Source: Candidatus Latescibacterota bacterium (GTDB lineage: Bacteria; Latescibacterota; UBA2968; UBA8231). Taken from it: a stretch of DNA of 64,000 nucleotides. Positions 1-64,000 of the stretch are shown here, one piece after another (the first letter of the stretch is position 1; the number at the start of each line of letters is the position of its first letter). Below the pieces are notes generated by a model. The model was not told the origin of the DNA and searched no databases. It worked only from the letters and a program-made list of their open reading frames with translations. The position numbers and the translations under genes are program-made. Where the stretch lies: NCBI GenBank assembly GCA_965203355.1, contig OZ241889.1:3744001-3808000 (forward strand), given 5' to 3'.

Positions 1-1236
1 ATGCTGCGCGACGCCGGCGTCTCGTCGCACCTCATCAGCGATCACTACCACTACTGGGAGAGCGGCGGAGCCACCTACCACACCCAGTACAACACTTGGC
101 AGTTCTTCCGCGGCCAAGAGGGCGATCCGTGGATCGGTCAGGTCGCCGACCCACCGCCCGTAGAGGCGCACGGGAGCAATGCAGGCCGCAGCCTGTGGCA
201 TCGCCAAGACCGCGTCAACCGACAATACATGCGCCGCGAAGAAGACCAACCCCAAGCCCAGACCTTCAAGGCCGGCGTCGAGTTCATCCGCCGCAACCAC
301 GCCGCCGACCACTGGTTTTTGCAGATCGAAACCTTTGATCCGCACGAGCCGTTTTTCACCCAGCGCCCATACCAAGATCTCTACCCAGCACTCTTTGAGA
401 ACCGCTCGTCCGCGCTGTTCGACTGGCCGGCCTATGGCCCAGTGACCGAAGAGCAAGCCCTCGTCGATCAATGCCGGGGCCACTACGCATCGCTTTTGAG
501 CATGTGCGACGCCCGCCTCGGCGACATCCTCGACGAGATGGACCGCCTCGCGCTGTGGGACGATACCATGCTCATCGTGTGGACCGACCACGGCTTCCTG
601 CTCAGCGAGCACGACCTGTGGGCCAAGGTCCAGATGCCTTGGTACCGCGAATTGTCCAACACGCCGTTCTTCGTCTGGGATCCGCGCTGCGGCCAAGCGG
701 GCCAGCGGCGGCAGAGCTTGGTGCAGCCGTCGATCGACTTGGGGCCGACCTTGCTGGACCTCTTCGGGATGGAGCCGACCGCAGACATGCTGGGCCAGAG
801 CCTGGGCGCAGTCTGCGCACACGACGCCCCGGTGCGCGAGGCCGCGATCTTCGGCAATCACGGCGGGCAGGTGAACGTCGTCGATGGCCGCTACGTGTAC
901 ATGCGCGCCCCCGCCCGCCCCGACAACCAGCCTTTGTACAACTACACGCTCATGCCCACGCACATGCGCGACTTATTTTCAGTCGACGAATTCGCCAACG
1001 TGGAACTCGCCGAGCCGTTTGCTTTCAGCAAGGGTTGCCGGCTGCTGCGGACGCAAGGACACACGCGGACCAAGCAGCACGAGTACGGGACCCTGCTCTT
1101 CGACTTAGAGCAAGACCCGCGCCAAGAAAACCCGCTCTCTGACGCGGCGTTAGAGCAGCGAATGCAGGGGCTGTTGCGCGCGCAAATGGAAGCGTGCGAC
1201 GCTCCGCTAGAGCAGTACGAACGTTTGGGAATCTAA
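1..1236 (+). CDS. Sulfatase family protein (5' end probably outside window)
   Basis: Sulfatase motifs FDPHEPF, TDHG..L.EH and C-terminal LFDLEQDP.QENP; the N-terminal catalytic motif is not in the window. Confidence 0.85.
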   Translation: MLRDAGVSSHLISDHYHYWESGGATYHTQYNTWQFFRGQEGDPWIGQVADPPPVEAHGSNAGRSLWHRQDRVNRQYMRREEDQPQAQTFKAGVEFIRRNHAADHWFLQIETFDPHEPFFTQRPYQDLYPALFENRSSALFDWPAYGPVTEEQALVDQCRGHYASLLSMCDARLGDILDEMDRLALWDDTMLIVWTDHGFLLSEHDLWAKVQMPWYRELSNTPFFVWDPRCGQAGQRRQSLVQPSIDLGPTLLDLFGMEPTADMLGQSLGAVCAHDAPVREAAIFGNHGGQVNVVDGRYVYMRAPARPDNQPLYNYTLMPTHMRDLFSVDEFANVELAEPFAFSKGCRLLRTQGHTRTKQHEYGTLLFDLEQDPRQENPLSDAALEQRMQGLLRAQMEACDAPLEQYERLGI

Positions 1237-1250
1237 CTCAGGAGAATACT

Positions 1251-3152
1251 ATGCAGAGTCCGGCGCAAAAAGCCATCGTCATCGGCATGGATGGAGCCGC
1301 CATGGAGTTGGTGCAACACATGGTGGATCAAGGGCACATGCCCCACTTAGGTCAACTCATGGCGCAGGGTGTCAAGCGGCCCATGATCGGCGTCTTCCCA
1401 ACCCTGACGCCCCCCGGCTGGACGGCCACTTCGACCGGGGCTTGGGCGGGAACCCATCAGGTCATGGACTTCAACATCCGCAAACTCGGCGGGCGTCTCG
1501 ACGAGACGGTGTGGGGCATCAACACCGAGCTTTCGCAGGCCGAGTACTTGTGGAACACGGTCGAGCGCGCTGGCAAAAAGCCCATTTTAGTCAAGTGGGA
1601 AATGTCCTGGCCGCCGACCGTGCAGACCGGCATCCAAGTCGAGGGCACCGGGCCGGGCGTGTCCAACGTGCATCAGCTCACCGGCTACCATCTCTTTGTC
1701 GGCGGCGGCTGGACGCCCCGGCCCATCGGCGGGCCGCGCGACCCTGAGACGTTGGACCCAAGCGCCCTGCAAAAGGTGCGCAACGTCGATCCAGTGGCGA
1801 TCGTCCCAGCCGCAGGATGGCAAGATGCGCCCGCCTCGGCGCTACCGCCCAAAGAAGTGGTGCTGGTCGTTGAGTTGCTCAAGCGCGGTCGAGCGGATAG
1901 GCGCCGCCAAGGCCGAGCCGGAACGCCTAAGCATTTCTACGGCCTGATATACGCCTCAGCCGACCAAGGCTACGACCGGCTGCTCATTTGCCGCAGCCGC
2001 CATGCAGGTGATCGCGTCGCCGAGCTGGCGGTCGGCCAGTGGACCGATTGGTGGAAAGACCACTTTGAGATCGACGGCCAAACACGCGCCGGGTATGTGC
2101 GCATGAAGCTCGTCAGCCTGAGCGCAGCCGGCGATGTATTCGAGCTTTTTGTGCCGCAGATCTGGCCGGCGAGCGGCTACACACAGCCCGAGGAAGTGGC
2201 GCGGCAGATCGACGAAAACGTCGGCAATTTCCTGCAAAATCCAGCACGCGATGCCTTGGGCGTGGTCGATGACGACACCTATTTCGAGCTGTTGGATTTC
2301 CACCACCAGCGTCTGGCCGAAGTGGCGGCGTACCTAACCGAGCACAACGACTGGGACGTGCTGTTCATCGAGACCCACGCCTCGGATTACACCAGCCACT
2401 TCTTCCTCTCGCAAGCCGACGAGTGCAGCGGAGCCGACCCGCACACGCTGGCGCGCTGCCAAGCGGGCGTGGCCCAAACCTATGCTTCCATAGATGACAT
2501 GATCGGCCGCGTCGTCGAGCTGGCCGATGACGACACCGTCGTCGCGGTTGTCTCCGACCACGGCGGCACCCCCAACCAGCACCAGCCGGTCGATATCGCC
2601 GAGGTGCTGGAACAGGCCGGCTTTTTGATTTATGCCGACGCCGAGAAAAAGCAGATCGACTGGCAGCAGACGCGGGCGGCCCCGGTGGGGCTGGTCCACA
2701 TCTTCGTCAATCTCCAAGGACGCGAGCCTACGGGAATCGTCGATCCCAGCGACTACGAGCAAACGCGCCTCGACCTCATCGAAGCCCTCCACGCCTATCG
2801 CCATCCCCAGACCGGACGCGGCCCTTTTGCCCTCGCCCTGACGCGGGAAGACGCCGAGATGGTCAATCTGGCCGGTGAACTCGTCGGCGATGTGGTCTAT
2901 GCGCTGCGACCCGAGTACGACGGAGCGCACGGCAAACAGCTCCCCTCGGCCACGCTCGGCATCGGCGGGCAGCACTGCACGTTCGTGTTGGCTGGGGCTG
3001 GGGTCAAGCAAGGGCTGGCGCTTAGTCGGCAAGTGCGCGCGGTAGATGTCGCGCCGACCCTGTGCTACTTGCTGGGCATTCCCATGCCCGCGCAGGTGGA
3101 GGGCGGCGTGATCTACGAGGCACTCGCAGACGCGGACTGGCACCTGCGATGA
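1251..3152 (+). CDS. Alkaline phosphatase superfamily / nucleotide pyrophosphatase-phosphodiesterase family protein
   Basis: IGMDG, PTLTPPGW (catalytic Thr), VSDHG and DVAPT motifs; GGAG RBS before ATG 1251. Confidence 0.85.
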   Translation: MQSPAQKAIVIGMDGAAMELVQHMVDQGHMPHLGQLMAQGVKRPMIGVFPTLTPPGWTATSTGAWAGTHQVMDFNIRKLGGRLDETVWGINTELSQAEYLWNTVERAGKKPILVKWEMSWPPTVQTGIQVEGTGPGVSNVHQLTGYHLFVGGGWTPRPIGGPRDPETLDPSALQKVRNVDPVAIVPAAGWQDAPASALPPKEVVLVVELLKRGRADRRRQGRAGTPKHFYGLIYASADQGYDRLLICRSRHAGDRVAELAVGQWTDWWKDHFEIDGQTRAGYVRMKLVSLSAAGDVFELFVPQIWPASGYTQPEEVARQIDENVGNFLQNPARDALGVVDDDTYFELLDFHHQRLAEVAAYLTEHNDWDVLFIETHASDYTSHFFLSQADECSGADPHTLARCQAGVAQTYASIDDMIGRVVELADDDTVVAVVSDHGGTPNQHQPVDIAEVLEQAGFLIYADAEKKQIDWQQTRAAPVGLVHIFVNLQGREPTGIVDPSDYEQTRLDLIEALHAYRHPQTGRGPFALALTREDAEMVNLAGELVGDVVYALRPEYDGAHGKQLPSATLGIGGQHCTFVLAGAGVKQGLALSRQVRAVDVAPTLCYLLGIPMPAQVEGGVIYEALADADWHLR

Positions 3153-3182
3153 AGGCCGCTTACTACGGCGGCAACCGCACGC

Positions 3183-3257
3183 AGTGGCCAGTAGCCAGTG
3201 GCCAGTAGCCAGTGGCCGGGACGTGGACTGACCACCGACCACTGACCACCGACCACC
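3183..3257. repeat. Intergenic heptamer tandem repeats forming two imperfect inverted arms
   Basis: (AGTRGCC)x5 followed by (ACYGACC)x4; the arms are approximate reverse complements. Confidence 0.8.
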
Positions 3258-3272
3258 AACCCAGAGGTTTTT

Positions 3273-4040
3273 ATGAGCATCTTGGACCTTTTCAAGCTCG
3301 ACGGCCAGACAGCCCTCGTCACCGGGTGCCGCCGAGGCATCGGGCGCGGGTTTGCGCAAGCACTGGCCGAGGCGGGCGCGGATATCGTCGGCGTCAGCGC
3401 CTCACTCGAAGCAGACTCCGAAGTCAGCAAAGACATTGCCGAGCGCGGCAAGCACTTCACAGGCTATGCCTGCGATTTCAGCGACCGAGCGGCCGTCCGC
3501 GCTTTCGTCGAGCAAGTCGCCGCCGAAGTCGGCCCAATCGACATCCTCATCAACAACGCCGGCACGATTCGGCGCGCTCCGGCAGAGGATCACGGAGACG
3601 AAGATTGGGACCACGTCATCGAGGTCAACTTAAACGCACAGTTCGCGCTGGCGCGGGCATTCGGCAAGCAGATGCTGTCCCGCGGCCGCGGCAAAATCGT
3701 CTTTACCGCTTCCGTGCTGACCTTCCAAGGCGGAATCACCGTGCCGGGCTACGCCGCGGCCAAGGGCGGCATCGGGCAGTTGACCATGGCGCTGGCCAAC
3801 GAATGGGCCGGGCGTGGAGTCAATGTCAACGCCATTGCGCCCGGCTACATCGCCACCGACAACAATCAAGCCCTGCGCGACGACCCCGTGCGCAACGAGC
3901 AGCTACTGGTGCGGATCCCAGCGGGCCGGTGGGGCACACCGGACGACTTAAAAGGCGCGGTAGTGTGGCTGTCGTCGCGTGCCGCCGACTACGTGCATGG
4001 GGCCATCGCAATCGTCGATGGCGGGTGGATGGGCCGCTGA
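3273..4040 (+). CDS. kduD: 2-dehydro-3-deoxy-D-gluconate 5-dehydrogenase-like SDR
   Basis: TGCRRGIG, NNAG, FQGGITVPGYAAAKGG, ANEWA and VDGGWMGR are typical of KduD. Confidence 0.85.
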   Translation: MSILDLFKLDGQTALVTGCRRGIGRGFAQALAEAGADIVGVSASLEADSEVSKDIAERGKHFTGYACDFSDRAAVRAFVEQVAAEVGPIDILINNAGTIRRAPAEDHGDEDWDHVIEVNLNAQFALARAFGKQMLSRGRGKIVFTASVLTFQGGITVPGYAAAKGGIGQLTMALANEWAGRGVNVNAIAPGYIATDNNQALRDDPVRNEQLLVRIPAGRWGTPDDLKGAVVWLSSRAADYVHGAIAIVDGGWMGR

Positions 4041-4041
4041 T

Positions 4042-6777
4042 ATGGAAGAGGCCGATCTGCTAGCATTTTGGGGCAAGACGCCGCGTGGTATTGAAAATTG
4101 CTCGGAAACAGTAAGCAATAATGCTGGAGGACAGCGGGACTATAAGCCCGTCTTACATCATTTAATGGATGTCGCCGCCGTCGCCCTACAATGGCAGCAA
4201 TTAAATCCCGCCCGTCTTGAGCGCGAAGCCGCTTTGCTGAAGGCGGATCCAGCGTGTTTAGCCAAGACTATGGCTTTTCTAGCTGGCGTACACGATCTCG
4301 GCAAATTTTCACGCAGCTTTCAGGCAAAGGTACCTGCATTGTGGCCAGATCGGGTGCTCGGCGGCTTGAATAGCGAGATCGCCGACCGAGGTCATTGGCG
4401 CAATACGGCTATCCTTCTCAGGGCCGAGCCAATCGCCAAAGAATTCACCAACCTGTTCCCTAGCATTTCCTGTGATCCTTTAGGACCGATCATTGCTGCT
4501 ATTGCGGGACACCATGGACAACCAACTAAAGCTGGAGAACACAACGCCCGTCCAAGCGAGTATCGGTCCGACCCAGATCTTATGGGACCATGTGTGGACG
4601 CGGCTCGTGCTACCTTTTGCATTCTCCGCAACCGTATAAATCCTTCACCGCTGACGTCCCTCAAAAAGCAAAAACAGTCGGCGCAGTGGTCTTGGCGTTT
4701 GTCGGGGTTTGTCACGCTGGCCGACTGGGTTGGCTCTGACACTGATTACTTCTCATTTGAATCGGTCAATATGCGGCTAGGCGATTATTGGAACTGGGCA
4801 CTTGCTCAGGCTGAAAAAGCCCTAAGGGGCAAGGGACTGCTTCCCCACTCCCCGGAACCTCGTCCAAGTTATGCTCGTTTCGCGCCGCAAGCTGCTGCCC
4901 GCCCGAGGCCCGTGCAGAAAAAAGCCGCCGCCGTACCGCTTTCGGATGGAGCACAACTATTCATTCTAGAGGATACTACCGGGGCGGGTAAGACCGAAGC
5001 GGCTATTATGCTCGCGGCCCGGATGATGGCCGCAGGCAAGGGCGAGGGCCTGTACTTTGCGTTGCCGACTATGGCGACGGCCAACGCTATGTACGAGCGG
5101 CTGGCAGAGACATACCGGATGTTGTTTGAATCGGGAGAGTACGCTCCCTCGCTTGTCTTGGCGCATGGCCGATCTAATCTGTCCGAGGCGTTCCTCACCA
5201 TCGTCAAATCTTCGGATATGGCCAATGGCAGCGAGGATGAAACCGCATCCGCTTCTTGTACCCAGTGGGTTGCAGACGACCGTCGGAAAGCCTTTTACGC
5301 AGATGTTGGAGCGGGGACGATTGACCAAGCCTTTCTCTCGATTCTCCCCAAAAAACATTTAACGCTGCGCCAATACGGGCTAGCGGGTCGCATTCTTATC
5401 GTTGATGAGGCCCATTGTTTTGATGCTTATATGGAAGAGGAACTTTCCAAGTTGCTGGAACTGCACGCCCAAAATGGCGGATCTGCTATCGTACTCTCGG
5501 CGACCTTGTCTTTGGAGCAGCGTCGCGATATGGCAGAGGCGTTTGCCAAGGGCCTCAACTTGCGAGACCCAGACGAGCTTAGCGATCAACTGTGCAGTAA
5601 AGCGTACCCGCTGCTCACTTCGGTTGCGCTTGGCAATCCACGAGAAATCAAACAGGAATTCGATTCAGCATTGCGTCGCACTGTAACGGTAGAACGCCTG
5701 CCCGACCGCACAACCGCCGAGACACGGGCTCTTTCCGCTGCAAAAAAGGGAGCGGCCGTGCTGGTCATTTGCAACGCCGTAGATGAGGCCATTGCCGTGC
5801 ATGTCTCACTTTCAGGACAGATGGATCACCCGGAGAAGGTACACTTGTTCCACGCTCGGTTTGCCCATGGCGATAGACAAGATATAGAAGCAGACGTATT
5901 GCGCCGATTCGGGCGCGACGCCAAAGCGACGGACCGGGCCGGCCATATCCTTGTGGCCACACAGGTAGTTGAGCAAAGCCTCGACCTCGATTTTGATCTC
6001 GTCATTTCGGACCTCGCACCAGTGGACCTCATCATTCAGCGGGCCGGCCGGATGTGGCGGCATTTGGACAAGCGCCCGCCGGAAAGCCGTCCGGTGGAGA
6101 ATCCGCATATCCTCGTGGTCTCGCCGGACCCGGATCAGGTAGAAGACAAAAAATGGCTTGAGCCGGTACTGGGCAAAGCGGCCTTTGTCTATCAACATGG
6201 CGGCGTAATGTGGCGCAGTGCGAAGGCCCTATTCGACGATGGACGTATTGACACACCGGAAAGTTTTCGCCCGTTGATTGAGCGCGTTTACGATAATGAA
6301 GATGTGCCACCCATTCTCGAAGGATCGCAGATCGAGGACGAAGGGAAGGAAATGTCCAGCCACTCGCTAGGTCAGTTAAACGTTATTGACTTAGAGGATG
6401 GCTATGGTTCTCTTCCGACGGAATTGAGCGGTACCGAGGACATAGGTACTCGGCTAGGAGAGCCGACCGTCACGTTGCGATTGGCTCGCGTAGAGGCGGG
6501 ACGTCTTGTTCCTTGGCGCGAGGCGTCCGACGATCTCAGCCGGGCTTGGGCCTTGTCCGAAATCCGAGTGCGGGATAAAGCTGCGCCGCCAACCGGAGAT
6601 CAAGAACTTCAGGATCAGGCCAAAAGCGACTGGCCAGCGTGGGAACGCAACGAGATATGTATAGCAGTGGTAGAAGGGGATGGTAGGGTTCGATTGGAAG
6701 GGACGGAACCGGACAGCGGCTATTTCACCTACTGCCATCGGGTCGGTTTCAGACGTTTCCCGCAGACGCGGGAATGA
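4042..6777 (+). CDS. cas3: CRISPR-associated helicase/nuclease Cas3 (HD + SF2 helicase)
   Basis: HD motifs HLMDV and HDLGK, TGAGKTEA, DEAH, ATQVVEQSLD, QRAGR; first gene of the cas operon. Confidence 0.97.
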   Translation: MEEADLLAFWGKTPRGIENCSETVSNNAGGQRDYKPVLHHLMDVAAVALQWQQLNPARLEREAALLKADPACLAKTMAFLAGVHDLGKFSRSFQAKVPALWPDRVLGGLNSEIADRGHWRNTAILLRAEPIAKEFTNLFPSISCDPLGPIIAAIAGHHGQPTKAGEHNARPSEYRSDPDLMGPCVDAARATFCILRNRINPSPLTSLKKQKQSAQWSWRLSGFVTLADWVGSDTDYFSFESVNMRLGDYWNWALAQAEKALRGKGLLPHSPEPRPSYARFAPQAAARPRPVQKKAAAVPLSDGAQLFILEDTTGAGKTEAAIMLAARMMAAGKGEGLYFALPTMATANAMYERLAETYRMLFESGEYAPSLVLAHGRSNLSEAFLTIVKSSDMANGSEDETASASCTQWVADDRRKAFYADVGAGTIDQAFLSILPKKHLTLRQYGLAGRILIVDEAHCFDAYMEEELSKLLELHAQNGGSAIVLSATLSLEQRRDMAEAFAKGLNLRDPDELSDQLCSKAYPLLTSVALGNPREIKQEFDSALRRTVTVERLPDRTTAETRALSAAKKGAAVLVICNAVDEAIAVHVSLSGQMDHPEKVHLFHARFAHGDRQDIEADVLRRFGRDAKATDRAGHILVATQVVEQSLDLDFDLVISDLAPVDLIIQRAGRMWRHLDKRPPESRPVENPHILVVSPDPDQVEDKKWLEPVLGKAAFVYQHGGVMWRSAKALFDDGRIDTPESFRPLIERVYDNEDVPPILEGSQIEDEGKEMSSHSLGQLNVIDLEDGYGSLPTELSGTEDIGTRLGEPTVTLRLARVEAGRLVPWREASDDLSRAWALSEIRVRDKAAPPTGDQELQDQAKSDWPAWERNEICIAVVEGDGRVRLEGTEPDSGYFTYCHRVGFRRFPQTRE

Positions 6778-6822
6778 GCCGTATTGATCCGTCGGAAGAG
6801 TTTTTGATTAAGGAGGAATCCA

Positions 6823-8457
6823 ATGCCAATAACTTTCAATTTACTTACCGATGCTTTTTTTCCAGTCGTCACGCGCCATGAAGCACAAAAGTGGTGTGCC
6901 TTCCCCGAATTGGTGGCCGGGGCCAACGGCTCGGAAGGAGACTACCCAGTTGAGTTCAACTGGCCACGACCGGATTTTAATATGGCCTGCTTTGAGTTCT
7001 GCGTCGGCGTGATTGCACTGACCTTTGACATCCGCGACGAGGACGAGTGGCGTGAATTTTGGACCAATCCACCGAATCGAGACGGGCTCGCCCAAAAGCT
7101 GGCCCCCTTCGTCCACGCCTTTGATCTCAACGGCGAAGGGCCGCGCTTTCTGCAGGATTTTGAACCTCTTTCAGGCGCAGCGACCGATATTGAATCACTG
7201 CTTATTGACACCCCCGGACAAAAAGGACGCCGCGAAAACTCGGATCTGCTAACTCACCGCAACCGCTATGCTGTTCTTGGCTTGCCGGCTGCGGCTATGG
7301 CCCTGTACTCCCTGCAAGCCTACGCGCCATCTGGCGGCGCCGGGAACCTTACCTCCATGCGCGGGGGTGGCCCATTGACCACGCTGGTCGTTCCGGTCGC
7401 TCAAGACGATGCGCTTCCCGTGCCTTTGTGGCGCAAAATTTTTGCTAATGTAGTACCCGATGAACGGCTGAGAATAGGCGAGCTGCCCAAAGCCTTGCCT
7501 TGGCTGGCCCCAACTCCTTCGAAGGGGCACACGGTGTCTTTGGCAGACGCCCACCCCTTGCAGACGTATTTCGGGATGCCGCGGCGCATTCGGTTGGGTT
7601 TTTCTAGCGAGCCGGGGATCTGTCCCATGACCGGATGGAAAGGGCCACAGGTCACCGAATTTGTTCAGCAGCCTTGGGGCACAAAATATGGAACATGGCA
7701 GCATCCGCTGACGCCGTATCGCCGCCAGAAAGAGGCGGGGGAGCCGTATTCAGCCAAACCAAAATCGGGGCGCTTTGGCTATGGTGCTTGGGTCGCCGCC
7801 ACAGTAGGTAGCAAGGAGGGCAAGCTGGCTGAACAGGCCAAAAATATCAAGATCGCCAAGAATGCTCGCCGCTACGCCTTCGCAGCCGATGCCCGGGTTC
7901 GGGTCGGCGGTTGGGCCATGAACAACATGGAAGCAATCACCTATATCTTCGCCGAAGAGCCTTTACATCTGGCGAAGAAGGAGGAGCAACAACAAGCACT
8001 CGACGATCGTGCCCGAGATTTCTCCGAAGCCGCCGACCAAGCGGTTTTTCTGTTGTTAGCAGCCTTGAAAAAGGCACTTTTCAGCGGCCAGAAGAATACC
8101 TCAAATGATAGGGGAATTCTCGACCAAGCACGGACAGATTTCTTTGGCACAACGGAGAATGCATTTCACCAACTGCTCGACGACTTGCTCCAAGCAATGC
8201 CCGAAGATGGTTCCTTAGCCGACATGAACGATTATGCCCAGCACTGGCTAAGGATCATGCACAGCGCAGCTCTTGCTACCTTCGACCGCCTAGCACCAGT
8301 GCCCTTGCAAGACGCCGAGAAGGCCAAGGCTGTCGTCAACGCCTACGGCATCTTGAACGCAACCTTTGCTGGCCGGACCAAGGAGAGCAAAAAACTTTAT
8401 GGCAAACTCCAACTTCCTTTGCCCAAAAAACCTCAAACCCAAAAGGAGGCCCTTTAA
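6823..8457 (+). CDS. cas8e: Type I-E Cascade large subunit Cas8e (Cse1/CasA)
   Basis: FNLL..FFPV N-terminus, RFLQD, SGGAG..TSMRGGGP, MPRRIRL, WQHPLTPY; operon position. Confidence 0.95.
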   Translation: MPITFNLLTDAFFPVVTRHEAQKWCAFPELVAGANGSEGDYPVEFNWPRPDFNMACFEFCVGVIALTFDIRDEDEWREFWTNPPNRDGLAQKLAPFVHAFDLNGEGPRFLQDFEPLSGAATDIESLLIDTPGQKGRRENSDLLTHRNRYAVLGLPAAAMALYSLQAYAPSGGAGNLTSMRGGGPLTTLVVPVAQDDALPVPLWRKIFANVVPDERLRIGELPKALPWLAPTPSKGHTVSLADAHPLQTYFGMPRRIRLGFSSEPGICPMTGWKGPQVTEFVQQPWGTKYGTWQHPLTPYRRQKEAGEPYSAKPKSGRFGYGAWVAATVGSKEGKLAEQAKNIKIAKNARRYAFAADARVRVGGWAMNNMEAITYIFAEEPLHLAKKEEQQQALDDRARDFSEAADQAVFLLLAALKKALFSGQKNTSNDRGILDQARTDFFGTTENAFHQLLDDLLQAMPEDGSLADMNDYAQHWLRIMHSAALATFDRLAPVPLQDAEKAKAVVNAYGILNATFAGRTKESKKLYGKLQLPLPKKPQTQKEAL

Positions 8458-8987
8458 TGCAGCATGTTGAAACGCTCACTGATGCCGTGGAAAGCTGGAG
8501 GCAAGAGCTTCATGATCCAGATCACGGAAACCGGGGATCCCGAGCGAGACTAAAACGCTGCGACAGCATATTAGACGCTCTGTTGGAGCCAGAAACCCAC
8601 AGGCTGATCGCCCGTGTTCATGAACGGGCTACTAGCTATATACCTGAGCGGAAACTCCCCATACTAGCCTTGGTCTTGGCACGGGTTGAGCATACGGCCA
8701 ATTCTCCCACTTTCGCTAAAGCCTTGGGCTTTACGTGGGAGAATACCATTCCCACCAGCGACACCCGTCCTCGCCTGTCGCCCATGCGCTTCAGTGCGCT
8801 GCTCAGGGCCGGCGCGGATGCGGATATGGACGACTTCGCACGAGCATTGCGCCGGGCTCTGGCCATCCTAGGCGACACTCGATTTAACGTCCGCCGCTTT
8901 ATCCGCGACATGCTTTTCTTTAACGATCAGACCCGGCGCACCTGGACCTTTGAGTACTATCATACGCGCCAAAACGACACCTTATAA
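8457..8987 (+). CDS. cas11: Type I-E Cascade small subunit Cas11 (Cse2/CasB)
   Basis: RARLKRC, RLSPMRFSALL, W..EYY terminus; lies between cas8e and cas7. Confidence 0.9.
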   Translation: MQHVETLTDAVESWRQELHDPDHGNRGSRARLKRCDSILDALLEPETHRLIARVHERATSYIPERKLPILALVLARVEHTANSPTFAKALGFTWENTIPTSDTRPRLSPMRFSALLRAGADADMDDFARALRRALAILGDTRFNVRRFIRDMLFFNDQTRRTWTFEYYHTRQNDTL

Positions 8988-9015
8988 AACAACCACCCCA
9001 AAAGGAGACTCAATT

Positions 9016-10125
9016 ATGAGCCGCTTTGTGCAGATGCACCTTCTGACAGCCTATCCGCCATCCAACCCCAACCGAGACGACCTCGGCCGTCCCAAAACCG
9101 CCGTTATCGGCGGCGTATCACGCATGCGTATTTCCAGCCAGTCGCTTAAACGAGCCATCCGCACCGACGAGGCTTTCCGGGCTACCCTGATGGGGAATCT
9201 GGGTGAGCGCACTCAGCGCATGGGCGACAAGGTGCGAGCACACCTACTTGAACAGGGTGCGTCTGAGGACAAGGCCCTCGAAATCGCGCGAAAAGTCGCA
9301 GACCTATTTGGGAAGGTAAAAGGGAAAGACGACGATAAACCCTATATCGAACAGCTAGCTTTCATCTCACCGGAAGAACGCAATGCGGCCTTCAAGTTGG
9401 CAGAAAGAGTACTTGCCGGGGAGTGCCCGCTTCTGCTTAAAAAGGATAAGTTGACGAAACAAGAAGAGAAGGAGTTGAAAGAGTTGACGAAACAAGTCCT
9501 ACGCAGTGCCGACGGTGCTGTTGACATCGCCATGTTCGGTCGCATGTTAGCCGACAACCCAGACTTCAATCGCGATGCCGCTGTACAGGTAGCTCACGCC
9601 TTCACCACTAACCGGGTCGATGTAGAAGACGATTACTACACGGCTGTTGACGACTTGAAGACCTCGGCAGAGGATGCGGGCGCGGGATTCATCGGCGAGG
9701 CTGGTTTCGGCGCGGGCGTCTTCTACCTGTACATCTGCGTGAACCGAGATCTGCTTTTGCAAAACCTTTCGGGTGATACAGACTTGGCAGGCCGAGCACT
9801 CGCCGCCCTAGTACGCGCTGCGGCGACCGCCTCTCCTTCTGGCAAGAAAAACAGCTACGCCAATCACGTACGCGCCGAATACCTGTTGCTGGAGCGCGGG
9901 GACGCCCAACCTCGCAGCTTGGCCAGTGCCTTCACTAAGCCGGTAGGTTCGGGCGATCAACTCGCAGAGTCCGTAGAGAAGTTGAAGAAGCAGCGCACCG
10001 ACTTTGAGAAAGCCTATGGTAAGGATTGGAGCGACGATATTGAACTTCACGTAGGCAAAGAAGCCAGTGCTACGCTGGATCAACTGGCGACCTTCGCAGC
10101 GCAAGAGATGGAGCGTTTGGCATGA
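9016..10125 (+). CDS. cas7: Type I-E Cascade backbone Cas7 (Cse4/CasC)
   Basis: PSNPNRDDLGRPK, RISSQSLKR, DIAMFGRM, DYYTAVDDL; AGGAG RBS before ATG 9016. Confidence 0.97.
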   Translation: MSRFVQMHLLTAYPPSNPNRDDLGRPKTAVIGGVSRMRISSQSLKRAIRTDEAFRATLMGNLGERTQRMGDKVRAHLLEQGASEDKALEIARKVADLFGKVKGKDDDKPYIEQLAFISPEERNAAFKLAERVLAGECPLLLKKDKLTKQEEKELKELTKQVLRSADGAVDIAMFGRMLADNPDFNRDAAVQVAHAFTTNRVDVEDDYYTAVDDLKTSAEDAGAGFIGEAGFGAGVFYLYICVNRDLLLQNLSGDTDLAGRALAALVRAAATASPSGKKNSYANHVRAEYLLLERGDAQPRSLASAFTKPVGSGDQLAESVEKLKKQRTDFEKAYGKDWSDDIELHVGKEASATLDQLATFAAQEMERLA

Positions 10126-10826
10126 GTGCATGGCTGATCGTCACCCTTGCCGCACCCATGGCCAGCTTCGGCGAAGAGGCGGGCAATGTACGGCGTGGCA
10201 CGACCGACAGGCCGGCACGATCAGCCCTATTAGGGCTGGCTGGTGCGGCACTAGGCATTGATCGCGCCGATCCAGAGGGACAGCGGGCACTTGCTGCCTC
10301 CTTCCGCGTCGCTACTCGCACACTGTGCGCCGGAACATTGGCGACGGATTTTCACACTTACCAATCGCTGCCTTCGGCCAAGGGGCGTCCCCGCACTCGG
10401 GGAGATGCACTGGCTCGTTCCGCGGACCTCGCGACCCGTATCACCTACCGCGAGTACCGCGTGGATGTGCATTATCAGGCGGCGTACCGAGCCCGCTCAG
10501 GTGGGCAATACTCGTTGTGGGATCTCAACGCCGGGTTTGAGAAACCGGCTTATACATTGTATTTAGGACGCAAGTCTTGCCCACTATCGCGCCCACTCGC
10601 GCCGGAGATCATTGAGGCGCAAACCATCATTGAGGCGTTCAAGCACTATAGCGACCAGTCGAATGGCCTAATTGCCGTGGAAGATCGGGCGGACCTCGGC
10701 TCTCCCCACGCTCCCTTGCGCACGCGCCTGCGAATGGACGAGCCGGGCGACCGCACGAGTTGGCAGTTCGGGCAACGGCGCGAATACGAATACGTTCCCA
10801 CCGACAGCGAGGAGGCTTTGCAATGA
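10122..10826 (+). CDS. cas5: Type I-E Cas5 (CasD)
   Basis: APMASFG, SALLGLAGAALG, DFHT, LYLGRKSCP. Confidence 0.96.
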   Translation: MSAWLIVTLAAPMASFGEEAGNVRRGTTDRPARSALLGLAGAALGIDRADPEGQRALAASFRVATRTLCAGTLATDFHTYQSLPSAKGRPRTRGDALARSADLATRITYREYRVDVHYQAAYRARSGGQYSLWDLNAGFEKPAYTLYLGRKSCPLSRPLAPEIIEAQTIIEAFKHYSDQSNGLIAVEDRADLGSPHAPLRTRLRMDEPGDRTSWQFGQRREYEYVPTDSEEALQ

Positions 10827-11554
10827 ATGGACCCCTTCACTTCTCACGTCTTACGTTACGGCGCGACGCCTCAGTAGTTCCCTTGCTCCAAGTCCTTCAA
10901 CCAGCGAATTCATCTGAGCGTCTTGCTGTAGATCACCGGCTGATCTGGACGGTCATTCCAGAAGAAGTGCGTACTGAAGTGGAGCAGAGCCGGACTGCCG
11001 GTACGCCTAAATCCGCGTTTCTTTGGCGGGCCGACCGCCAGCGCGGGCGGTATTATCTGCTCGGCCCCAAGCCTTTGGAAAATTCCTTCTTCACTATCGA
11101 GACGAAACCCTTCGAGCCGGCACTATCGCCCGGCGACAGATTAGCGTTTGATCTGCGCCTTAACGCTACAGTTGATCGCAAGGTTGGCGTGGATAGTAGG
11201 GGAAAGGCCATTCGGCAACGCTGCGATGTGGCTATGGACCTGCTCAAGGCGGAGGTGAAACTCGATCGCGCCGCGGCTCGGACGCGGTGCGCTAACAAGG
11301 CGGCCTACAACTGGCTAAAAACGCAGGCCGCGAAACACGGATTCCACCTTGATACTAACACCCTGCGGCTGATAGGCTATCGCGCCGAGCGTTTTGCGCG
11401 GCAGAGTGGGCGGTTCGGTACGTTGGGCATCTTCGATCTCAAAGGTGCCCTTATCATAAACGAACCCAATTTGTTTCTGTCCCGTCTTCGGCAAGGCTTT
11501 GGGCGTGGCAAGGCATTTGGCTGCGGCCTAATGCTCATACGCAGGATCGCTTGA
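10823..11554 (+). CDS. cas6e: Type I-E crRNA processing nuclease Cas6e (Cse3/CasE)
   Basis: HRLIW, F.LRLNAT, Gly-rich GFGRGKAFGCGLM; ATGA overlap with cas5. Confidence 0.96.
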   Translation: MNGPLHFSRLTLRRDASVVPLLQVLQPANSSERLAVDHRLIWTVIPEEVRTEVEQSRTAGTPKSAFLWRADRQRGRYYLLGPKPLENSFFTIETKPFEPALSPGDRLAFDLRLNATVDRKVGVDSRGKAIRQRCDVAMDLLKAEVKLDRAAARTRCANKAAYNWLKTQAAKHGFHLDTNTLRLIGYRAERFARQSGRFGTLGIFDLKGALIINEPNLFLSRLRQGFGRGKAFGCGLMLIRRIA

Positions 11555-12507
11555 TGGCTAGCCTTGACAGAATGCCGGGGGCTCCGCCCCCCAAACCCAT
11601 CCCCATAAAGGACCGTACCTCCATCGTTTTTGTGGAGAAAGGGCAACTCGACGTACTCGACGGGGCTTTTGTACTCGTAGATATAAAGGGAGTGCGGACA
11701 CACATCCCGGTCGGCGGGTTGGCTTGCATAATGCTTGAGCCAGGTGCTCGGATCAGTCATGCTGCGGTGGCACTCGCGGCCCGGGTTGGCACTTTGCTGA
11801 TATGGGTCGGCGAGGCCGGGGTGCGCATGTACGCGGCCGGTCAACCAGGAGGTGCCCGGTCCGACAGGCTCCTATGGCAGTGCCGACTCGCGCTTGATCC
11901 TGATGCTCGGCTAAAGATCGTGCGGCGAATGTATCAGATCCGATTTGGCGAGCGAGCACCGCAACGCCGTTCTATTGAGCAGCTTCGCGGAATCGAAGGA
12001 GTACGGGTGCGGACGCTTTATGAGAATTTAGCGCGTCAGTTTGGAGTACAGTGGAAAAGACGCAGTTACGATCCTTCGGATTGGAACTTCTCCGACGTGC
12101 CCAATCGCTGCCTTTCGGCTGCAACTGCTTGCCTCTACGGTATTACGGAAGCCGCTGTGCTCGCGGCTGGGTATGCTCCAGCAATCGGCTTTTTACATTC
12201 TGGTAAACCTCTCTCCTTCGTGTACGACATCGCCGATTTGTTCAAGTTTGAAACGGCAGTGTCAACAGCGTTTCGCATTGCGGGACAGTGCGAGAAGGGG
12301 CGTTTAAGTGCTGCTGAATCGGTGCGCACGGTGCGCTTGGCGTGTCGGGACACGTTCCGCAAAACCAATCTGCTCAAGCGACTGATTCCGACTATCGAAG
12401 ATGTGCTCTCAGCAGGGGAGTTGAAGCCGCCCGATCCGCCGAAAGATGCGGTAGGCCCGGCCTTTCCCGATCCATCTTTAAGCGGAGATGAGGGCCATAG
12501 AGGATGA
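11554..12507 (+). CDS. cas1: Type I-E Cas1 integrase
   Basis: PKPIPIKDR, LEPGARISH, LRGIEG.RVR, GFLHSG, FVYDIADL; exact start uncertain (11551/11554/11572). Confidence 0.97.
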   Translation: MASLDRMPGAPPPKPIPIKDRTSIVFVEKGQLDVLDGAFVLVDIKGVRTHIPVGGLACIMLEPGARISHAAVALAARVGTLLIWVGEAGVRMYAAGQPGGARSDRLLWQCRLALDPDARLKIVRRMYQIRFGERAPQRRSIEQLRGIEGVRVRTLYENLARQFGVQWKRRSYDPSDWNFSDVPNRCLSAATACLYGITEAAVLAAGYAPAIGFLHSGKPLSFVYDIADLFKFETAVSTAFRIAGQCEKGRLSAAESVRTVRLACRDTFRKTNLLKRLIPTIEDVLSAGELKPPDPPKDAVGPAFPDPSLSGDEGHRG

Positions 12508-12782
12508 TGGTAGTGGTAACCAATAATGTGCCGCCGCGTCTGCGAGGCCGGCTTGCGGTTTGGCTGCTAGAACTTCGGGCCGGTGTCTATATCGGCAACT
12601 ACTCGGCAAAGACTCGGGCCATGATCCGCGACAATGTGTACGAGCTCATCGGCGACGGTGATGCTGTGCTCGCGTGGGCCGCCCCCAATGACGCGGGGTT
12701 TGAATTTGAAACCTTTGGTACAAACCGCCGGGTACCCGTGGATTTCGATGGTCTTCGCCTCGTATCTTTTTTACCTAAATGA
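12504..12782 (+). CDS. cas2: Type I-E Cas2
   Basis: PPRLRGRLAVWLLELRAGVYIG, VDFDGLRLVSF. Confidence 0.97.
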   Translation: MMVVVTNNVPPRLRGRLAVWLLELRAGVYIGNYSAKTRAMIRDNVYELIGDGDAVLAWAAPNDAGFEFETFGTNRRVPVDFDGLRLVSFLPK

Positions 12783-12885
12783 GTCTTTTCTCGGCAGACG
12801 TGAGATGGTGAATCAAGGAATAAATAGTCGGTACCTATTTTGAACAGTATATAACCTAAACTGTAGCAGTCAGTTACAATTATGT
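12783..12885 (+). promoter_or_regulatory. CRISPR leader
   Basis: AT-rich ~100 bp between cas2 and the first repeat, with a possible IHF-like site (TAGCAGTCAGTTA) near the repeat. Confidence 0.8.
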
Positions 12886-15800
12886 ATGTTCCCCGCACAC
12901 GCGGGGATGAGCCGACGGTCCCAGTCCACCGTTTCGGGCATTTGGGATGTTCCCCGCACACGCGGGGATGAGCCGGATGCGATTAGCACTACGCTCTACA
13001 CCGCGCCATGTTCCCCGCACACGCGGGGATGAGCCGGTGAAATAGATGAAAACCAGAACGCAAACAACATGTTCCCCGCACACGCGGGGATGAGCCGTCG
13101 GCATTGTTCCAATAGATACGGATGGCTCCATGTTCCCCGCACACGCGGGGATGAGCCGCAGCGGCTTTGGGCGCAAAACCCGGAGGTCAAATGTTCCCCG
13201 CACACGCGGGGATGAGCCGTGTTTTTTTTTCCCCCCGTCGACGGGGCGCGTATGTTCCCCGCACACGCGGGGATGAGCCGTCCGGCGAACTGGCTCAAAA
13301 TATGCCCGCTATATGTTCCCCGCACACGCGGGGATGAGCCGGCTGGAGCACTCCGGCTGCCTCTCTGGTACTCATGTTCCCCGCACACGCGGGGATGAGC
13401 CGGTTCATGTCGACCACATCGTCCCGCGCTCGCAATGTTCCCCGCACACGCGGGGATGAGCCATTGTAGATCCTGTAGATCCAATTGGGTCATGAATGTT
13501 CCCCGCACACGCGGGGATGAGCCTATACACAGCGCATTACGGGGCGCAAGTGTTTTATGTTCCCCGCACACGCGGGGATGAGCCGGAAAATAGTGCCCTT
13601 CCGTTTATCGACAAGGGATGTTCCCCGCACACGCGGGGATGAGCCGGACACGCTCCAGACCCGCACGGCCGTGACCGTATGTTCCCCGCACACGCGGGGA
13701 TGAGCCGGGTACGATAGCCCCGTTGGCGTCGGTTACCGGATGTTCCCCGCACACGCGGGGATGAGCCGCCATTGAGTATAAACCCGAAGAAGAAGATGGA
13801 ATGTTCCCCGCACACGCGGGGATGAGCCGGTGGTGCGCCCGGCCGTCAAGGACGTGATGCGATGTTCCCCGCACACGCGGGGATGAGCCGGATGTTATTG
13901 GCGATCTCGCCGGCATTAGCTCATGTTCCCCGCACACGCGGGGATGAGCCGGTATGGGAGTTCATCGGCGTTTTAGGCGAGGGATGTTCCCCGCACACGC
14001 GGGGATGAGCCGGCCACCTGCATCTGCATATGCTCTCTATCCATATGTTCCCCGCACACGCGGGGATGAGCCGCAGTACGTCCTGGGCTCTATTATCGAG
14101 GATCCATGTTCCCCGCACACGCGGGGATGAGCCGAACAGCGAGGGGCTGTTGGTCAACTATGCTTTATGTTCCCCGCACACGCGGGGATGAGCCGTCGTG
14201 CCTGGGTAGAGAATGTTCATCTCCGAGATGTTCCCCGCACACGCGGGGATGAGCCGCCCATCGTACCGCTTGTAATGCCATCGCCGCGATGTTCCCCGCA
14301 CACGCGGGGATGAGCCGAGGATATGCCCGAAGGAAACCCACCTGAGGATATGTTCCCCGCACACGCGGGGATGAGCCGGCCCCGAAGAAATCGTCAGGGT
14401 CCGGTGACGCATGTTCCCCGCACACGCGGGGATGAGCCGGCTCTCTCGGTAGACGTGCCGATATTACGACCATGTTCCCCGCACACGCGGGGATGAGCCG
14501 TAGCCAGGCGCGCGCGCAAAAATGCGCGCACGATGTTCCCCGCACACGCGGGGATGAGCCGTGGGATAGGGTTCGTCGTCATCGTCCGCAAAAATGTTCC
14601 CCGCACACGCGGGGATGAGCCGTGTATCGGGTCATGATTACCTCCTGCTATCGGATGTTCCCCGCACACGCGGGGATGAGCCGGCGCTGGTATAGGCCGT
14701 CGGGCAATCCCGCCCATGTTCCCCGCACACGCGGGGATGAGCCGACGCTGACCGCCACTGTAATCGTCGTCGTCGTATGTTCCCCGCACACGCGGGGATG
14801 AGCCGTGGCCCGCCGGTCGCCATTCTATTTTCAGCGAATGTTCCCCGCACACGCGGGGATGAGCCGGCCATTGGCCGACGCCTAGATGCAGTTCTTGAAT
14901 GTTCCCCGCACACGCGGGGATGAGCCGCACCACGCTTTTGAGAACTGCCATCTAACTACATGTTCCCCGCACACGCGGGGATGAGCCGCCGGCGCCACAG
15001 AACAAGCGTCGTCCGTCGAAATGTTCCCCGCACACGCGGGGATGAGCCGCCGCCAGGCACGCAGACCCATACACCGAGTATATGTTCCCCGCACACGCGG
15101 GGATGAGCCGAGTATGCCGACTTGGAAACGGAATGTTGGGCGATGTTCCCCGCACACGCGGGGATGAGCCGAGGGCGATGCCTACGATGGCTTGTTGGCT
15201 CTGATGTTCCCCGCACACGCGGGGATGAGCCATCACCGGGCTAGCTTCGTCGGGCAATACGGTCATGTTCCCCGCACACGCGGGGATGAGCCGTCTTTCG
15301 GCAAATCCACAGTCGAACGCTAATTATGTTCCCCGCACACGCGGGGATGAGCCGGCCAGTCAGGTCGGCGGAGTGCCTTGGCAAATATGTTCCCCGCACA
15401 CGCGGGGATGAGCCGGCCATGTCGAGCGCGGTGCGTTGACGCCGACCATGTTCCCCGCACACGCGGGGATGAGCCGGCGACCAACGCCGCGGATGCCAAT
15501 GACTACGAATGTTCCCCGCACACGCGGGGATGAGCCGGAGAAATCTATGTCCAGGTTTAATCGTCGGCGATGTTCCCCGCACACGCGGGGATGAGCCGCA
15601 CGGCCGCACAATCGCGGATATAACGCCCTCATGTTCCCCGCACACGCGGGGATGAGCCGCCGCCAAGCCCAAGCCAAGCCAAGCCAAGCCCAATGTTCCC
15701 CGCACACGCGGGGATGAGCCGCCGCCTACCAAGCCGCCAAGCCCGCCAAGCCAATGTTCCCCGCACACGCGGGGATGAGCCGCGGAATTTGACCACTACC

Positions 15801-18800
15801 ACATCCGCTTGGAGATGTTCCCCGCACACGCGGGGATGAGCCGGTCTGGTGAGATGCTCGGGAGCAAAAAGAAGAATGTTCCCCGCACACGCGGGGATGA
15901 GCCGGCTGGAGGTACTCGGGAGACACCACCCAGGACATGTTCCCCGCACACGCGGGGATGAGCCGTAGCGACTTGGTAGCGGCTTGGCGGCTTGGCGGGC
16001 TTGGCTTGGATGTTCCCCGCACACGCGGGGATGAGCCGACTTGGTCGCGGAGGTTACTGATTACGCGTATATGTTCCCCGCACACGCGGGGATGAGCCGC
16101 GCCATCCCAAGCCCAAGACCACGCCCAAGCCATGTTCCCCGCACACGCGGGGATGAGCCGCGCCAAGCCCCAAGCCAGCCAATAGCCAAGCCATGTTCCC
16201 CGCACACGCGGGGATGAGCCGTATCGGCTCGACCAGGAAGCCGACCCGACTAAATGTTCCCCGCACACGCGGGGATGAGCCGTAGAAATGTGCTCCGATT
16301 GTCTCTGCCCTGGAATGTTCCCCGCACACGCGGGGATGAGCCGTCTTTGATGTCTTTCTTTTTGTCTTTCTCGTGATGTTCCCCGCACACGCGGGGATGA
16401 GCCGAGGCAAACAGCGAAACGGCTATGGTCGCTGACATGTTCCCCGCACACGCGGGGATGAGCCGACGTCGCGCGGCGTTCAACTTTGGTTTGTCGGATG
16501 TTCCCCGCACACGCGGGGATGAGCCGAAGTCCTTGTTCGTCTTCTCCGTGTTGCTCTGATGTTCCCCGCACACGCGGGGATGAGCCAGGTGCTGTCGGAA
16601 TCCGGCTCGGCGTTGAAAAATGTTCCCCGCACACGCGGGGATGAGCCGATGAACCCGATTACCCCCCCCACATATCGCGTATGTTCCCCGCACACGCGGG
16701 GATGAGCCGGATGCCCTCGGTCGCCGACAAGATAGGCCGCGATGTTCCCCGCACACGCGGGGATGAGCCGCTCAACAAAAGGAGAATTTGTTCTCGGATG
16801 AAATGTTCCCCGCACACGCGGGGATGAGCCGTTGGCCTTGACGCAGTTGGAGTGTGCGCCCGAATGTTCCCCGCACACGCGGGGATGAGCCGGTCTTGCT
16901 TTCACCCTGATTTGAGACCTTCACATGTTCCCCGCACACGCGGGGATGAGCCGGTCGGCGTCGTCTTGGTCGCCGAACGTTGGTAATGTTCCCCGCACAC
17001 GCGGGGATGAGCCGGCGTGGTAGACGGCGGTGGCGGCCCCCACGGCATGTTCCCCGCACACGCGGGGATGAGCCGACGATGGGCGTGACATCATCGGAGA
17101 CATTGATATGTTCCCCGCACACGCGGGGATGAGCCGTCTGTCAACAAAAAAGATCATCTCATCGCGGAATGTTCCCCGCACACGCGGGGATGAGCCGTCT
17201 ACGTTAATTGCCGCTCTGGCCCCTAAAGGATGTTCCCCGCACACGCGGGGATGAGCCGGCGTACCATGTTGATCTTGCGGCGCGTGGTCAATGTTCCCCG
17301 CACACGCGGGGATGAGCCGGCGCCAGGGCCAATGACAACGCACAGGATCCGATGTTCCCCGCACACGCGGGGATGAGCCGCTCTCGACGCCCGGTCGTCT
17401 TGTTACCCTAAAATGTTCCCCGCACACGCGGGGATGAGCCGTTGAAGCTGAACGGACGGTCGTGGTCCGGCTTATGTTCCCCGCACACGCGGGGATGAGC
17501 CGTTTTCATTGATTCGCCTATTGGTACTCCGCTTATGTTCCCCGCACACGCGGGGATGAGCCGTTATTGTCCACCCCGCGCCTATCGTCCTGCCGATGTT
17601 CCCCGCACACGCGGGGATGAGCCGTCCACGGACCTGCTACCCCATTCACACGAAAGATGTTCCCCGCACACGCGGGGATGAGCCGGTTTGATGGGTTAGT
17701 TTCTTCGGCAAAAAGAAATGTTCCCCGCACACGCGGGGATGAGCCGCTCCGGATCAAAATCCGCCGCGCGACGGCGACATGTTCCCCGCACACGCGGGGA
17801 TGAGCCGGGTAAAGATCGCGTCCCGCCAGGTTACAAGGGATGTTCCCCGCACACGCGGGGATGAGCCAACTTCGAGATCAACCCAGAGGTTAGGGACAAG
17901 ATGTTCCCCGCACACGCGGGGATGAGCCGCTTGACCGGGAGGGCTCGGCCACCGCCACCATATGTTCCCCGCACACGCGGGGATGAGCCGCCGACACGTT
18001 CATTTTCCCGTTCTGGGTCTTCATGTTCCCCGCACACGCGGGGATGAGCCGTCCTTCCGCGCCGCCTGGCGGCGCTGGCCGACATGTTCCCCGCACACGC
18101 GGGGATGAGCCGCGCGGCTCTCTCCGACCCGGATCGAAAATACCATGTTCCCCGCACACGCGGGGATGAGCCTCCCCCAGCGCCCGGACGACCTCGGCGA
18201 TCAGGATGTTCCCCGCACACGCGGGGATGAGCCGTCAACGCCAAGGCGGGCGGCCGCCGCTTCGACATGTTCCCCGCACACGCGGGGATGAGCCGGCTCC
18301 GCCGGAGCGATCGCAATGACCTGCCGCATGTTCCCCGCACACGCGGGGATGAGCCGCCGCAGCTTTCAAATCGTAAAATGCATCAGTAATGTTCCCCGCA
18401 CACGCGGGGATGAGCCGACTACTACAACGATGTTCTCCAGATGGGCTGGATGTTCCCCGCACACGCGGGGATGAGCCGACCGGGCGCCTTGGTCGAAGAG
18501 GCCGTGTTCTATGTTCCCCGCACACGCGGGGATGAGCCGTGATACATGGTAAACGTCTTTTTAAGAGGCACATGTTCCCCGCACACGCGGGGATGAGCCG
18601 TCTCGGTGAGAATAAAACCCTTTTTGCCAGCAATGTTCCCCGCACACGCGGGGATGAGCCGCCGGCGTTGTAGCTGGCGAGGGCCCAATGGAGATGTTCC
18701 CCGCACACGCGGGGATGAGCCGCTATAGCGCGTCATAATAGCCCTCCTCGACTAATGTTCCCCGCACACGCGGGGATGAGCCGACGATGGTTCTGAGTCG

Positions 18801-19944
18801 CCGTTGCATGATGCGATGTTCCCCGCACACGCGGGGATGAGCCGCCCCTACATTTTTTCATCGTTTTGCTGCGCTCATGTTCCCCGCACACGCGGGGATG
18901 AGCCGGAACCGAAGGCATGAGCGAAACACTGGACCTAATGTTCCCCGCACACGCGGGGATGAGCCGCCTGCTCTAGCCCTTCCTCATGTGATAAAGGCAT
19001 GTTCCCCGCACACGCGGGGATGAGCCGCCTAGCCCCGTCGTTAGGCCTATCGTTGCCACCATGTTCCCCGCACACGCGGGGATGAGCCGGAGTTCCTGAT
19101 GTACGTACAACCCCAAATCGTATGTTCCCCGCACACGCGGGGATGAGCCGTCGGTGAGCTTGTCAAGCGAACCTTCCAAATAATGTTCCCCGCACACGCG
19201 GGGATGAGCCGGAAATCATCTGTTCGTTGAGTTGGGTCTCCGTATGTTCCCCGCACACGCGGGGATGAGCCGACAATGGATCGCCGATTTGAGGTCGGCG
19301 GGGCATGTTCCCCGCACACGCGGGGATGAGCCGGACGGCTTATCTCGCGCCGAATTCGCATTTTTGATGTTCCCCGCACACGCGGGGATGAGCCGCTGGT
19401 GGCTGGACCTGGAATCAAGACGCTCAAATGTTCCCCGCACACGCGGGGATGAGCCGGCGAGTACGCCGCGCAGCCAACTTAGCTTCAGATGTTCCCCGCA
19501 CACGCGGGGATGAGCCGTCAGTTTATCGCACTGAGACTTAGTAATACCAATGTTCCCCGCACACGCGGGGATGAGCCGCCGATGAAACTGCCGAAACATC
19601 TGGCTTAATCATGTTCCCCGCACACGCGGGGATGAGCCGCCAGCTTGGTATGCTCGACAAAGCCTATAACGATGTTCCCCGCACACGCGGGGATGAGCCG
19701 TGTGGGAAGTTGACGCGCATATCCATAACGCGATGTTCCCCGCACACGCGGGGATGAGCCGTGTTCTCGTGAGTTGCACAAGCGACAAGTCCTATGTTCC
19801 CCGCACACGCGGGGATGAGCCAGGGCTTGGATAATGGCCGACTCAGAGCCGGTCATGTTCCCCGCACACGCGGGGATGAGCCGCAAGACTGGTAAGTCGT
19901 TGTGCGACAACAACTATGTTCCCCGCACACGCGGGGATGAGCCG
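12886..19944 (+). CRISPR. Type I-E CRISPR array, ~116 repeats ATGTTCCCCGCACACGCGGGGATGAGCCG with mostly 32-bp spacers
   Basis: 29-bp repeat with CCCCGC/GCGGGG palindrome recurring at a 61-bp period from 12886 to 19916; count estimated from length/period. Confidence 0.99.
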
Positions 19945-19960
19945 GTGAGTCAATGAATAG

Positions 19961-20101
19961 GCGAAGTCTTGGCTAGAACCACAGATTGAGTTGGCCCGTA
20001 ACTACAGGTTATCGCGCCCCCAACTCAGAGAAATAGAGCAGATTATCGAGGAGCACTACGATGAACTCAGAACAGCTTGGCAAGATCACTTCGGACGTTG
20101 A
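19961..20101 (+). pseudogene. 3' remnant of a DUF4160-family (DhiT-like) toxin gene
   Basis: Reads AKSWLEPQIELARNYRLSRPQLREIEQIIEEHYDELRTAWQDHFGR*; no start, preceded by TAG and the array; overlaps the DUF2442 gene as in the usual pair. Confidence 0.75.
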
Positions 20102-20339
20102 AGTAACCAACATATCAACGCATGGGATATGGCTTCTCGTCAATGAGCGGGAATTTTTCCTTTCTTATGAGGATTTCCCTTGGTTCAAAGAGGTTCCGAT
20201 TGGGAACATCCTCCAAGTTGATCAGCCGACGCCCGGACACTTCTATTGGCCGGATCTGGACGTAGATCTGGGGCTAGAATCCATTGAGCACCCGGAAAGA
20301 TTTCCATTGAAAGCCAAAGTATCGCAGAAGCGCGTATAA
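20061..20339 (+). CDS. DUF2442-family antitoxin-like protein
   Basis: VEVTNISTHGIWLL...FLSYEDFPWF...YWPDLDVDL pattern; GAGGAG RBS. Confidence 0.85.
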   Translation: MNSEQLGKITSDVEVTNISTHGIWLLVNEREFFLSYEDFPWFKEVPIGNILQVDQPTPGHFYWPDLDVDLGLESIEHPERFPLKAKVSQKRV

Positions 20340-20425
20340 AATCGCCACACGAACCAAGCCGTACAAACCGCTCAATCGAATCCACCCCAACCCAATCACA
20401 ACGCATTTTTCCGCCAGGAGACCCC

Positions 20426-21421
20426 ATGATCCGCATGGCCCAATACGGCACCAAGCACGGTCACGCCGCCGGTAAACTCAAGGCAATGCTCAGCAACCCC
20501 GAGGTCGAAGTCGTCGGCTTGTACGAACCCGACGCCACGCGCCTCCAGCAAGTTGCCGACGCCGAACCCTATCGACAGGTCCGCTTCTTGGCCCGCGAGC
20601 AAGACCTGCTCGGCGATAGCTCCATTGTCGCGGTCGCCTCCGAGGGGCGCAACGACGAGAGCTTGGACCAGACCGAGCGCATCGTCCAAGCCGGCAAGCA
20701 CGTGTGGTACGACAAGCCAGCCGGAGACGACTGGGCACAGTGGCAGCGAGTTGTCGCGCAGGCGCGGGCCGCCAACCTGCAAGTGCAAATGGGCTTTATG
20801 CTGCGCTATCACCCGGGCTTCAGCCAGATTGCCGAGTGGGCGCGGGCGGGGTTTTTGGGCAACGTCTATTCAGTGCGTGCCCACATGTCCACCAACATCC
20901 CGACAGCCGGGCGCGAAGTAATCGCCGCCGGGCATCACGGCGGCATCTTCTACGATTTGGCTGGGCACATGCTCGATCAAGTGGTGTGGATGCTGGGGCG
21001 GCCCAAAAAGGTGACGACCTTTCTCCGCAATGACACCGGCGTCGTGCCCGCGTTTCAGGACAACACACTCGGCGTTTTTGAATACGAACGGGCCATGGCT
21101 TGGGTCGATATTTCCGCCATGGAACCCCAGCCGATGGCGCGGCGCTTTGAAGTCTATGGCGACCGCGGCAGCGCGATCCTGCTCGAACCTTTTGAGCCGG
21201 GCCACGCCATCCGGCTCTGTCTGACCGAAGCCACCGCCGGCTATGCGCGGGGCGAACAGATGGTTCCTTTTGCCGGAATCTCGCGGCAGGGACTCTACGA
21301 ACTCGAATTGGCGTCTTTGCTAAGGGTGCTCAAAGGCGAACGCGAACCCGACCGCTCACTCGACCACGAACTCCTCGTGCAAGAGACCTTGCTCCGCGGG
21401 ACCGGGCTTATCGCGGATTGA
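20426..21421 (+). CDS. Gfo/Idh/MocA family oxidoreductase
   Basis: GKHVWYDKP, GFMLRYHP, GG.FYDLAGHMLD. Confidence 0.88.
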   Translation: MIRMAQYGTKHGHAAGKLKAMLSNPEVEVVGLYEPDATRLQQVADAEPYRQVRFLAREQDLLGDSSIVAVASEGRNDESLDQTERIVQAGKHVWYDKPAGDDWAQWQRVVAQARAANLQVQMGFMLRYHPGFSQIAEWARAGFLGNVYSVRAHMSTNIPTAGREVIAAGHHGGIFYDLAGHMLDQVVWMLGRPKKVTTFLRNDTGVVPAFQDNTLGVFEYERAMAWVDISAMEPQPMARRFEVYGDRGSAILLEPFEPGHAIRLCLTEATAGYARGEQMVPFAGISRQGLYELELASLLRVLKGEREPDRSLDHELLVQETLLRGTGLIAD

Positions 21422-22403
21422 GCCATGCCTCGGCAATCACGCGCTTGATCGGCGGAATCGCCAACTGGAAATTGCGGCCGACCGGGCGCGGATGCGGAAA
21501 CCACTTCCACAGCAAGGCACCCACGACGCGCGGCTCGGCGGCCATGGCGTCAAGCGCGGCGCGCATACAAGCCGCTTGCACGGGGAGCGCGTCCTCGCCA
21601 TCCACCGGATACGCCCACGGCGCCAGCGGTGCTTGGTGCGACTGGTTGTAGCCCAGCTCGGTAAAGAGGATCGCGCGGTTGTGCAACGCGCCAAAGGCCC
21701 GCAACTCCCGCATGCGCTCTGCCCAGCCAGCGCGGATATCCTCGTCGTCGTAGGCTGGATCGTCGGTGAGGGGAAAATAGGCCTGAATGCCAATGACATC
21801 GAGCGCATCCCAGAAGGGCACCTCGCGGTAGTCAGTCCAATTAGCCGCATAGGTCAGGGGCGCGTCGGTGTGCTGGCGGACCGCGGCGATCAGCGCCCGC
21901 CATTCCTCCTCAAAGGTCAACGTGCGATCCAGCTCCGTGCCAACGACGAAGCCGTCGGCCTCCCAGCAGACAGTCGCCAACAGGGCGATCCACGCCCGAT
22001 AGTCCCGCCAAAATCGCTGCCAATCCTCGGCGCGGTCAAAGGCGATTTCGCCGCGCCAAGAAAAGGGCGAGCGCCAATAGGCGATGTGCGGCTTGATGCA
22101 GATGCGCAAGCCCAAGCGATGGGCCTCGCGGATGGGGCGCACGATATGGGCTGGCGGATCGGCTGGATCCATGGCCGGCCACTGGAGCGTCCCGTCGGCG
22201 CGGATGCTGGCGTAGGGATGAATCGCCACCCAGTTAGCCCCGACAGCGCGAATAGCTTCTAGCGTCGGCACGATAGCGTCATCGCCCCAGTCGCGGCCCA
22301 GGCCGTGCGTGGAGATGGTGATGCCGCGGACTTCGGCGTCATTGGCCAAGGCCAATCCAGCGAAGATGAAGGCCAAGACGAGGGCGTTGCGATAATGGAC
22401 CAT
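21408..22403 (-). CDS. Secreted glycoside hydrolase, GH113-like TIM barrel
   Basis: Signal peptide after ATG 22403; IKPHI, VGTEL, TYAANW, FWDALDVIGIQAYFPL, FTELGY. Confidence 0.8.
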   Translation of the reverse strand: MVHYRNALVLAFIFAGLALANDAEVRGITISTHGLGRDWGDDAIVPTLEAIRAVGANWVAIHPYASIRADGTLQWPAMDPADPPAHIVRPIREAHRLGLRICIKPHIAYWRSPFSWRGEIAFDRAEDWQRFWRDYRAWIALLATVCWEADGFVVGTELDRTLTFEEEWRALIAAVRQHTDAPLTYAANWTDYREVPFWDALDVIGIQAYFPLTDDPAYDDEDIRAGWAERMRELRAFGALHNRAILFTELGYNQSHQAPLAPWAYPVDGEDALPVQAACMRAALDAMAAEPRVVGALLWKWFPHPRPVGRNFQLAIPPIKRVIAEAWLNPR

Positions 22404-22444
22404 ACATATTGAATATAGAGAGCCACTATACTGGAGACAGCACC

Positions 22445-22675
22445 ATGCGTCCGAACATACTTTGGATTTGCACCGACCAGCGGCGCTACAAACTGGTCTG
22501 CTATCACGACCGCGCCCAAGGCGAGCTGTTCGACTTGGCGGAAGATCCCGGCGAGTTCGACAACCGCTGGGACGATCCCACTTGTGCAGACGTGCGCTTC
22601 GCGCTGCTGGAACAGAGCTTCGACGCACTGGCCCAAGCCGTGGATATTGGCCCCAAGCAGATCGTGCCGTTTTAG
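22445..22675 (+). pseudogene. Internally deleted sulfatase gene
   Basis: Sulfatase N-terminus MRPNILWICTDQ is joined directly to the C-terminus RYKLVCYH...GELFDLAEDPGEFDNRW. Confidence 0.8.
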
Positions 22676-22686
22676 CGGGATGCCCG

Positions 22687-23580
22687 ATGGCCGTTGCCGA
22701 CCAGAAAAAGGCTTATCTCTGCGGATTGGCCGCGGTGTTGCTGTGGTCGACCGCGGCGTCGGCGTTCAAGATCGCCCTGCGCTATATGGACTACGGCGAG
22801 CTGCTGTTCTGGGCGAGCGGCACTTCGCTCGGAGCCTTGGGCGTACTGGTCGTCGCACAGGGAAAAGTAGGGCAGGTCCTCAGGAGCCGACCGGCTGACT
22901 ACGCCCGCTCGCTGATGCTGGGCGCGTTGAACCCCCTGCTCTACTATCTGATCCTATTCAAAGCCTACCAGTTGCTGCCCGCCCAAGAGGCGCAGGCACT
23001 CAATTATACTTGGGCGCTCACCCTGACTTGGCTCTCGATCCCGCTCTTGGGACAGCGAATCGGCCCGCGCGATCTGACGGCCGGCCTGATCTGTTACGCT
23101 GGCGTACTAGCTATCGCCACGCGCGGCGCAATCTGGACCTTGCGCTTTTCCGATCCGCTCGGGGTGGCCTTGGCACTGGGCAGCACCGTAGTGTGGGCCT
23201 TCTACTGGATCTACAACACCCGCGACCAGCGCGACCCCGTGGTGCGGCTCTTCCTCAATTTCGCTCTGTCGCTGCCGCTGGTGTTGGGCTGTGTCCTGCT
23301 GATGGGACCGTGGCAGGTACCGGCTTGGCCGGGTTTGTTGGGGGCGGCGTACATCGGCCTCTTCGAGATGGGGATTGCCTTCGTCCTCTGGCAGTGGGCC
23401 TTGCGCTACGCGGAAAATACCGCCAAAATCGGCAACCTGATCTTCATTTCCCCGTTTTGTTCCTTGGTGCTGATTCACTTCGCGTTAGGAGAGGCCATTC
23501 GCTGGGCAACTCTAGCGGGACTGGTGCTCATCGTCGCCGGTCTGCTCTACCAGCAAAGGGGGACGAGGGCTCGCACCTGA
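22687..23580 (+). CDS. DMT/EamA family transporter
   Basis: ~10 hydrophobic segments in two EamA repeats (LLWST...AFK, LNP..YY..LF.AY). Confidence 0.88.
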   Translation: MAVADQKKAYLCGLAAVLLWSTAASAFKIALRYMDYGELLFWASGTSLGALGVLVVAQGKVGQVLRSRPADYARSLMLGALNPLLYYLILFKAYQLLPAQEAQALNYTWALTLTWLSIPLLGQRIGPRDLTAGLICYAGVLAIATRGAIWTLRFSDPLGVALALGSTVVWAFYWIYNTRDQRDPVVRLFLNFALSLPLVLGCVLLMGPWQVPAWPGLLGAAYIGLFEMGIAFVLWQWALRYAENTAKIGNLIFISPFCSLVLIHFALGEAIRWATLAGLVLIVAGLLYQQRGTRART

Positions 23581-23649
23581 TAGCACCGGCACAATACATT
23601 GATTGGTTCTAATTTGTCATTCTATCGCCTATTCGACATCTTTCATCTT

Positions 23650-23880
23650 ATGAGATATAGCCGCATTACAGTAAATCCAGTTCAAATGGGAGGCACTCCC
23701 TGCATTAGAGGAATGCGTATCCCGGTGGCAACCATTGTGGGGATGGTCGCCGAAGACATGAGCCAGCAGGAGATCCTCCAAGCCTATCCCGACCTTGAAC
23801 CGGAAGATATTCGCGAAGCACTGCACTATGCGGCGGAAGTACTACGCGAGAAGGTACTGCCTTTGACAGGCACAGGATGA
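23650..23880 (+). CDS. DUF433 antitoxin-like protein
   Basis: [20 protein letters not shown]...[18 protein letters not shown]. Confidence 0.9.
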
Positions 23881-24257
23881 AATTCCTAGTAGATAACGCC
23901 CTGTCCTTTAGACTGGCAGAGGGGCTGCGGCGGGCCGGCTATCAGGCCGAACATGTGCGCGACCGGGGCCTAAAGGACGCCGCCGATACCGCTATCTTCG
24001 ATTGTGCGGTGCAGGAGGGGCAAGTCGTGATCTCGGCTGATACGGACTTTGGTACTCTGTTAGCTATGCACCGTACAGCCCAACCTTCTGTCATCTTATT
24101 TCGCCGAAATACGACCCGCCGACCAGAACAGCAGCTTCTGCTTCTACTCAACAATATCGATCGCTTTAAGGAAGCACTTGTACAGGGCAGTATTGTAATT
24201 CTGGAGGAAGACCGAATACGCGTTCGGTCTTTGCCTATCGCTCGGGACGAAAAATAA
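23877..24257 (+). CDS. DUF5615 PIN-like toxin (VapC45-type)
   Basis: [20 protein letters not shown]; ATGA overlap with DUF433. Confidence 0.9.
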
Positions 24258-24285
24258 AACCCTCACTCCACCGACCCACACTCCC

Positions 24286-25419
24286 CTACCAATTCGCATA
24301 GGACCCATCATCGCGCCGATAGCCGGTGGGCGGTCCGTAATCTTGCGTTGACGCGGTATCGAGTGCGGCCTCGTTGAATTCAATGCCAAGCCCCGGGCCT
24401 TCGGGCGGCAAGAGATAACCCGATTCAAACGGCACCTGCACCGGAAACGCATCGGTGAGTGAAGACATCGGCGCGCGTGGCAGTTCTTGGACGCCGACCA
24501 GTGAAGACGCTAAACACAGATGCAGACAGGCGGCCGTGGAGACCGGACCGAGCGGGTTGTGCGGGGCCAGCTGGATGTAATGCGTTTCGCACCACCCGGC
24601 AATTTTGCGCGCCTCGGTCAACCCACCGGCAATGCACAAGTCAACGCGGCAGTAATCCATCAGATCCTCTTCAATGACTTCTCTGAACGTCCACTTGCTG
24701 TCAAATTGTTCGCCGACGGCAAGCGGGACCGAGGTCTGTTGGCGCAGCCGCCGGAGACTGGCGGGGTTTTCACTGCGCAGTGGATCTTCGATGAAAAACG
24801 GATGGTACGGAGCAACCCGGTTGCAAAAATCGAGGCTATCGGCCGGGTCGAGCCGGGTATGCACGTCAACTAATATGGCGACCTGATCGCCCAAGGCATT
24901 GCGCACGGCCTCCACCTGCTCAACGCCGTGCTGAATAGCGCGTCTGGGTTCAAACGTTCCCTTGTCTGTACCATCAGCCAAGCCCCAGCGGACGAACTTC
25001 CAGCCGGCCTCATAGGTTTGGCGACAACTCTCAACGAGCGCATCCATAGTGCCACCACCGTTGTGTGGATAGCAGACGACCTTGTCTCGGGTGCGTCCCC
25101 CCAAAAGTTCGTACACCGGCACATTGAGCGCTTTCCCTTTGATGTCCCAAAGTGCGATATCTACGGCACTCACCGCAGCGGATTGGACGACCCCGCCGGG
25201 AAAAAAACCGCCGCGAAACATCACTTGCCACAGGTGCTCAATTTGGAACGGATCGGCCCCGATGAGGAACGGTTCAAAAGAGCGGATGACTTCGGCTAAG
25301 GCGAGCGCACGCCGTCTCAAGCCCCCTTCACCGAGGCCATAAATGCCCGCATCGGTTTCTACTTTTACAAAAAAATAGCCGCTCGACCCAACAAAGGATT
25401 TGATCCGGGTGATTTTCAT
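24286..25419 (-). CDS. Mandelate racemase/enolase superfamily sugar-acid dehydratase (DgoD/RspA-like)
   Basis: SAVDIALWDIKGK, DVH, FIEDP, AVGE, APHNPLGP. Confidence 0.88.
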   Translation of the reverse strand: MKITRIKSFVGSSGYFFVKVETDAGIYGLGEGGLRRRALALAEVIRSFEPFLIGADPFQIEHLWQVMFRGGFFPGGVVQSAAVSAVDIALWDIKGKALNVPVYELLGGRTRDKVVCYPHNGGGTMDALVESCRQTYEAGWKFVRWGLADGTDKGTFEPRRAIQHGVEQVEAVRNALGDQVAILVDVHTRLDPADSLDFCNRVAPYHPFFIEDPLRSENPASLRRLRQQTSVPLAVGEQFDSKWTFREVIEEDLMDYCRVDLCIAGGLTEARKIAGWCETHYIQLAPHNPLGPVSTAACLHLCLASSLVGVQELPRAPMSSLTDAFPVQVPFESGYLLPPEGPGLGIEFNEAALDTASTQDYGPPTGYRRDDGSYANW

Positions 25420-25704
25420 ACATGCCTCCATTTATCTTGCGTCCGTTCACGTCACCGGCCCGCACCTCGGGACGAATCTAACCAAACAGCGTCCCCGCAA
25501 CAGGGCGCGTTTTGCCCGCTGTCCGCCGCTTGGTATGTTATCACTCACGCGATCATTATAGATATAGACGCGGAGGAGAGCATTTTGATCATTCGCCATG
25601 GGCGCAACAAGGCGCCCGTCGTCCCGCATGAACCGCTCGAGCATCCGCTTTCCAACGCTGGAGGCGCTTGGGGCGAGCACTCGATCATCAGCGCTGGCTA
25701 GGCC

Positions 25705-26640
25705 TTGCCGACAATTCCCCTGATCATGGACGTCGATACGGGCGTTGACGATGCCCTCGCCTTGCTTTTGGCCTTGGCCTCGCCCGAGGTCGAATTGGTG
25801 GGCGTCTCTACCGTAGCCGGCAATGTGTCGTTGTCGCGGACGACCGACAACACACTGCGCCTGTTGCAATGGGCGGGGCGCGCCGACGTGCCGGTGTACG
25901 CCGGTGCAGAGCGGCCTTTGGTCCGAGACGCGGTCGCGGCCGCCCATGTACACGGCACCACCGGGCTGGGCGCGGCCCAGTTGCCGGCGGCGCGCACCCG
26001 GCCAGCCGGCCCTGGGGTGGAGTTTCTGCTGAACACTTTGCAGACGCGGCCCGGCGAGCTGCTCCTCGTCGCTACCGGACCGTTGACCAACTTGGCGCGG
26101 GCCGAGGCCGAGGTGCCGGGCGTCCTGCGACAGGCGCGGCAAGTGGTGATCATGGGCGGGGCCGGGCAAGGGCCGGGCAATATCGCGCCAACGGCTGAGT
26201 TCAATTTCTACGCCGACCCGCATGCCGCGCGCCAAGTCCTCGCAGCCGCCGCCGAACCGGTGTTGGTGGGACTAGACGCAACCGAGCAAGTCTGGCTAAC
26301 ACCGGCCGCCTTGCAAGCCTACACCGGGGCGCACGCGGCGTTTTGCCAAGCAGCGTGTGAGCCAGTAATCGCCTTTGAGGCCGCGCACGGCGGCGCGGCT
26401 GGAATGCACCTGCACGATCCAGTGGCCTTGGGCGCGGCCCTGTGGCCGCAACTCTTTCGCACACAGCGATTGTGGGTGGACGTGGAAACTTCCGGCGAGC
26501 TAACCGCCGGTCAGTTGGTAGTTGACCAGCGCACCTTGGCAAGCGACCAAGACCGGCAAGGGCGGCCCGTAACTTGTGCCGTAGAAGTGGATCAGGCGCG
26601 ATTCCTAGCGCGATTCACCGAGCGGGTGTTGGCTTCTTAG
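25705..26640 (+). CDS. Inosine/uridine-preferring nucleoside hydrolase
   Basis: DVDTGVDDA, TGPLTN, AEFNFYADP, LHDP. Confidence 0.9.
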   Translation: MPTIPLIMDVDTGVDDALALLLALASPEVELVGVSTVAGNVSLSRTTDNTLRLLQWAGRADVPVYAGAERPLVRDAVAAAHVHGTTGLGAAQLPAARTRPAGPGVEFLLNTLQTRPGELLLVATGPLTNLARAEAEVPGVLRQARQVVIMGGAGQGPGNIAPTAEFNFYADPHAARQVLAAAAEPVLVGLDATEQVWLTPAALQAYTGAHAAFCQAACEPVIAFEAAHGGAAGMHLHDPVALGAALWPQLFRTQRLWVDVETSGELTAGQLVVDQRTLASDQDRQGRPVTCAVEVDQARFLARFTERVLAS

Positions 26641-27788
26641 ACTCCGTCTTGGCGGCCCCAAAAAAGCGGCAGCGGACACCACTGTTCGAGCGGGGCCGCG
26701 GCCGCTGGCAGGGGCCACACGAGCGAGGGCCGCAGCGGGCCGCAGAGCAGGCGCATGGCCGTGAGCGCGTCCAGTTGCAGCGCGGGCGCGGCCTCCGTGC
26801 GAACGCACTGCGCGTCGTTGCCGCCCCCCTCCATCGCAACCCGCCCGTATCCCGCAATCTCCACGACGACGGCACCCTCCGTCAGCGGCACCAGCGCGGC
26901 GCGCGTCTTGAGCAAAGCGTCGAGCGTCGTCGCCCAATCGAAGATCTGCCAGTTGCCCGAACCCGATGCGCTCACGCCTTCGCAGAGCCGAGCCAGCTTG
27001 GGCAAAAGCCGGCTCCAAGGCGGCAACTCAAAACTGGTATTCCCGTAGCGCTGCACCCAAGCAGCGGCCATGTCCAGCTCGGGCGCGCCCTCATTGACCG
27101 CTAACAATTCGGTCGCGCACGTCCGGTCGGCTTGGGCGACGAGGTAGCCAATCATGCGGCCATCGCGCGCCCGCGCCACGTAGGGCCGGTGGCCCCAACT
27201 CAGGAGCAGGTCGTAGAAGCGGTGTGGAGCGCGCACCCCGCGAAATGGCTGGGCGTCGTGCAAGCCAATCGCGCCTTGCAGGTGAGCGCGATCTTCGCGC
27301 ACGAGCGGGCGAAAGTCGATCCCGAAATCGGCGCCCCCCAAGGCGTGGCGCACATTGGTTTGGCTCAGCGCGAGCCGGTAGGACACGCCGCACTTCTCGT
27401 AGCCAAAATAGCCGTAGCGCTGGCGCTGCCCCCCCAGCCAAGACAGGTGAAAACCTTCAGTAGAAGCGACTTGGACGCAATGGGCCATGAGTTGCTGCAT
27501 GTAGCCGCGGCCGCGGGCCTGCGGATGGCAGGACACGCCGCCAATGCCAGCCACGCGCAGCGTCGCACCGCCCCAGCGGCAAGCGAGGGGGAACAACCCG
27601 ACGATGGCGCGGATGCGACCGCTTTCGCGCAGGGCAAAGTTCCAACTCATCTCCTCTTCCCCGCGCCGGTACAAGACCGGCAAAATGGCCGCAAAATCGC
27701 GCGGCGGTGCTTTGCCAAAGGCGAGGTTGAGGACGTCGAGGGCCTCTTCAAAATCCGCGGCGCGTAGCCGACTGATGGCAGGCGACAC
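26637..27788 (-). CDS. GNAT (Eis-like) acetyltransferase
   Basis: GIGGVSCHPQARGRG acetyl-CoA motif, RYGYFGYE; probable GTG start at 27788. Confidence 0.8.
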   Translation of the reverse strand: MSPAISRLRAADFEEALDVLNLAFGKAPPRDFAAILPVLYRRGEEEMSWNFALRESGRIRAIVGLFPLACRWGGATLRVAGIGGVSCHPQARGRGYMQQLMAHCVQVASTEGFHLSWLGGQRQRYGYFGYEKCGVSYRLALSQTNVRHALGGADFGIDFRPLVREDRAHLQGAIGLHDAQPFRGVRAPHRFYDLLLSWGHRPYVARARDGRMIGYLVAQADRTCATELLAVNEGAPELDMAAAWVQRYGNTSFELPPWSRLLPKLARLCEGVSASGSGNWQIFDWATTLDALLKTRAALVPLTEGAVVVEIAGYGRVAMEGGGNDAQCVRTEAAPALQLDALTAMRLLCGPLRPSLVWPLPAAAAPLEQWCPLPLFWGRQDGV

Positions 27789-27793
27789 GACGC

Positions 27794-28336
27794 TTAGGCC
27801 ATCGGCTGGAGGCGCGCGGCAAACTGCCGGCGCAACGCCTGCATCTTGGGATCGATAACGAGCGCACAGTAGGGCTGGTTGGGATTGAGCCGATAGAAGT
27901 TCTGGTGGTACTCCTCGGCCGGCCAAAAGGCGCTGGCGGCCGCGATTTCGGTGACAATCGGATCGGCCCACAGGTCGCTCGCGTCCGCGACCGCTTTGGC
28001 GGCGACAGCGGCCGCTTGCTGCTCGGGGCTGTGGTAGAAAATCACCGAGCGGTACTGGGTGCCGCAGTCCGCGCCCTGGCGGTTGAGCGTGGTGGGATCG
28101 TGCGTACGCCAAAAGATGTAGAGCACATCGTCAAAGCTAATGACCGCCGGGTCGAATTGCAGTTGGACGACCTCGGCGTGCCCAGTCTGGCCGCTGCAAA
28201 CGGCCTCGTACGTGGGATGCTCCAACGCGCCCCCCATATAGCCGGAGACCGCGCTGGCAACGCCCCGCAGGTTTTGGTACACGGCTTCGACGCACCAGAA
28301 GCAACCCGCGCCCAAAGTGGCCGTTTCCAAGCTCAT
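27794..28336 (-). CDS. msrA: Peptide-methionine (S)-S-oxide reductase
   Basis: GCFWC, GY.GG, GHAE, HDPT..NRQG.D.GTQYRS, AEEYHQ. Confidence 0.95.
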   Translation of the reverse strand: MSLETATLGAGCFWCVEAVYQNLRGVASAVSGYMGGALEHPTYEAVCSGQTGHAEVVQLQFDPAVISFDDVLYIFWRTHDPTTLNRQGADCGTQYRSVIFYHSPEQQAAAVAAKAVADASDLWADPIVTEIAAASAFWPAEEYHQNFYRLNPNQPYCALVIDPKMQALRRQFAARLQPMA

Positions 28337-28533
28337 TTTGCGTCCTCCAGCCACTCCTTGTATTGGGGCCACGTGCCGCCCTGCGGGAGCGCTTCGAGGG
28401 CGTGGTGGACCCGTTTGTGGGCCCGGTGATCGTCCTCTAGAAGGCGCGCGAGGCCGCGACCGTGGGCCCGGTGAACAAACCAGAAAACCAGCGCGAAGAA
28501 AATCAGGTACAGCCCTTTGCCAAAGTATTCCAT
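28333..28533 (-). CDS. Small membrane-anchored hypothetical protein (66 aa)
   Basis: GGAGG RBS, N-terminal hydrophobic helix, stop overlaps msrA start (ATGA). Confidence 0.6.
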   Translation of the reverse strand: MEYFGKGLYLIFFALVFWFVHRAHGRGLARLLEDDHRAHKRVHHALEALPQGGTWPQYKEWLEDAK

Positions 28534-28649
28534 AGCATCCTCCAAACGGAATGTAAAGTAAGGTAGGCACCGCAGCGCCCCCCGGCAACGCGCCCTGCTT
28601 GACCGATGCAGACAGGCGCTTACATTGAACCCCAACAAGGAGGTAACGC

Positions 28650-29582
28650 ATGTTGTACAGAGCATTTGGCCGGACGGGTTGGCCGATCTCGGCCATCGGT
28701 TTGGGCACTTGGAACATCGGCAACCAATGGGGGCCTATCGACGAAACCACCGCTTGGGATACCGTGCGCACGGCCTTTGACTGCGGCGTCAACCTCTTCG
28801 ACGCGGCCGAATCCTACGGCACGCCCAACGGGCTGTCGGAAGAGCGGTTGGGACGCGCCTTGGCCGGCATCCGACACCAAGTTTTTGTCGTCAGCAAAAT
28901 CGGCAACTGGGGAGCACGCACCGGGCAGGGTGTGCCCAAAACCACGGTCGATATGATCCGCCTGTGCGCCCACGCCTCCCTGCACCGGCTGCGCACGGAC
29001 TGGCACGACGTGCTGCTGTGCCACGAAGGCAACATCGCCGATCCGTCGATTTATCTAGATGCCTTTGCCGCGCTGGTCGAGGAAGGGCGGCTGCGGGCCT
29101 TTGGCATTTCGACCGATAGCCTAGCGGTGCTCCAGCGTTTTAACGCCCGCGGCGACTGCTCGGTGGTGGAGATAGACTATTCGCTGGTCAACCGCCAAGC
29201 CGAAGCCGAACTTTTGCCTTATTGCCAAGCGCACGGCATAGCCGTACTGGTGCGGGGGCCGCTGGCCAAAGGGCTTTTGTCGGGCCGCTACGCGAAAGAG
29301 TCGGTTTTTACCGACGAGGTGCGGCAGCCCTTCAACGCTGGCGGAGATCGTCGCGCCCAGTTTGAAGCCCAGCTAGCCCAAGTTGAGCGTCTCGCCGAGA
29401 TCGTCGCGCCCGGCGAGGCCATGGTGGAAAAAGCACTCCAGTACGTCATCTCCCATCCAGCCGCGCCAGTGGCCATTCCCGGGGCCAAATCCGCCGCCCA
29501 AGCCCGCGCCAACGCCGCCGCTGGCGCACAGCTTTTGCCCGACCGCGAAATAGAGCGGTTGCGCAAAAGAAGCATCCCATGA
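28650..29582 (+). CDS. Aldo/keto reductase
   Basis: IGLGTW, FDAAESYG..SEE.LG, SL.RL.TD, IPGAKS; AGGAGG RBS. Confidence 0.92.
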   Translation: MLYRAFGRTGWPISAIGLGTWNIGNQWGPIDETTAWDTVRTAFDCGVNLFDAAESYGTPNGLSEERLGRALAGIRHQVFVVSKIGNWGARTGQGVPKTTVDMIRLCAHASLHRLRTDWHDVLLCHEGNIADPSIYLDAFAALVEEGRLRAFGISTDSLAVLQRFNARGDCSVVEIDYSLVNRQAEAELLPYCQAHGIAVLVRGPLAKGLLSGRYAKESVFTDEVRQPFNAGGDRRAQFEAQLAQVERLAEIVAPGEAMVEKALQYVISHPAAPVAIPGAKSAAQARANAAAGAQLLPDREIERLRKRSIP

Positions 29583-29725
29583 TCGCTTCGACCGCGCGGG
29601 GCGTTTCGTCGCCTCGTGGGGCGAAGCGGTGCTGAAAGACGCCCACGACATCTTTATCGACGAGCGCGACCAAATCTGGTGCGTCGAGCGCGAAACCCAC
29701 TGCGTCCACAAGTTCACCGGCGACA
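29581..29725 (+). pseudogene. Fragment of an NHL-repeat (PAL-like) protein gene
   Basis: Reads DRFDRAGRFVASWGEAVLKDAHDIFIDERDQIWCVERETHCVHKFTGD; no start or continuation. Confidence 0.65.
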
Positions 29726-29870
29726 GCGGACGCCAGCCGGACACCAAGCAGACGAAGGCCGACAGCACGAGGAGCGCAGCCACGAGCGGATAGCTGGACG
29801 GACGCACCGACGAGTAGTTGGACGGCAGCAGCAGCGCAACAGCGAAGCTATAACGCCAGAGGAAACCGCC

Positions 29871-30362
29871 ATGAGCAGAAGCATACTGATCGCAACTTTG
29901 ATCCTCGGAAGCCTGAGCTATGAAGCCCAAGCCAACAACGGCATAACGCCGTTACACGGCGCAGCAGCAACCGACGACGCCAAGATCGCAAAAACTTTGC
30001 TTGCACTTGGAGCAGACCCAAACGCCCAAGACAAGTACGGCAAGACGCCGTTACACTGGGCAGCATATAGGGACGCCATCGAAACCGCAGCGGTCTTGCT
30101 TGAGCATGGAGCAGACCCAAACGCCCAAGACAACGAAGGCAAAACGCCGTTACACCGGGTAGCAGAAGCAGATGCCATCGAAACCGCAGCGGTCTTGCTT
30201 GCACTTGGAGCAGACCCAAACGCCCAAGACAACGAAGGCAAAACGCCATTACACCGGGCAGCATATAGGGACGCCATCGAAACCGCAGCGGTCTTGCTTG
30301 AGCATGGAGCAGACCCAAACGCCCAAGACAACGAAGGCAAAACGCCGGCGGACTACCGATAA
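29871..30362 (+). CDS. Secreted ankyrin-repeat protein (4 repeats)
   Basis: Signal peptide (AQA site), repeated TPLH...LL..GADPNAQD encoded by near-identical 99-bp units. Confidence 0.92.
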   Translation: MSRSILIATLILGSLSYEAQANNGITPLHGAAATDDAKIAKTLLALGADPNAQDKYGKTPLHWAAYRDAIETAAVLLEHGADPNAQDNEGKTPLHRVAEADAIETAAVLLALGADPNAQDNEGKTPLHRAAYRDAIETAAVLLEHGADPNAQDNEGKTPADYR

Positions 30363-30478
30363 TCGTAATTACAGTTCGTATCACGCGAGGCGTGAAGCGT
30401 GTCTTGACAATGTAGTCGCCCGCCGCGACACTCTCTTTAGACTGGCACTTTCGCCGCCGCAAACAAGGAAGTTTTTCA

Positions 30479-30767
30479 ATGGAAGCGAGAGCGGAACGCG
30501 ACGCGCTGGGCTGCCGCAAAGCCCGCCGGCAAGCGCATTATGCCCGCCCGGTGGCCGTCAAGCTGAACCCCGAAGCCCGCGCCCGCGTGGAAGCGTTGAT
30601 ATATCTGATTTTATCGAGCTACATGGTCAACCGAAGCCCGCGCCCGCGTGGAAGCGTTGGCCGACTGCTACGGGCTTTCGCTGGCCGAGGTGCTGCGCCG
30701 CTGTGTCGCTTCGGGCTTTCCCCGCTTCAAGGACGCCCGCCGCAAGACAAAGGAGAATACCTTATGA
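30479..30767 (+). pseudogene. Ribbon-helix-helix (CopG-like) DNA-binding protein gene frameshifted by a 61-bp insertion
   Basis: Removing 30599-30659 restores a 75-aa ORF ...RPVAVKLNPEARARVEALADCYGLSLAEVLRRCVASG... whose stop overlaps the next ATG. Confidence 0.75.
30570..30659 (+). CRISPR. Putative ectopic single-spacer (neo-)CRISPR: 29-bp repeat, 32-bp spacer, 29-bp repeat
   Basis: CCGAAGCCCGCGCCCGCGTGGAAGCGTTG at 30570-30598 and 30631-30659 flanks ATATATCTGATTTTATCGAGCTACATGGTCAA; 17/29 ungapped identity to the array repeat. Confidence 0.7.
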
Positions 30768-31021
30768 ACGAACCTATAACGCAAGCCCAAGACCATGACC
30801 GACGTATTGGACGGCTGGAAGGCATCGCCGAGCAACTCACCGAACAAAACCGCCAGACCAACGCCCGACTGGACCGCATTGAGCAAGCCATCGCCGAGCA
30901 AGGCCGCCGCCTTGACGCGACCAACGCCCGCCTTGACTCGCTAACCCGCTGGCTGGTCGGCATGCAAATCGCCACCCTGCTAGCCCTCGGCACCCTCATT
31001 TTGGCGCGCTTGCCGGGCTAA
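30764..31021 (+). CDS. Small coiled-coil protein with C-terminal TM helix, copy 1 (DUF1640/XhlA-like architecture)
   Basis: AAGGAG RBS; RIGRLEG..EQ heptads and hydrophobic tail RWLVGMQIATLLALGTLIL. Confidence 0.8.
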   Translation: MNEPITQAQDHDRRIGRLEGIAEQLTEQNRQTNARLDRIEQAIAEQGRRLDATNARLDSLTRWLVGMQIATLLALGTLILARLPG

Positions 31022-31055
31022 AGGCCGGGCGGCGCAAGGCAAAGAAGAACACCTT

Positions 31056-31304
31056 ATGAGCGAACCGATTACGCAAGCCCAAGACCACGACCGCCGTATT
31101 GGACGGCTGGAAGGCATCGCCGAGCAACTCACCGAACAAAACCGCCAGACCAACGCCCGACTGGACCGCATTGAGCAAGCCATCGCCCTCCACATGGACG
31201 CGCTGCGGCAAGAACACCGCCGTGACTTTCGCTGGATAGTGGGCATTCAGCTAACGACCTTGCTAGCCCTCGGCACCTTGATTTTGTCGCGCTTGCCGGG
31301 CTAA
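31056..31304 (+). CDS. Small coiled-coil/TM protein, copy 2 (divergent centre)
   Basis: Tandem paralogue; central segment replaced by LHMDALRQEHRRDFRWIVGIQ. Confidence 0.8.
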   Translation: MSEPITQAQDHDRRIGRLEGIAEQLTEQNRQTNARLDRIEQAIALHMDALRQEHRRDFRWIVGIQLTTLLALGTLILSRLPG

Positions 31305-31338
31305 AGGCCGGGCGGCGCAAGACAAAGGAGCACACCGT

Positions 31339-31596
31339 ATGAACGAACCGATCACGCAAGCCCAAGACCATGACCGACGTATTGGACGGCTGGAAGGCAT
31401 CGCCGAGCAGCAAACCGAACAAAACCGCCAGACCAACGCCCGACTGGACCGCATTGAGCAAGCCATCGCCGAGCAAGGCCGCCGCATTGACGCAACCAAC
31501 GCTCGCCTTGATGCGCTCACCCGCTGGCTGGTCGGCATGCAAATCGCCACCCTGCTAGCCCTCGGCACCCTGATTTTGTCGCGCTTGCCGGGCTAA
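31339..31596 (+). CDS. Small coiled-coil/TM protein, copy 3
   Basis: Near-identical to copy 1; AAGGAG RBS. Confidence 0.8.
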   Translation: MNEPITQAQDHDRRIGRLEGIAEQQTEQNRQTNARLDRIEQAIAEQGRRIDATNARLDALTRWLVGMQIATLLALGTLILSRLPG

Positions 31597-31639
31597 AGGC
31601 CGGGCGCACAACAGTGGACAGCGGACAAAGGAGATCCAT

Positions 31640-32491
31640 ATGAATAAAGCCTCGTTGTATTTAACAGCTTTAGCGATGTTGGCAGCCTCCGCTCTAGACG
31701 CCCGAACGCCGCGCGTAGGCGATCCGGCCCCGGATTTCCGCTTAGATCGGGTCGACGGCGGCCAAGCCGCTCTGAGCGACTTCGAGGGCCAAGTCGTCCT
31801 GATTTTCTTTTTGGGCTATAGCTGACCGGCCTGTCTCTCGCGGGCCGAGAGCTTTGAAGCATTGTGGCAGGAATTTGCCGCCGAAGCCGACGAGCGCTTT
31901 ACCGCTCTAGGGGCGGACGTGTGGGACGGCAGCGCAGCACAGGTACACGCCCGCTGGCGTTTGGGCCAAGGCGTGACCATGCCCCTCTTGCTGAAGGCCA
32001 GCCAAATGGCGAGCGATTACGGGCAATCCTATCAGACTTTTACCATCATCGACCACGAGGGCCTCATCCGCTTCAAGACCCATTCCCTGATTCCCATGGA
32101 CGAACTCCGCGCCGAAGTGCTGGGCGCGCTGGCCGACATACCGCCCCTTGAAGCGGAAGAGGCAGAACCAGCGGAAACGGCGGTGGCAACATTCGCTCAG
32201 GCGTCCGTTCCCCAAGCCTTCGCCCTAGAGCAGAACGCACCCAATCCGTTCAACGGCCAGACCGCGATCCGCTTCGCCCTGCCGCAACCGAGCCAAGTCG
32301 AGCTGGCGATCTACAACCTGCTCGGCCAGCCAGTGGCCGTGCTCGTACAGGGGCCTAGGGCGGCCGGGACCTTCTCGGTGCATTGGGATGGCCGCGACCA
32401 AGCGGGACGAGTGGTAACCAGCGGAGTGTACCTCTACCAGTTGCGCGCCGGCGAGTACACCCAAGTCCGCAAGTTGCTGCTGCTCCAGTGA
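31640..32491 (+). CDS. Secreted redoxin (AhpC/TSA-TlpA fold) selenoprotein with UxxC motif and C-terminal FlgD-Ig/T9SS-like sorting domain
   Basis: ORFs 31640-31825 and 31862-32491 are in frame across TGA 31823-31825, giving FFLGYS-U-PAC; hairpin follows; tail LEQNAPNPFN..T.I.F...WDG.D..G..V.SGVY.Y.L. Confidence 0.8.
31835..31851 (+). promoter_or_regulatory. Putative bacterial SECIS hairpin
   Basis: CTCTCG-CGGGC-CGAGAG stem-loop with G-containing loop just 3' of the in-frame TGA. Confidence 0.55.
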
Positions 32492-32493
32492 GA

Positions 32494-34008
32494 TCAGAAG
32501 AAGCGGTTGAGCAGCCGGACTTCGACGCCCTTAAACCCTAGCACCTCATAGCAAATACCCGCCGTGCAAGCTAGCCCCGAGCGACGCTGACCGACGAAAA
32601 CATGGAGGCTGTGGCCCTCGCCGAGGTCTCCCCCTAGATTGAGGCCGCGCCACCACGTGATGCCCGCGGGATCGGCCCCGGTTTCCAACTCGTCGGAGGT
32701 GCGCTGGAGTTGCACGGCGGCCGAGAGGCTGGGGGCGCGATGGACCGCCAAGGCATAGTACTGATTGGTGTAGGGAAGGGCCAGGTCGCCAAACCGCCGA
32801 TCGACGTCTTGAAATTGGGCGTCGAGTTCAAAGGTGTAGGACTCGCTAAGAGACCACGCCCAATGCGTACCCAAGAGGCGGCTTTTGTCGTCGAGGAGAA
32901 TCTGATTGTGGCTGAAGTCGGCAAAAAACTGCACATCGGCGCGGTCGCCCAAAGGCGAGTCCACCTGTACGAAGAATTCCCGCAGGACCTTGTCGTCGGC
33001 CGGGCCCGGGGCGCGGCGGCGCGTGGCGCGCGTCGCATGGGCGATGAGCGTTTGGCCGCTGGGAAAAGCGCAACTCAGTTCGGCTTGGTAGCCTTGCTCG
33101 TCGTCGGCGAGCAGGTCGTGAGTGATGCGGTTGAGGAGATAGGCCGAGTGCTCGCGGATCAGGGGCGGCGGATTGTTGATGTGTTCGAGGGCAAAGTCCT
33201 CGTAGTCTTTGTATTCCAAGCTCAAGCCCCACGGCCCGGACGCTATAGTAGCCGCCCAGTACAAGGCGCGGCCCAAACTGCGGTCGAGCGAAAAGAAGCG
33301 GTCGAATTCCACATCGCGCTGGGCGTACTCGCCCTGGAGATCGGCGTACACTGGGCCGAGGCCGAGCCGCCAGCGGGCATTAAACGCAGCGGCCGTTTCT
33401 CGCCGCCGACCGGCCGGGTAGCGGATCGCGCTAACGCCAACGTCGAAATGCGGGTGCGGTTTGAGCCGAAGCGAGCCAGCGTGGAGCACGTCCGGTCGCC
33501 GCGCAACCCCGGGCGGCAAATGGCTGTTGACCGGCGCACCGCGCAACAGCCGCAGCTCGGCCCGCTTGGCGCGGTAGCGCACCTGAACGCCGTCGAGATC
33601 GCGCACGATCTGGTAGCGACGGCGGCTCCGCGCCTCGGTAATCACGCCGGGCAGCTCAAAGGCGTGCAGGAGCAAGCCGCTGCCGATGATGGCGTAGAAA
33701 TTACCAGCCGTAGCTTCAAAGCCACGCCGGCGATAGGATGCCCAGCGCTGGAGAAGTTGGCCGTAGTTGCGGTTGGTGGCGCTAGCACCAAACGTCTCGC
33801 CGCGGACCCCGACCTGGAAATCCGCGCGTGCATAGTCGAGGCTGAATTGGTGGTAAATCGTCCGCAAATCGCTGGGCTGCGCGCCGGGCAGATTGCCGAC
33901 TTGCGCTTCGGTCAGGGCCGAAAGCCGCCACTCGGCTTGGATAGGCGCGGCCAGCAGCAGGGCCAATGCGGGAACGAAGTAGAGGAAAAATGAAACCAAT
34001 TTTCGCAT
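32494..34008 (-). CDS. Outer-membrane beta-barrel-like protein (DUF6029-like)
   Basis: Signal peptide, GNFY...GSGLLL, EYKDY, C-terminal GQRRSGLACTAGIC...FKG...F; start uncertain. Confidence 0.7.
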   Translation of the reverse strand: MRKLVSFFLYFVPALALLLAAPIQAEWRLSALTEAQVGNLPGAQPSDLRTIYHQFSLDYARADFQVGVRGETFGASATNRNYGQLLQRWASYRRRGFEATAGNFYAIIGSGLLLHAFELPGVITEARSRRRYQIVRDLDGVQVRYRAKRAELRLLRGAPVNSHLPPGVARRPDVLHAGSLRLKPHPHFDVGVSAIRYPAGRRRETAAAFNARWRLGLGPVYADLQGEYAQRDVEFDRFFSLDRSLGRALYWAATIASGPWGLSLEYKDYEDFALEHINNPPPLIREHSAYLLNRITHDLLADDEQGYQAELSCAFPSGQTLIAHATRATRRRAPGPADDKVLREFFVQVDSPLGDRADVQFFADFSHNQILLDDKSRLLGTHWAWSLSESYTFELDAQFQDVDRRFGDLALPYTNQYYALAVHRAPSLSAAVQLQRTSDELETGADPAGITWWRGLNLGGDLGEGHSLHVFVGQRRSGLACTAGICYEVLGFKGVEVRLLNRFF

Positions 34009-34484
34009 GGGCAACCTGCTTGCTGCTCGGCGGCGCGGCCCGCGCTGAAAAGGCTCCGCCACTCGTGCTGGAGCATCTCGACGGAGCGACCTTTTCGCTG
34101 GTGGAGACGCTCAAAAAAGGGCCGGTCGTACTCGACTTTTGGGCGACTTGGTGCAAGCCCTGCATCAAGAGCCTGCCCAAGCTCCAAGCCCTAGCCGAAA
34201 AATACGCCGAGCGCGGTGTCCAAGTGCTGACGATCAATGTCGATGGCACCCGGAACCTGCCCAAGGTGCGGCCCTTTATGCAGCGCCACAAGCTCAAACT
34301 GCCGGTGTTGCTCGACAAAACCAATGAGGTGCTCAAGCAGTTTCACCTAACGGGCATCCCCGCAACCCTGATCATCGCGGCCAACCGGACGGTGTGGTAC
34401 AAGCATCAGGGCTACCGGCCCGGCGACGAGCAAAAGCTCGCGGCCAAACTAGACGAATTGCTCGGCCCTTTAGCGGACGAATAG
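33990..34484 (+). CDS. TlpA-family thiol-disulfide oxidoreductase
   Basis: Signal peptide, LDFWATWCKPC, GIP cis-Pro loop; GAGG RBS. Confidence 0.9.
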   Translation: MKPIFAWATCLLLGGAARAEKAPPLVLEHLDGATFSLVETLKKGPVVLDFWATWCKPCIKSLPKLQALAEKYAERGVQVLTINVDGTRNLPKVRPFMQRHKLKLPVLLDKTNEVLKQFHLTGIPATLIIAANRTVWYKHQGYRPGDEQKLAAKLDELLGPLADE

Positions 34485-34502
34485 GCGATCGCGCACGCTT
34501 CC

Positions 34503-35882
34503 TTATCGGCCTAGCTCGTATTGCTTGATCTTCCGCTGTAGATTTCTCCGGGTCAGTTTAATCGCCGCCGCCGTCTGGCTTACGTTGCCGTTGGCCCTTT
34601 TTAGGGCCCGGCCGAGAAACAGCCGCTCGAACTGTGCGCGTGCCTCGTGGAAGAGCGGCTGCGGAATATCGTAGTACGTATCCTCGCCGCGATAGACCGG
34701 CTCCATCCCACCAGACAAGGAGACGGGTAGATGCTTGCGTTCTAGCTCGTCGCCTTTGGCCACTGTCATCGCCCGCATGATCGCGTTTTCCAGTTCGCGC
34801 ACATTGCCGGGCCAGTTGTATTCCTCTAAGCACTGCATAGCCTCGTTGGCAAACCCCTCAATATGCTTGTCGAGCACTCCATTGTAGCGGTTGACGAAGA
34901 AGGCACACAGCAGCGGCAGGTCGCTGAGACGCTCCCGCAGCGGCGGTATTTCAAGGGTCAGCGCGTTGATGCGATAGTAGAGATCTTCGCGGAAAGTGCC
35001 CGCCGCAATGCGGGCTTCAAGGTCTTGGTGCGTGGCCGTGAGCAGGCGCACATCCACTTGCTGGGTCTGGGTCGATCCCACCGGCTCAAACTCCCCTTCC
35101 TGTATCACGCGCAAGAGCCGAATTTGCATGTTGGTTTCGAGATCGCCGATTTCGTCGAGGAACAAGGTGCCGCCATCGGCCTCGGCAAAACGGCCAACGC
35201 GGTCGCGCACGGCTCCGGTAAAGGCCCCTTTGACGTGGCCGAACAGTTCGCTCTCCAGCACGCCCGGCGACAAGGCCGCGCAGTTGCAGCGCACCAAAGG
35301 CTTTCCGGCCCGGTCGCTGGTGCTGTGGATGGCGTTGGCCACCAGTTCCTTGCCCGTCCCGCTCTCGCCCCGAATCAGCACGGCGACCGGCGTGGGAGCC
35401 ACATCGCGGATGAGTTGGTAGAGCTGTCTCATGCTCTCGCTCCGGCCCACCAAGTTGCCGAACTCCCCTCGCCGCTCCCGCCGCAGCGCCTCGTTTTCCG
35501 AGCGCAGCGTCTGCAACTCCAAGATGCGGTCGAGATGGGCTAGCACTTCCCCAATGTCAAAAGGTTTCGACAGGTACCCGTAAGCACCTAACTTGACGGC
35601 GCGCACCGCGCTTTCCACATCGGCATAGGCCGTCAGCATGACGACTTCTTCCCGACGTTGCTGCTTTTTGAAAATCTCCAAGAAGCCAAGGCCATCCAAG
35701 CCTGGCATCCTCAAGTCGAGAAGGATGAGATCGAACTCCTCGTTGTTCAGCAGGGTTAGAGCCGCCTGGCCGCCGCCGCACGTGGCCACTTCCAAGCCCT
35801 CGCGTCGCAATAAAATGGCCGACAAGTCCAATAAGTCCTGCTCGTCATCTACCATGAGTATCCTGCCTGCGCGTTTGCTCAT
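34503..35882 (-). CDS. Sigma54-dependent response regulator (NtrC/AtoC family)
   Basis: Receiver domain (VDDE, D..MP, KPF), GESGTGKE, GAFTGA, LFLDEIG, WPGNVREL, Fis-type HTH. Confidence 0.95.
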   Translation of the reverse strand: MSKRAGRILMVDDEQDLLDLSAILLRREGLEVATCGGGQAALTLLNNEEFDLILLDLRMPGLDGLGFLEIFKKQQRREEVVMLTAYADVESAVRAVKLGAYGYLSKPFDIGEVLAHLDRILELQTLRSENEALRRERRGEFGNLVGRSESMRQLYQLIRDVAPTPVAVLIRGESGTGKELVANAIHSTSDRAGKPLVRCNCAALSPGVLESELFGHVKGAFTGAVRDRVGRFAEADGGTLFLDEIGDLETNMQIRLLRVIQEGEFEPVGSTQTQQVDVRLLTATHQDLEARIAAGTFREDLYYRINALTLEIPPLRERLSDLPLLCAFFVNRYNGVLDKHIEGFANEAMQCLEEYNWPGNVRELENAIMRAMTVAKGDELERKHLPVSLSGGMEPVYRGEDTYYDIPQPLFHEARAQFERLFLGRALKRANGNVSQTAAAIKLTRRNLQRKIKQYELGR

Positions 35883-35883
35883 G

Positions 35884-38007
35884 TCAGTCTTTCCTCTTGG
35901 CCTTTTCTATCGGTAAGTACAGCGAAAAAAGCGTGCCTTGGTCGAGCACGCTTTCGACCTCAATCCGGCCGCCGATCTCCTGTATTTGCCGGTGGACGAT
36001 GGCCAGCCCCAGCCCGGTACCGTGCCCCGGCGGTTTGGTCGAATAAAACGGCTCGAATATCTGCCGGATGTGCGCTTGGTCAATGCCCGTACCCGTATCG
36101 CCGATCTCCACTATCACCCAGTCGTCCCGCTGCACAGCCGAGATGCGCAACGCGCCGCCATCGGGCATGGCTGCCAAGGCATTGCTGATTAGATTGAGAA
36201 AAATATCCTTGAGCATATCCCGATTCACCCATACCGGCGACACCGCGTGCAAGTTAGCCTCAATAGCTATGCCGAGATGCTCGGCGTGTTTTTGTTCGAG
36301 GGCGACCAGTTGCCGTAGGATGCCTGTTGGATCGACCCACTCCTGCACCTGCTGGGCGGGTCGGGCAAAGTCCAGCAGATTGAGCACCCGCTCATTGATC
36401 CGGCCAATAGCCGCGCCCAGGGGCCTGAGCGCTTGGTCCCGCCCTTCCACTTCCGGCGGAACAATCTGCTCCAACAACTCGTAGGCGTGCCGGATGATCG
36501 CCAGCGGATTCTTGATTTCGTGTGCCACGCCAGCCGCCATCTCGCCGAGGGAGGCCAGTTTCTCAGCTTGGCCGTAGTGAAGCTCCAGCAGCTTGCGCTG
36601 GGTTTGGTCGTCAACTACCAGCAACAAAGACCCGGGCAAGGCCCCGGCCAAGTCCAAGACCTTCAAGTTCCAAAACCGGGTGCCGCCTTGCGGCCCCTTG
36701 ATCGCCAAATTGTCAACCTCCTTCGCCTTGGGGTTGCTGTCGATCCAGTCCCAAAGCTGCTGCCCCTCGGCCGTGTGCTCCCAAGCGTCGGCCCGGTCTT
36801 CGCCAAAGAGTTGGTGCCAGGCCTTGTTTATCCGCACGGTCCGCCGCTGCTGGGACACCACTGCAATCGCGAGGGGATTGTCCTCGATGAGCCGGTCGTT
36901 GAAGTTCAGCTCGGCTTTGAGCTCGGCTTTGCGGGCTTCGAGGGCTTGGTTCATTTCGGTGAACGCCTGCCCCAATTCCCACAGCTCGTCCTTTATGGCC
37001 GGCAACTCAAGGGCAAACGCCTCGCCCGCCTGCACGGCCCGCACCGTGTGCATCAGCCGATTGATGGGACGAGTGATCGACCGCAGCAGGGCCAAGCCCA
37101 GCAAAATGGCTCCTACCACCGAGGCGACCGTGATCCAGTTGGCGCGTTGCTGCATCATCGCCACCAGCCCAAACGCCTCGCCCGCCTCCTGCCGCACCAC
37201 CACGGTCCAGCCCCAGTCCTCAATCTGCGCCAAACCCGCCACCCACTCGCGCCCCTCAATGTCGCGCCATTGCCGGGTGCCGTCGCCGCTTAGGCGGGGC
37301 ACGAATTCGGGATGGGGGGCATCGACATAGACATCTTGGCGTTCGGGCAAGGCAATGTAGCGACCTCGCGCGTCCAACAATATCCCGCGCCCGGTGTCCC
37401 CCAGCCGAATTTGGTCAACCTGGTGCCAGACTTCGTACAAAGCGAAACGGGCGATCAAAGCGCCGACCACTTGATCGCCCTCTTTGACCGCCAAGCCAAT
37501 AAACAGGCTCGGTTGCCCTGCGTGCTGGACGACCTCTGAAGCGTAGAACGCCTCCCGCTTCACCGCCGCCCACAGCAACCGAGCACCGGGCAAATAATCC
37601 GGGGGCAGCCGCGCCCCGCGCTGGAACGGCCCCTCGACATCGAGGACGCTAGTAGCTTGGATCAAGCGGGTCGTATCGACGAAGCAAAGTTCGGCTACCG
37701 CGTCCAGCTCCAACCCAACCTGACTCAACAGACTCTGCCGCCGCCAAGGGTCGCGGACCACGTTCATGCTCTGGGCCAGCACCTCGAGGCTGGCGATGGG
37801 CTGCGCGAGAAAATGGTAGATCTCCCGCGCCGCCCGCTGCGCCACCTGTTGGTGGCTACCGAGCACCGCCTGCTCTAGCGCACTCCGCGCCGTGTACACG
37901 AGTACGCCAGCCACTAACAGCACAGGTACCAACCCGACGATCAGGTGATTGCCCAGCAACCGCACCCACAGGTGCTGCATGTTGGCGATAAGGGCCATAC
38001 CCTTCAT
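35884..38007 (-). CDS. Membrane sensor histidine kinase (Cache-like/HAMP/PAS/HisKA/HATPase)
   Basis: Two TM helices, AHEIKNPL, NL..NA, DTGTG, F.PFYSTK, GTGLGL. Confidence 0.92.
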   Translation of the reverse strand: MKGMALIANMQHLWVRLLGNHLIVGLVPVLLVAGVLVYTARSALEQAVLGSHQQVAQRAAREIYHFLAQPIASLEVLAQSMNVVRDPWRRQSLLSQVGLELDAVAELCFVDTTRLIQATSVLDVEGPFQRGARLPPDYLPGARLLWAAVKREAFYASEVVQHAGQPSLFIGLAVKEGDQVVGALIARFALYEVWHQVDQIRLGDTGRGILLDARGRYIALPERQDVYVDAPHPEFVPRLSGDGTRQWRDIEGREWVAGLAQIEDWGWTVVVRQEAGEAFGLVAMMQQRANWITVASVVGAILLGLALLRSITRPINRLMHTVRAVQAGEAFALELPAIKDELWELGQAFTEMNQALEARKAELKAELNFNDRLIEDNPLAIAVVSQQRRTVRINKAWHQLFGEDRADAWEHTAEGQQLWDWIDSNPKAKEVDNLAIKGPQGGTRFWNLKVLDLAGALPGSLLLVVDDQTQRKLLELHYGQAEKLASLGEMAAGVAHEIKNPLAIIRHAYELLEQIVPPEVEGRDQALRPLGAAIGRINERVLNLLDFARPAQQVQEWVDPTGILRQLVALEQKHAEHLGIAIEANLHAVSPVWVNRDMLKDIFLNLISNALAAMPDGGALRISAVQRDDWVIVEIGDTGTGIDQAHIRQIFEPFYSTKPPGHGTGLGLAIVHRQIQEIGGRIEVESVLDQGTLFSLYLPIEKAKRKD

Positions 38008-39611
38008 TTCCCCGGCCGGGGCGTACGCTGCGCCCAGTACCACGCCGGCAAACTGCGAAAAATCCCCTTGTGTACAATCGACTCCAATCCTCGCAACGGC
38101 TGCCGCACCGCATACATGACCGGCTCTTTGCAGATGAAAATCGTGGGGTGATCCTCCAGCAGATGGCGGTGAATGTTTCTGTAAATAGCGATGCGCCGGT
38201 CCGCGTCGTAGGCCGCCCTCCCGGCTTCGATCAGCCGATCCATTTCGGCATTCGCATAGCCCGACCAATTGTGCGCGTGCTGCGAATGCCATTCCGAGAC
38301 GGTTATATCCGGGTCAAAGGCACTGTACCCTTCCCCTAATACCATGTCGAACCGCGTTCTCATGGCAGAGAATGCTTGTAGAGACTCGGTCTGCATCCGC
38401 AGATGAATCCCGACTTCTTCCAGATCCTTCCGCAACTGGGCCGCGATGTCGTGCCGATGCGGCACCTCCTTGACCATGACCAAGGTCAATTCCAATGCCT
38501 CGCCGTCCCGCTCGCGCAGCCCATCTCCATCCGCATCCACCCAACCGGCGGCCCGCAGTATGGCCCGGGCACGCCGCTGATCTTTGACCGGCACGGCCAC
38601 TTGCGGATCGCTATAGACCGAGCCGGGCGGAAAAGGCCCGGCGATAAAAACGGAATCGGCCGTTGCCGCTCCGCTGAGCAGACGCCATATGGCCGGGCGA
38701 TCAATCGCATGGTGAAGCGCCTCCCGCACGCGCCGATCAGCCAACACCGACTCTAAGCGGCAGTTTAAGCTCAGTGCCGTATAGGACAAACCCGGTTCTG
38801 TGATCACGTTGAAGGCCGGATTGTCGGCCACACTCTTCAGGTCGTCGGGCGCAGCGGATAGGGCTACATCGCTCTCGCCGCGCATAAATGCGGCCCAAGC
38901 ATGCCGCGTGTCCGGGTAATCGCCGCGCACCTCCACCGTATCTAGGTATGGACGCCCGCCGTAATACCCCTCAAAGGCCACCATCCGCAGGTGCGCCGCG
39001 CCCATCCAACCGGCAAAGCGGAACGGGCCCGCTCCAATGGGATGCCGGTTGAACGGCAATTCATCCAGCCCATAGCCAGCCGCCACTTGCGGCTCCACGA
39101 GGTGCTTGGGCAGAATGTGGAGCCGCAAGTGCAATAGAGCCGACCACTGGGGTGGAGCGGCATAGTGGAGCCGCACAATGTCGTCGCTGAGCACTTCAAC
39201 CCGCTCAAAGAGCAAATGCTCCCCGTTTTGCTGCGCTCTCATCAATCGCAGCGTGAAAACCACGTCCTCAGCCGTTACCGGATGACCATCGTGGAACTGG
39301 ACATCCGACCGCAGCAAGATGTCCCAAGACTTGAGGTGGGGGCTGAATGGCCAAGCTACGGCCAGCCCCGGGGCGAGCTGACCGTTGGGCATTTCCGCAA
39401 ACAGGCGTTCAAAGAGCAGGTCCAAGACCTCGGTGCTCACGGTGTGGGAGGCCATGAGCGGATTGAGCGGCTCCAGGCCTCCGGTTGCTCCAATCCGCAC
39501 TCGGCCTCCATAGAAAGGCCCGTCGCGGTCGGTCTCACTACAACCCCAAAAGAGAAAAAATATCCATACTACGGTCGTGCCTGTGCTTGGGGCACGGACT
39601 GGACGCCCCAT
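38004..39611 (-). CDS. Family 5 (peptide/nickel) solute-binding lipoprotein, no permease nearby
   Basis: FWGC lipobox-like motif, FHDG.PVTAEDV.F, GAGPF, VREAL..AIDR; stop overlaps kinase start. Confidence 0.88.
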   Translation of the reverse strand: MGRPVRAPSTGTTVVWIFFLFWGCSETDRDGPFYGGRVRIGATGGLEPLNPLMASHTVSTEVLDLLFERLFAEMPNGQLAPGLAVAWPFSPHLKSWDILLRSDVQFHDGHPVTAEDVVFTLRLMRAQQNGEHLLFERVEVLSDDIVRLHYAAPPQWSALLHLRLHILPKHLVEPQVAAGYGLDELPFNRHPIGAGPFRFAGWMGAAHLRMVAFEGYYGGRPYLDTVEVRGDYPDTRHAWAAFMRGESDVALSAAPDDLKSVADNPAFNVITEPGLSYTALSLNCRLESVLADRRVREALHHAIDRPAIWRLLSGAATADSVFIAGPFPPGSVYSDPQVAVPVKDQRRARAILRAAGWVDADGDGLRERDGEALELTLVMVKEVPHRHDIAAQLRKDLEEVGIHLRMQTESLQAFSAMRTRFDMVLGEGYSAFDPDITVSEWHSQHAHNWSGYANAEMDRLIEAGRAAYDADRRIAIYRNIHRHLLEDHPTIFICKEPVMYAVRQPLRGLESIVHKGIFRSLPAWYWAQRTPRPGK

Positions 39612-39938
39612 CGCGCCTCATTTCTGTTGAGATATACGCCCTGAGTACGCTCAGATAATAAAGCGCAGTGTTCGGCGACAAAAGCACACCCCGCAAGACT
39701 TGGACCATCATGCAAGGGGTCTGGTGCGATAGCCGAAGCACCACTACCCGGCCTTCTTAATCTCTTCGGCCACGGGCCGACTTTCCGCGGCAAAATGATC
39801 GGGGCGTTGTGATTGACAATATCATAGGGTATCGTCCCCGCCTGACAGCCGACCAGCATGATATCCGGTTTTTTCACCGCGTTAATTTCGCGCATCTTGT
39901 GATCTAGGTACGGGCCGTAGTATTGCAATGGCATCTGT

Positions 39939-40419
39939 CTAGGCGCGGCATAGCCCATAGGAAAGGAAAAATCCATCCCAAACAGTGCCGAATGGTGCTT
40001 TGTATCTGATCGCGATCTGTTGCTTGATCGGCTCGTTGGCATCGCCGACGATCAGCAGCCGTTTGTCGTGGGAGACGCCCCGTTGCGCCATCGCCTGCTT
40101 CCACTGGTCGAGTTGGGCAAACAAACACGCTCCACACGTCCGGCTCGTCGAGACGACCACGAGCAACGGCAGGCCGTCCCCGACGACTGCCGCGTTATCG
40201 GCCCCAGTCCACCGATTCGATCAGCTTGCGGTGTAATTTCTCCTTGAGAGCGGCGTGGACCTCATAGTTCCACTGGACGGTTTCCAAGTGTTTCAGCCGC
40301 TCGTTGAGAGCCTCCAACTCGTCGCGTTGGTCCGTGTTGTCTTGGTGTAGGGCCAAGGCGACCGAGCCGAGGCCAAGAGATAGTGCTAGCAGTGCTTTAG
40401 CTAGCTTAGTGATATTCAT
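39939..40419 (-). pseudogene. Frameshifted exported protein with a thioredoxin-like CxxC motif
   Basis: Signal peptide/coiled coil (40419-40195) continues after a 1-nt shift in a G4 run (~40202-40205) into LLVVVSTSRTCGAC. Confidence 0.55.
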
Positions 40420-40455
40420 GGTAAGGGTTCCTTTCTCTATAGTTGTTATGGATGA

Positions 40456-41406
40456 TTAGTTGTCGGCGATTGAAGTTCGCACAAGACGCACACCAACAGA
40501 GTAATCACCAGATTCGGGATCCTTGGCCGCACGACTCGCGGACCGCGAATAGATGACAGGATCGATAAAGTCACCACCACGTATGACGCGGCCGTGCAGA
40601 CCACCGTCGACGATGGGGCTAGCAGCAGGGCCTACCGGCGCCACCCGAAGCGAACGCTTGTAATAGGCTTTGTCATACCAATCCGCCACCCACTCCCACA
40701 CATTACCGTGCATATCATACAAGCCCCAAGCATTCGGACGATGGTGCCCCACCGCATGAGCATACTTCTCATAGCGGTCCAGCGTATTGTCGCGATACCA
40801 CATATAGCGGCCAAACGAAACCTTACTTTTGTCATACCACCACAGGGTGGAAAACGCCCCCGCCTCGTTGCCAAACGACCACAGCGTCGTCGTTCCACTC
40901 CGACAGGCATACTCCCACTCGGCCTCGGTCGGCAACCGATACCCGGCCGACCCATCAAGGCCATTGAGCCGGTGTATCAGGGCTTGGGCATCGTGCCAAG
41001 AAACATACACGGCCGGATGCGACGGGTTGGACTGCACCAACTCTTTGTCGGTGTCATCAGGCCAACGCCAAGGCGTCGTGCCCATGATCGCCTGCCACTG
41101 GCCTTGCGTCACTTCGTGTTTGCCCAACCAGAACCCCGCCCGAATCACCACTTCGTGTACGGGCAGGGAGCCTTGGTCAAGCGCGATGGCTTCCAACTCT
41201 TTCAGCCACTCGTCGTCTGGCAGGTGATCGCCCATCTGAAAGGTGCCCGGCTCGATCCACACAAACGTCAGTTGGGTGCCGCCGGGCAGCGTAACGGTCT
41301 GCTCTTGGCCGACGTCTCGTTGTGCTGTATCCTCGGCGTAGGCTGCGTGGTTCCCAAGCCACCCAACGCCCGCTATGGCGAGTAAAAGCATCCGTGTATT
41401 CATCAT
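40456..41406 (-). CDS. Secreted formylglycine-generating-enzyme (SUMF1/FGE-sulfatase) domain protein
   Basis: EVTQGQW, VSWHDA, RLPTEAEWEYACR, PNAWGLYDMHGNVWEW, RVIRGG. Confidence 0.92.
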   Translation of the reverse strand: MMNTRMLLLAIAGVGWLGNHAAYAEDTAQRDVGQEQTVTLPGGTQLTFVWIEPGTFQMGDHLPDDEWLKELEAIALDQGSLPVHEVVIRAGFWLGKHEVTQGQWQAIMGTTPWRWPDDTDKELVQSNPSHPAVYVSWHDAQALIHRLNGLDGSAGYRLPTEAEWEYACRSGTTTLWSFGNEAGAFSTLWWYDKSKVSFGRYMWYRDNTLDRYEKYAHAVGHHRPNAWGLYDMHGNVWEWVADWYDKAYYKRSLRVAPVGPAASPIVDGGLHGRVIRGGDFIDPVIYSRSASRAAKDPESGDYSVGVRLVRTSIADN

Positions 41407-41465
41407 GTGCTCCTTATGGAATGAACTGCCGGTCGGCAGATTTGAAATGGAGGTGTCGTCCCGCC

Positions 41466-42599
41466 CTACGATCGACTAAACGCTCTCTGGCCGGCTCCGT
41501 GGCGGTCATTAAGCCGATAGACGGCTATGTGCGGATCACCCGCTTCCCCCGTCGCCTCGTCAAACGCACCCTTTACCCTGCAATACAACTCAGACCCGGC
41601 CACCGTCATCGGTAGGTGATCGGCCGGCACCCTGATGCCATCGGCCACCGAATGGCCGTCCTTGTAAAACAGGTTTAGATATTGTTGATACGTGCCACCC
41701 ACCTCCCGCCGGTATTGGCAAAGCACCAGCAGGTCGGGATTCCATTCAAAAAGCAGGTGAGGGACAATGTGCTCGGCAAACCACGCCTCAATGTGCGGGT
41801 CCCAACCATACGGATTTAAGTTTGCGGGAAAGGGCTTGATGCCGCCCCGATGCTTAGACTTGTGTTCGCTAAACCAAGTCTGTTCCAACTGGCCCTGCTC
41901 GCTGTATTGGTGAATCTCATAGGTGGTCGGGTACATGAAGTAGAAACCACCGTCGGCCTTACGGGTGAGGATGGTGTTGTGATACCGGTGCAGGGCGCGC
42001 GCCGTCCGTTGGTCTGCGACCGGATACAAGCTGTCGATTATCTCGAAGGTATCGTTGAAGCGGAACAGAGCATGACTACCGTCGGCTTGCAAATCCACTT
42101 GTGCGGCATAAACATGGCCTCCTTCGGTGACCATGAGACGATCGATCGCCTTCGACCAGTCAGGCTCTGGAACCTCTCTCTTAAACGCATAAGAGTCGCC
42201 AGAGAAAATCATGTACTTAATACCTTCTCCCGTCGTCCAGATATAGAGGTCGCCATTGGGAGCAAGCAGCAACTCGCTAATAGAAAAGTACTCGCCCTCA
42301 GCCCCGCCCCTCGTCCCGATCGGCCGCAGGTAGTGGCCCTCGGCATCGGCGAGGAAGATCGTCTGCTGGATAGAATCGCCGATGATGAGGTGGCCCTTGG
42401 AATCGACCTCGATGTAACCGATCCTCCCCAAAACGACGTCTGCGGGCATGGTGAAGTAGATGTCCCGAGCTTTGACAAACGCCTCGTCAAATGTAAGAGC
42501 GGTCGCCGGGGGGGCGATCGCCACTCGGTGGGACGAACCATCGCCGCTGTCGCATCCGGCCAACACCACTCCAGCGATGAAAGGCAGCAGACTTCTCAT
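41466..42599 (-). CDS. 6-bladed beta-propeller lipoprotein, paralogue 1
   Basis: LAGC lipobox; G.YLRPIG.RGGAEGEY motif. Confidence 0.8.
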   Translation of the reverse strand: MRSLLPFIAGVVLAGCDSGDGSSHRVAIAPPATALTFDEAFVKARDIYFTMPADVVLGRIGYIEVDSKGHLIIGDSIQQTIFLADAEGHYLRPIGTRGGAEGEYFSISELLLAPNGDLYIWTTGEGIKYMIFSGDSYAFKREVPEPDWSKAIDRLMVTEGGHVYAAQVDLQADGSHALFRFNDTFEIIDSLYPVADQRTARALHRYHNTILTRKADGGFYFMYPTTYEIHQYSEQGQLEQTWFSEHKSKHRGGIKPFPANLNPYGWDPHIEAWFAEHIVPHLLFEWNPDLLVLCQYRREVGGTYQQYLNLFYKDGHSVADGIRVPADHLPMTVAGSELYCRVKGAFDEATGEAGDPHIAVYRLNDRHGAGQRAFSRS

Positions 42600-42717
42600 A
42601 ACATTCCTCCTTGTGGATTAGTGACGCATCCTCGCAGAGCCAAAGGGCCTCCGTATGAGACCGCTTGATAGAGCGGGTAAAGGCCGCGTCCAACGGAATG
42701 GAAGGCATCGTCCCGCC

Positions 42718-43884
42718 CTACGATCGACTGAACGCTCTCTGGCCGGCTCCGTGGCGATCATTAAGCCGATAGACGGCTATGTGCGGATCGCCCGCCTCGC
42801 CCGTCGCCTCGTCAAACGCGCCTTCGACCGCGAAGTATAGTTCCGTACCCTCAACCGTCAGCAGCATATGATCGGCCGGCACCCTGATGCCGTCGGCCAC
42901 CGAATAGCCGTCCTTGTAAAACAGGTTCAAATAGCCTTCCGGATTGGCGCGAACCACACGCCGATATTGTGCAAAGACCAAAAGGTCGGGACCGCATTCT
43001 AAAAGCAGACGAGGGACAATGTGCTCAGCGAACCACTCGGCATGTTTAGGAGTAAAATCGACCGGATCCAAGTCGGCGGGAAAAGGCTTGATCCGGTCTC
43101 GATGCTTAGACTTGTGTTCGCTAAACCAAGTCTGTTCCAACTCGCCCTGCTCGCTGTACTGGTGAATTTCATACGCGGTCGGGTAGATGAAGTAGAAGCC
43201 GCCGCCCCGCTTGGCCGTCAGGACCGTGTTGTGATAGCGATTCAACGCCCGGCCGGTTCGCTGGTCTTCGACCGGATACAGAAACGCAACTTTATTGAGG
43301 GTATCGTCGAGGCGGAACAGCGCGTATTGGCCATCTTCTTGCACCCCGGCCGAGCCAGCGTCAATGACATCTACTTGCGAGCCGTAAAAGCGCCCCCCCT
43401 CGGTGAGCACCATGTGGTCAATGAGTTGCGGGATTGGGTCCGGCAGTTCCCGCTTGAACTCATACGAATCGCCAGAAAAGAAGAGGTACTTACTGCCTCC
43501 CAAGCTGTATAAGTAGAGATCGCCGTTGGGGGCCAGACGTGGGATCAGGGGACTGAAGTACTCTCCCTCGGCTCCCCCGCGTGCTCCTATTTGCCGCAGG
43601 TAACGACCCTCGGCGTCGGTCTGAAAAATCATCTCTCGGATGTGGTCCATAACTATCAGATGACCCTGGGCATCAACTAACACATAGCCGATCCCACCTA
43701 AAACCACATCCTCCGGCATCTGTAAGTGGATGTCCCGATCCTTGATGAATGCTTCGTCAAATGCGAGATCGGCGGCCGGCGGGGTAATCTCCACTCGGTC
43801 CTCAGACACGTCGCCGCACCCCGCGAAAATCGCCATCGTGCTAATGCCAGCAATCCCAATAAAAGAAGGTATTAGCTTGTTCAT
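42718..43884 (-). CDS. 6-bladed beta-propeller lipoprotein, paralogue 2
   Basis: FAGC lipobox; GRYLRQIGARGGAEGEY; AAGGA RBS before ATG 43884. Confidence 0.8.
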   Translation of the reverse strand: MNKLIPSFIGIAGISTMAIFAGCGDVSEDRVEITPPAADLAFDEAFIKDRDIHLQMPEDVVLGGIGYVLVDAQGHLIVMDHIREMIFQTDAEGRYLRQIGARGGAEGEYFSPLIPRLAPNGDLYLYSLGGSKYLFFSGDSYEFKRELPDPIPQLIDHMVLTEGGRFYGSQVDVIDAGSAGVQEDGQYALFRLDDTLNKVAFLYPVEDQRTGRALNRYHNTVLTAKRGGGFYFIYPTAYEIHQYSEQGELEQTWFSEHKSKHRDRIKPFPADLDPVDFTPKHAEWFAEHIVPRLLLECGPDLLVFAQYRRVVRANPEGYLNLFYKDGYSVADGIRVPADHMLLTVEGTELYFAVEGAFDEATGEAGDPHIAVYRLNDRHGAGQRAFSRS

Positions 43885-44103
43885 AACATTATCCTTGCGT
43901 TGTGGATGATTTAGTTGTCGGCGATTGAAGACGGCTAGGTGCAGATCGCCCGCTTCACCCGTCGCCTCGTCTAGGCCCGACCCCAGTGCCCCCACCCTTA
44001 CACGCAGAACCATTCATCCCCGCGTTTTAGGAGTCGTCAGGGCCGTATCCTACCCCGGCATTCCCTACGGCTGGCGATTTTCCGAGCCATCCGCTTGGCA
44101 TCG

Positions 44104-45273
44104 CTACGAGCGACTAAACGCTCGCTGGCCGACTCCGTGGCGGTCATTAAGCCGATAGACGGCTATGTGCGGATCGCCCGCTTCCCCCGTCGCCTCGTCA
44201 AACGCGCCTTCGACCGCGAAGTATAGTTCCGTACCGTCAATCGTCAGCAGCATATGATCGGCCGGCAACCTGATGCCGTCGGCCACCGAATAGCCGTCCT
44301 TGTAAAACAGGTTCAAATAGAATTCCGGCTTGGCGCGAACCACACGCCGATATTGGGAAAGGACCAACAGATCGGCACCGCATTCGTAAAGACGAGACCG
44401 GACAATGTGCTCAGCGAACCACGCGGTATGCTTAGGGGTAAAATCGACCGGATCCAAGTCGGCGGGAAAAGGTTTGATCCGATCTCGATGCTTAGACTTG
44501 TGTTCGCTAAACCAAGTCTGTTCCAACTCGCCCTGCTCGCTGTATTGGTGAATTTCATACGCGGTCGGGTAGATGAAGTAGAAGCCGCCGCCCCGTTTGG
44601 CCGTCAGGACCGTGTTGTGATAGCGATTCAACGCCCGGCCGGTTCGCTGGTCTTCGACCGGATACAGAAACGCAACTTTATTGAGGGTATCGTCGAGGCG
44701 GAACAGCGCGTATTGGCCATCTTCTTGCACTCCGGCCGAGCCGGCATCGATGACATCTACTTGCGAGCCGTAAAAGTGCCCCCCTTCGGTAAGCACCATA
44801 TGGTCAATGGCTCCGAGGTTGGGATACGGTATTTCCCGCTTGAACTTATAGGAATCGCCAGAAAAGAAAACGTACTTTCTGCCGTTTCCCAAGCTGTATA
44901 AGTAGAGATCACCGTTGGAGGCTAACCGCGGGTTCAGGGGACTGAAGTACTCTCCCTCGGCTCCCCCGCGCGCTCCTATTTGCCGCAGGTAACGACCCTC
45001 GGCGTCGGTCTGAAAAACCGTCTCTTGGATGTAGTCCATAACTATCAGATGGCCCTGGGCATCAACTAACACATAGCCGATCCCGCCTAAAACCACATCC
45101 TCCGGCATCTGTAAGTGGATAGCTCGATCCTTGATGAATGCTTCGTCAAATGCGAGATCGGCGGCCGGCGGGGTAATCTCCACTCGGTCCTCAGACACGT
45201 CGCCGCACCCCGCGAAAATCGCCATCGTGCTAGTGCCAGCAATCCCAATAAAAGAAGGTATTAGCTTGTTCAT
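44104..45273 (-). CDS. 6-bladed beta-propeller lipoprotein, paralogue 3
   Basis: Highly similar to paralogue 2 with local variable patches. Confidence 0.8.
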   Translation of the reverse strand: MNKLIPSFIGIAGTSTMAIFAGCGDVSEDRVEITPPAADLAFDEAFIKDRAIHLQMPEDVVLGGIGYVLVDAQGHLIVMDYIQETVFQTDAEGRYLRQIGARGGAEGEYFSPLNPRLASNGDLYLYSLGNGRKYVFFSGDSYKFKREIPYPNLGAIDHMVLTEGGHFYGSQVDVIDAGSAGVQEDGQYALFRLDDTLNKVAFLYPVEDQRTGRALNRYHNTVLTAKRGGGFYFIYPTAYEIHQYSEQGELEQTWFSEHKSKHRDRIKPFPADLDPVDFTPKHTAWFAEHIVRSRLYECGADLLVLSQYRRVVRAKPEFYLNLFYKDGYSVADGIRLPADHMLLTIDGTELYFAVEGAFDEATGEAGDPHIAVYRLNDRHGVGQRAFSRS

Positions 45274-45500
45274 AACATTATCCTTGCGTTGTGGATAATT
45301 AGTTGTCGGCGATTGAAGACGGCTAGGTGCCGATCGCCCGCCTCCCCCGTCGCCTCGTCCAATCTTAAGCCCAGTGGAGTGGACCGGGGTCAACAGCCCC
45401 CGGCCCACTCCCCGATCAATGGCCTGATTGATTTTTCAGCACCCCTTCAAGCGGGGATGCTTCAAACCAGTATCAGCCAAAGCTGTCGCAGCAGGGGTCC

Positions 45501-45647
45501 CTAACCGCAGCAGCTAAAGGGGCCTCCCAAGTGCCTGCAAATGACGCCATTCTTAATGTCGCAATGGACAAAGAAGTATTCGTTGTCTTGTTGAGCTTCG
45601 ACAGCCTGGCCGTAGGTGGCACGCTGGGGTTTGTGCAGAGCAATCAT
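45501..45647 (-). CDS. Small Cys-rich peptide (48 aa), not in the ORF track
   Basis: AAGGAG RBS; MIALHKPQRATYGQAVEAQQDNEYFFVHCDIKNGVICRHLGGPFSCCG*. Confidence 0.55.
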   Translation of the reverse strand: MIALHKPQRATYGQAVEAQQDNEYFFVHCDIKNGVICRHLGGPFSCCG

Positions 45648-45875
45648 AGCAACACTCCTTGCGTAGGATGACTGGTTCTATCGAACCAAAGGGGACGCCA
45701 AAAGCGGCGCACAAGGGCCTCCGTATGAGACCGCTTGATACAGCCGGTAAAGGCCGCGTCATCGCACGAGCAGGAATCGCCGATGTCTGCGTGGCTGCTA
45801 TGGCCAGACCGTCAATTACATGCACGGGGTGGGATAAGGGCATGGCTACCGTCCTCCTCGACTTGGACCGTGGCT

Positions 45876-45944
45876 TTACCAGCACGGCACGAGAGCGAGT
45901 CGCACGCCAAGCAGGCGACAGGTGATGTTGATAAAGCAATTCAT
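45876..45944 (-). CDS. Possible 22-aa Cys-containing peptide, or 5' end of a decayed gene
   Basis: GAGGAGG RBS; MNCFINITCRLLGVRLALVPCW*; first ORF after the sigma54 promoter. Confidence 0.4.
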   Translation of the reverse strand: MNCFINITCRLLGVRLALVPCW

Positions 45945-46047
45945 TTTTCCCTCCTCTTATGGGGTGGATAGAAAGCCTGCCCGGCGGCCTCGGTTGCTTC
46001 GTAGAGGAGGCCAACAACGGCTTACTTTCGTGCTCACTTACGATATG

Positions 46048-46062
46048 GCAAATTCCGTGCCA
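46048..46062 (-). promoter_or_regulatory. Sigma54 -24/-12 promoter
   Basis: TGGCAC-GGAAT-TTGC matches TGGCAC-N5-TTGC exactly. Confidence 0.85.
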
Positions 46063-46150
46063 ACACGACGATGAAATACATAAGTTAATGATAAACAATA
46101 AGTTATAAGAAGTAGGATACTTTGTGCAGGCCGCCGCCTTGCGTTGGCAT

Positions 46151-46244
46151 TGCACCCTTTCGACGCATCTAAGCGGCTTATTTGGTTCTATCTCACGTCT
46201 TTACAAGGGGTTAGATAAGGTGCGTCAAAAGGGACGTAGTGCGT
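46151..46244. promoter_or_regulatory. Putative enhancer (UAS) block, copy 1
   Basis: CCCTTTCGACGCA ... TGCGTCAAAAGGG inverted pair; homologous to 54778-54871. Confidence 0.7.
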
Positions 46245-46341
46245 CAAAAGCGCGTTCACCGCTGCGATTAGTCGTGAATACGTTGCGCTGGTTACGCTCA
46301 ATCATTACGCTCAGGTCCGTCAACTCGTTCTGAGAGTCGCC

Positions 46342-47161
46342 ATGGCCGCATCCTACCCCCGCATTCCCTACGGCTGGGCCGATTTCCGAGCCATCCGCTT
46401 GGAAAACCGCCTCTACGTCGATAAGACTCGCTTTGTCCACGCACTCGAAGACGAACGCTATGCCTTGCTGATTCGTCCGCGGCGCTTGGATCAGTTTTCC
46501 CTTAGAACAGTTGGACCAGCCGGAAAACTTCCTGTCGCTGCTGTACTACTTCGGTCTGCTTAGCATGCGCACCGTGGCGCACGGTGTGCCTCGGCTAGGC
46601 ATTCCCAACCAAACGGTTAAGCGGCTGATGTACGGTTATCTACGGGATGCCTACGGGGATGTAGGGGTGTTTTCCGTCAGTCAGTATACCTTCTCCCGCT
46701 TGGTGCGGCAGATGGCCTACGAGGGAGCTTGGCAACCCGTGTTGGACTTCTTGCGCGATGCCTTGGCCGAACAAACCGGCATCCGCGACTACATGGATGG
46801 CGAGAAGGTCATCCATGGCTTTGTCGCCGCCCACTTGAGCATGGTCGATCAGTTTCTGCTGCACTCGGAGTACGAACTGAACAAGGGCTATGCGGATTTG
46901 TACTTGGAGCCGTTTCTCGCTCAGTATCCCGATGTGGGGTTCGGCTACGTGCTCGAACTGAAGTACCTGAAGCGAAGCGAAGCCTTAGATGCCGCTTTGG
47001 TGACAGAAAAAGTGGCGGAAGCTGTGGTACAGTTGCGCGGCTACCTAGCCGACCCGTCGTTGCGGCGGAGCACTCGGGCGGTGCGGCACCTGGGCTTGGC
47101 GATGGTGTTTCACGGTTGGGAGCTGGCGGCCTATCAAGCGGTGGACGATGCGGGCGACTAA
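46342..47161 (+). pseudogene. AAA-ATPase-like / PD-(D/E)XK nuclease gene with internal deletion and frameshift
   Basis: IPYG.ADF..IR...YVDKT...IRPRR breaks off before the Walker A FGKS and jumps to LLYYFGLL...IPN...GYADL...LELK. Confidence 0.8.
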
Positions 47162-47171
47162 CAGCCCTACG

Positions 47172-48833
47172 TCAACCGCACTTGGGCCGTTCCGTCGCCC
47201 GGTGCAAGCTCAAGTACAGCATCGGCAAGTAGATCGGCAACAAAATCGACGACGCCACCAAGCCGCCGGTCACGCCTACGGCCAGCGGATACCATATACT
47301 CTCCGTATCCTCGAACAATACGATCGGCAAAAGCCCGGCCAACGTGGTCAGGGTGGTAATGGCAATGGGCTTGAGGCGGTGGGCCGCGGCCGCGAATACC
47401 TCGGCCGCGAGGTCGCCAGCCCCGGCTTTGGCCCTCGCGTCCATCTGATACAGCATGAGAAAGGCGTTGTTGACCGCTATGCCAGCCAAGAAGAGCACGG
47501 CGATATAGCCGCCGGTGTCAAAGCTGGCCCCTAAAAAGTAGAACGCATCGAACAGGCCAATCAGCGCCATTGGAACCGCTAAGACCACCAAAAAGGGTTT
47601 GGTCCAAGACTCAAAGAGGCCGGCGGCGATCATCCACACGATCAGGACGGCCACGCCCAAAATGGCCATGAGTTCCTTTTTGTTGTCCGCTTCCAAGTAC
47701 CAATAGGACGCTTGGCGAGCGATGCTGAAACCGTAGGGAAACTCGGTGCGGTCAATGAGCAGGTCAATGAGTTTTTCTCCGTGTTCACGCGCCCCCAGGT
47801 AATTGAGATTTATGCGGCGCGTGTACGTTTGGTTTTCGCGCACTATTTCGGGTTGTATCCTGCTTTTTTCGAGTCGGACCAGCGCGCCGAGCCGCACGTG
47901 GTCGCCGATCTCTTGTCCTTTTATCTCGTCGCTGGAGACCACGCTGGCACCGCGGAACTTAATGGCCACCTCGCGCAACTCGCCAGCCACCCAAAGGCTT
48001 CGCCGCGACGCCGCGGTCGTCTGCTGCCTCAGCGTCTCGACGACGCGGTTGTTGTCCAGCCCATAGGCGCTGATTGCGTCCGCATCCAAGCGGCCAATCA
48101 TCTCGTAAGGCTCGTCGGTGCTGTAGCGCGCCACCGCGTCTATATCGACATCGCGAATGCGCTTGTGCTGGGCGAGTTGGTCGGCGAATCGTTCGGTTAT
48201 CTCCCGCAGCTTGAGATAGTCGCTGCCCTCGGCCTTGAGCGAAAACTGGGCAAAGTTGCTCAACAGCGCCTGGTGATGCTGGAAACCAAACCCGCTTACT
48301 GAAATCGCCACCCCGCCGATATTGGCCGCGTGTTTGGTCAGGGCCGCGTACACCTTGCTGGGGAACGCGAGATAGTCGTCATCCGCGGCGAGTGCGATCT
48401 CCATCCGCGCCGACCGCGGCGAGTAGTTGACCGCCACTTTTTCTATTTGCTCCATGTACGGGGCCAGCGCCGACTCAAACCCAAAACATAGTTCCTCCAT
48501 CTTTTGCACCGGCACATTGCTCGGCATAGTAAAGGAAACCCGCAAGCTCTGAGGCGCATTCCGGCCAAAGACCTCCCCCTTGTGGACTTGCTGAAAAAAC
48601 AGATACGACGCCCCGCCCAGCACCTTGAACAACAGCGGTTTGGTCTCCTCGTCGAACTGGGGGTCCATCCACCAGTCCTCGTACGCACGCGCGACCGCGC
48701 CATCCTCGCCGATGGAGTCGGGCAGCCGCCAGACGGGCAGGCCCCACAGCAACACCAGCACCGCCAACATGATCCGGCGATGTTGGCAACAAAACCCGAG
48801 CAGGGCGACGTATGTTCGGGACGGCAAACTCAT
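47172..48833 (-). CDS. RND permease (AcrB-like), C-terminal half
   Basis: FESWTKP, GIAVNNA, RLKPI..TTLTT..GLLP; in frame with 48837-50333. Confidence 0.8.
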   Translation of the reverse strand: MSLPSRTYVALLGFCCQHRRIMLAVLVLLWGLPVWRLPDSIGEDGAVARAYEDWWMDPQFDEETKPLLFKVLGGASYLFFQQVHKGEVFGRNAPQSLRVSFTMPSNVPVQKMEELCFGFESALAPYMEQIEKVAVNYSPRSARMEIALAADDDYLAFPSKVYAALTKHAANIGGVAISVSGFGFQHHQALLSNFAQFSLKAEGSDYLKLREITERFADQLAQHKRIRDVDIDAVARYSTDEPYEMIGRLDADAISAYGLDNNRVVETLRQQTTAASRRSLWVAGELREVAIKFRGASVVSSDEIKGQEIGDHVRLGALVRLEKSRIQPEIVRENQTYTRRINLNYLGAREHGEKLIDLLIDRTEFPYGFSIARQASYWYLEADNKKELMAILGVAVLIVWMIAAGLFESWTKPFLVVLAVPMALIGLFDAFYFLGASFDTGGYIAVLFLAGIAVNNAFLMLYQMDARAKAGAGDLAAEVFAAAAHRLKPIAITTLTTLAGLLPIVLFEDTESIWYPLAVGVTGGLVASSILLPIYLPMLYLSLHRATERPKCG

Positions 48834-48836
48834 GGC

Positions 48837-50333
48837 CTAAACCGCGCTTTCTCCCCGCCTGTCCAAGACCAGCATGAGCGGCGGCAGCAACAGGCAGGAT
48901 AAGAGGAAGGAAAAGAGTACCGTGGCCCCGAGTGCCAACGCTACGGGTTTGAAATAGAGTTGCAGGGTTTGCGAGAGAAAAAAGACCGGCAGCAAGGCTC
49001 CGACCGTCGTCAGGTTGGAAGCCAACAGCGGCCTTAGCACCCCGGCGACCCCGGCGAGTATCCGCTGCCGCGCCGCGCCGCCACCCGTTGTTAGGTGACG
49101 CTGGACGCTGTCGTACACCACGACCGAGTTATCGACGCTCAGGCCGTAGCCCACGGTCAATCCGGCCAAGGTCAACACGTTCAGGGTCATGCCGGCGAGA
49201 TGGAGCAAGCCCACGGTGTAGGCCAGCACCAGCAGGATCGTACCCCAAATGAGCAGGGTCGCCGATACCTTCCTGTAGGTGAAGACGACGATGGCCGCAA
49301 TGAACAGCACCGCAAAAAAGGAGCGGTTGCCGAGCTTGGCCAATTCCTTTTTCAATTCCTCGCCCTTGTCCAGTTCCTTAACCAAGCCAATATCCGGCGG
49401 AGCATCCCGCATGACGCGCGCCATGGTAGCCTTGACGGCCGCGGACGTTTCGAGCAGGTCCACGCCCGGATACTTCTCTATGGTAATTAACACGGAGTTT
49501 TTCCCGTTGACGCGGCTGCGGCTAAAGTCGGCGGGCGCGTCCCAATATATCCGCGCAATATCCCCCAAACGGACCGCGGCCGAACCCACGGGTATTTGCC
49601 TGAGCGTCTCCAGATTGGCATAGCCTCCGTCAAAGCGCACTTTTTTCGCCGTGCCGGCGTCCCACAGCGTTCCCAAGCTCGATTTGCCGCCGCTCAACTG
49701 CCGCTGCAACCGCTCTAGATCCTCGCTGGACAGCCCGGTGCTTGCCACGGCTTTCCCGTCTATCTCGATCGCGAGTTCGAGCCGCTTGCCTCCTTCCAAC
49801 TGCACGTCTTTGATGCCGGCCACCGCGAGCAAGGCTTTTTGGATGCGGGTTTCTGCGTACTCCCGCAACTCGCCGGGTCGCCGGTCGCCGTACAAGCGGT
49901 ACCGGAGAAAACCGGCCAAGTCCGCCAGTTCTTCGGGCACCGCGCGTTCAATCACCGGCCAAGAGGCCGCTGCGGGCATGGTCTCATAGAGCGAGTGAAC
50001 TCGTTCGTTCAATTCTATTTCGAGCAAGCTGACATTCGCCTTAGCATCGAATTGCACCGCGATTTCGGCGTGGCCTTCCCGGGTTTGCGAGCGAATGGAG
50101 GTGACGTGGTCCAATTGCTGGACCAACGACTCCAGCGGCCGCGTCACCGCAGATTCTAGGCTGAATGCCGAGGCCCCGGGCCATTGCACCCCGAGGCGCA
50201 ATTCGGGCAGTTCACTCGGCGGCGACAACTCAACCGAGATGACCGCAAAACTCGCCACCGCCAAGAGGCCGAGCGTAGCTACTGCGGTGAATACCGCGAT
50301 GGGATGGTCGAGGGTCCAGCGTATCGCATACAT
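48837..50333 (-). CDS. RND permease (AcrB-like), N-terminal half ending in TAG
   Basis: WPGAS...E..VT.PLE, GLSVDNSVVV, SNLTT; TAG GCC ATG junction. Confidence 0.8.
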   Translation of the reverse strand: MYAIRWTLDHPIAVFTAVATLGLLAVASFAVISVELSPPSELPELRLGVQWPGASAFSLESAVTRPLESLVQQLDHVTSIRSQTREGHAEIAVQFDAKANVSLLEIELNERVHSLYETMPAAASWPVIERAVPEELADLAGFLRYRLYGDRRPGELREYAETRIQKALLAVAGIKDVQLEGGKRLELAIEIDGKAVASTGLSSEDLERLQRQLSGGKSSLGTLWDAGTAKKVRFDGGYANLETLRQIPVGSAAVRLGDIARIYWDAPADFSRSRVNGKNSVLITIEKYPGVDLLETSAAVKATMARVMRDAPPDIGLVKELDKGEELKKELAKLGNRSFFAVLFIAAIVVFTYRKVSATLLIWGTILLVLAYTVGLLHLAGMTLNVLTLAGLTVGYGLSVDNSVVVYDSVQRHLTTGGGAARQRILAGVAGVLRPLLASNLTTVGALLPVFFLSQTLQLYFKPVALALGATVLFSFLLSCLLLPPLMLVLDRRGESAV

Positions 50334-50334
50334 A

Positions 50335-53300
50335 TCAGGTTTTCCCCGGCTGATTTCCGAACACCAATGAGTAAACCACCGGGACCACGATCAGCGTCAG
50401 CCCGGTCGACAGCGTCAGCCCGCCGATGATGACCCAAGCCATTGGCTGATGCAATTCCGCGCCCTGCCCGGTAGAAAGTGCCATCGGCAACAGACCCAGC
50501 ACTGTGGTCACCGTGGTCATGGCTATGGGGCGCAGCCGCTTGCGGCCCGCTTCGGCTATGGCGGTATGCAGGTCGGCCCCGGCTAGGTGGCGGTTGCGGA
50601 TAAAATCCACCTTGACGATCGAGTCGTTGACCACAATGCCGACGAGCACCACAGCCCCCATAGCCGACATAAAATTGAGCGTCTGACCCGTCGCATAGAG
50701 CGTCGCAACCGCGCAGACCAGCGCCAGCGGTACAACCGCAATGACCACGAAAGGCATCTTGAGCGATTCAAACTTGGCGGCGAGGATGGCAAATACCAGG
50801 CAAAAGGAAACCGCCAAAGCCAGCGCCAAGTCGGCCAACATCTCCTGCATCGCGTCGTCAACCGCCCCAATCTCCAACCAAACGTCTTGGGGCTTTTCTA
50901 TCCGGTCCGCCGCGGCCGTCAATTCCCGCCTAGCCGCGGCCACATCCCCTTGCACGAGTTCGGCCCCCACCTCCACGATCCGGCTGCGGTTTTTCCGATG
51001 CAGCGCAGCATAGCCCGTGTAAGGTGCGATGGAAACCAACTGATCGACCGGTGCGTACGCGGTCTTATCCTGCTGGCGAATGGGATAGCTCAACCGCTTT
51101 AGGGCTTCCGTTCCGATATCCCCTTCCCGGCCCACGACCAACCGGACATCCACCTCGCGAGCATAGTCGGCCAACGAGGTCGGCTGGCTGCCTTGTACCG
51201 CACGGCGGAGAAAGTCGGCGAGTTTGGCCGCGTCAATGCCGTACAGTGTCGCCTTATCGCGGTCGAGGGCCACTTCGTACCCACCAGCCCCGGCGGCGAG
51301 GCTCGACTGGACGCGCCCAAAACGCGGCATGTCCTCCATCAGCTCCACAATAGCCTGGCTCACCGCGGCCAAGTCGCCCCAGTCCTCGCCGTTTAAGCGC
51401 ACAGCGAAATCGCTGGTCTTGGGCGGGAAGAAGTGCTCGAGAAAGGACGGCGGCGACCGCACGCTCAGCTCGTACCCGGCGGCCGGGCGGCCCAAAGCAC
51501 TTAGCCGCGCCGCGACCGCGTCGGTATCGGCCGCTCGGGCAATTTTCACCTCGATCGCGGCCTTGTTGGCCCCCGGGCGGTGCGACTGGTCAAAATCGAC
51601 ATCCGTTATGCCCACAGATGAATAGACCGTTTGGATCGCCGGGTCCGCTCCCAAATGCCGCTCGATTTCAGCGACTGCGGCCAGCGTCCGCCGCAGCATG
51701 GACGACGCTGGAAATTCCACTTCGAGCACCAACCGCTTCCGGTCCACTGTGGGCATTAACTCCCGCTCGACCCCGGCCCCCAAGAGCAAACCCAGCCCAG
51801 CCGCTACCGCCAGCGCGGCCAGCGTCGCGGCCTTGTTTCGCAGGCAGACCGCCAAGAGACTTTCGTACCGTCGGATCGCTCCCGCGCCCAGCGCGTCGGC
51901 GCGGTCGCCGAGTGGAGCGAGCAAGGGCAGCTTGCCCAGCAGACGCGACTGGCCGCGCGACAGCAGCATGGAGACTAGGGTGATCGACGCAAATAAAGAT
52001 AGGGTCAGCGACGCTACGACCGTGATGGCTTGATCGAAGTACAAGGCCCCGGCCAGCCCTTCGATGTACACCAGCGGCAAAAAAACAGACACCGTCGTGA
52101 ACGTCGAGGCGGCAATGGGCAGACTGACCTCGCGGGTGCCCTCAATGGCCGCTTCCACCAGCGGACAGCCCTGTTGCCGGAATCGCTTCACATTGTCGAG
52201 GACGATGATGGAATTATCGACCAAGATGCCAATGCCCAAGGCCAGCCCGCCGAGGGAAACCACGTTGAAGTGAATGCCCATGCTGTACATCACCGCAAAG
52301 GTGATGACAATGGATACAGGCACCGCCAGCCCCACGACCAACGGGCTTTTCCAGTCGCGGATGAACAGAAACAGGACGAGTACTGCGAAAAAACCGCCCC
52401 AGTACAGGGAAGAGAGGACATTGTCTACGGCCTCTTGAATGAACTCGGATTGGTCGAAAACCGGAATCACCCTGAAATCCGGGAACTCAAGTGCCAGCGC
52501 CGCCAGCACCGCTGCTACTTTTTGGGCGGTCTTTATCGTATTATCCCCAGACTTCTTGTACAGATACAAAGTGATCGCGTCTTTGCCATTGAGCCGGTTG
52601 TAGCCGGTCGGCTCTTTGAATCCGTACTTTGCCGTGGCAATGTCCTCGAGGAAAACCGTCGTATTATCGACGCGCTTGACCGGTACCTTTCTCAGGTCCT
52701 CAATGTTCCGGTAGCGGCCTTCTATCCGCAGCGGATACACCAAGTGCCCTTCGCGGATGGTCCCTCCGGCCGCCCGGGTGCTAAATCGCGTCAAGGCCGC
52801 CTCGACATCGGCAAACTCCACGCCGTATGCGAGACTTTTGCGGCGGTCGATCTCGATCTCGACCTCCCTTTCCAAGCCGCCGGCCACGAGTGCTTGCGCC
52901 ACGCCTTGGACTTGCTCCAGCCGGGGTTTCACGACCGCTTCGGCAACCTCCTTGAGCTCGACCAAGGCCGCCCGATAATCCGCATCCGAAACCGGGTGCT
53001 CTATCCGGTCTCCGGTGACCGCGAGCATCATAAATGGAGACGACGACGGATCAAAGCGCAAAATCGTCGGCCTTCCGGCGAAATCAGGCAACAGTTGTTG
53101 GATCCGGTCGAGCTTGTTGCGGACCTCGATGAAGGTCAGGTCCATATCGGCGTCCCAACTGAACTCCAAGTAGAAAAGCGAGCGCTCATCCCGCGATACA
53201 GAGCGGATATTCCTAATGTTGTACAAGCCGCTCAACGCGGCCTCTATCGTTTGCGCGACCTGTTCTTCAATGTCGATGGCTGACGCGCCCGGACACTCGG

Positions 53301-53457
53301 TCTTTATCGCCAGTTTCTGAACTTCGACATCCGGCAGGAAATCCACCCCCATCTTATAAAATGAATAGCCCCCCAACAGAACGGCGGCCGCATAGACCAC
53401 AACCGTTGTTACCGGACGCCTCACAGAAGAGGCGGTCAGATTAGCCGGGGTAGCCAT
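50335..53457 (-). CDS. RND efflux permease (AcrB/MdtB-like)
   Basis: 1040 aa; GILVDNSIIV, GIVVNDSI, RLRPIAMT. Confidence 0.93.
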   Translation of the reverse strand: MATPANLTASSVRRPVTTVVVYAAAVLLGGYSFYKMGVDFLPDVEVQKLAIKTECPGASAIDIEEQVAQTIEAALSGLYNIRNIRSVSRDERSLFYLEFSWDADMDLTFIEVRNKLDRIQQLLPDFAGRPTILRFDPSSSPFMMLAVTGDRIEHPVSDADYRAALVELKEVAEAVVKPRLEQVQGVAQALVAGGLEREVEIEIDRRKSLAYGVEFADVEAALTRFSTRAAGGTIREGHLVYPLRIEGRYRNIEDLRKVPVKRVDNTTVFLEDIATAKYGFKEPTGYNRLNGKDAITLYLYKKSGDNTIKTAQKVAAVLAALALEFPDFRVIPVFDQSEFIQEAVDNVLSSLYWGGFFAVLVLFLFIRDWKSPLVVGLAVPVSIVITFAVMYSMGIHFNVVSLGGLALGIGILVDNSIIVLDNVKRFRQQGCPLVEAAIEGTREVSLPIAASTFTTVSVFLPLVYIEGLAGALYFDQAITVVASLTLSLFASITLVSMLLSRGQSRLLGKLPLLAPLGDRADALGAGAIRRYESLLAVCLRNKAATLAALAVAAGLGLLLGAGVERELMPTVDRKRLVLEVEFPASSMLRRTLAAVAEIERHLGADPAIQTVYSSVGITDVDFDQSHRPGANKAAIEVKIARAADTDAVAARLSALGRPAAGYELSVRSPPSFLEHFFPPKTSDFAVRLNGEDWGDLAAVSQAIVELMEDMPRFGRVQSSLAAGAGGYEVALDRDKATLYGIDAAKLADFLRRAVQGSQPTSLADYAREVDVRLVVGREGDIGTEALKRLSYPIRQQDKTAYAPVDQLVSIAPYTGYAALHRKNRSRIVEVGAELVQGDVAAARRELTAAADRIEKPQDVWLEIGAVDDAMQEMLADLALALAVSFCLVFAILAAKFESLKMPFVVIAVVPLALVCAVATLYATGQTLNFMSAMGAVVLVGIVVNDSIVKVDFIRNRHLAGADLHTAIAEAGRKRLRPIAMTTVTTVLGLLPMALSTGQGAELHQPMAWVIIGGLTLSTGLTLIVVPVVYSLVFGNQPGKT

Positions 53458-54626
53458 TAGAGTTCCTCGTTGACGACGATGACTTGCGCGTTGTGGGCCA
53501 AGTTGAAGTGGCCGGCCGTAATCAGCGTATCCCTAGCGGTCAAGCCGTCCCGCACTTCCACCATCTCGTCCGTCTCCGCGCCGGTTTCGACGTAGCGCCA
53601 CTTCGCCCGACCGCCCTCGTACACGAACACCACTTTCCGGTCGTCGCGGGTGAGCAGGGCGTCCCGCGGCACCAGCAACTTATCTGGGTAGCGGGCGGCC
53701 TCCACGCGCACATGCGCGAACATGCCCGACCGCACCGCTCTATCCGGGTTTTCTATCTCTATGAGGACTCGGCACGTTCGGCGTTCCGGGTCTATCGTTG
53801 GGTTCACCGATACAACGCGGCCGCGTACTGCTTTCTGCGGCAGAGCGGCCAACTCTATCTCGGCGCGCGCACCCAGCCGTATATGCCTGATCTCGGTTTC
53901 CAACACATCCATTTCGAGGCGGAGCCGATCCAGTGACACAATCCGAGCGACCACATCGCCTTTGTTGACGAAGTGGCGGCGGTCCGCTGCTACTTCCGCC
54001 ACGTATCCAGCAAACGGGGCCTCTATGATCGCGTATTCAAGTTCAATCTGCGCCTTTTTGAGTTTCAGCCGCGCCTCGTCAAGCCCGACCTGATTCGCGG
54101 CCAGTTCCTTTCTCGACTTGCTAAAAATGAGTCTGAATGCTTCGACATCGTTGGCATTCGTCGAATCAACGCCCAGCCGCTTGAACATTTGGTCCCTGTT
54201 GCCGAAGTCGCTGGTGAAGAAGGCGATGTTGGCGTATTGAGTGAGTGCCTTGTCCAGTGCCTCTTGGGCCTGTCGCTGGGCTATCCTGAGCAGGTCGTCC
54301 TCTAACAGTACTACGGTATCGCCTTGTTCCACCCAGTCGCCTTCCTGTATGAGCAGCCGCTTGATCTCAGCGGAAACTTGGGCCGTAATCTCAGCCGTCC
54401 TCGTGGCACGGACGTACCCGTACGAGACCACTTGGCGGACCAGCGGCCCCTTGTTCACCTGCATGATGGCCACGGGCTTGCGGGTATCGGCCACCGCTTC
54501 GGTCTGGGAGCGATCCTTAGCCTCTACGGGGTCCGTCGCAAAAAAGCCGATCACGGTGTCGCTCTGGCTGGCCAGCACAAACGCCAACAGCGCGAGTATG
54601 ACTGAATAGAGCACTTTGTCTTTCAT
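53457..54626 (-). CDS. RND periplasmic adaptor (membrane fusion protein)
   Basis: N-terminal TM, EGDWVEQGD lipoyl half, APFAG.V, SGMFA; GGAGG RBS. Confidence 0.92.
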   Translation of the reverse strand: MKDKVLYSVILALLAFVLASQSDTVIGFFATDPVEAKDRSQTEAVADTRKPVAIMQVNKGPLVRQVVSYGYVRATRTAEITAQVSAEIKRLLIQEGDWVEQGDTVVLLEDDLLRIAQRQAQEALDKALTQYANIAFFTSDFGNRDQMFKRLGVDSTNANDVEAFRLIFSKSRKELAANQVGLDEARLKLKKAQIELEYAIIEAPFAGYVAEVAADRRHFVNKGDVVARIVSLDRLRLEMDVLETEIRHIRLGARAEIELAALPQKAVRGRVVSVNPTIDPERRTCRVLIEIENPDRAVRSGMFAHVRVEAARYPDKLLVPRDALLTRDDRKVVFVYEGGRAKWRYVETGAETDEMVEVRDGLTARDTLITAGHFNLAHNAQVIVVNEEL

Positions 54627-54673
54627 GGTGGCATTACCTCCGGGTTGGCCAACAGCGGCTTGCCTTATCTAAA

Positions 54674-54688
54674 GCAAATTCAGTGCCA
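54674..54688 (-). promoter_or_regulatory. Sigma54 -24/-12 promoter
   Basis: TGGCAC-TGAAT-TTGC upstream of the adaptor gene. Confidence 0.85.
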
Positions 54689-54777
54689 AACGGAGGCAAA
54701 AAGCCATAACTCATTGTCAGATAAGGAGTTAGACAAATACACTTCACTTCGCACAAAACGCCCTCTGGCCCCTTGAG

Positions 54778-54871
54778 TGCTCCCTTTAGACGCACCTGTG
54801 CCTCTATTAAACTTCTATCTCACTTTTTTACAATGGGTTATGTCGAGTGCGTCGAAAGGGTCGCAGTGCGT
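54778..54871. promoter_or_regulatory. Putative enhancer (UAS) block, copy 2
   Basis: CCCTTTAGACGCA ... TTCTATCTCAC ... TTACAAnGGGTTA ... TGCGTCGAAAGGG; ~90 bp from its promoter, as copy 1. Confidence 0.7.
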
Positions 54872-54893
54872 TGTATCTGGCCGCGCACCGTCG

Positions 54894-55919
54894 CTACAGG
54901 CGGGTCAAATCCCGTCTGACAAAGGTAATCCACAGCGGGCTAGCCCCCACGTCGTGTTGCGCCAGCGGGATGAGCGCCCCGGTAGCCGCGTCCAGGCGAT
55001 ATGAACGGAGCCGACCCGAATCTTGGCCAACCGAATAGACGAAGCGACCGCTCGGATCTAATTCAAAAAAGCGCGGCGTAGCCTCCGTCGGATAGCGTCC
55101 TTTGGCCGTCAGCCGCCCATCGTCGCCGAGGGCGAAAAGGGCCAGAGAATCGTGGCCGCGATTGGAGGCGTAGAGGAACCGGCCATCGGGCGTGATCTTT
55201 ATTTCGGCTGTGGTGTTGTCCTCGTTGTTAAATCCCGCCGGCAAGGTCGAGATAACTTGAAACGACGACAGCGTCCCGGCCTCCGGGTCGAAGCGGTGAG
55301 CCGACACCGTGCTGCCGTTTTCGTTGACCGAATAGAGAAAATCGCGGGTCGGGTGGAAGGCAAAGTGGCGCGGGCCTTCGGGCGTGTTCGGTTGTATCTG
55401 CGGCGGATCGTTGGGCGTCAGCCGCCCGGTTTGCTCGTCAAAGCAAAACTGAAATATCGCGTTGGCCGGATTCGTATGCGGCACAAAGGCAAAGCGGTTG
55501 GAGCGGTCGGTCTGGATGCTGTGGGCGTGGACAGCCGTGGCAAACACTTGCAGCGGCTCGGCCGAGAGCGCACCGTCCGCGGCCACGCCGTGTACGGCGA
55601 CCTGACCCGAGCCATAGTAAGACGACAGCAAAAAGGCCCCGGTGTGGTCCAAAAACAAATAGGGCGGGCCTTCTGCTAAGCGCGTCTCGGCCCGTTTGAC
55701 GAGCGTTCCTTGCTCCCGATCGATCGCATAGCTAGCCAGTTTTTTCGCCGAGCGCAGGGCCACAAACATCTGCGTCCCGTCCGGGCGCACCGTCACCGCC
55801 CCGGGCGCGTCCTCCAACTCAATATGGGGCTGCGGCTCTAACGCGCCGCTGTCTTCGTCCATCAGAAAATGCGAAAAAAAGCGGCTGCCCGCGTTTGAAA
55901 TATAGACGTGATAGGCCAT
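54894..55919 (-). CDS. pgl: 6-phosphogluconolactonase-like lactonase
   Basis: HAHSI, GPRHFAFHP, VNE, TPDGRFLYASNRGHDS, TPRFF. Confidence 0.8.
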   Translation of the reverse strand: MAYHVYISNAGSRFFSHFLMDEDSGALEPQPHIELEDAPGAVTVRPDGTQMFVALRSAKKLASYAIDREQGTLVKRAETRLAEGPPYLFLDHTGAFLLSSYYGSGQVAVHGVAADGALSAEPLQVFATAVHAHSIQTDRSNRFAFVPHTNPANAIFQFCFDEQTGRLTPNDPPQIQPNTPEGPRHFAFHPTRDFLYSVNENGSTVSAHRFDPEAGTLSSFQVISTLPAGFNNEDNTTAEIKITPDGRFLYASNRGHDSLALFALGDDGRLTAKGRYPTEATPRFFELDPSGRFVYSVGQDSGRLRSYRLDAATGALIPLAQHDVGASPLWITFVRRDLTRL

Positions 55920-55940
55920 GAAAATCTCCTCCAAAAGGGA

Positions 55941-56516
55941 TTAGGGACGCGCCACTTCACGCAAGGAGCGCAAAAAAGCGGCGGGATCGACCGGGCCGAG
56001 CAAAAGGGCGTGGGAGCCGCGCGTTGGAATATATACGACGTGCGGCGCACCCGTGTAGAAAACGTGCGCCTTCTCCCCGCTGTGTAGATAAAACGCCCCG
56101 CCGTAAAAAAAGAACGCGCTAATCGCAAAAATTTTGTTCCTAGGCCGGTATTGAGGCGCGGCCAGCAAATCGACAGCGCGGGCCTCCTCCACCTTGAGTT
56201 CTTCATAGGCGAAGTGCTTGCCGTGGGCGCTATTGCGGATGAGCAAGTGGCCGTCTAGCAAGACAAAATCCGTGCGGCGCGCACTTAGATAAAACCAAGT
56301 GAAAACCGAGAAAAAGATGAACAGCATCAGCACGTACGACGAACCCAAGGCCACGGGCGCGGCCACGCGGGCCACCGGACCGTGCGGCTCAATGACCGCG
56401 TAGAGCGCGAGGGTCAGCACCGCGAAAAAAACCGTGATCGCGGCAAAAGACCCGGCCAGCACTTTGCCGAACAGGGCGGTAGAAGGCGGCTGGATGAGAA
56501 AAATGCGCGGGTCCAC
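55941..56516 (-). CDS. Membrane protein with bacterial PH-like domain
   Basis: Two TM helices followed by G.F.L.SGEKA..F...VVYIPT. Confidence 0.6.
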   Translation of the reverse strand: MDPRIFLIQPPSTALFGKVLAGSFAAITVFFAVLTLALYAVIEPHGPVARVAAPVALGSSYVLMLFIFFSVFTWFYLSARRTDFVLLDGHLLIRNSAHGKHFAYEELKVEEARAVDLLAAPQYRPRNKIFAISAFFFYGGAFYLHSGEKAHVFYTGAPHVVYIPTRGSHALLLGPVDPAAFLRSLREVARP

Positions 56517-56517
56517 G

Positions 56518-57366
56518 TCAACTCGCTCTAAGTAGCATCAAGCCGCCGACAATCGCGAGGATGCCGATGGTTTTGACAGCCGTGAACCGTTCTTTGAGAA
56601 AAATCCAGCCCAGCAGGGCGCCGATTACGACCGATGACTCGCGCGCGGCAATGATATAGCTGACCGGCCCTTGGGTATAGGCGTACAGTATCAGCAGATA
56701 GGTCGCCAGCGAGCCTGCGCCAATCAAGGCGATATATCCGCAAGAGGCGCGTGCCGTCGCCAGCAACTCCGCCCGGTATTGGCGCACTATAAAGGGCATG
56801 CGCACGAAGGTCGCGATGATCCACATGCCGCCGATGTAGTAAATGGGTTGCACGTATCCTACGCCTATTTTGTCGATCAGCGAGTAACAGACAATCGTCA
56901 GCCCCACGCTCAGGGCCAGTTGCAAGCCGCGCGGTTGGAGCTTGAGGGCCGGGGCGCCAACGCAGAAAATCCCAAGGAGCGTTAGGCCGATCCCGCCCGC
57001 GCCCAGCCGCGAAATGGCCTCGTCCAAGCTGAGATAAGCGACCAAAGCCGTCAGCCCCACGCCCGAGCCGCGGGCAATCGGGTACACCGTCGAGATCTCG
57101 CCGTGCTCGTACGCCCGCGCCAGCAGCGCAAAGTACAGCGCGTGCAAAATGCCCGTGGCCAGCAAGCAGAGACCGCCCGGCCACGACAGGGCCAGCGGCG
57201 TACCCTGCCACCAGATATAAGCGCACAGCGGCAGGACGAACAGGACGCCAGCGGCCAAGGAGAGCCACATCACCGCCATATTGCCGGCGACCTTGTACGC
57301 GGCGAAATTCCACAGGGCGTGGCCGATGGCCGCCGCCAGCACCAGCCCCCAGACATCGGCGTTCAT
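56518..57366 (-). CDS. EamA/DMT family transporter
   Basis: HALWN, AY..GE.S.VYPIARG, YSLIDK, ARESSV. Confidence 0.88.
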   Translation of the reverse strand: MNADVWGLVLAAAIGHALWNFAAYKVAGNMAVMWLSLAAGVLFVLPLCAYIWWQGTPLALSWPGGLCLLATGILHALYFALLARAYEHGEISTVYPIARGSGVGLTALVAYLSLDEAISRLGAGGIGLTLLGIFCVGAPALKLQPRGLQLALSVGLTIVCYSLIDKIGVGYVQPIYYIGGMWIIATFVRMPFIVRQYRAELLATARASCGYIALIGAGSLATYLLILYAYTQGPVSYIIAARESSVVIGALLGWIFLKERFTAVKTIGILAIVGGLMLLRAS

Positions 57367-57439
57367 TATCTTAATACAAAATCAATTCGGGTAAATTGGG
57401 CCGGTTGACCATAGCGAGATTGAGCCCGCGCGTCAAATA

Positions 57440-58423
57440 ATGAATATTCTAAAGATGCAATCCGCGACCGACACACCTACCTTCGCGGCAGTGGAAGAAG
57501 CCGCTGCGTTTATCAGCGCCCATCTCGCGCCGACGCCGCTGGTCCACTGCTGGAAACTCTCGCAAATGCTAGGCTGCACATACCACGCCAAATGCGAGAA
57601 CTTGCAGCCCGTGGGCGCCTTTAAGGTGCGCGGCGGCGTCAACCTCATCGGGCACTTGTCCCCGGCCGAGCGACAGCGGGGCGTCATCAGCGCGAGCACC
57701 GGCAATCACGGCCAGTCGCTGGCATACGCCGGTCAGCTCTTTGACGCGCCAGTGACCATCTACGGCCCAGCCCACGCCAGCAACCCCGCCAAAGTCGCGG
57801 CCATGCGCGCCCTCGGCGCAGAAGTCCGTCTCGTTGGCCGCGATTTCGACGAGGCCCGCCAGCACGTCGAGCGCGAAGCACACCGCACCGGCTGCCGCTA
57901 CGTGCATTCGGCTAACGAGCCGTTGCTGATCGCGGGCGTGGGCACCATGGGCTTGGAGATTTTTGCCGACCAGCCCGATATAGAAACGCTGATCGTGCCC
58001 GTGGGCGGCGGCAGCGGTATCTGCGGCATCGCCCGCCATCTAAACCCATCCGTCGAAATCATCGGCGTACAAAGCGAGAGCGCACCGGCCTGCCACCGAG
58101 CCTGGCACCAGCGGCGGCTCGACGTGGAGGCCCCCATGGCCACGCGGCACGAAGGGCTAGCCACGCGCGTACCCTTTGCCATGACCTCGCACATGATGTG
58201 GGAACTCGTCGATCGCTTTGAACTGGTCACCGACGAAGAAATCGACGCGGCCATGGGCCTGTTGGCGCGCGAGGCTAAGCTAGTCGCCGAAGGAGCCGGC
58301 GCCGCGTCCTTGGCTGCGGCCCTGAAAATGCGCGCGTCCTTGGCCGGTAAAAAAGTAGTCGGCATCCTCAGCGGCGGGAATGCGCCCGCCGACCACGTAG
58401 CGCGGATTTTGCAAAATGGCTAA
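57440..58423 (+). CDS. PLP-dependent threonine/serine dehydratase family enzyme
   Basis: KCENLQPVGAFKVRG, STGNHG, PVGGGSG, ILSGGN. Confidence 0.9.
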   Translation: MNILKMQSATDTPTFAAVEEAAAFISAHLAPTPLVHCWKLSQMLGCTYHAKCENLQPVGAFKVRGGVNLIGHLSPAERQRGVISASTGNHGQSLAYAGQLFDAPVTIYGPAHASNPAKVAAMRALGAEVRLVGRDFDEARQHVEREAHRTGCRYVHSANEPLLIAGVGTMGLEIFADQPDIETLIVPVGGGSGICGIARHLNPSVEIIGVQSESAPACHRAWHQRRLDVEAPMATRHEGLATRVPFAMTSHMMWELVDRFELVTDEEIDAAMGLLAREAKLVAEGAGAASLAAALKMRASLAGKKVVGILSGGNAPADHVARILQNG

Positions 58424-60098
58424 GCGCAAAAAGGGCCGACGCCGGGGTGCGGCCGCCCGCGCCAATACCGAGTTGGACGCGCACATGGCATCGCTGGGCC
58501 TAGCGGCCATTGAAGCGTACAAGGTCTGGTGCCGCCAGCACGGATTTAGCGCGGCCCTAAGCAAGACTTGGCAGGAGCGGCGGCAAGAGCGCGCCGCACA
58601 CCAGCGCGACCAACACACCGCCCAAGCCGAAGAAACCCTGCGGCAACACGTCGCCCAACTAGGGTTAGACGGAGTGGCTGCCTACCAAGCGTGGTGTCGG
58701 CAGCAAGGACTCGGCGACGCCGTTCACAAAAGCGCGGCCCAGCGCACCAAAGAACTCAAGCTCCACCAGCATATTCAGAGCACCCAAGCCCTGCACAAGG
58801 GCCGCAAGCACAGCCGACGCACCAAAGACCTCATTCACCAGCTTTGGGCTGGCGCCCTCGCCGAGGAAAAGCTGCACACCGAAGTCCTGCGCCTGATCTA
58901 TCGGGCCTTTGCCGGACTCGCTGGCGACCAGCGGACGCAGCTACGGGATTTGCTCTTACACGTAGAGAAGCGGGCCCCCAACCTGCTCGACGCCCGGCCA
59001 GCCCTCCAGCGCTGGGGGCGCGTGGAGGGCAACACCTTCGTCGAAGCACTCGGCGCGTTGGCCCGGCACAGCGACGCTTGGCAGCAGTCGCCATCCGCGT
59101 GGAGGCCAGACAGCCGCAACGCCCGGCGGCAATTCGCCGCGCTATCCCGATTTCTGTTGGCCTGCTATGACGTGCCCTCTTGTTTGGATTCGGGGTGGTT
59201 CGGCGGCTGGACGCCAGCGGCCAAACGCCAGCAGGGGTGGTTCGTTCACGTGGGCAGCGGGCAGAACATCCGCACGGCCGCGCTGCCGCTCGTGCTTTCC
59301 AAGCGCATGGCACACATTTTTGCCGAGGCGCCAAACGAACTAACGGCGACCGAGGCGCTGCGCTGGGCACAAGTGGTGGGTCAAGGAGGCCGCGAGGAGC
59401 TGGCGCAGGCCGTACTAGCCACAGAATTGGGTCGCTGTTTTGCCGACGAATCCTTCTGGAGCACAGTCGTCCTCTTCCTCGTCGAAAACCCCATGCTCGA
59501 CCCGGATATGGTGGGGCCAATCGTCGATTACATCAATCAGCAAAAATTCGTCCCCACAGCGGAAGGCGAGCCAGCGCAGCCCAACTACACCATGAAGGGA
59601 CGCAGCGCGGTCAAGCTCCTGCGCCAAGTCGAAGAATGGCACGAGCACCTAGCCCGCGATAACCGCCAGCCTTCAGGGCGTTGGGCATCGTCAGGCATAG
59701 CGGGCTTTGAGTGGTTGGACGACAAAGAAGAAGGGCTGCGTTGGACCATTCACGAGCTTACGTCCAAGAAGGAACTCACGCTCGAAGGACGGGCCATGAA
59801 CCACTGCGTCGCCTCCTATGTGCCCAACTGCCGACGAGGTAGCAAATCGGTGTGGTCCATGCAGGCCGCCGATGCCGAAGGCCACCGCGCCAGAGTGGCG
59901 ACCATCGCCATGCACAATCCGAGCCGCAATATCGTCGAGGTGCGCGGGCGGTTCAACGCCGTGCCGCGGCGGTCGGGAAAAAATCCAAAAAACAGGACAT
60001 TAGAGCGGCCCTATCGAGCCCTGCTAGCGCGCGCTGGTGCCGTGTTGCGGAAGTGGATTGAGGCCGAAGAGTTGGGGCGGACGACGCGGGCGTACTAG
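58416..60098 (+). CDS. PcfJ-domain protein
   Basis: MKGRS...LLRQVEEWH, EL..EG.AMNHCVASY, RGRFN. Confidence 0.75.
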   Translation: MAKRKKGRRRGAAARANTELDAHMASLGLAAIEAYKVWCRQHGFSAALSKTWQERRQERAAHQRDQHTAQAEETLRQHVAQLGLDGVAAYQAWCRQQGLGDAVHKSAAQRTKELKLHQHIQSTQALHKGRKHSRRTKDLIHQLWAGALAEEKLHTEVLRLIYRAFAGLAGDQRTQLRDLLLHVEKRAPNLLDARPALQRWGRVEGNTFVEALGALARHSDAWQQSPSAWRPDSRNARRQFAALSRFLLACYDVPSCLDSGWFGGWTPAAKRQQGWFVHVGSGQNIRTAALPLVLSKRMAHIFAEAPNELTATEALRWAQVVGQGGREELAQAVLATELGRCFADESFWSTVVLFLVENPMLDPDMVGPIVDYINQQKFVPTAEGEPAQPNYTMKGRSAVKLLRQVEEWHEHLARDNRQPSGRWASSGIAGFEWLDDKEEGLRWTIHELTSKKELTLEGRAMNHCVASYVPNCRRGSKSVWSMQAADAEGHRARVATIAMHNPSRNIVEVRGRFNAVPRRSGKNPKNRTLERPYRALLARAGAVLRKWIEAEELGRTTRAY

Positions 60099-60170
60099 CA
60101 CAGCAGATGGGTTGACTCCTCCTGAAACCGTCAGATGTTAAAGACACTCCAATCTTGAAAGGGTAAGGAT

Positions 60171-62282
60171 ATGCGTGAAATCTACCATTGGACTGAGTGG
60201 TTCTCAGAGCTTGCAAATAAGATCGCTGAGGGTGGCGAGGAATTTCTGATTGACCGTGCAAAGCAGATCAATTGGGAAGCCGCGGGGAAAAAACCGCCTT
60301 TGCTGCTGCACGGCGACAAGAACATAGATCCGTTCTCATTCTTCTACAGCCTCGCGCCACGCCGAAGCTCGGCGAACAGGAAGCTGATATATCGGAGCGT
60401 CGAGAACGTTTTCAACATGAAGCACCAGTACCCGGAAGAGCTGTACGATTCGAAAGACGCGTTCGTATTCCCAACGGCAAACCAGCATAATTTGCTCTAT
60501 TACAGCAATGTTCAGACTGATCCAAAGTTGCTTTGGAACTTGTTCCGCAGTGCCGTGCGAGGGCTCGACTCGGTGGACCCCGAAGATTTCGATGATGCAC
60601 TCAAGATCAATCGCGTTGGTAAATCGAAACTGACGCAGGCGCTCTTTCTCATCAACTCGTCCCAGTTCCTTCCCTGCGACAAGTTTATGAAAACCTTTGT
60701 CGATGACAAGCTGAAAACCTTTGTCGATCTACCACCGGATAACGAATTCAATTGGAAATCCTATCAAGAATGGCTACATCAAGTCCGCGACATGTTCCTA
60801 GGTTGTGCGCCTTACGAAATAAACTTTTTTGTCTTCTGGCAGAAGGAAAATCTCCCCATTCGTGAAAAATACTTTCAAGTTAGCACAAAGGCTTGGGGCG
60901 AAGATGGGGGCGACTTCTGGCAGGATAATGATCCAGAACTCGACTTTGAATCTAACAATTGGGTCTTTGTAGGAGGAGAGAATAATTATCCACTCGGCGA
61001 CCCACGCCCCGGCGATATAATGCTTGTTAGAACTGGAGGGCGGGGCCGCGGCATTGGAGTGGTCTATAAGAACGAGTACCAAGATGGATTCGATAGGAAT
61101 CGCCGATTGCATGTGTTGTGGCTGAACAAGATGTCTGCTGACGTCCCGCAGATGAACCCGAGGCTGTTGGGACTTTCCAGAGCGAAAGAAAAAACTACGG
61201 GCGCATTCCGTTCGATACCCACATATAGAGCGACGTTCGAGTTATTGGATCGACTAAGTGGTAGGCCTATGGCGAACTCAGGAACACAGCAGAATTCGGT
61301 AAAACACCCCCTCAACCAGATTCTCTACGGTCCACCAGGAACCGGCAAGACCTACCACACGGTCGACAGTGCCTTGGCGATCATTGACGGTGAAAGCGTG
61401 GAAGCGATCGAACGTAACATCAAGAGATTCCGCACACTTCGAGACTCCGGTCAGATAGACATGGTGACCTTCCACCAGAACCTCGCCTATGAAGACTTCA
61501 TTGAGGGCATCAGGCCAGTATTAGACGATGGGGCTGACGGCCAAATCAGATACGAACTGTGTGACGGTATTTTCAAGCGAATTGCTGAGGCTGCGAAAGA
61601 GGAAATAGATAAACCGTTCGTACTAATTATCGACGAGATCAACCGAGGCAACATCGCCAAGATATTCGGAGAGCTCATCACGCTGATCGAAGACTCTCGG
61701 AGACTTGGCGCGGACGATGAAACGAAGGTCACGCTACCTTACTCGAAGGTTTCATTCGGTGTTCCAAACAACCTCTACCTGATCGGCACGATGAACACAG
61801 CGGACCGGTCGATTCAATTGCTTGACACGGCACTGCGCCGCCGCTTCGACTTCGTGGAGATGATGCCGGAGCCAGAGCACAAATATATATCCACAGATGT
61901 AGAAGGTGTTGATTGTCAGGAAATGCTCAAGGCCATGAACAAGCGCATCACGGCGTTACTCGACCGGGAACATCAGATCGGCCACACCTACCTGCTAGAC
62001 ATCGAAACTATGGCGGAACTGTCGTACGCCTTCCAAAACAAGATATTCCCTCTGTTGCAGGAATACTTCTTTGACGATTGGGCCAAAATACGAGCCGTTC
62101 TAGGCGAGAACAGCTTTGTTGTGGGACAGAGTGCCGCAGGCGTGTTGCGGGAAAACGAACAGGTGGACGAAGATCGAACGATTTACGAGCGGCTACCCGG
62201 CGACGACGACCGCTGGACAGACCCGGAGGAGTACAAAAAGATATACAAGGCTGGCAACGCAGATGATACAAGTAACTCCTAA
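60171..62282 (+). CDS. mcrB: McrB-family AAA+ GTPase
   Basis: YGPPGTGKT, TFHQ...YEDFIEG, IIDEINRGN, MNTADRS, IGH. Confidence 0.92.
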   Translation: MREIYHWTEWFSELANKIAEGGEEFLIDRAKQINWEAAGKKPPLLLHGDKNIDPFSFFYSLAPRRSSANRKLIYRSVENVFNMKHQYPEELYDSKDAFVFPTANQHNLLYYSNVQTDPKLLWNLFRSAVRGLDSVDPEDFDDALKINRVGKSKLTQALFLINSSQFLPCDKFMKTFVDDKLKTFVDLPPDNEFNWKSYQEWLHQVRDMFLGCAPYEINFFVFWQKENLPIREKYFQVSTKAWGEDGGDFWQDNDPELDFESNNWVFVGGENNYPLGDPRPGDIMLVRTGGRGRGIGVVYKNEYQDGFDRNRRLHVLWLNKMSADVPQMNPRLLGLSRAKEKTTGAFRSIPTYRATFELLDRLSGRPMANSGTQQNSVKHPLNQILYGPPGTGKTYHTVDSALAIIDGESVEAIERNIKRFRTLRDSGQIDMVTFHQNLAYEDFIEGIRPVLDDGADGQIRYELCDGIFKRIAEAAKEEIDKPFVLIIDEINRGNIAKIFGELITLIEDSRRLGADDETKVTLPYSKVSFGVPNNLYLIGTMNTADRSIQLLDTALRRRFDFVEMMPEPEHKYISTDVEGVDCQEMLKAMNKRITALLDREHQIGHTYLLDIETMAELSYAFQNKIFPLLQEYFFDDWAKIRAVLGENSFVVGQSAAGVLRENEQVDEDRTIYERLPGDDDRWTDPEEYKKIYKAGNADDTSNS

Positions 62283-63510
62283 TGCCCGGCACCACACTGT
62301 CAGGGAGTACGAGCCGCTCGATTTTGCAACTGCACAGGAGCGAGAAGATCTAAAGTCGTTCCAAGGTGTGTTCAAGCAAAATTCCAACGGCACCTTGGCG
62401 GCGAGTAACTACGTCGGCGTCATCACGACAAAACGCGGCACCGTGGTCGAGATTCTCCCGAAAATCGATCTCGGGGGCGATCCACCTCCCCACTACGAAA
62501 AAACCAAGCGCCTGTTCTTGTCCATGCTTCGATGCTGGCGAGGCTTTGACAAGAAGACCCTACCGGAGAGCGACATCCGCGCCCTGCGGCGATTCTCCAT
62601 GCTCGAAGTCTTCGTTCGCCAGTTCCTCGTCAACCTGAATGCGCTCGCCCGTGGCGGTCTCGCTAGACGCTACATCTCGGTAGAGGAAAACCTGCCGTAC
62701 CTCGGAGGACGCCTCCTCTTCCGCGAGCAAATCCGCGAAAACCTGACCAATCAGGCGCGATTCTACGTCGCGCACGACAAGTTGAGCGTCAACAGGCCCG
62801 CCAACCGGCTCATTCACAGCGCGATAGCCAAGCTGACCCCGCAGGTGCAAGACACAGAAAACCGCCGACTGTTGCATCTATTGATGGCGACATTCGCCGA
62901 CGTACCGCAAACGGCCAATCCACACGCGGACTGGCAGCGGCACCAAGTGGATCGTTCCATGCCGCATTACGGGCCGGTGATGCAGTGGGTGGGCCTGTTC
63001 CTATTCGGGCATGGGTTGACGACCTTCGCCGGACGCCATCAGAACCTGTCCTTGCTGTTCCCCATGGAGCAGGTGTTCGAGGGCTTCGTCACGCACAGTT
63101 TTCGACGCCACCAGACGGACTATCACGTGGCTGCACAAAACCCGCAAAAGCCCTTCGCCAATATCGACGCTCAAGCCGCGTTCACGATGAAACCGGACAT
63201 TTCGCTCCAGAAGAAGAACCGCAAGGATGTAGCGTTCATCCTCGACGCCAAGTGGAAACGCATCACCGCCGCCGACCATCCGAAGCATGGTATCGACCAA
63301 GGCGACCTGTACCAACTTTACGCTTACGGCAAGGGCTACGGTTGTGAGGCCGTAGCCCTGATCTACCCGCAAACGCAGGACTTTAGGACCAAACTGCGCT
63401 ATCAAATCCTCGACGATTTAACACTGCTTTGCCTGCCGTTCGATGTCGCGCATCCCAAAGAAAGCGTACAGCGATCACTAGAGGCACTAGAGGCACTCGC
63501 GAGGGCTTGA
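62263..63510 (+). CDS. mcrC: McrC-family PD-(D/E)XK nuclease subunit
   Basis: NYVG, EILPKI, FPMEQVFE, KPD, DAKWK, DLYQLYAY; overlaps the mcrB stop. Confidence 0.92.
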   Translation: MIQVTPNARHHTVREYEPLDFATAQEREDLKSFQGVFKQNSNGTLAASNYVGVITTKRGTVVEILPKIDLGGDPPPHYEKTKRLFLSMLRCWRGFDKKTLPESDIRALRRFSMLEVFVRQFLVNLNALARGGLARRYISVEENLPYLGGRLLFREQIRENLTNQARFYVAHDKLSVNRPANRLIHSAIAKLTPQVQDTENRRLLHLLMATFADVPQTANPHADWQRHQVDRSMPHYGPVMQWVGLFLFGHGLTTFAGRHQNLSLLFPMEQVFEGFVTHSFRRHQTDYHVAAQNPQKPFANIDAQAAFTMKPDISLQKKNRKDVAFILDAKWKRITAADHPKHGIDQGDLYQLYAYGKGYGCEAVALIYPQTQDFRTKLRYQILDDLTLLCLPFDVAHPKESVQRSLEALEALARA

Positions 63511-63710
63511 TTTCCTGAGATCTGAGCCAAGCGTTGGCAGCCCAAGGCAAAATCCTTATCAGCGTGATAGGCCCGCACCCGCTCGCGGTGCAGAATTTGG
63601 CACATTTCGACATACGAGGGTATGTCCTGCCAGCGCGGATAGCGGCACAGCACCTGTCTCCCTTCTATGGGAATGGCTTTGACGAATTGACCTTTTCTGA
63701 GTATGGCCAA
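63511..63710 (-). pseudogene. Possible 5' fragment of a gene truncated at the mcrC end
   Basis: Protein-like segment EGRQVLCRYPRWQDIPSYVE runs head-on into mcrC; family not established. Confidence 0.3.
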
Positions 63711-63779
63711 GTAGAGAAAGAAGTTGAGTTTGCTCTTTACCGCTCACTTCCCTTGTGATGGGTACACCGGCTCCTTTGT

Positions 63780-64000
63780 CTAGCCGTGTATTCCGTCCAA
63801 TTCAGGTAAGAGCTTAACGCTCTCTTGTTCGTTGGGGTCCGTCCGGGCGATCACCGCAGTGCAGATTTCAGTCTCGCTGGGATTGTAGGGAAGATGAGGG
63901 ACGCCGGCAGGGATAAAAACAAAGTCGCCGCTGTTGACCTCTACGCGCTCCTCCAGCCGCTCGCCATACCACATTACAGATTGGCCGCTGATGACATAAA
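63780..64000 (-). CDS. Cupin-domain protein (5' end outside window)
   Basis: YVISG...GDFVFIPAGVPHLPYN...ARTDPNEQES. Confidence 0.85.
   Translation of the reverse strand, partial: YVISGQSVMWYGERLEERVEVNSGDFVFIPAGVPHLPYNPSETEICTAVIARTDPNEQESVKLLPELDGIHG

Follow-up and report, generated by a model that had tools for sequence, protein, structure and literature searches.

Off-target spacer integration in described systems

Off-target integration by the type I-E adaptation enzymes of E. coli, giving rise to 'neo-CRISPR' loci, was reportedly documented by Nivala, Shipman and Church (2018, Nat Microbiol 3:310). The citing passages of several other papers state that overproduced E. coli Cas1-Cas2 integrates off target elsewhere in the genome (PMC7054753, PMC11788318 and 10.1101/148544), and one of them specifies cultures that overproduce Cas1-Cas2 and are fed with oligonucleotides (PMC7054753). 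The preprint among these sources terms the evidence from two other species 'circumstantial' (10.1101/148544), and a further paper says that the E. coli events are favoured by IHF-like motifs (PMC9456107). Integration at non-CRISPR sites that share features of the repeat is also described for Cas1-Cas2 of Pyrococcus furiosus in vitro (PMC6698737); this case is archaeal, belongs to another CRISPR type and was observed on a plasmid. For canonical acquisition by the type I-E machinery of E. coli, Goren et al. 2016 (PMC5039180) present the inverted repeats of the CRISPR repeat as the chief determinants of adaptation, with other repeat regions having an effect of at most 3-fold, and place the point of spacer insertion 8 nt past the end of the motif GCGGG and 16 nt past the end of CCCCGCG.

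Here we describe a locus from an uncultured, sponge-associated Latescibacterota, analysed within a 64-kb stretch of DNA (hereafter the window), in which a short segment of a ribbon-helix-helix (RHH) gene is doubled around an insert of different composition. Most probably it records a natural off-target integration by Cas1-Cas2 that broke the gene. So read, it is a natural instance of an event type known from experiments, and what is new is the natural case, not the mechanism; the literature searched contained no report of natural off-target integration inside a gene. The locus resembles the E. coli neo-CRISPR events in subtype, in a spacer-sized insert away from the array, in the duplication of a non-CRISPR target of repeat length and in a partial likeness of that target to the repeat. 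It differs from them in that the system is native, the target lies inside a coding gene, and the allele is found in environmental sequencing runs of two studies. With canonical acquisition, as set out in PMC5039180, it shares a 28-nt duplication and a 33-nt spacer, and its anchor motifs, here GCGTG and GCCCGCG, stand at the same positions; unlike canonical acquisition it involves no leader, its target is a gene 10.6 kb past the array's distal end, and agreement is limited to 17 of the 29 repeat positions. The mini-arrays and standalone repeats described in 2023 (PMC10120712) likewise combine two repeat-like sequences and one spacer away from the main array of an active-looking system. Those, however, sit between genes within cas loci, are descended from true repeats and are predicted to target cas promoters, whereas the 'repeats' of the present unit are the native coding sequence of an unrelated gene.

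The duplicated segment and the split ribbon-helix-helix gene

A repeat search of the window identified the following three adjacent elements:

30570..30598, + strand: copy 1 of the target, an exact 29-nt repeat with likeness to the array repeat
30599..30630, + strand: insert of 32 nt, which together with the G at 30598 makes a 33-nt spacer-like unit
30631..30659, + strand: copy 2 of the target, continuous with the gene's intact 3' part

The two 29-nt direct copies are exact and lie 61 nt apart from start to start. The match can be extended in neither direction: the base on the 5' side is c at copy 1 and a at copy 2, and that on the 3' side is a at copy 1 and g at copy 2. The insert has a GC content of 31%, against 60-61% in its flanks. 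These coordinates and compositions bear out the first-pass annotation, which had described an exact 29-bp repeat around a 32-bp AT-rich insert. Copy 1 may be read as a 28-nt target-site duplication (30570-30597) followed by a G at 30598 with which a 33-nt spacer would begin; the terminal G does not itself discriminate between events of 28+33 and 29+32, G being also the base that natively follows the target.

Leaving aside the CRISPR array and tandem gene repeats, the window has only one other exact short-range direct repeat of at least 18 nt, an 18-nt pair at 37014. A scan of 916 kb of related loci for exact repeats of at least 20 nt with a period of 40-90 returned 37 rows, which from their printed sequences are tandem-repeat tracts; none is a unique sequence doubled around an unrelated insert. 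The earlier suggestion that further 28-29-bp duplications with a 61-bp period be looked for thus produced none of this geometry in the window or in the 916 kb of related loci.

In principle an insertion sequence or miniature element could have left the unit behind, as its end or its footprint, or the unit could be an artefact of assembly; both are among the possibilities that the first-pass annotation had named as fatal to its proposal. Nothing specific favours this explanation, beyond the fact that the unit lies in an island (29731-31628) which varies among relatives. Terminal inverted repeats are absent, the interval 30000-31200 containing no inverted-repeat pair, insert included. The 32-mer occurs once in the window and in none of 167 genomes of the phylum, in both cases allowing up to 3 mismatches. 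Target duplications of 29 nt are far beyond the usual range of insertion sequences. Furthermore, a contig from a run of another study (X7, below) spans both junctions unchanged. An element footprint or an artefact is hence extremely improbable, and we return to Cas1-Cas2 integration as the preferred reading.

Around the unit the following genes and frames were recognized:

30479..30598, + strand: 5' half of the split RHH gene, 40 aa (28 of its 40 residues shared with the homologue P0001, residues 1-40; 75% identity to P0006)
30630..30767, + strand: 3' half of the split RHH gene, 45 aa and a stop (30 of 44 residues shared with P0001, residues 32-75; 80% identity to P0006)
30479..31021, + strand: fusion frame of 180 aa from the open reading frame list, made of the RHH N-terminus, 55 out-of-frame residues and a coiled-coil membrane protein
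30764..31596, + strand: three tandem paralogous genes with a 292-nt unit, encoding coiled-coil proteins of 82-85 aa, each with a hydrophobic segment at the C-terminus

With the 45-aa half as query, an exhaustive profile search retrieved P0001, a protein of 75 aa (E = 2e-10), and a follow-up search added P0006, a 75-aa paralogue of P0001 encoded on the same contigs. P0006 scores 22.7 against the Pfam RHH_1 model (cut-off 20.5) and P0001 falls just under it at 20.3; neither of the two window halves alone gives a Pfam RHH hit. More distant relatives, with open frames of 69-149 aa, are present in 3 of the 167 genomes of the phylum. The duplicated 29-mer encodes PEARARVEAL, a segment that occurs once in P0001 and once in P0006; copy 2, in the frame from 30630, reads TEARARVEALADCYG... 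and aligns to P0001 residues 32-75. The intact homologues carry one copy, and both parts of the split gene can be aligned with them in colinear order; the doubled stretch is thus native coding sequence, contrary to the possibility, raised beforehand, that relatives might all carry both copies. Judged from these alignments, a 75-aa RHH gene has received an insertion of 61 nt accompanied by duplication of its target site. Deletion of one unit, which the first-pass annotation had said would restore a clean RHH gene, would indeed give a 75-aa frame, and the colinear homologues of the same length corroborate it.

Because 61 equals 3 x 20 + 1, the insertion causes a +1 frameshift after residue 40, and the shifted frame runs into the downstream gene to give the 180-aa fusion. 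In the original frame the stop of the 3' half overlaps the start of the next gene (ATGA). Most helices of the regulator probably lie past residue 40, the RHH_1 match in P0006 covering residues 27-57. The event therefore appears to have acted as an insertional mutation that inactivated the regulator and fused its remainder to a gene for a membrane protein. The tandem coiled-coil genes themselves have sub-threshold Pfam matches only (XhlA, DUF7310 and DUF7365), and Rfam models give nothing at gathering score in the 64-kb window. Since a gene is broken here, the locus would, if it is a clean natural case, show adaptation by CRISPR systems to be a real source of mutational cost in nature.

The type I-E locus in cis and the likeness of the target to its repeat

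A complete type I-E locus lies upstream of the insertion site:

3979..11554, + strand: cas3, cse1, cse2, cas7e, cas5e and cas6e (every protein recognized by equivalog and exception models of NCBIfam; Pfam for Cas3)
11551..12782, + strand: cas1e and cas2e, the presumed integrase (NCBIfam Cas1e 360 bits, Cas2e 113 bits)
12783..12885, + strand: AT-rich leader between cas2 and the first repeat, recognized from its sequence
12886..19944, + strand: type I-E CRISPR array of 116 repeats, from a repeat listing

Cas1e and Cas2e are encoded by open frames of 318 and 92 aa, and both score above the curated NCBIfam cut-offs (215.6 and 33.15 respectively); the full set from cas3 to cas2 spans 3979-12782, in cis to the insertion site. 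The genes for the two adaptation proteins are 18 kb upstream of that site, and the distal end of the array is 10.6 kb from it. Of the 115 spacings between array repeats, 111 are of 61 nt, three of 62 and one of 73, and 111 of the 115 spacers are 32 nt long. Thus the insert of 32 nt and the period of 61 match the dominant spacer length and period of the array, and the equation of the 29+32=61 bp geometry with that of a type I-E array about 11 kb away, made in the first-pass annotation, is sound. The array repeats are near-identical; at their 29th base, 109 of the 116 have G, 5 have A and 2 have T. In the type I-E system of E. coli, the repeat's 29th base derives from the PAM and arrives with the spacer. 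By analogy, the variable last base seen here fits a true repeat of 28 nt with a spacer-borne, PAM-derived base, as in E. coli.

Alignment of the duplicated 29-mer with the array repeat yields 17 matches in 29 positions when the two are in register on the same strand, at most 11 when one is shifted by -6 to +6 on that strand, and 7 of 29 with the reverse complement. In the window outside the array, 17 or more matches are reached at 27 of 113,338 position-strands (2.4e-4), two of the 27 being the site's own copies. The matches are distributed as 10 of 12 at the inverted-repeat positions and 7 of 17 elsewhere, and at least 10 of 12 at the former is seen at 14 of the 113,338 position-strands outside the array (1.2e-4). 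The 17/29 likeness centred on the palindromic core, as first noticed from the letters, is accordingly real and is confined to a single register. A rate of 2.4e-4 per position-strand implies a few thousand equally repeat-like sites in a genome of 5-6 Mb; the likeness can hence explain why the site was permitted but not why it was chosen.

A sharper comparison is provided by the two rulers of the E. coli system. The last base of GCGTG is position 20 of the 29-mer and that of GCCCGCG is position 12; adding 8 and 16 nt respectively leads to position 28 in both cases. Both E. coli rulers therefore predict insertion after position 28, and this matches the observed boundary of the duplication if the G at 30598 is base 1 of the spacer. 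Because the boundaries of the duplication are set independently of the repeat, the agreement constitutes a genuine test, which the site passes. That the duplication boundaries fall where the two-ruler rule, as given in PMC5039180, predicts them is the new point of this case. If the interpretation is true, the rule derived from E. coli also predicts the cut points of a type I-E system from a distant phylum, and GC-rich imperfect palindromes in coding sequence can act as landing sites. It would also furnish a search image applicable to any type I-E genome, namely an exact duplication of 28-29 nt with a period of 61 nt.

We propose the following sequence of steps. The type I-E Cas1e-Cas2e encoded 18 kb upstream would have inserted one prespacer at a wrong target, the prespacer being 33 nt long, a G followed by 32 AT-rich nucleotides of presumably foreign origin. 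The target would have been a 28-bp stretch of the RHH gene that mimics the repeat at its two inverted-repeat anchor motifs. A first strand transfer might have taken place at 30569/30570 and a second on the opposite strand 28 nt downstream, its position being fixed by the rulers anchored on GCCCGCG...GCGTGG. Repair of the gaps would then have doubled the 28 nt, leaving a repeat-like sequence, a spacer and a second repeat-like sequence in a 61-bp unit. The off-target integration proposed by the first-pass annotation has in this way stood up in its geometry, in the in-register likeness, in the presence of a type I-E adaptation module in cis, in the single-copy native state of the segment and in the junctions.

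An alternative is that some other insertion or repair process, for example filler DNA taken up in break repair or staggered nicks 29 nt apart, made the unit and that its agreement with a CRISPR unit is coincidental. Several observations could be counted against Cas1-Cas2 and for such a process. The GC content of the insert is below that of all 115 array spacers, whose minimum is 34% and mean 57%, with six at 34-38%. Inspection by eye showed no leader likeness upstream of the site. The E. coli IHF consensus WATCAANNNNTTR, which may not suit Latescibacterota, has a single match in the window, at 23592, near neither the leader nor the site, a number no higher than expected by chance (mean of 0.93 in shuffled sequence). 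The IHF-like motif that PMC9456107 reports for the E. coli events was therefore not found at the present site. A strict empty allele was likewise not found, and the search for a protospacer, with an AAG PAM beside it, was blank. With the 32 or 33 nt of the insert as query, phages gave one record of 22 nt (E = 4) and plasmids nine records of at most 22 nt (E >= 0.9), all at chance level; viral and metagenome contigs held no exact match; and the 167 genomes of the phylum lack the insert, as noted above. These negatives say little, because genuine spacers were equally blank in the same collections: all three of those compared with viral contigs lacked an exact match, and phages and plasmids gave no hit to the array as a whole. 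Against the masked window and the 916 kb from related genomes, the array spacers showed only partial matches of up to 25 nt and the insert none. On the other side, a process unrelated to CRISPR would need four independent coincidences, namely the period of 61, a duplication of repeat length, an in-register likeness of 2.4e-4 and agreement with both ruler distances. No repair or transposition mechanism is known to us to leave target duplications of 28-29 nt, and we hold an origin of this kind to be decidedly unlikely.

Junctions, relatives and the fate of the unit

Seven public runs from four studies cover part of the 4-kb neighbourhood of the site, none of them recorded as RNA, and four were aligned to 30340-30900. 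Those whose organism label is uncoded are sponge metagenomes. Run X7, from a study other than that of the best-covering runs X4-X6 (from which the window itself may derive), contains a 408-nt contig (record 26) that matches 30401-30808 with no differences or gaps and bridges both junctions. The duplication is thus present in contigs of another study, which speaks against the concern, voiced at the outset, that reads might not support the junctions. Runs X1 and X2 represent a relative with few differences; they cover the flanks but have no depth over 30606-30624 and no joint across the insert, and since the part without cover is the insert itself they bear neither for nor against an empty allele.

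Comparison with relatives shows the RHH gene to lie in variable surroundings. The closest relatives of the adjoining aldo/keto reductase have 89-95% amino acid identity and come from 19 MAGs, mostly labelled Candidatus Latescibacterota. In 17 of these 19 closest loci the flanks are kept and about 570-715 bp stand in place of window positions 29731-31628, whereas the other two (L017 and L018) differ on the right side. The island 29731-31628, which holds an ankyrin-repeat gene, the RHH gene and the three tandem coiled-coil membrane-protein genes, is absent at this position in all 19. As the gene is part of a variable island, no orthologous empty site was recovered from relatives. The interval 30360-30770 has no match in the 80 loci found via the aldo/keto reductase, and the RHH gene was absent at the DNA level from the five related genomes searched. 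The 45-aa half has weak matches in one of 100 relatives, a word-index protein search returned nothing of 24-79 aa, and 595 pattern matches in JGI metagenome contigs included none confirmed as the gene. The empty form that the first-pass annotation had proposed to look for therefore has a counterpart at the protein level, in the single segment of P0001 and P0006, but no allelic empty site was recovered in the loci, genomes and JGI contigs searched.

It could be asked whether the product of integration was retained because it is useful, either as a mini-array giving a cr-like regulatory RNA or through selected loss of the regulator, which would de-repress the downstream membrane-protein genes. 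The unit lies in sense orientation inside the gene and would thus be transcribed with it; PMC10120712 proposes regulatory two-repeat mini-arrays for about 19% of type I-E loci; and the allele is present in runs of two studies. However, those mini-arrays sit in cas loci and keep repeat-like hairpins, and the present neo-repeat does not. Its predicted fold has an energy of -7.5 kcal/mol (z -0.12), no better than shuffled sequence, against -14.3 kcal/mol (z -2.92) for the true repeat. In the handle region, the last 8 bases of the repeat, 4 of 8 match when counted from the line-up, that is, half of them differ, and the window contains no target of the spacer. Lacking a stable hairpin, the neo-repeat probably yields no working crRNA, and on this structure prediction it is unlikely that the unit works as a new CRISPR array. 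Retention for use, in either form, is accordingly very unlikely. Of the two outcomes first suggested, an insertional mutation and an array being born, the latter is the weaker.

A bolder extension of the Cas1-Cas2 reading is that the event is recent, is still polymorphic in the wild symbiont population and marks the first step of a new CRISPR locus; a sense unit in a transcribed gene could undergo crRNA processing and further acquisitions. We regard this combination as unlikely. One indirect hint of polymorphism comes from run X5, whose contigs stop or start exactly at 30598, 30569, 30660 and 30631, while the X7 contig runs through. The X5 contigs (30409-30598, 30569-30660 and 30631-30808) overlap by 30 nt and show no differences, and none of them singly extends for 31 letters to each side of a junction. 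Assuming a 31-mer assembly graph, these breaks would imply a second context for 'c + 29-mer' and for '29-mer + g', as an uninterrupted site would give.

The cas3-adjacent repeat-like sequence

Examination of the cas region reveals a solitary sequence resembling the 29-nt repeat of the CRISPR array (type I-E), situated at the 3' end of cas3, with cse1 starting 42 nt further on:

6753-6781, + strand, solitary repeat-like sequence

Of its 29 positions, 25 agree with the array repeat (counted by hand from the sequences), and two of the changes compensate each other so that a 7-bp hairpin is retained; its predicted fold has an energy of -11.9 kcal/mol (z -2.44). In PMC10120712, repeat-like sequences are described as enriched beside cas3 in I-E loci, and the position of the present sequence fits this enrichment.

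Directly upstream of the cas3 region lie two short tandem arrays (3182-3261), which are made up of 7-nt units of the CAGTGGC and GACCACC types.

The ankyrin-RHH island and its paralogues

The small ribbon-helix-helix (RHH) gene carrying the duplicated 29-mer belongs to a larger island, which also includes a set of tandem coiled-coil genes:

29731-31628, island comprising an ankyrin-repeat gene and the RHH gene together with three tandem units of 292 nt each
30764-31596, + strand, three tandem paralogues coding for coiled-coil proteins of 82-85 aa with a hydrophobic C-terminus

The ankyrin-repeat gene contains four 99-nt repeats. Among the 19 loci most closely related to this one, 17 have a stretch of about 570-715 bp in the island's place. 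Searches of the coiled-coil proteins against Pfam recovered only sub-threshold matches (XhlA, DUF7310, DUF7365). At 30796-30833 the contig depth of the aligned metagenome runs, which is a sum over organisms rather than a copy number, exceeds the flanking depth by a factor of up to about 25, and thus indicates that many related copies are present in these metagenomes.

The public sequencing run X7 yielded a separate contig that has about 33 nt in common with the RHH gene around the 29-mer (approximately 30562-30594), while its left flank differs, visible as 11 overhanging letters ahead of 30562. Depth arithmetic implies a similar contig in X5, a run from a different study. This suggests that the samples contain one more RHH paralogue, whose extent was derived from depth bins.

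Repetitive spacers in the array

Five array spacers, starting at 15660, 15722, 15966, 16100 and 16161 (within 15660-16192), are composed of CCAAGCC-like units, and one of them, which lies on the opposite strand, measures 44 nt as against the usual 32. It looks as though a single repetitive target was sampled repeatedly by acquisition. The spacer at 16100 additionally has 16-18 nt in common with the 5' end of the coiled-coil genes (31074-31089 in the window; 881-898 in L001, one of the closest related loci); given that the sequence is of low complexity, this match may be due to chance.
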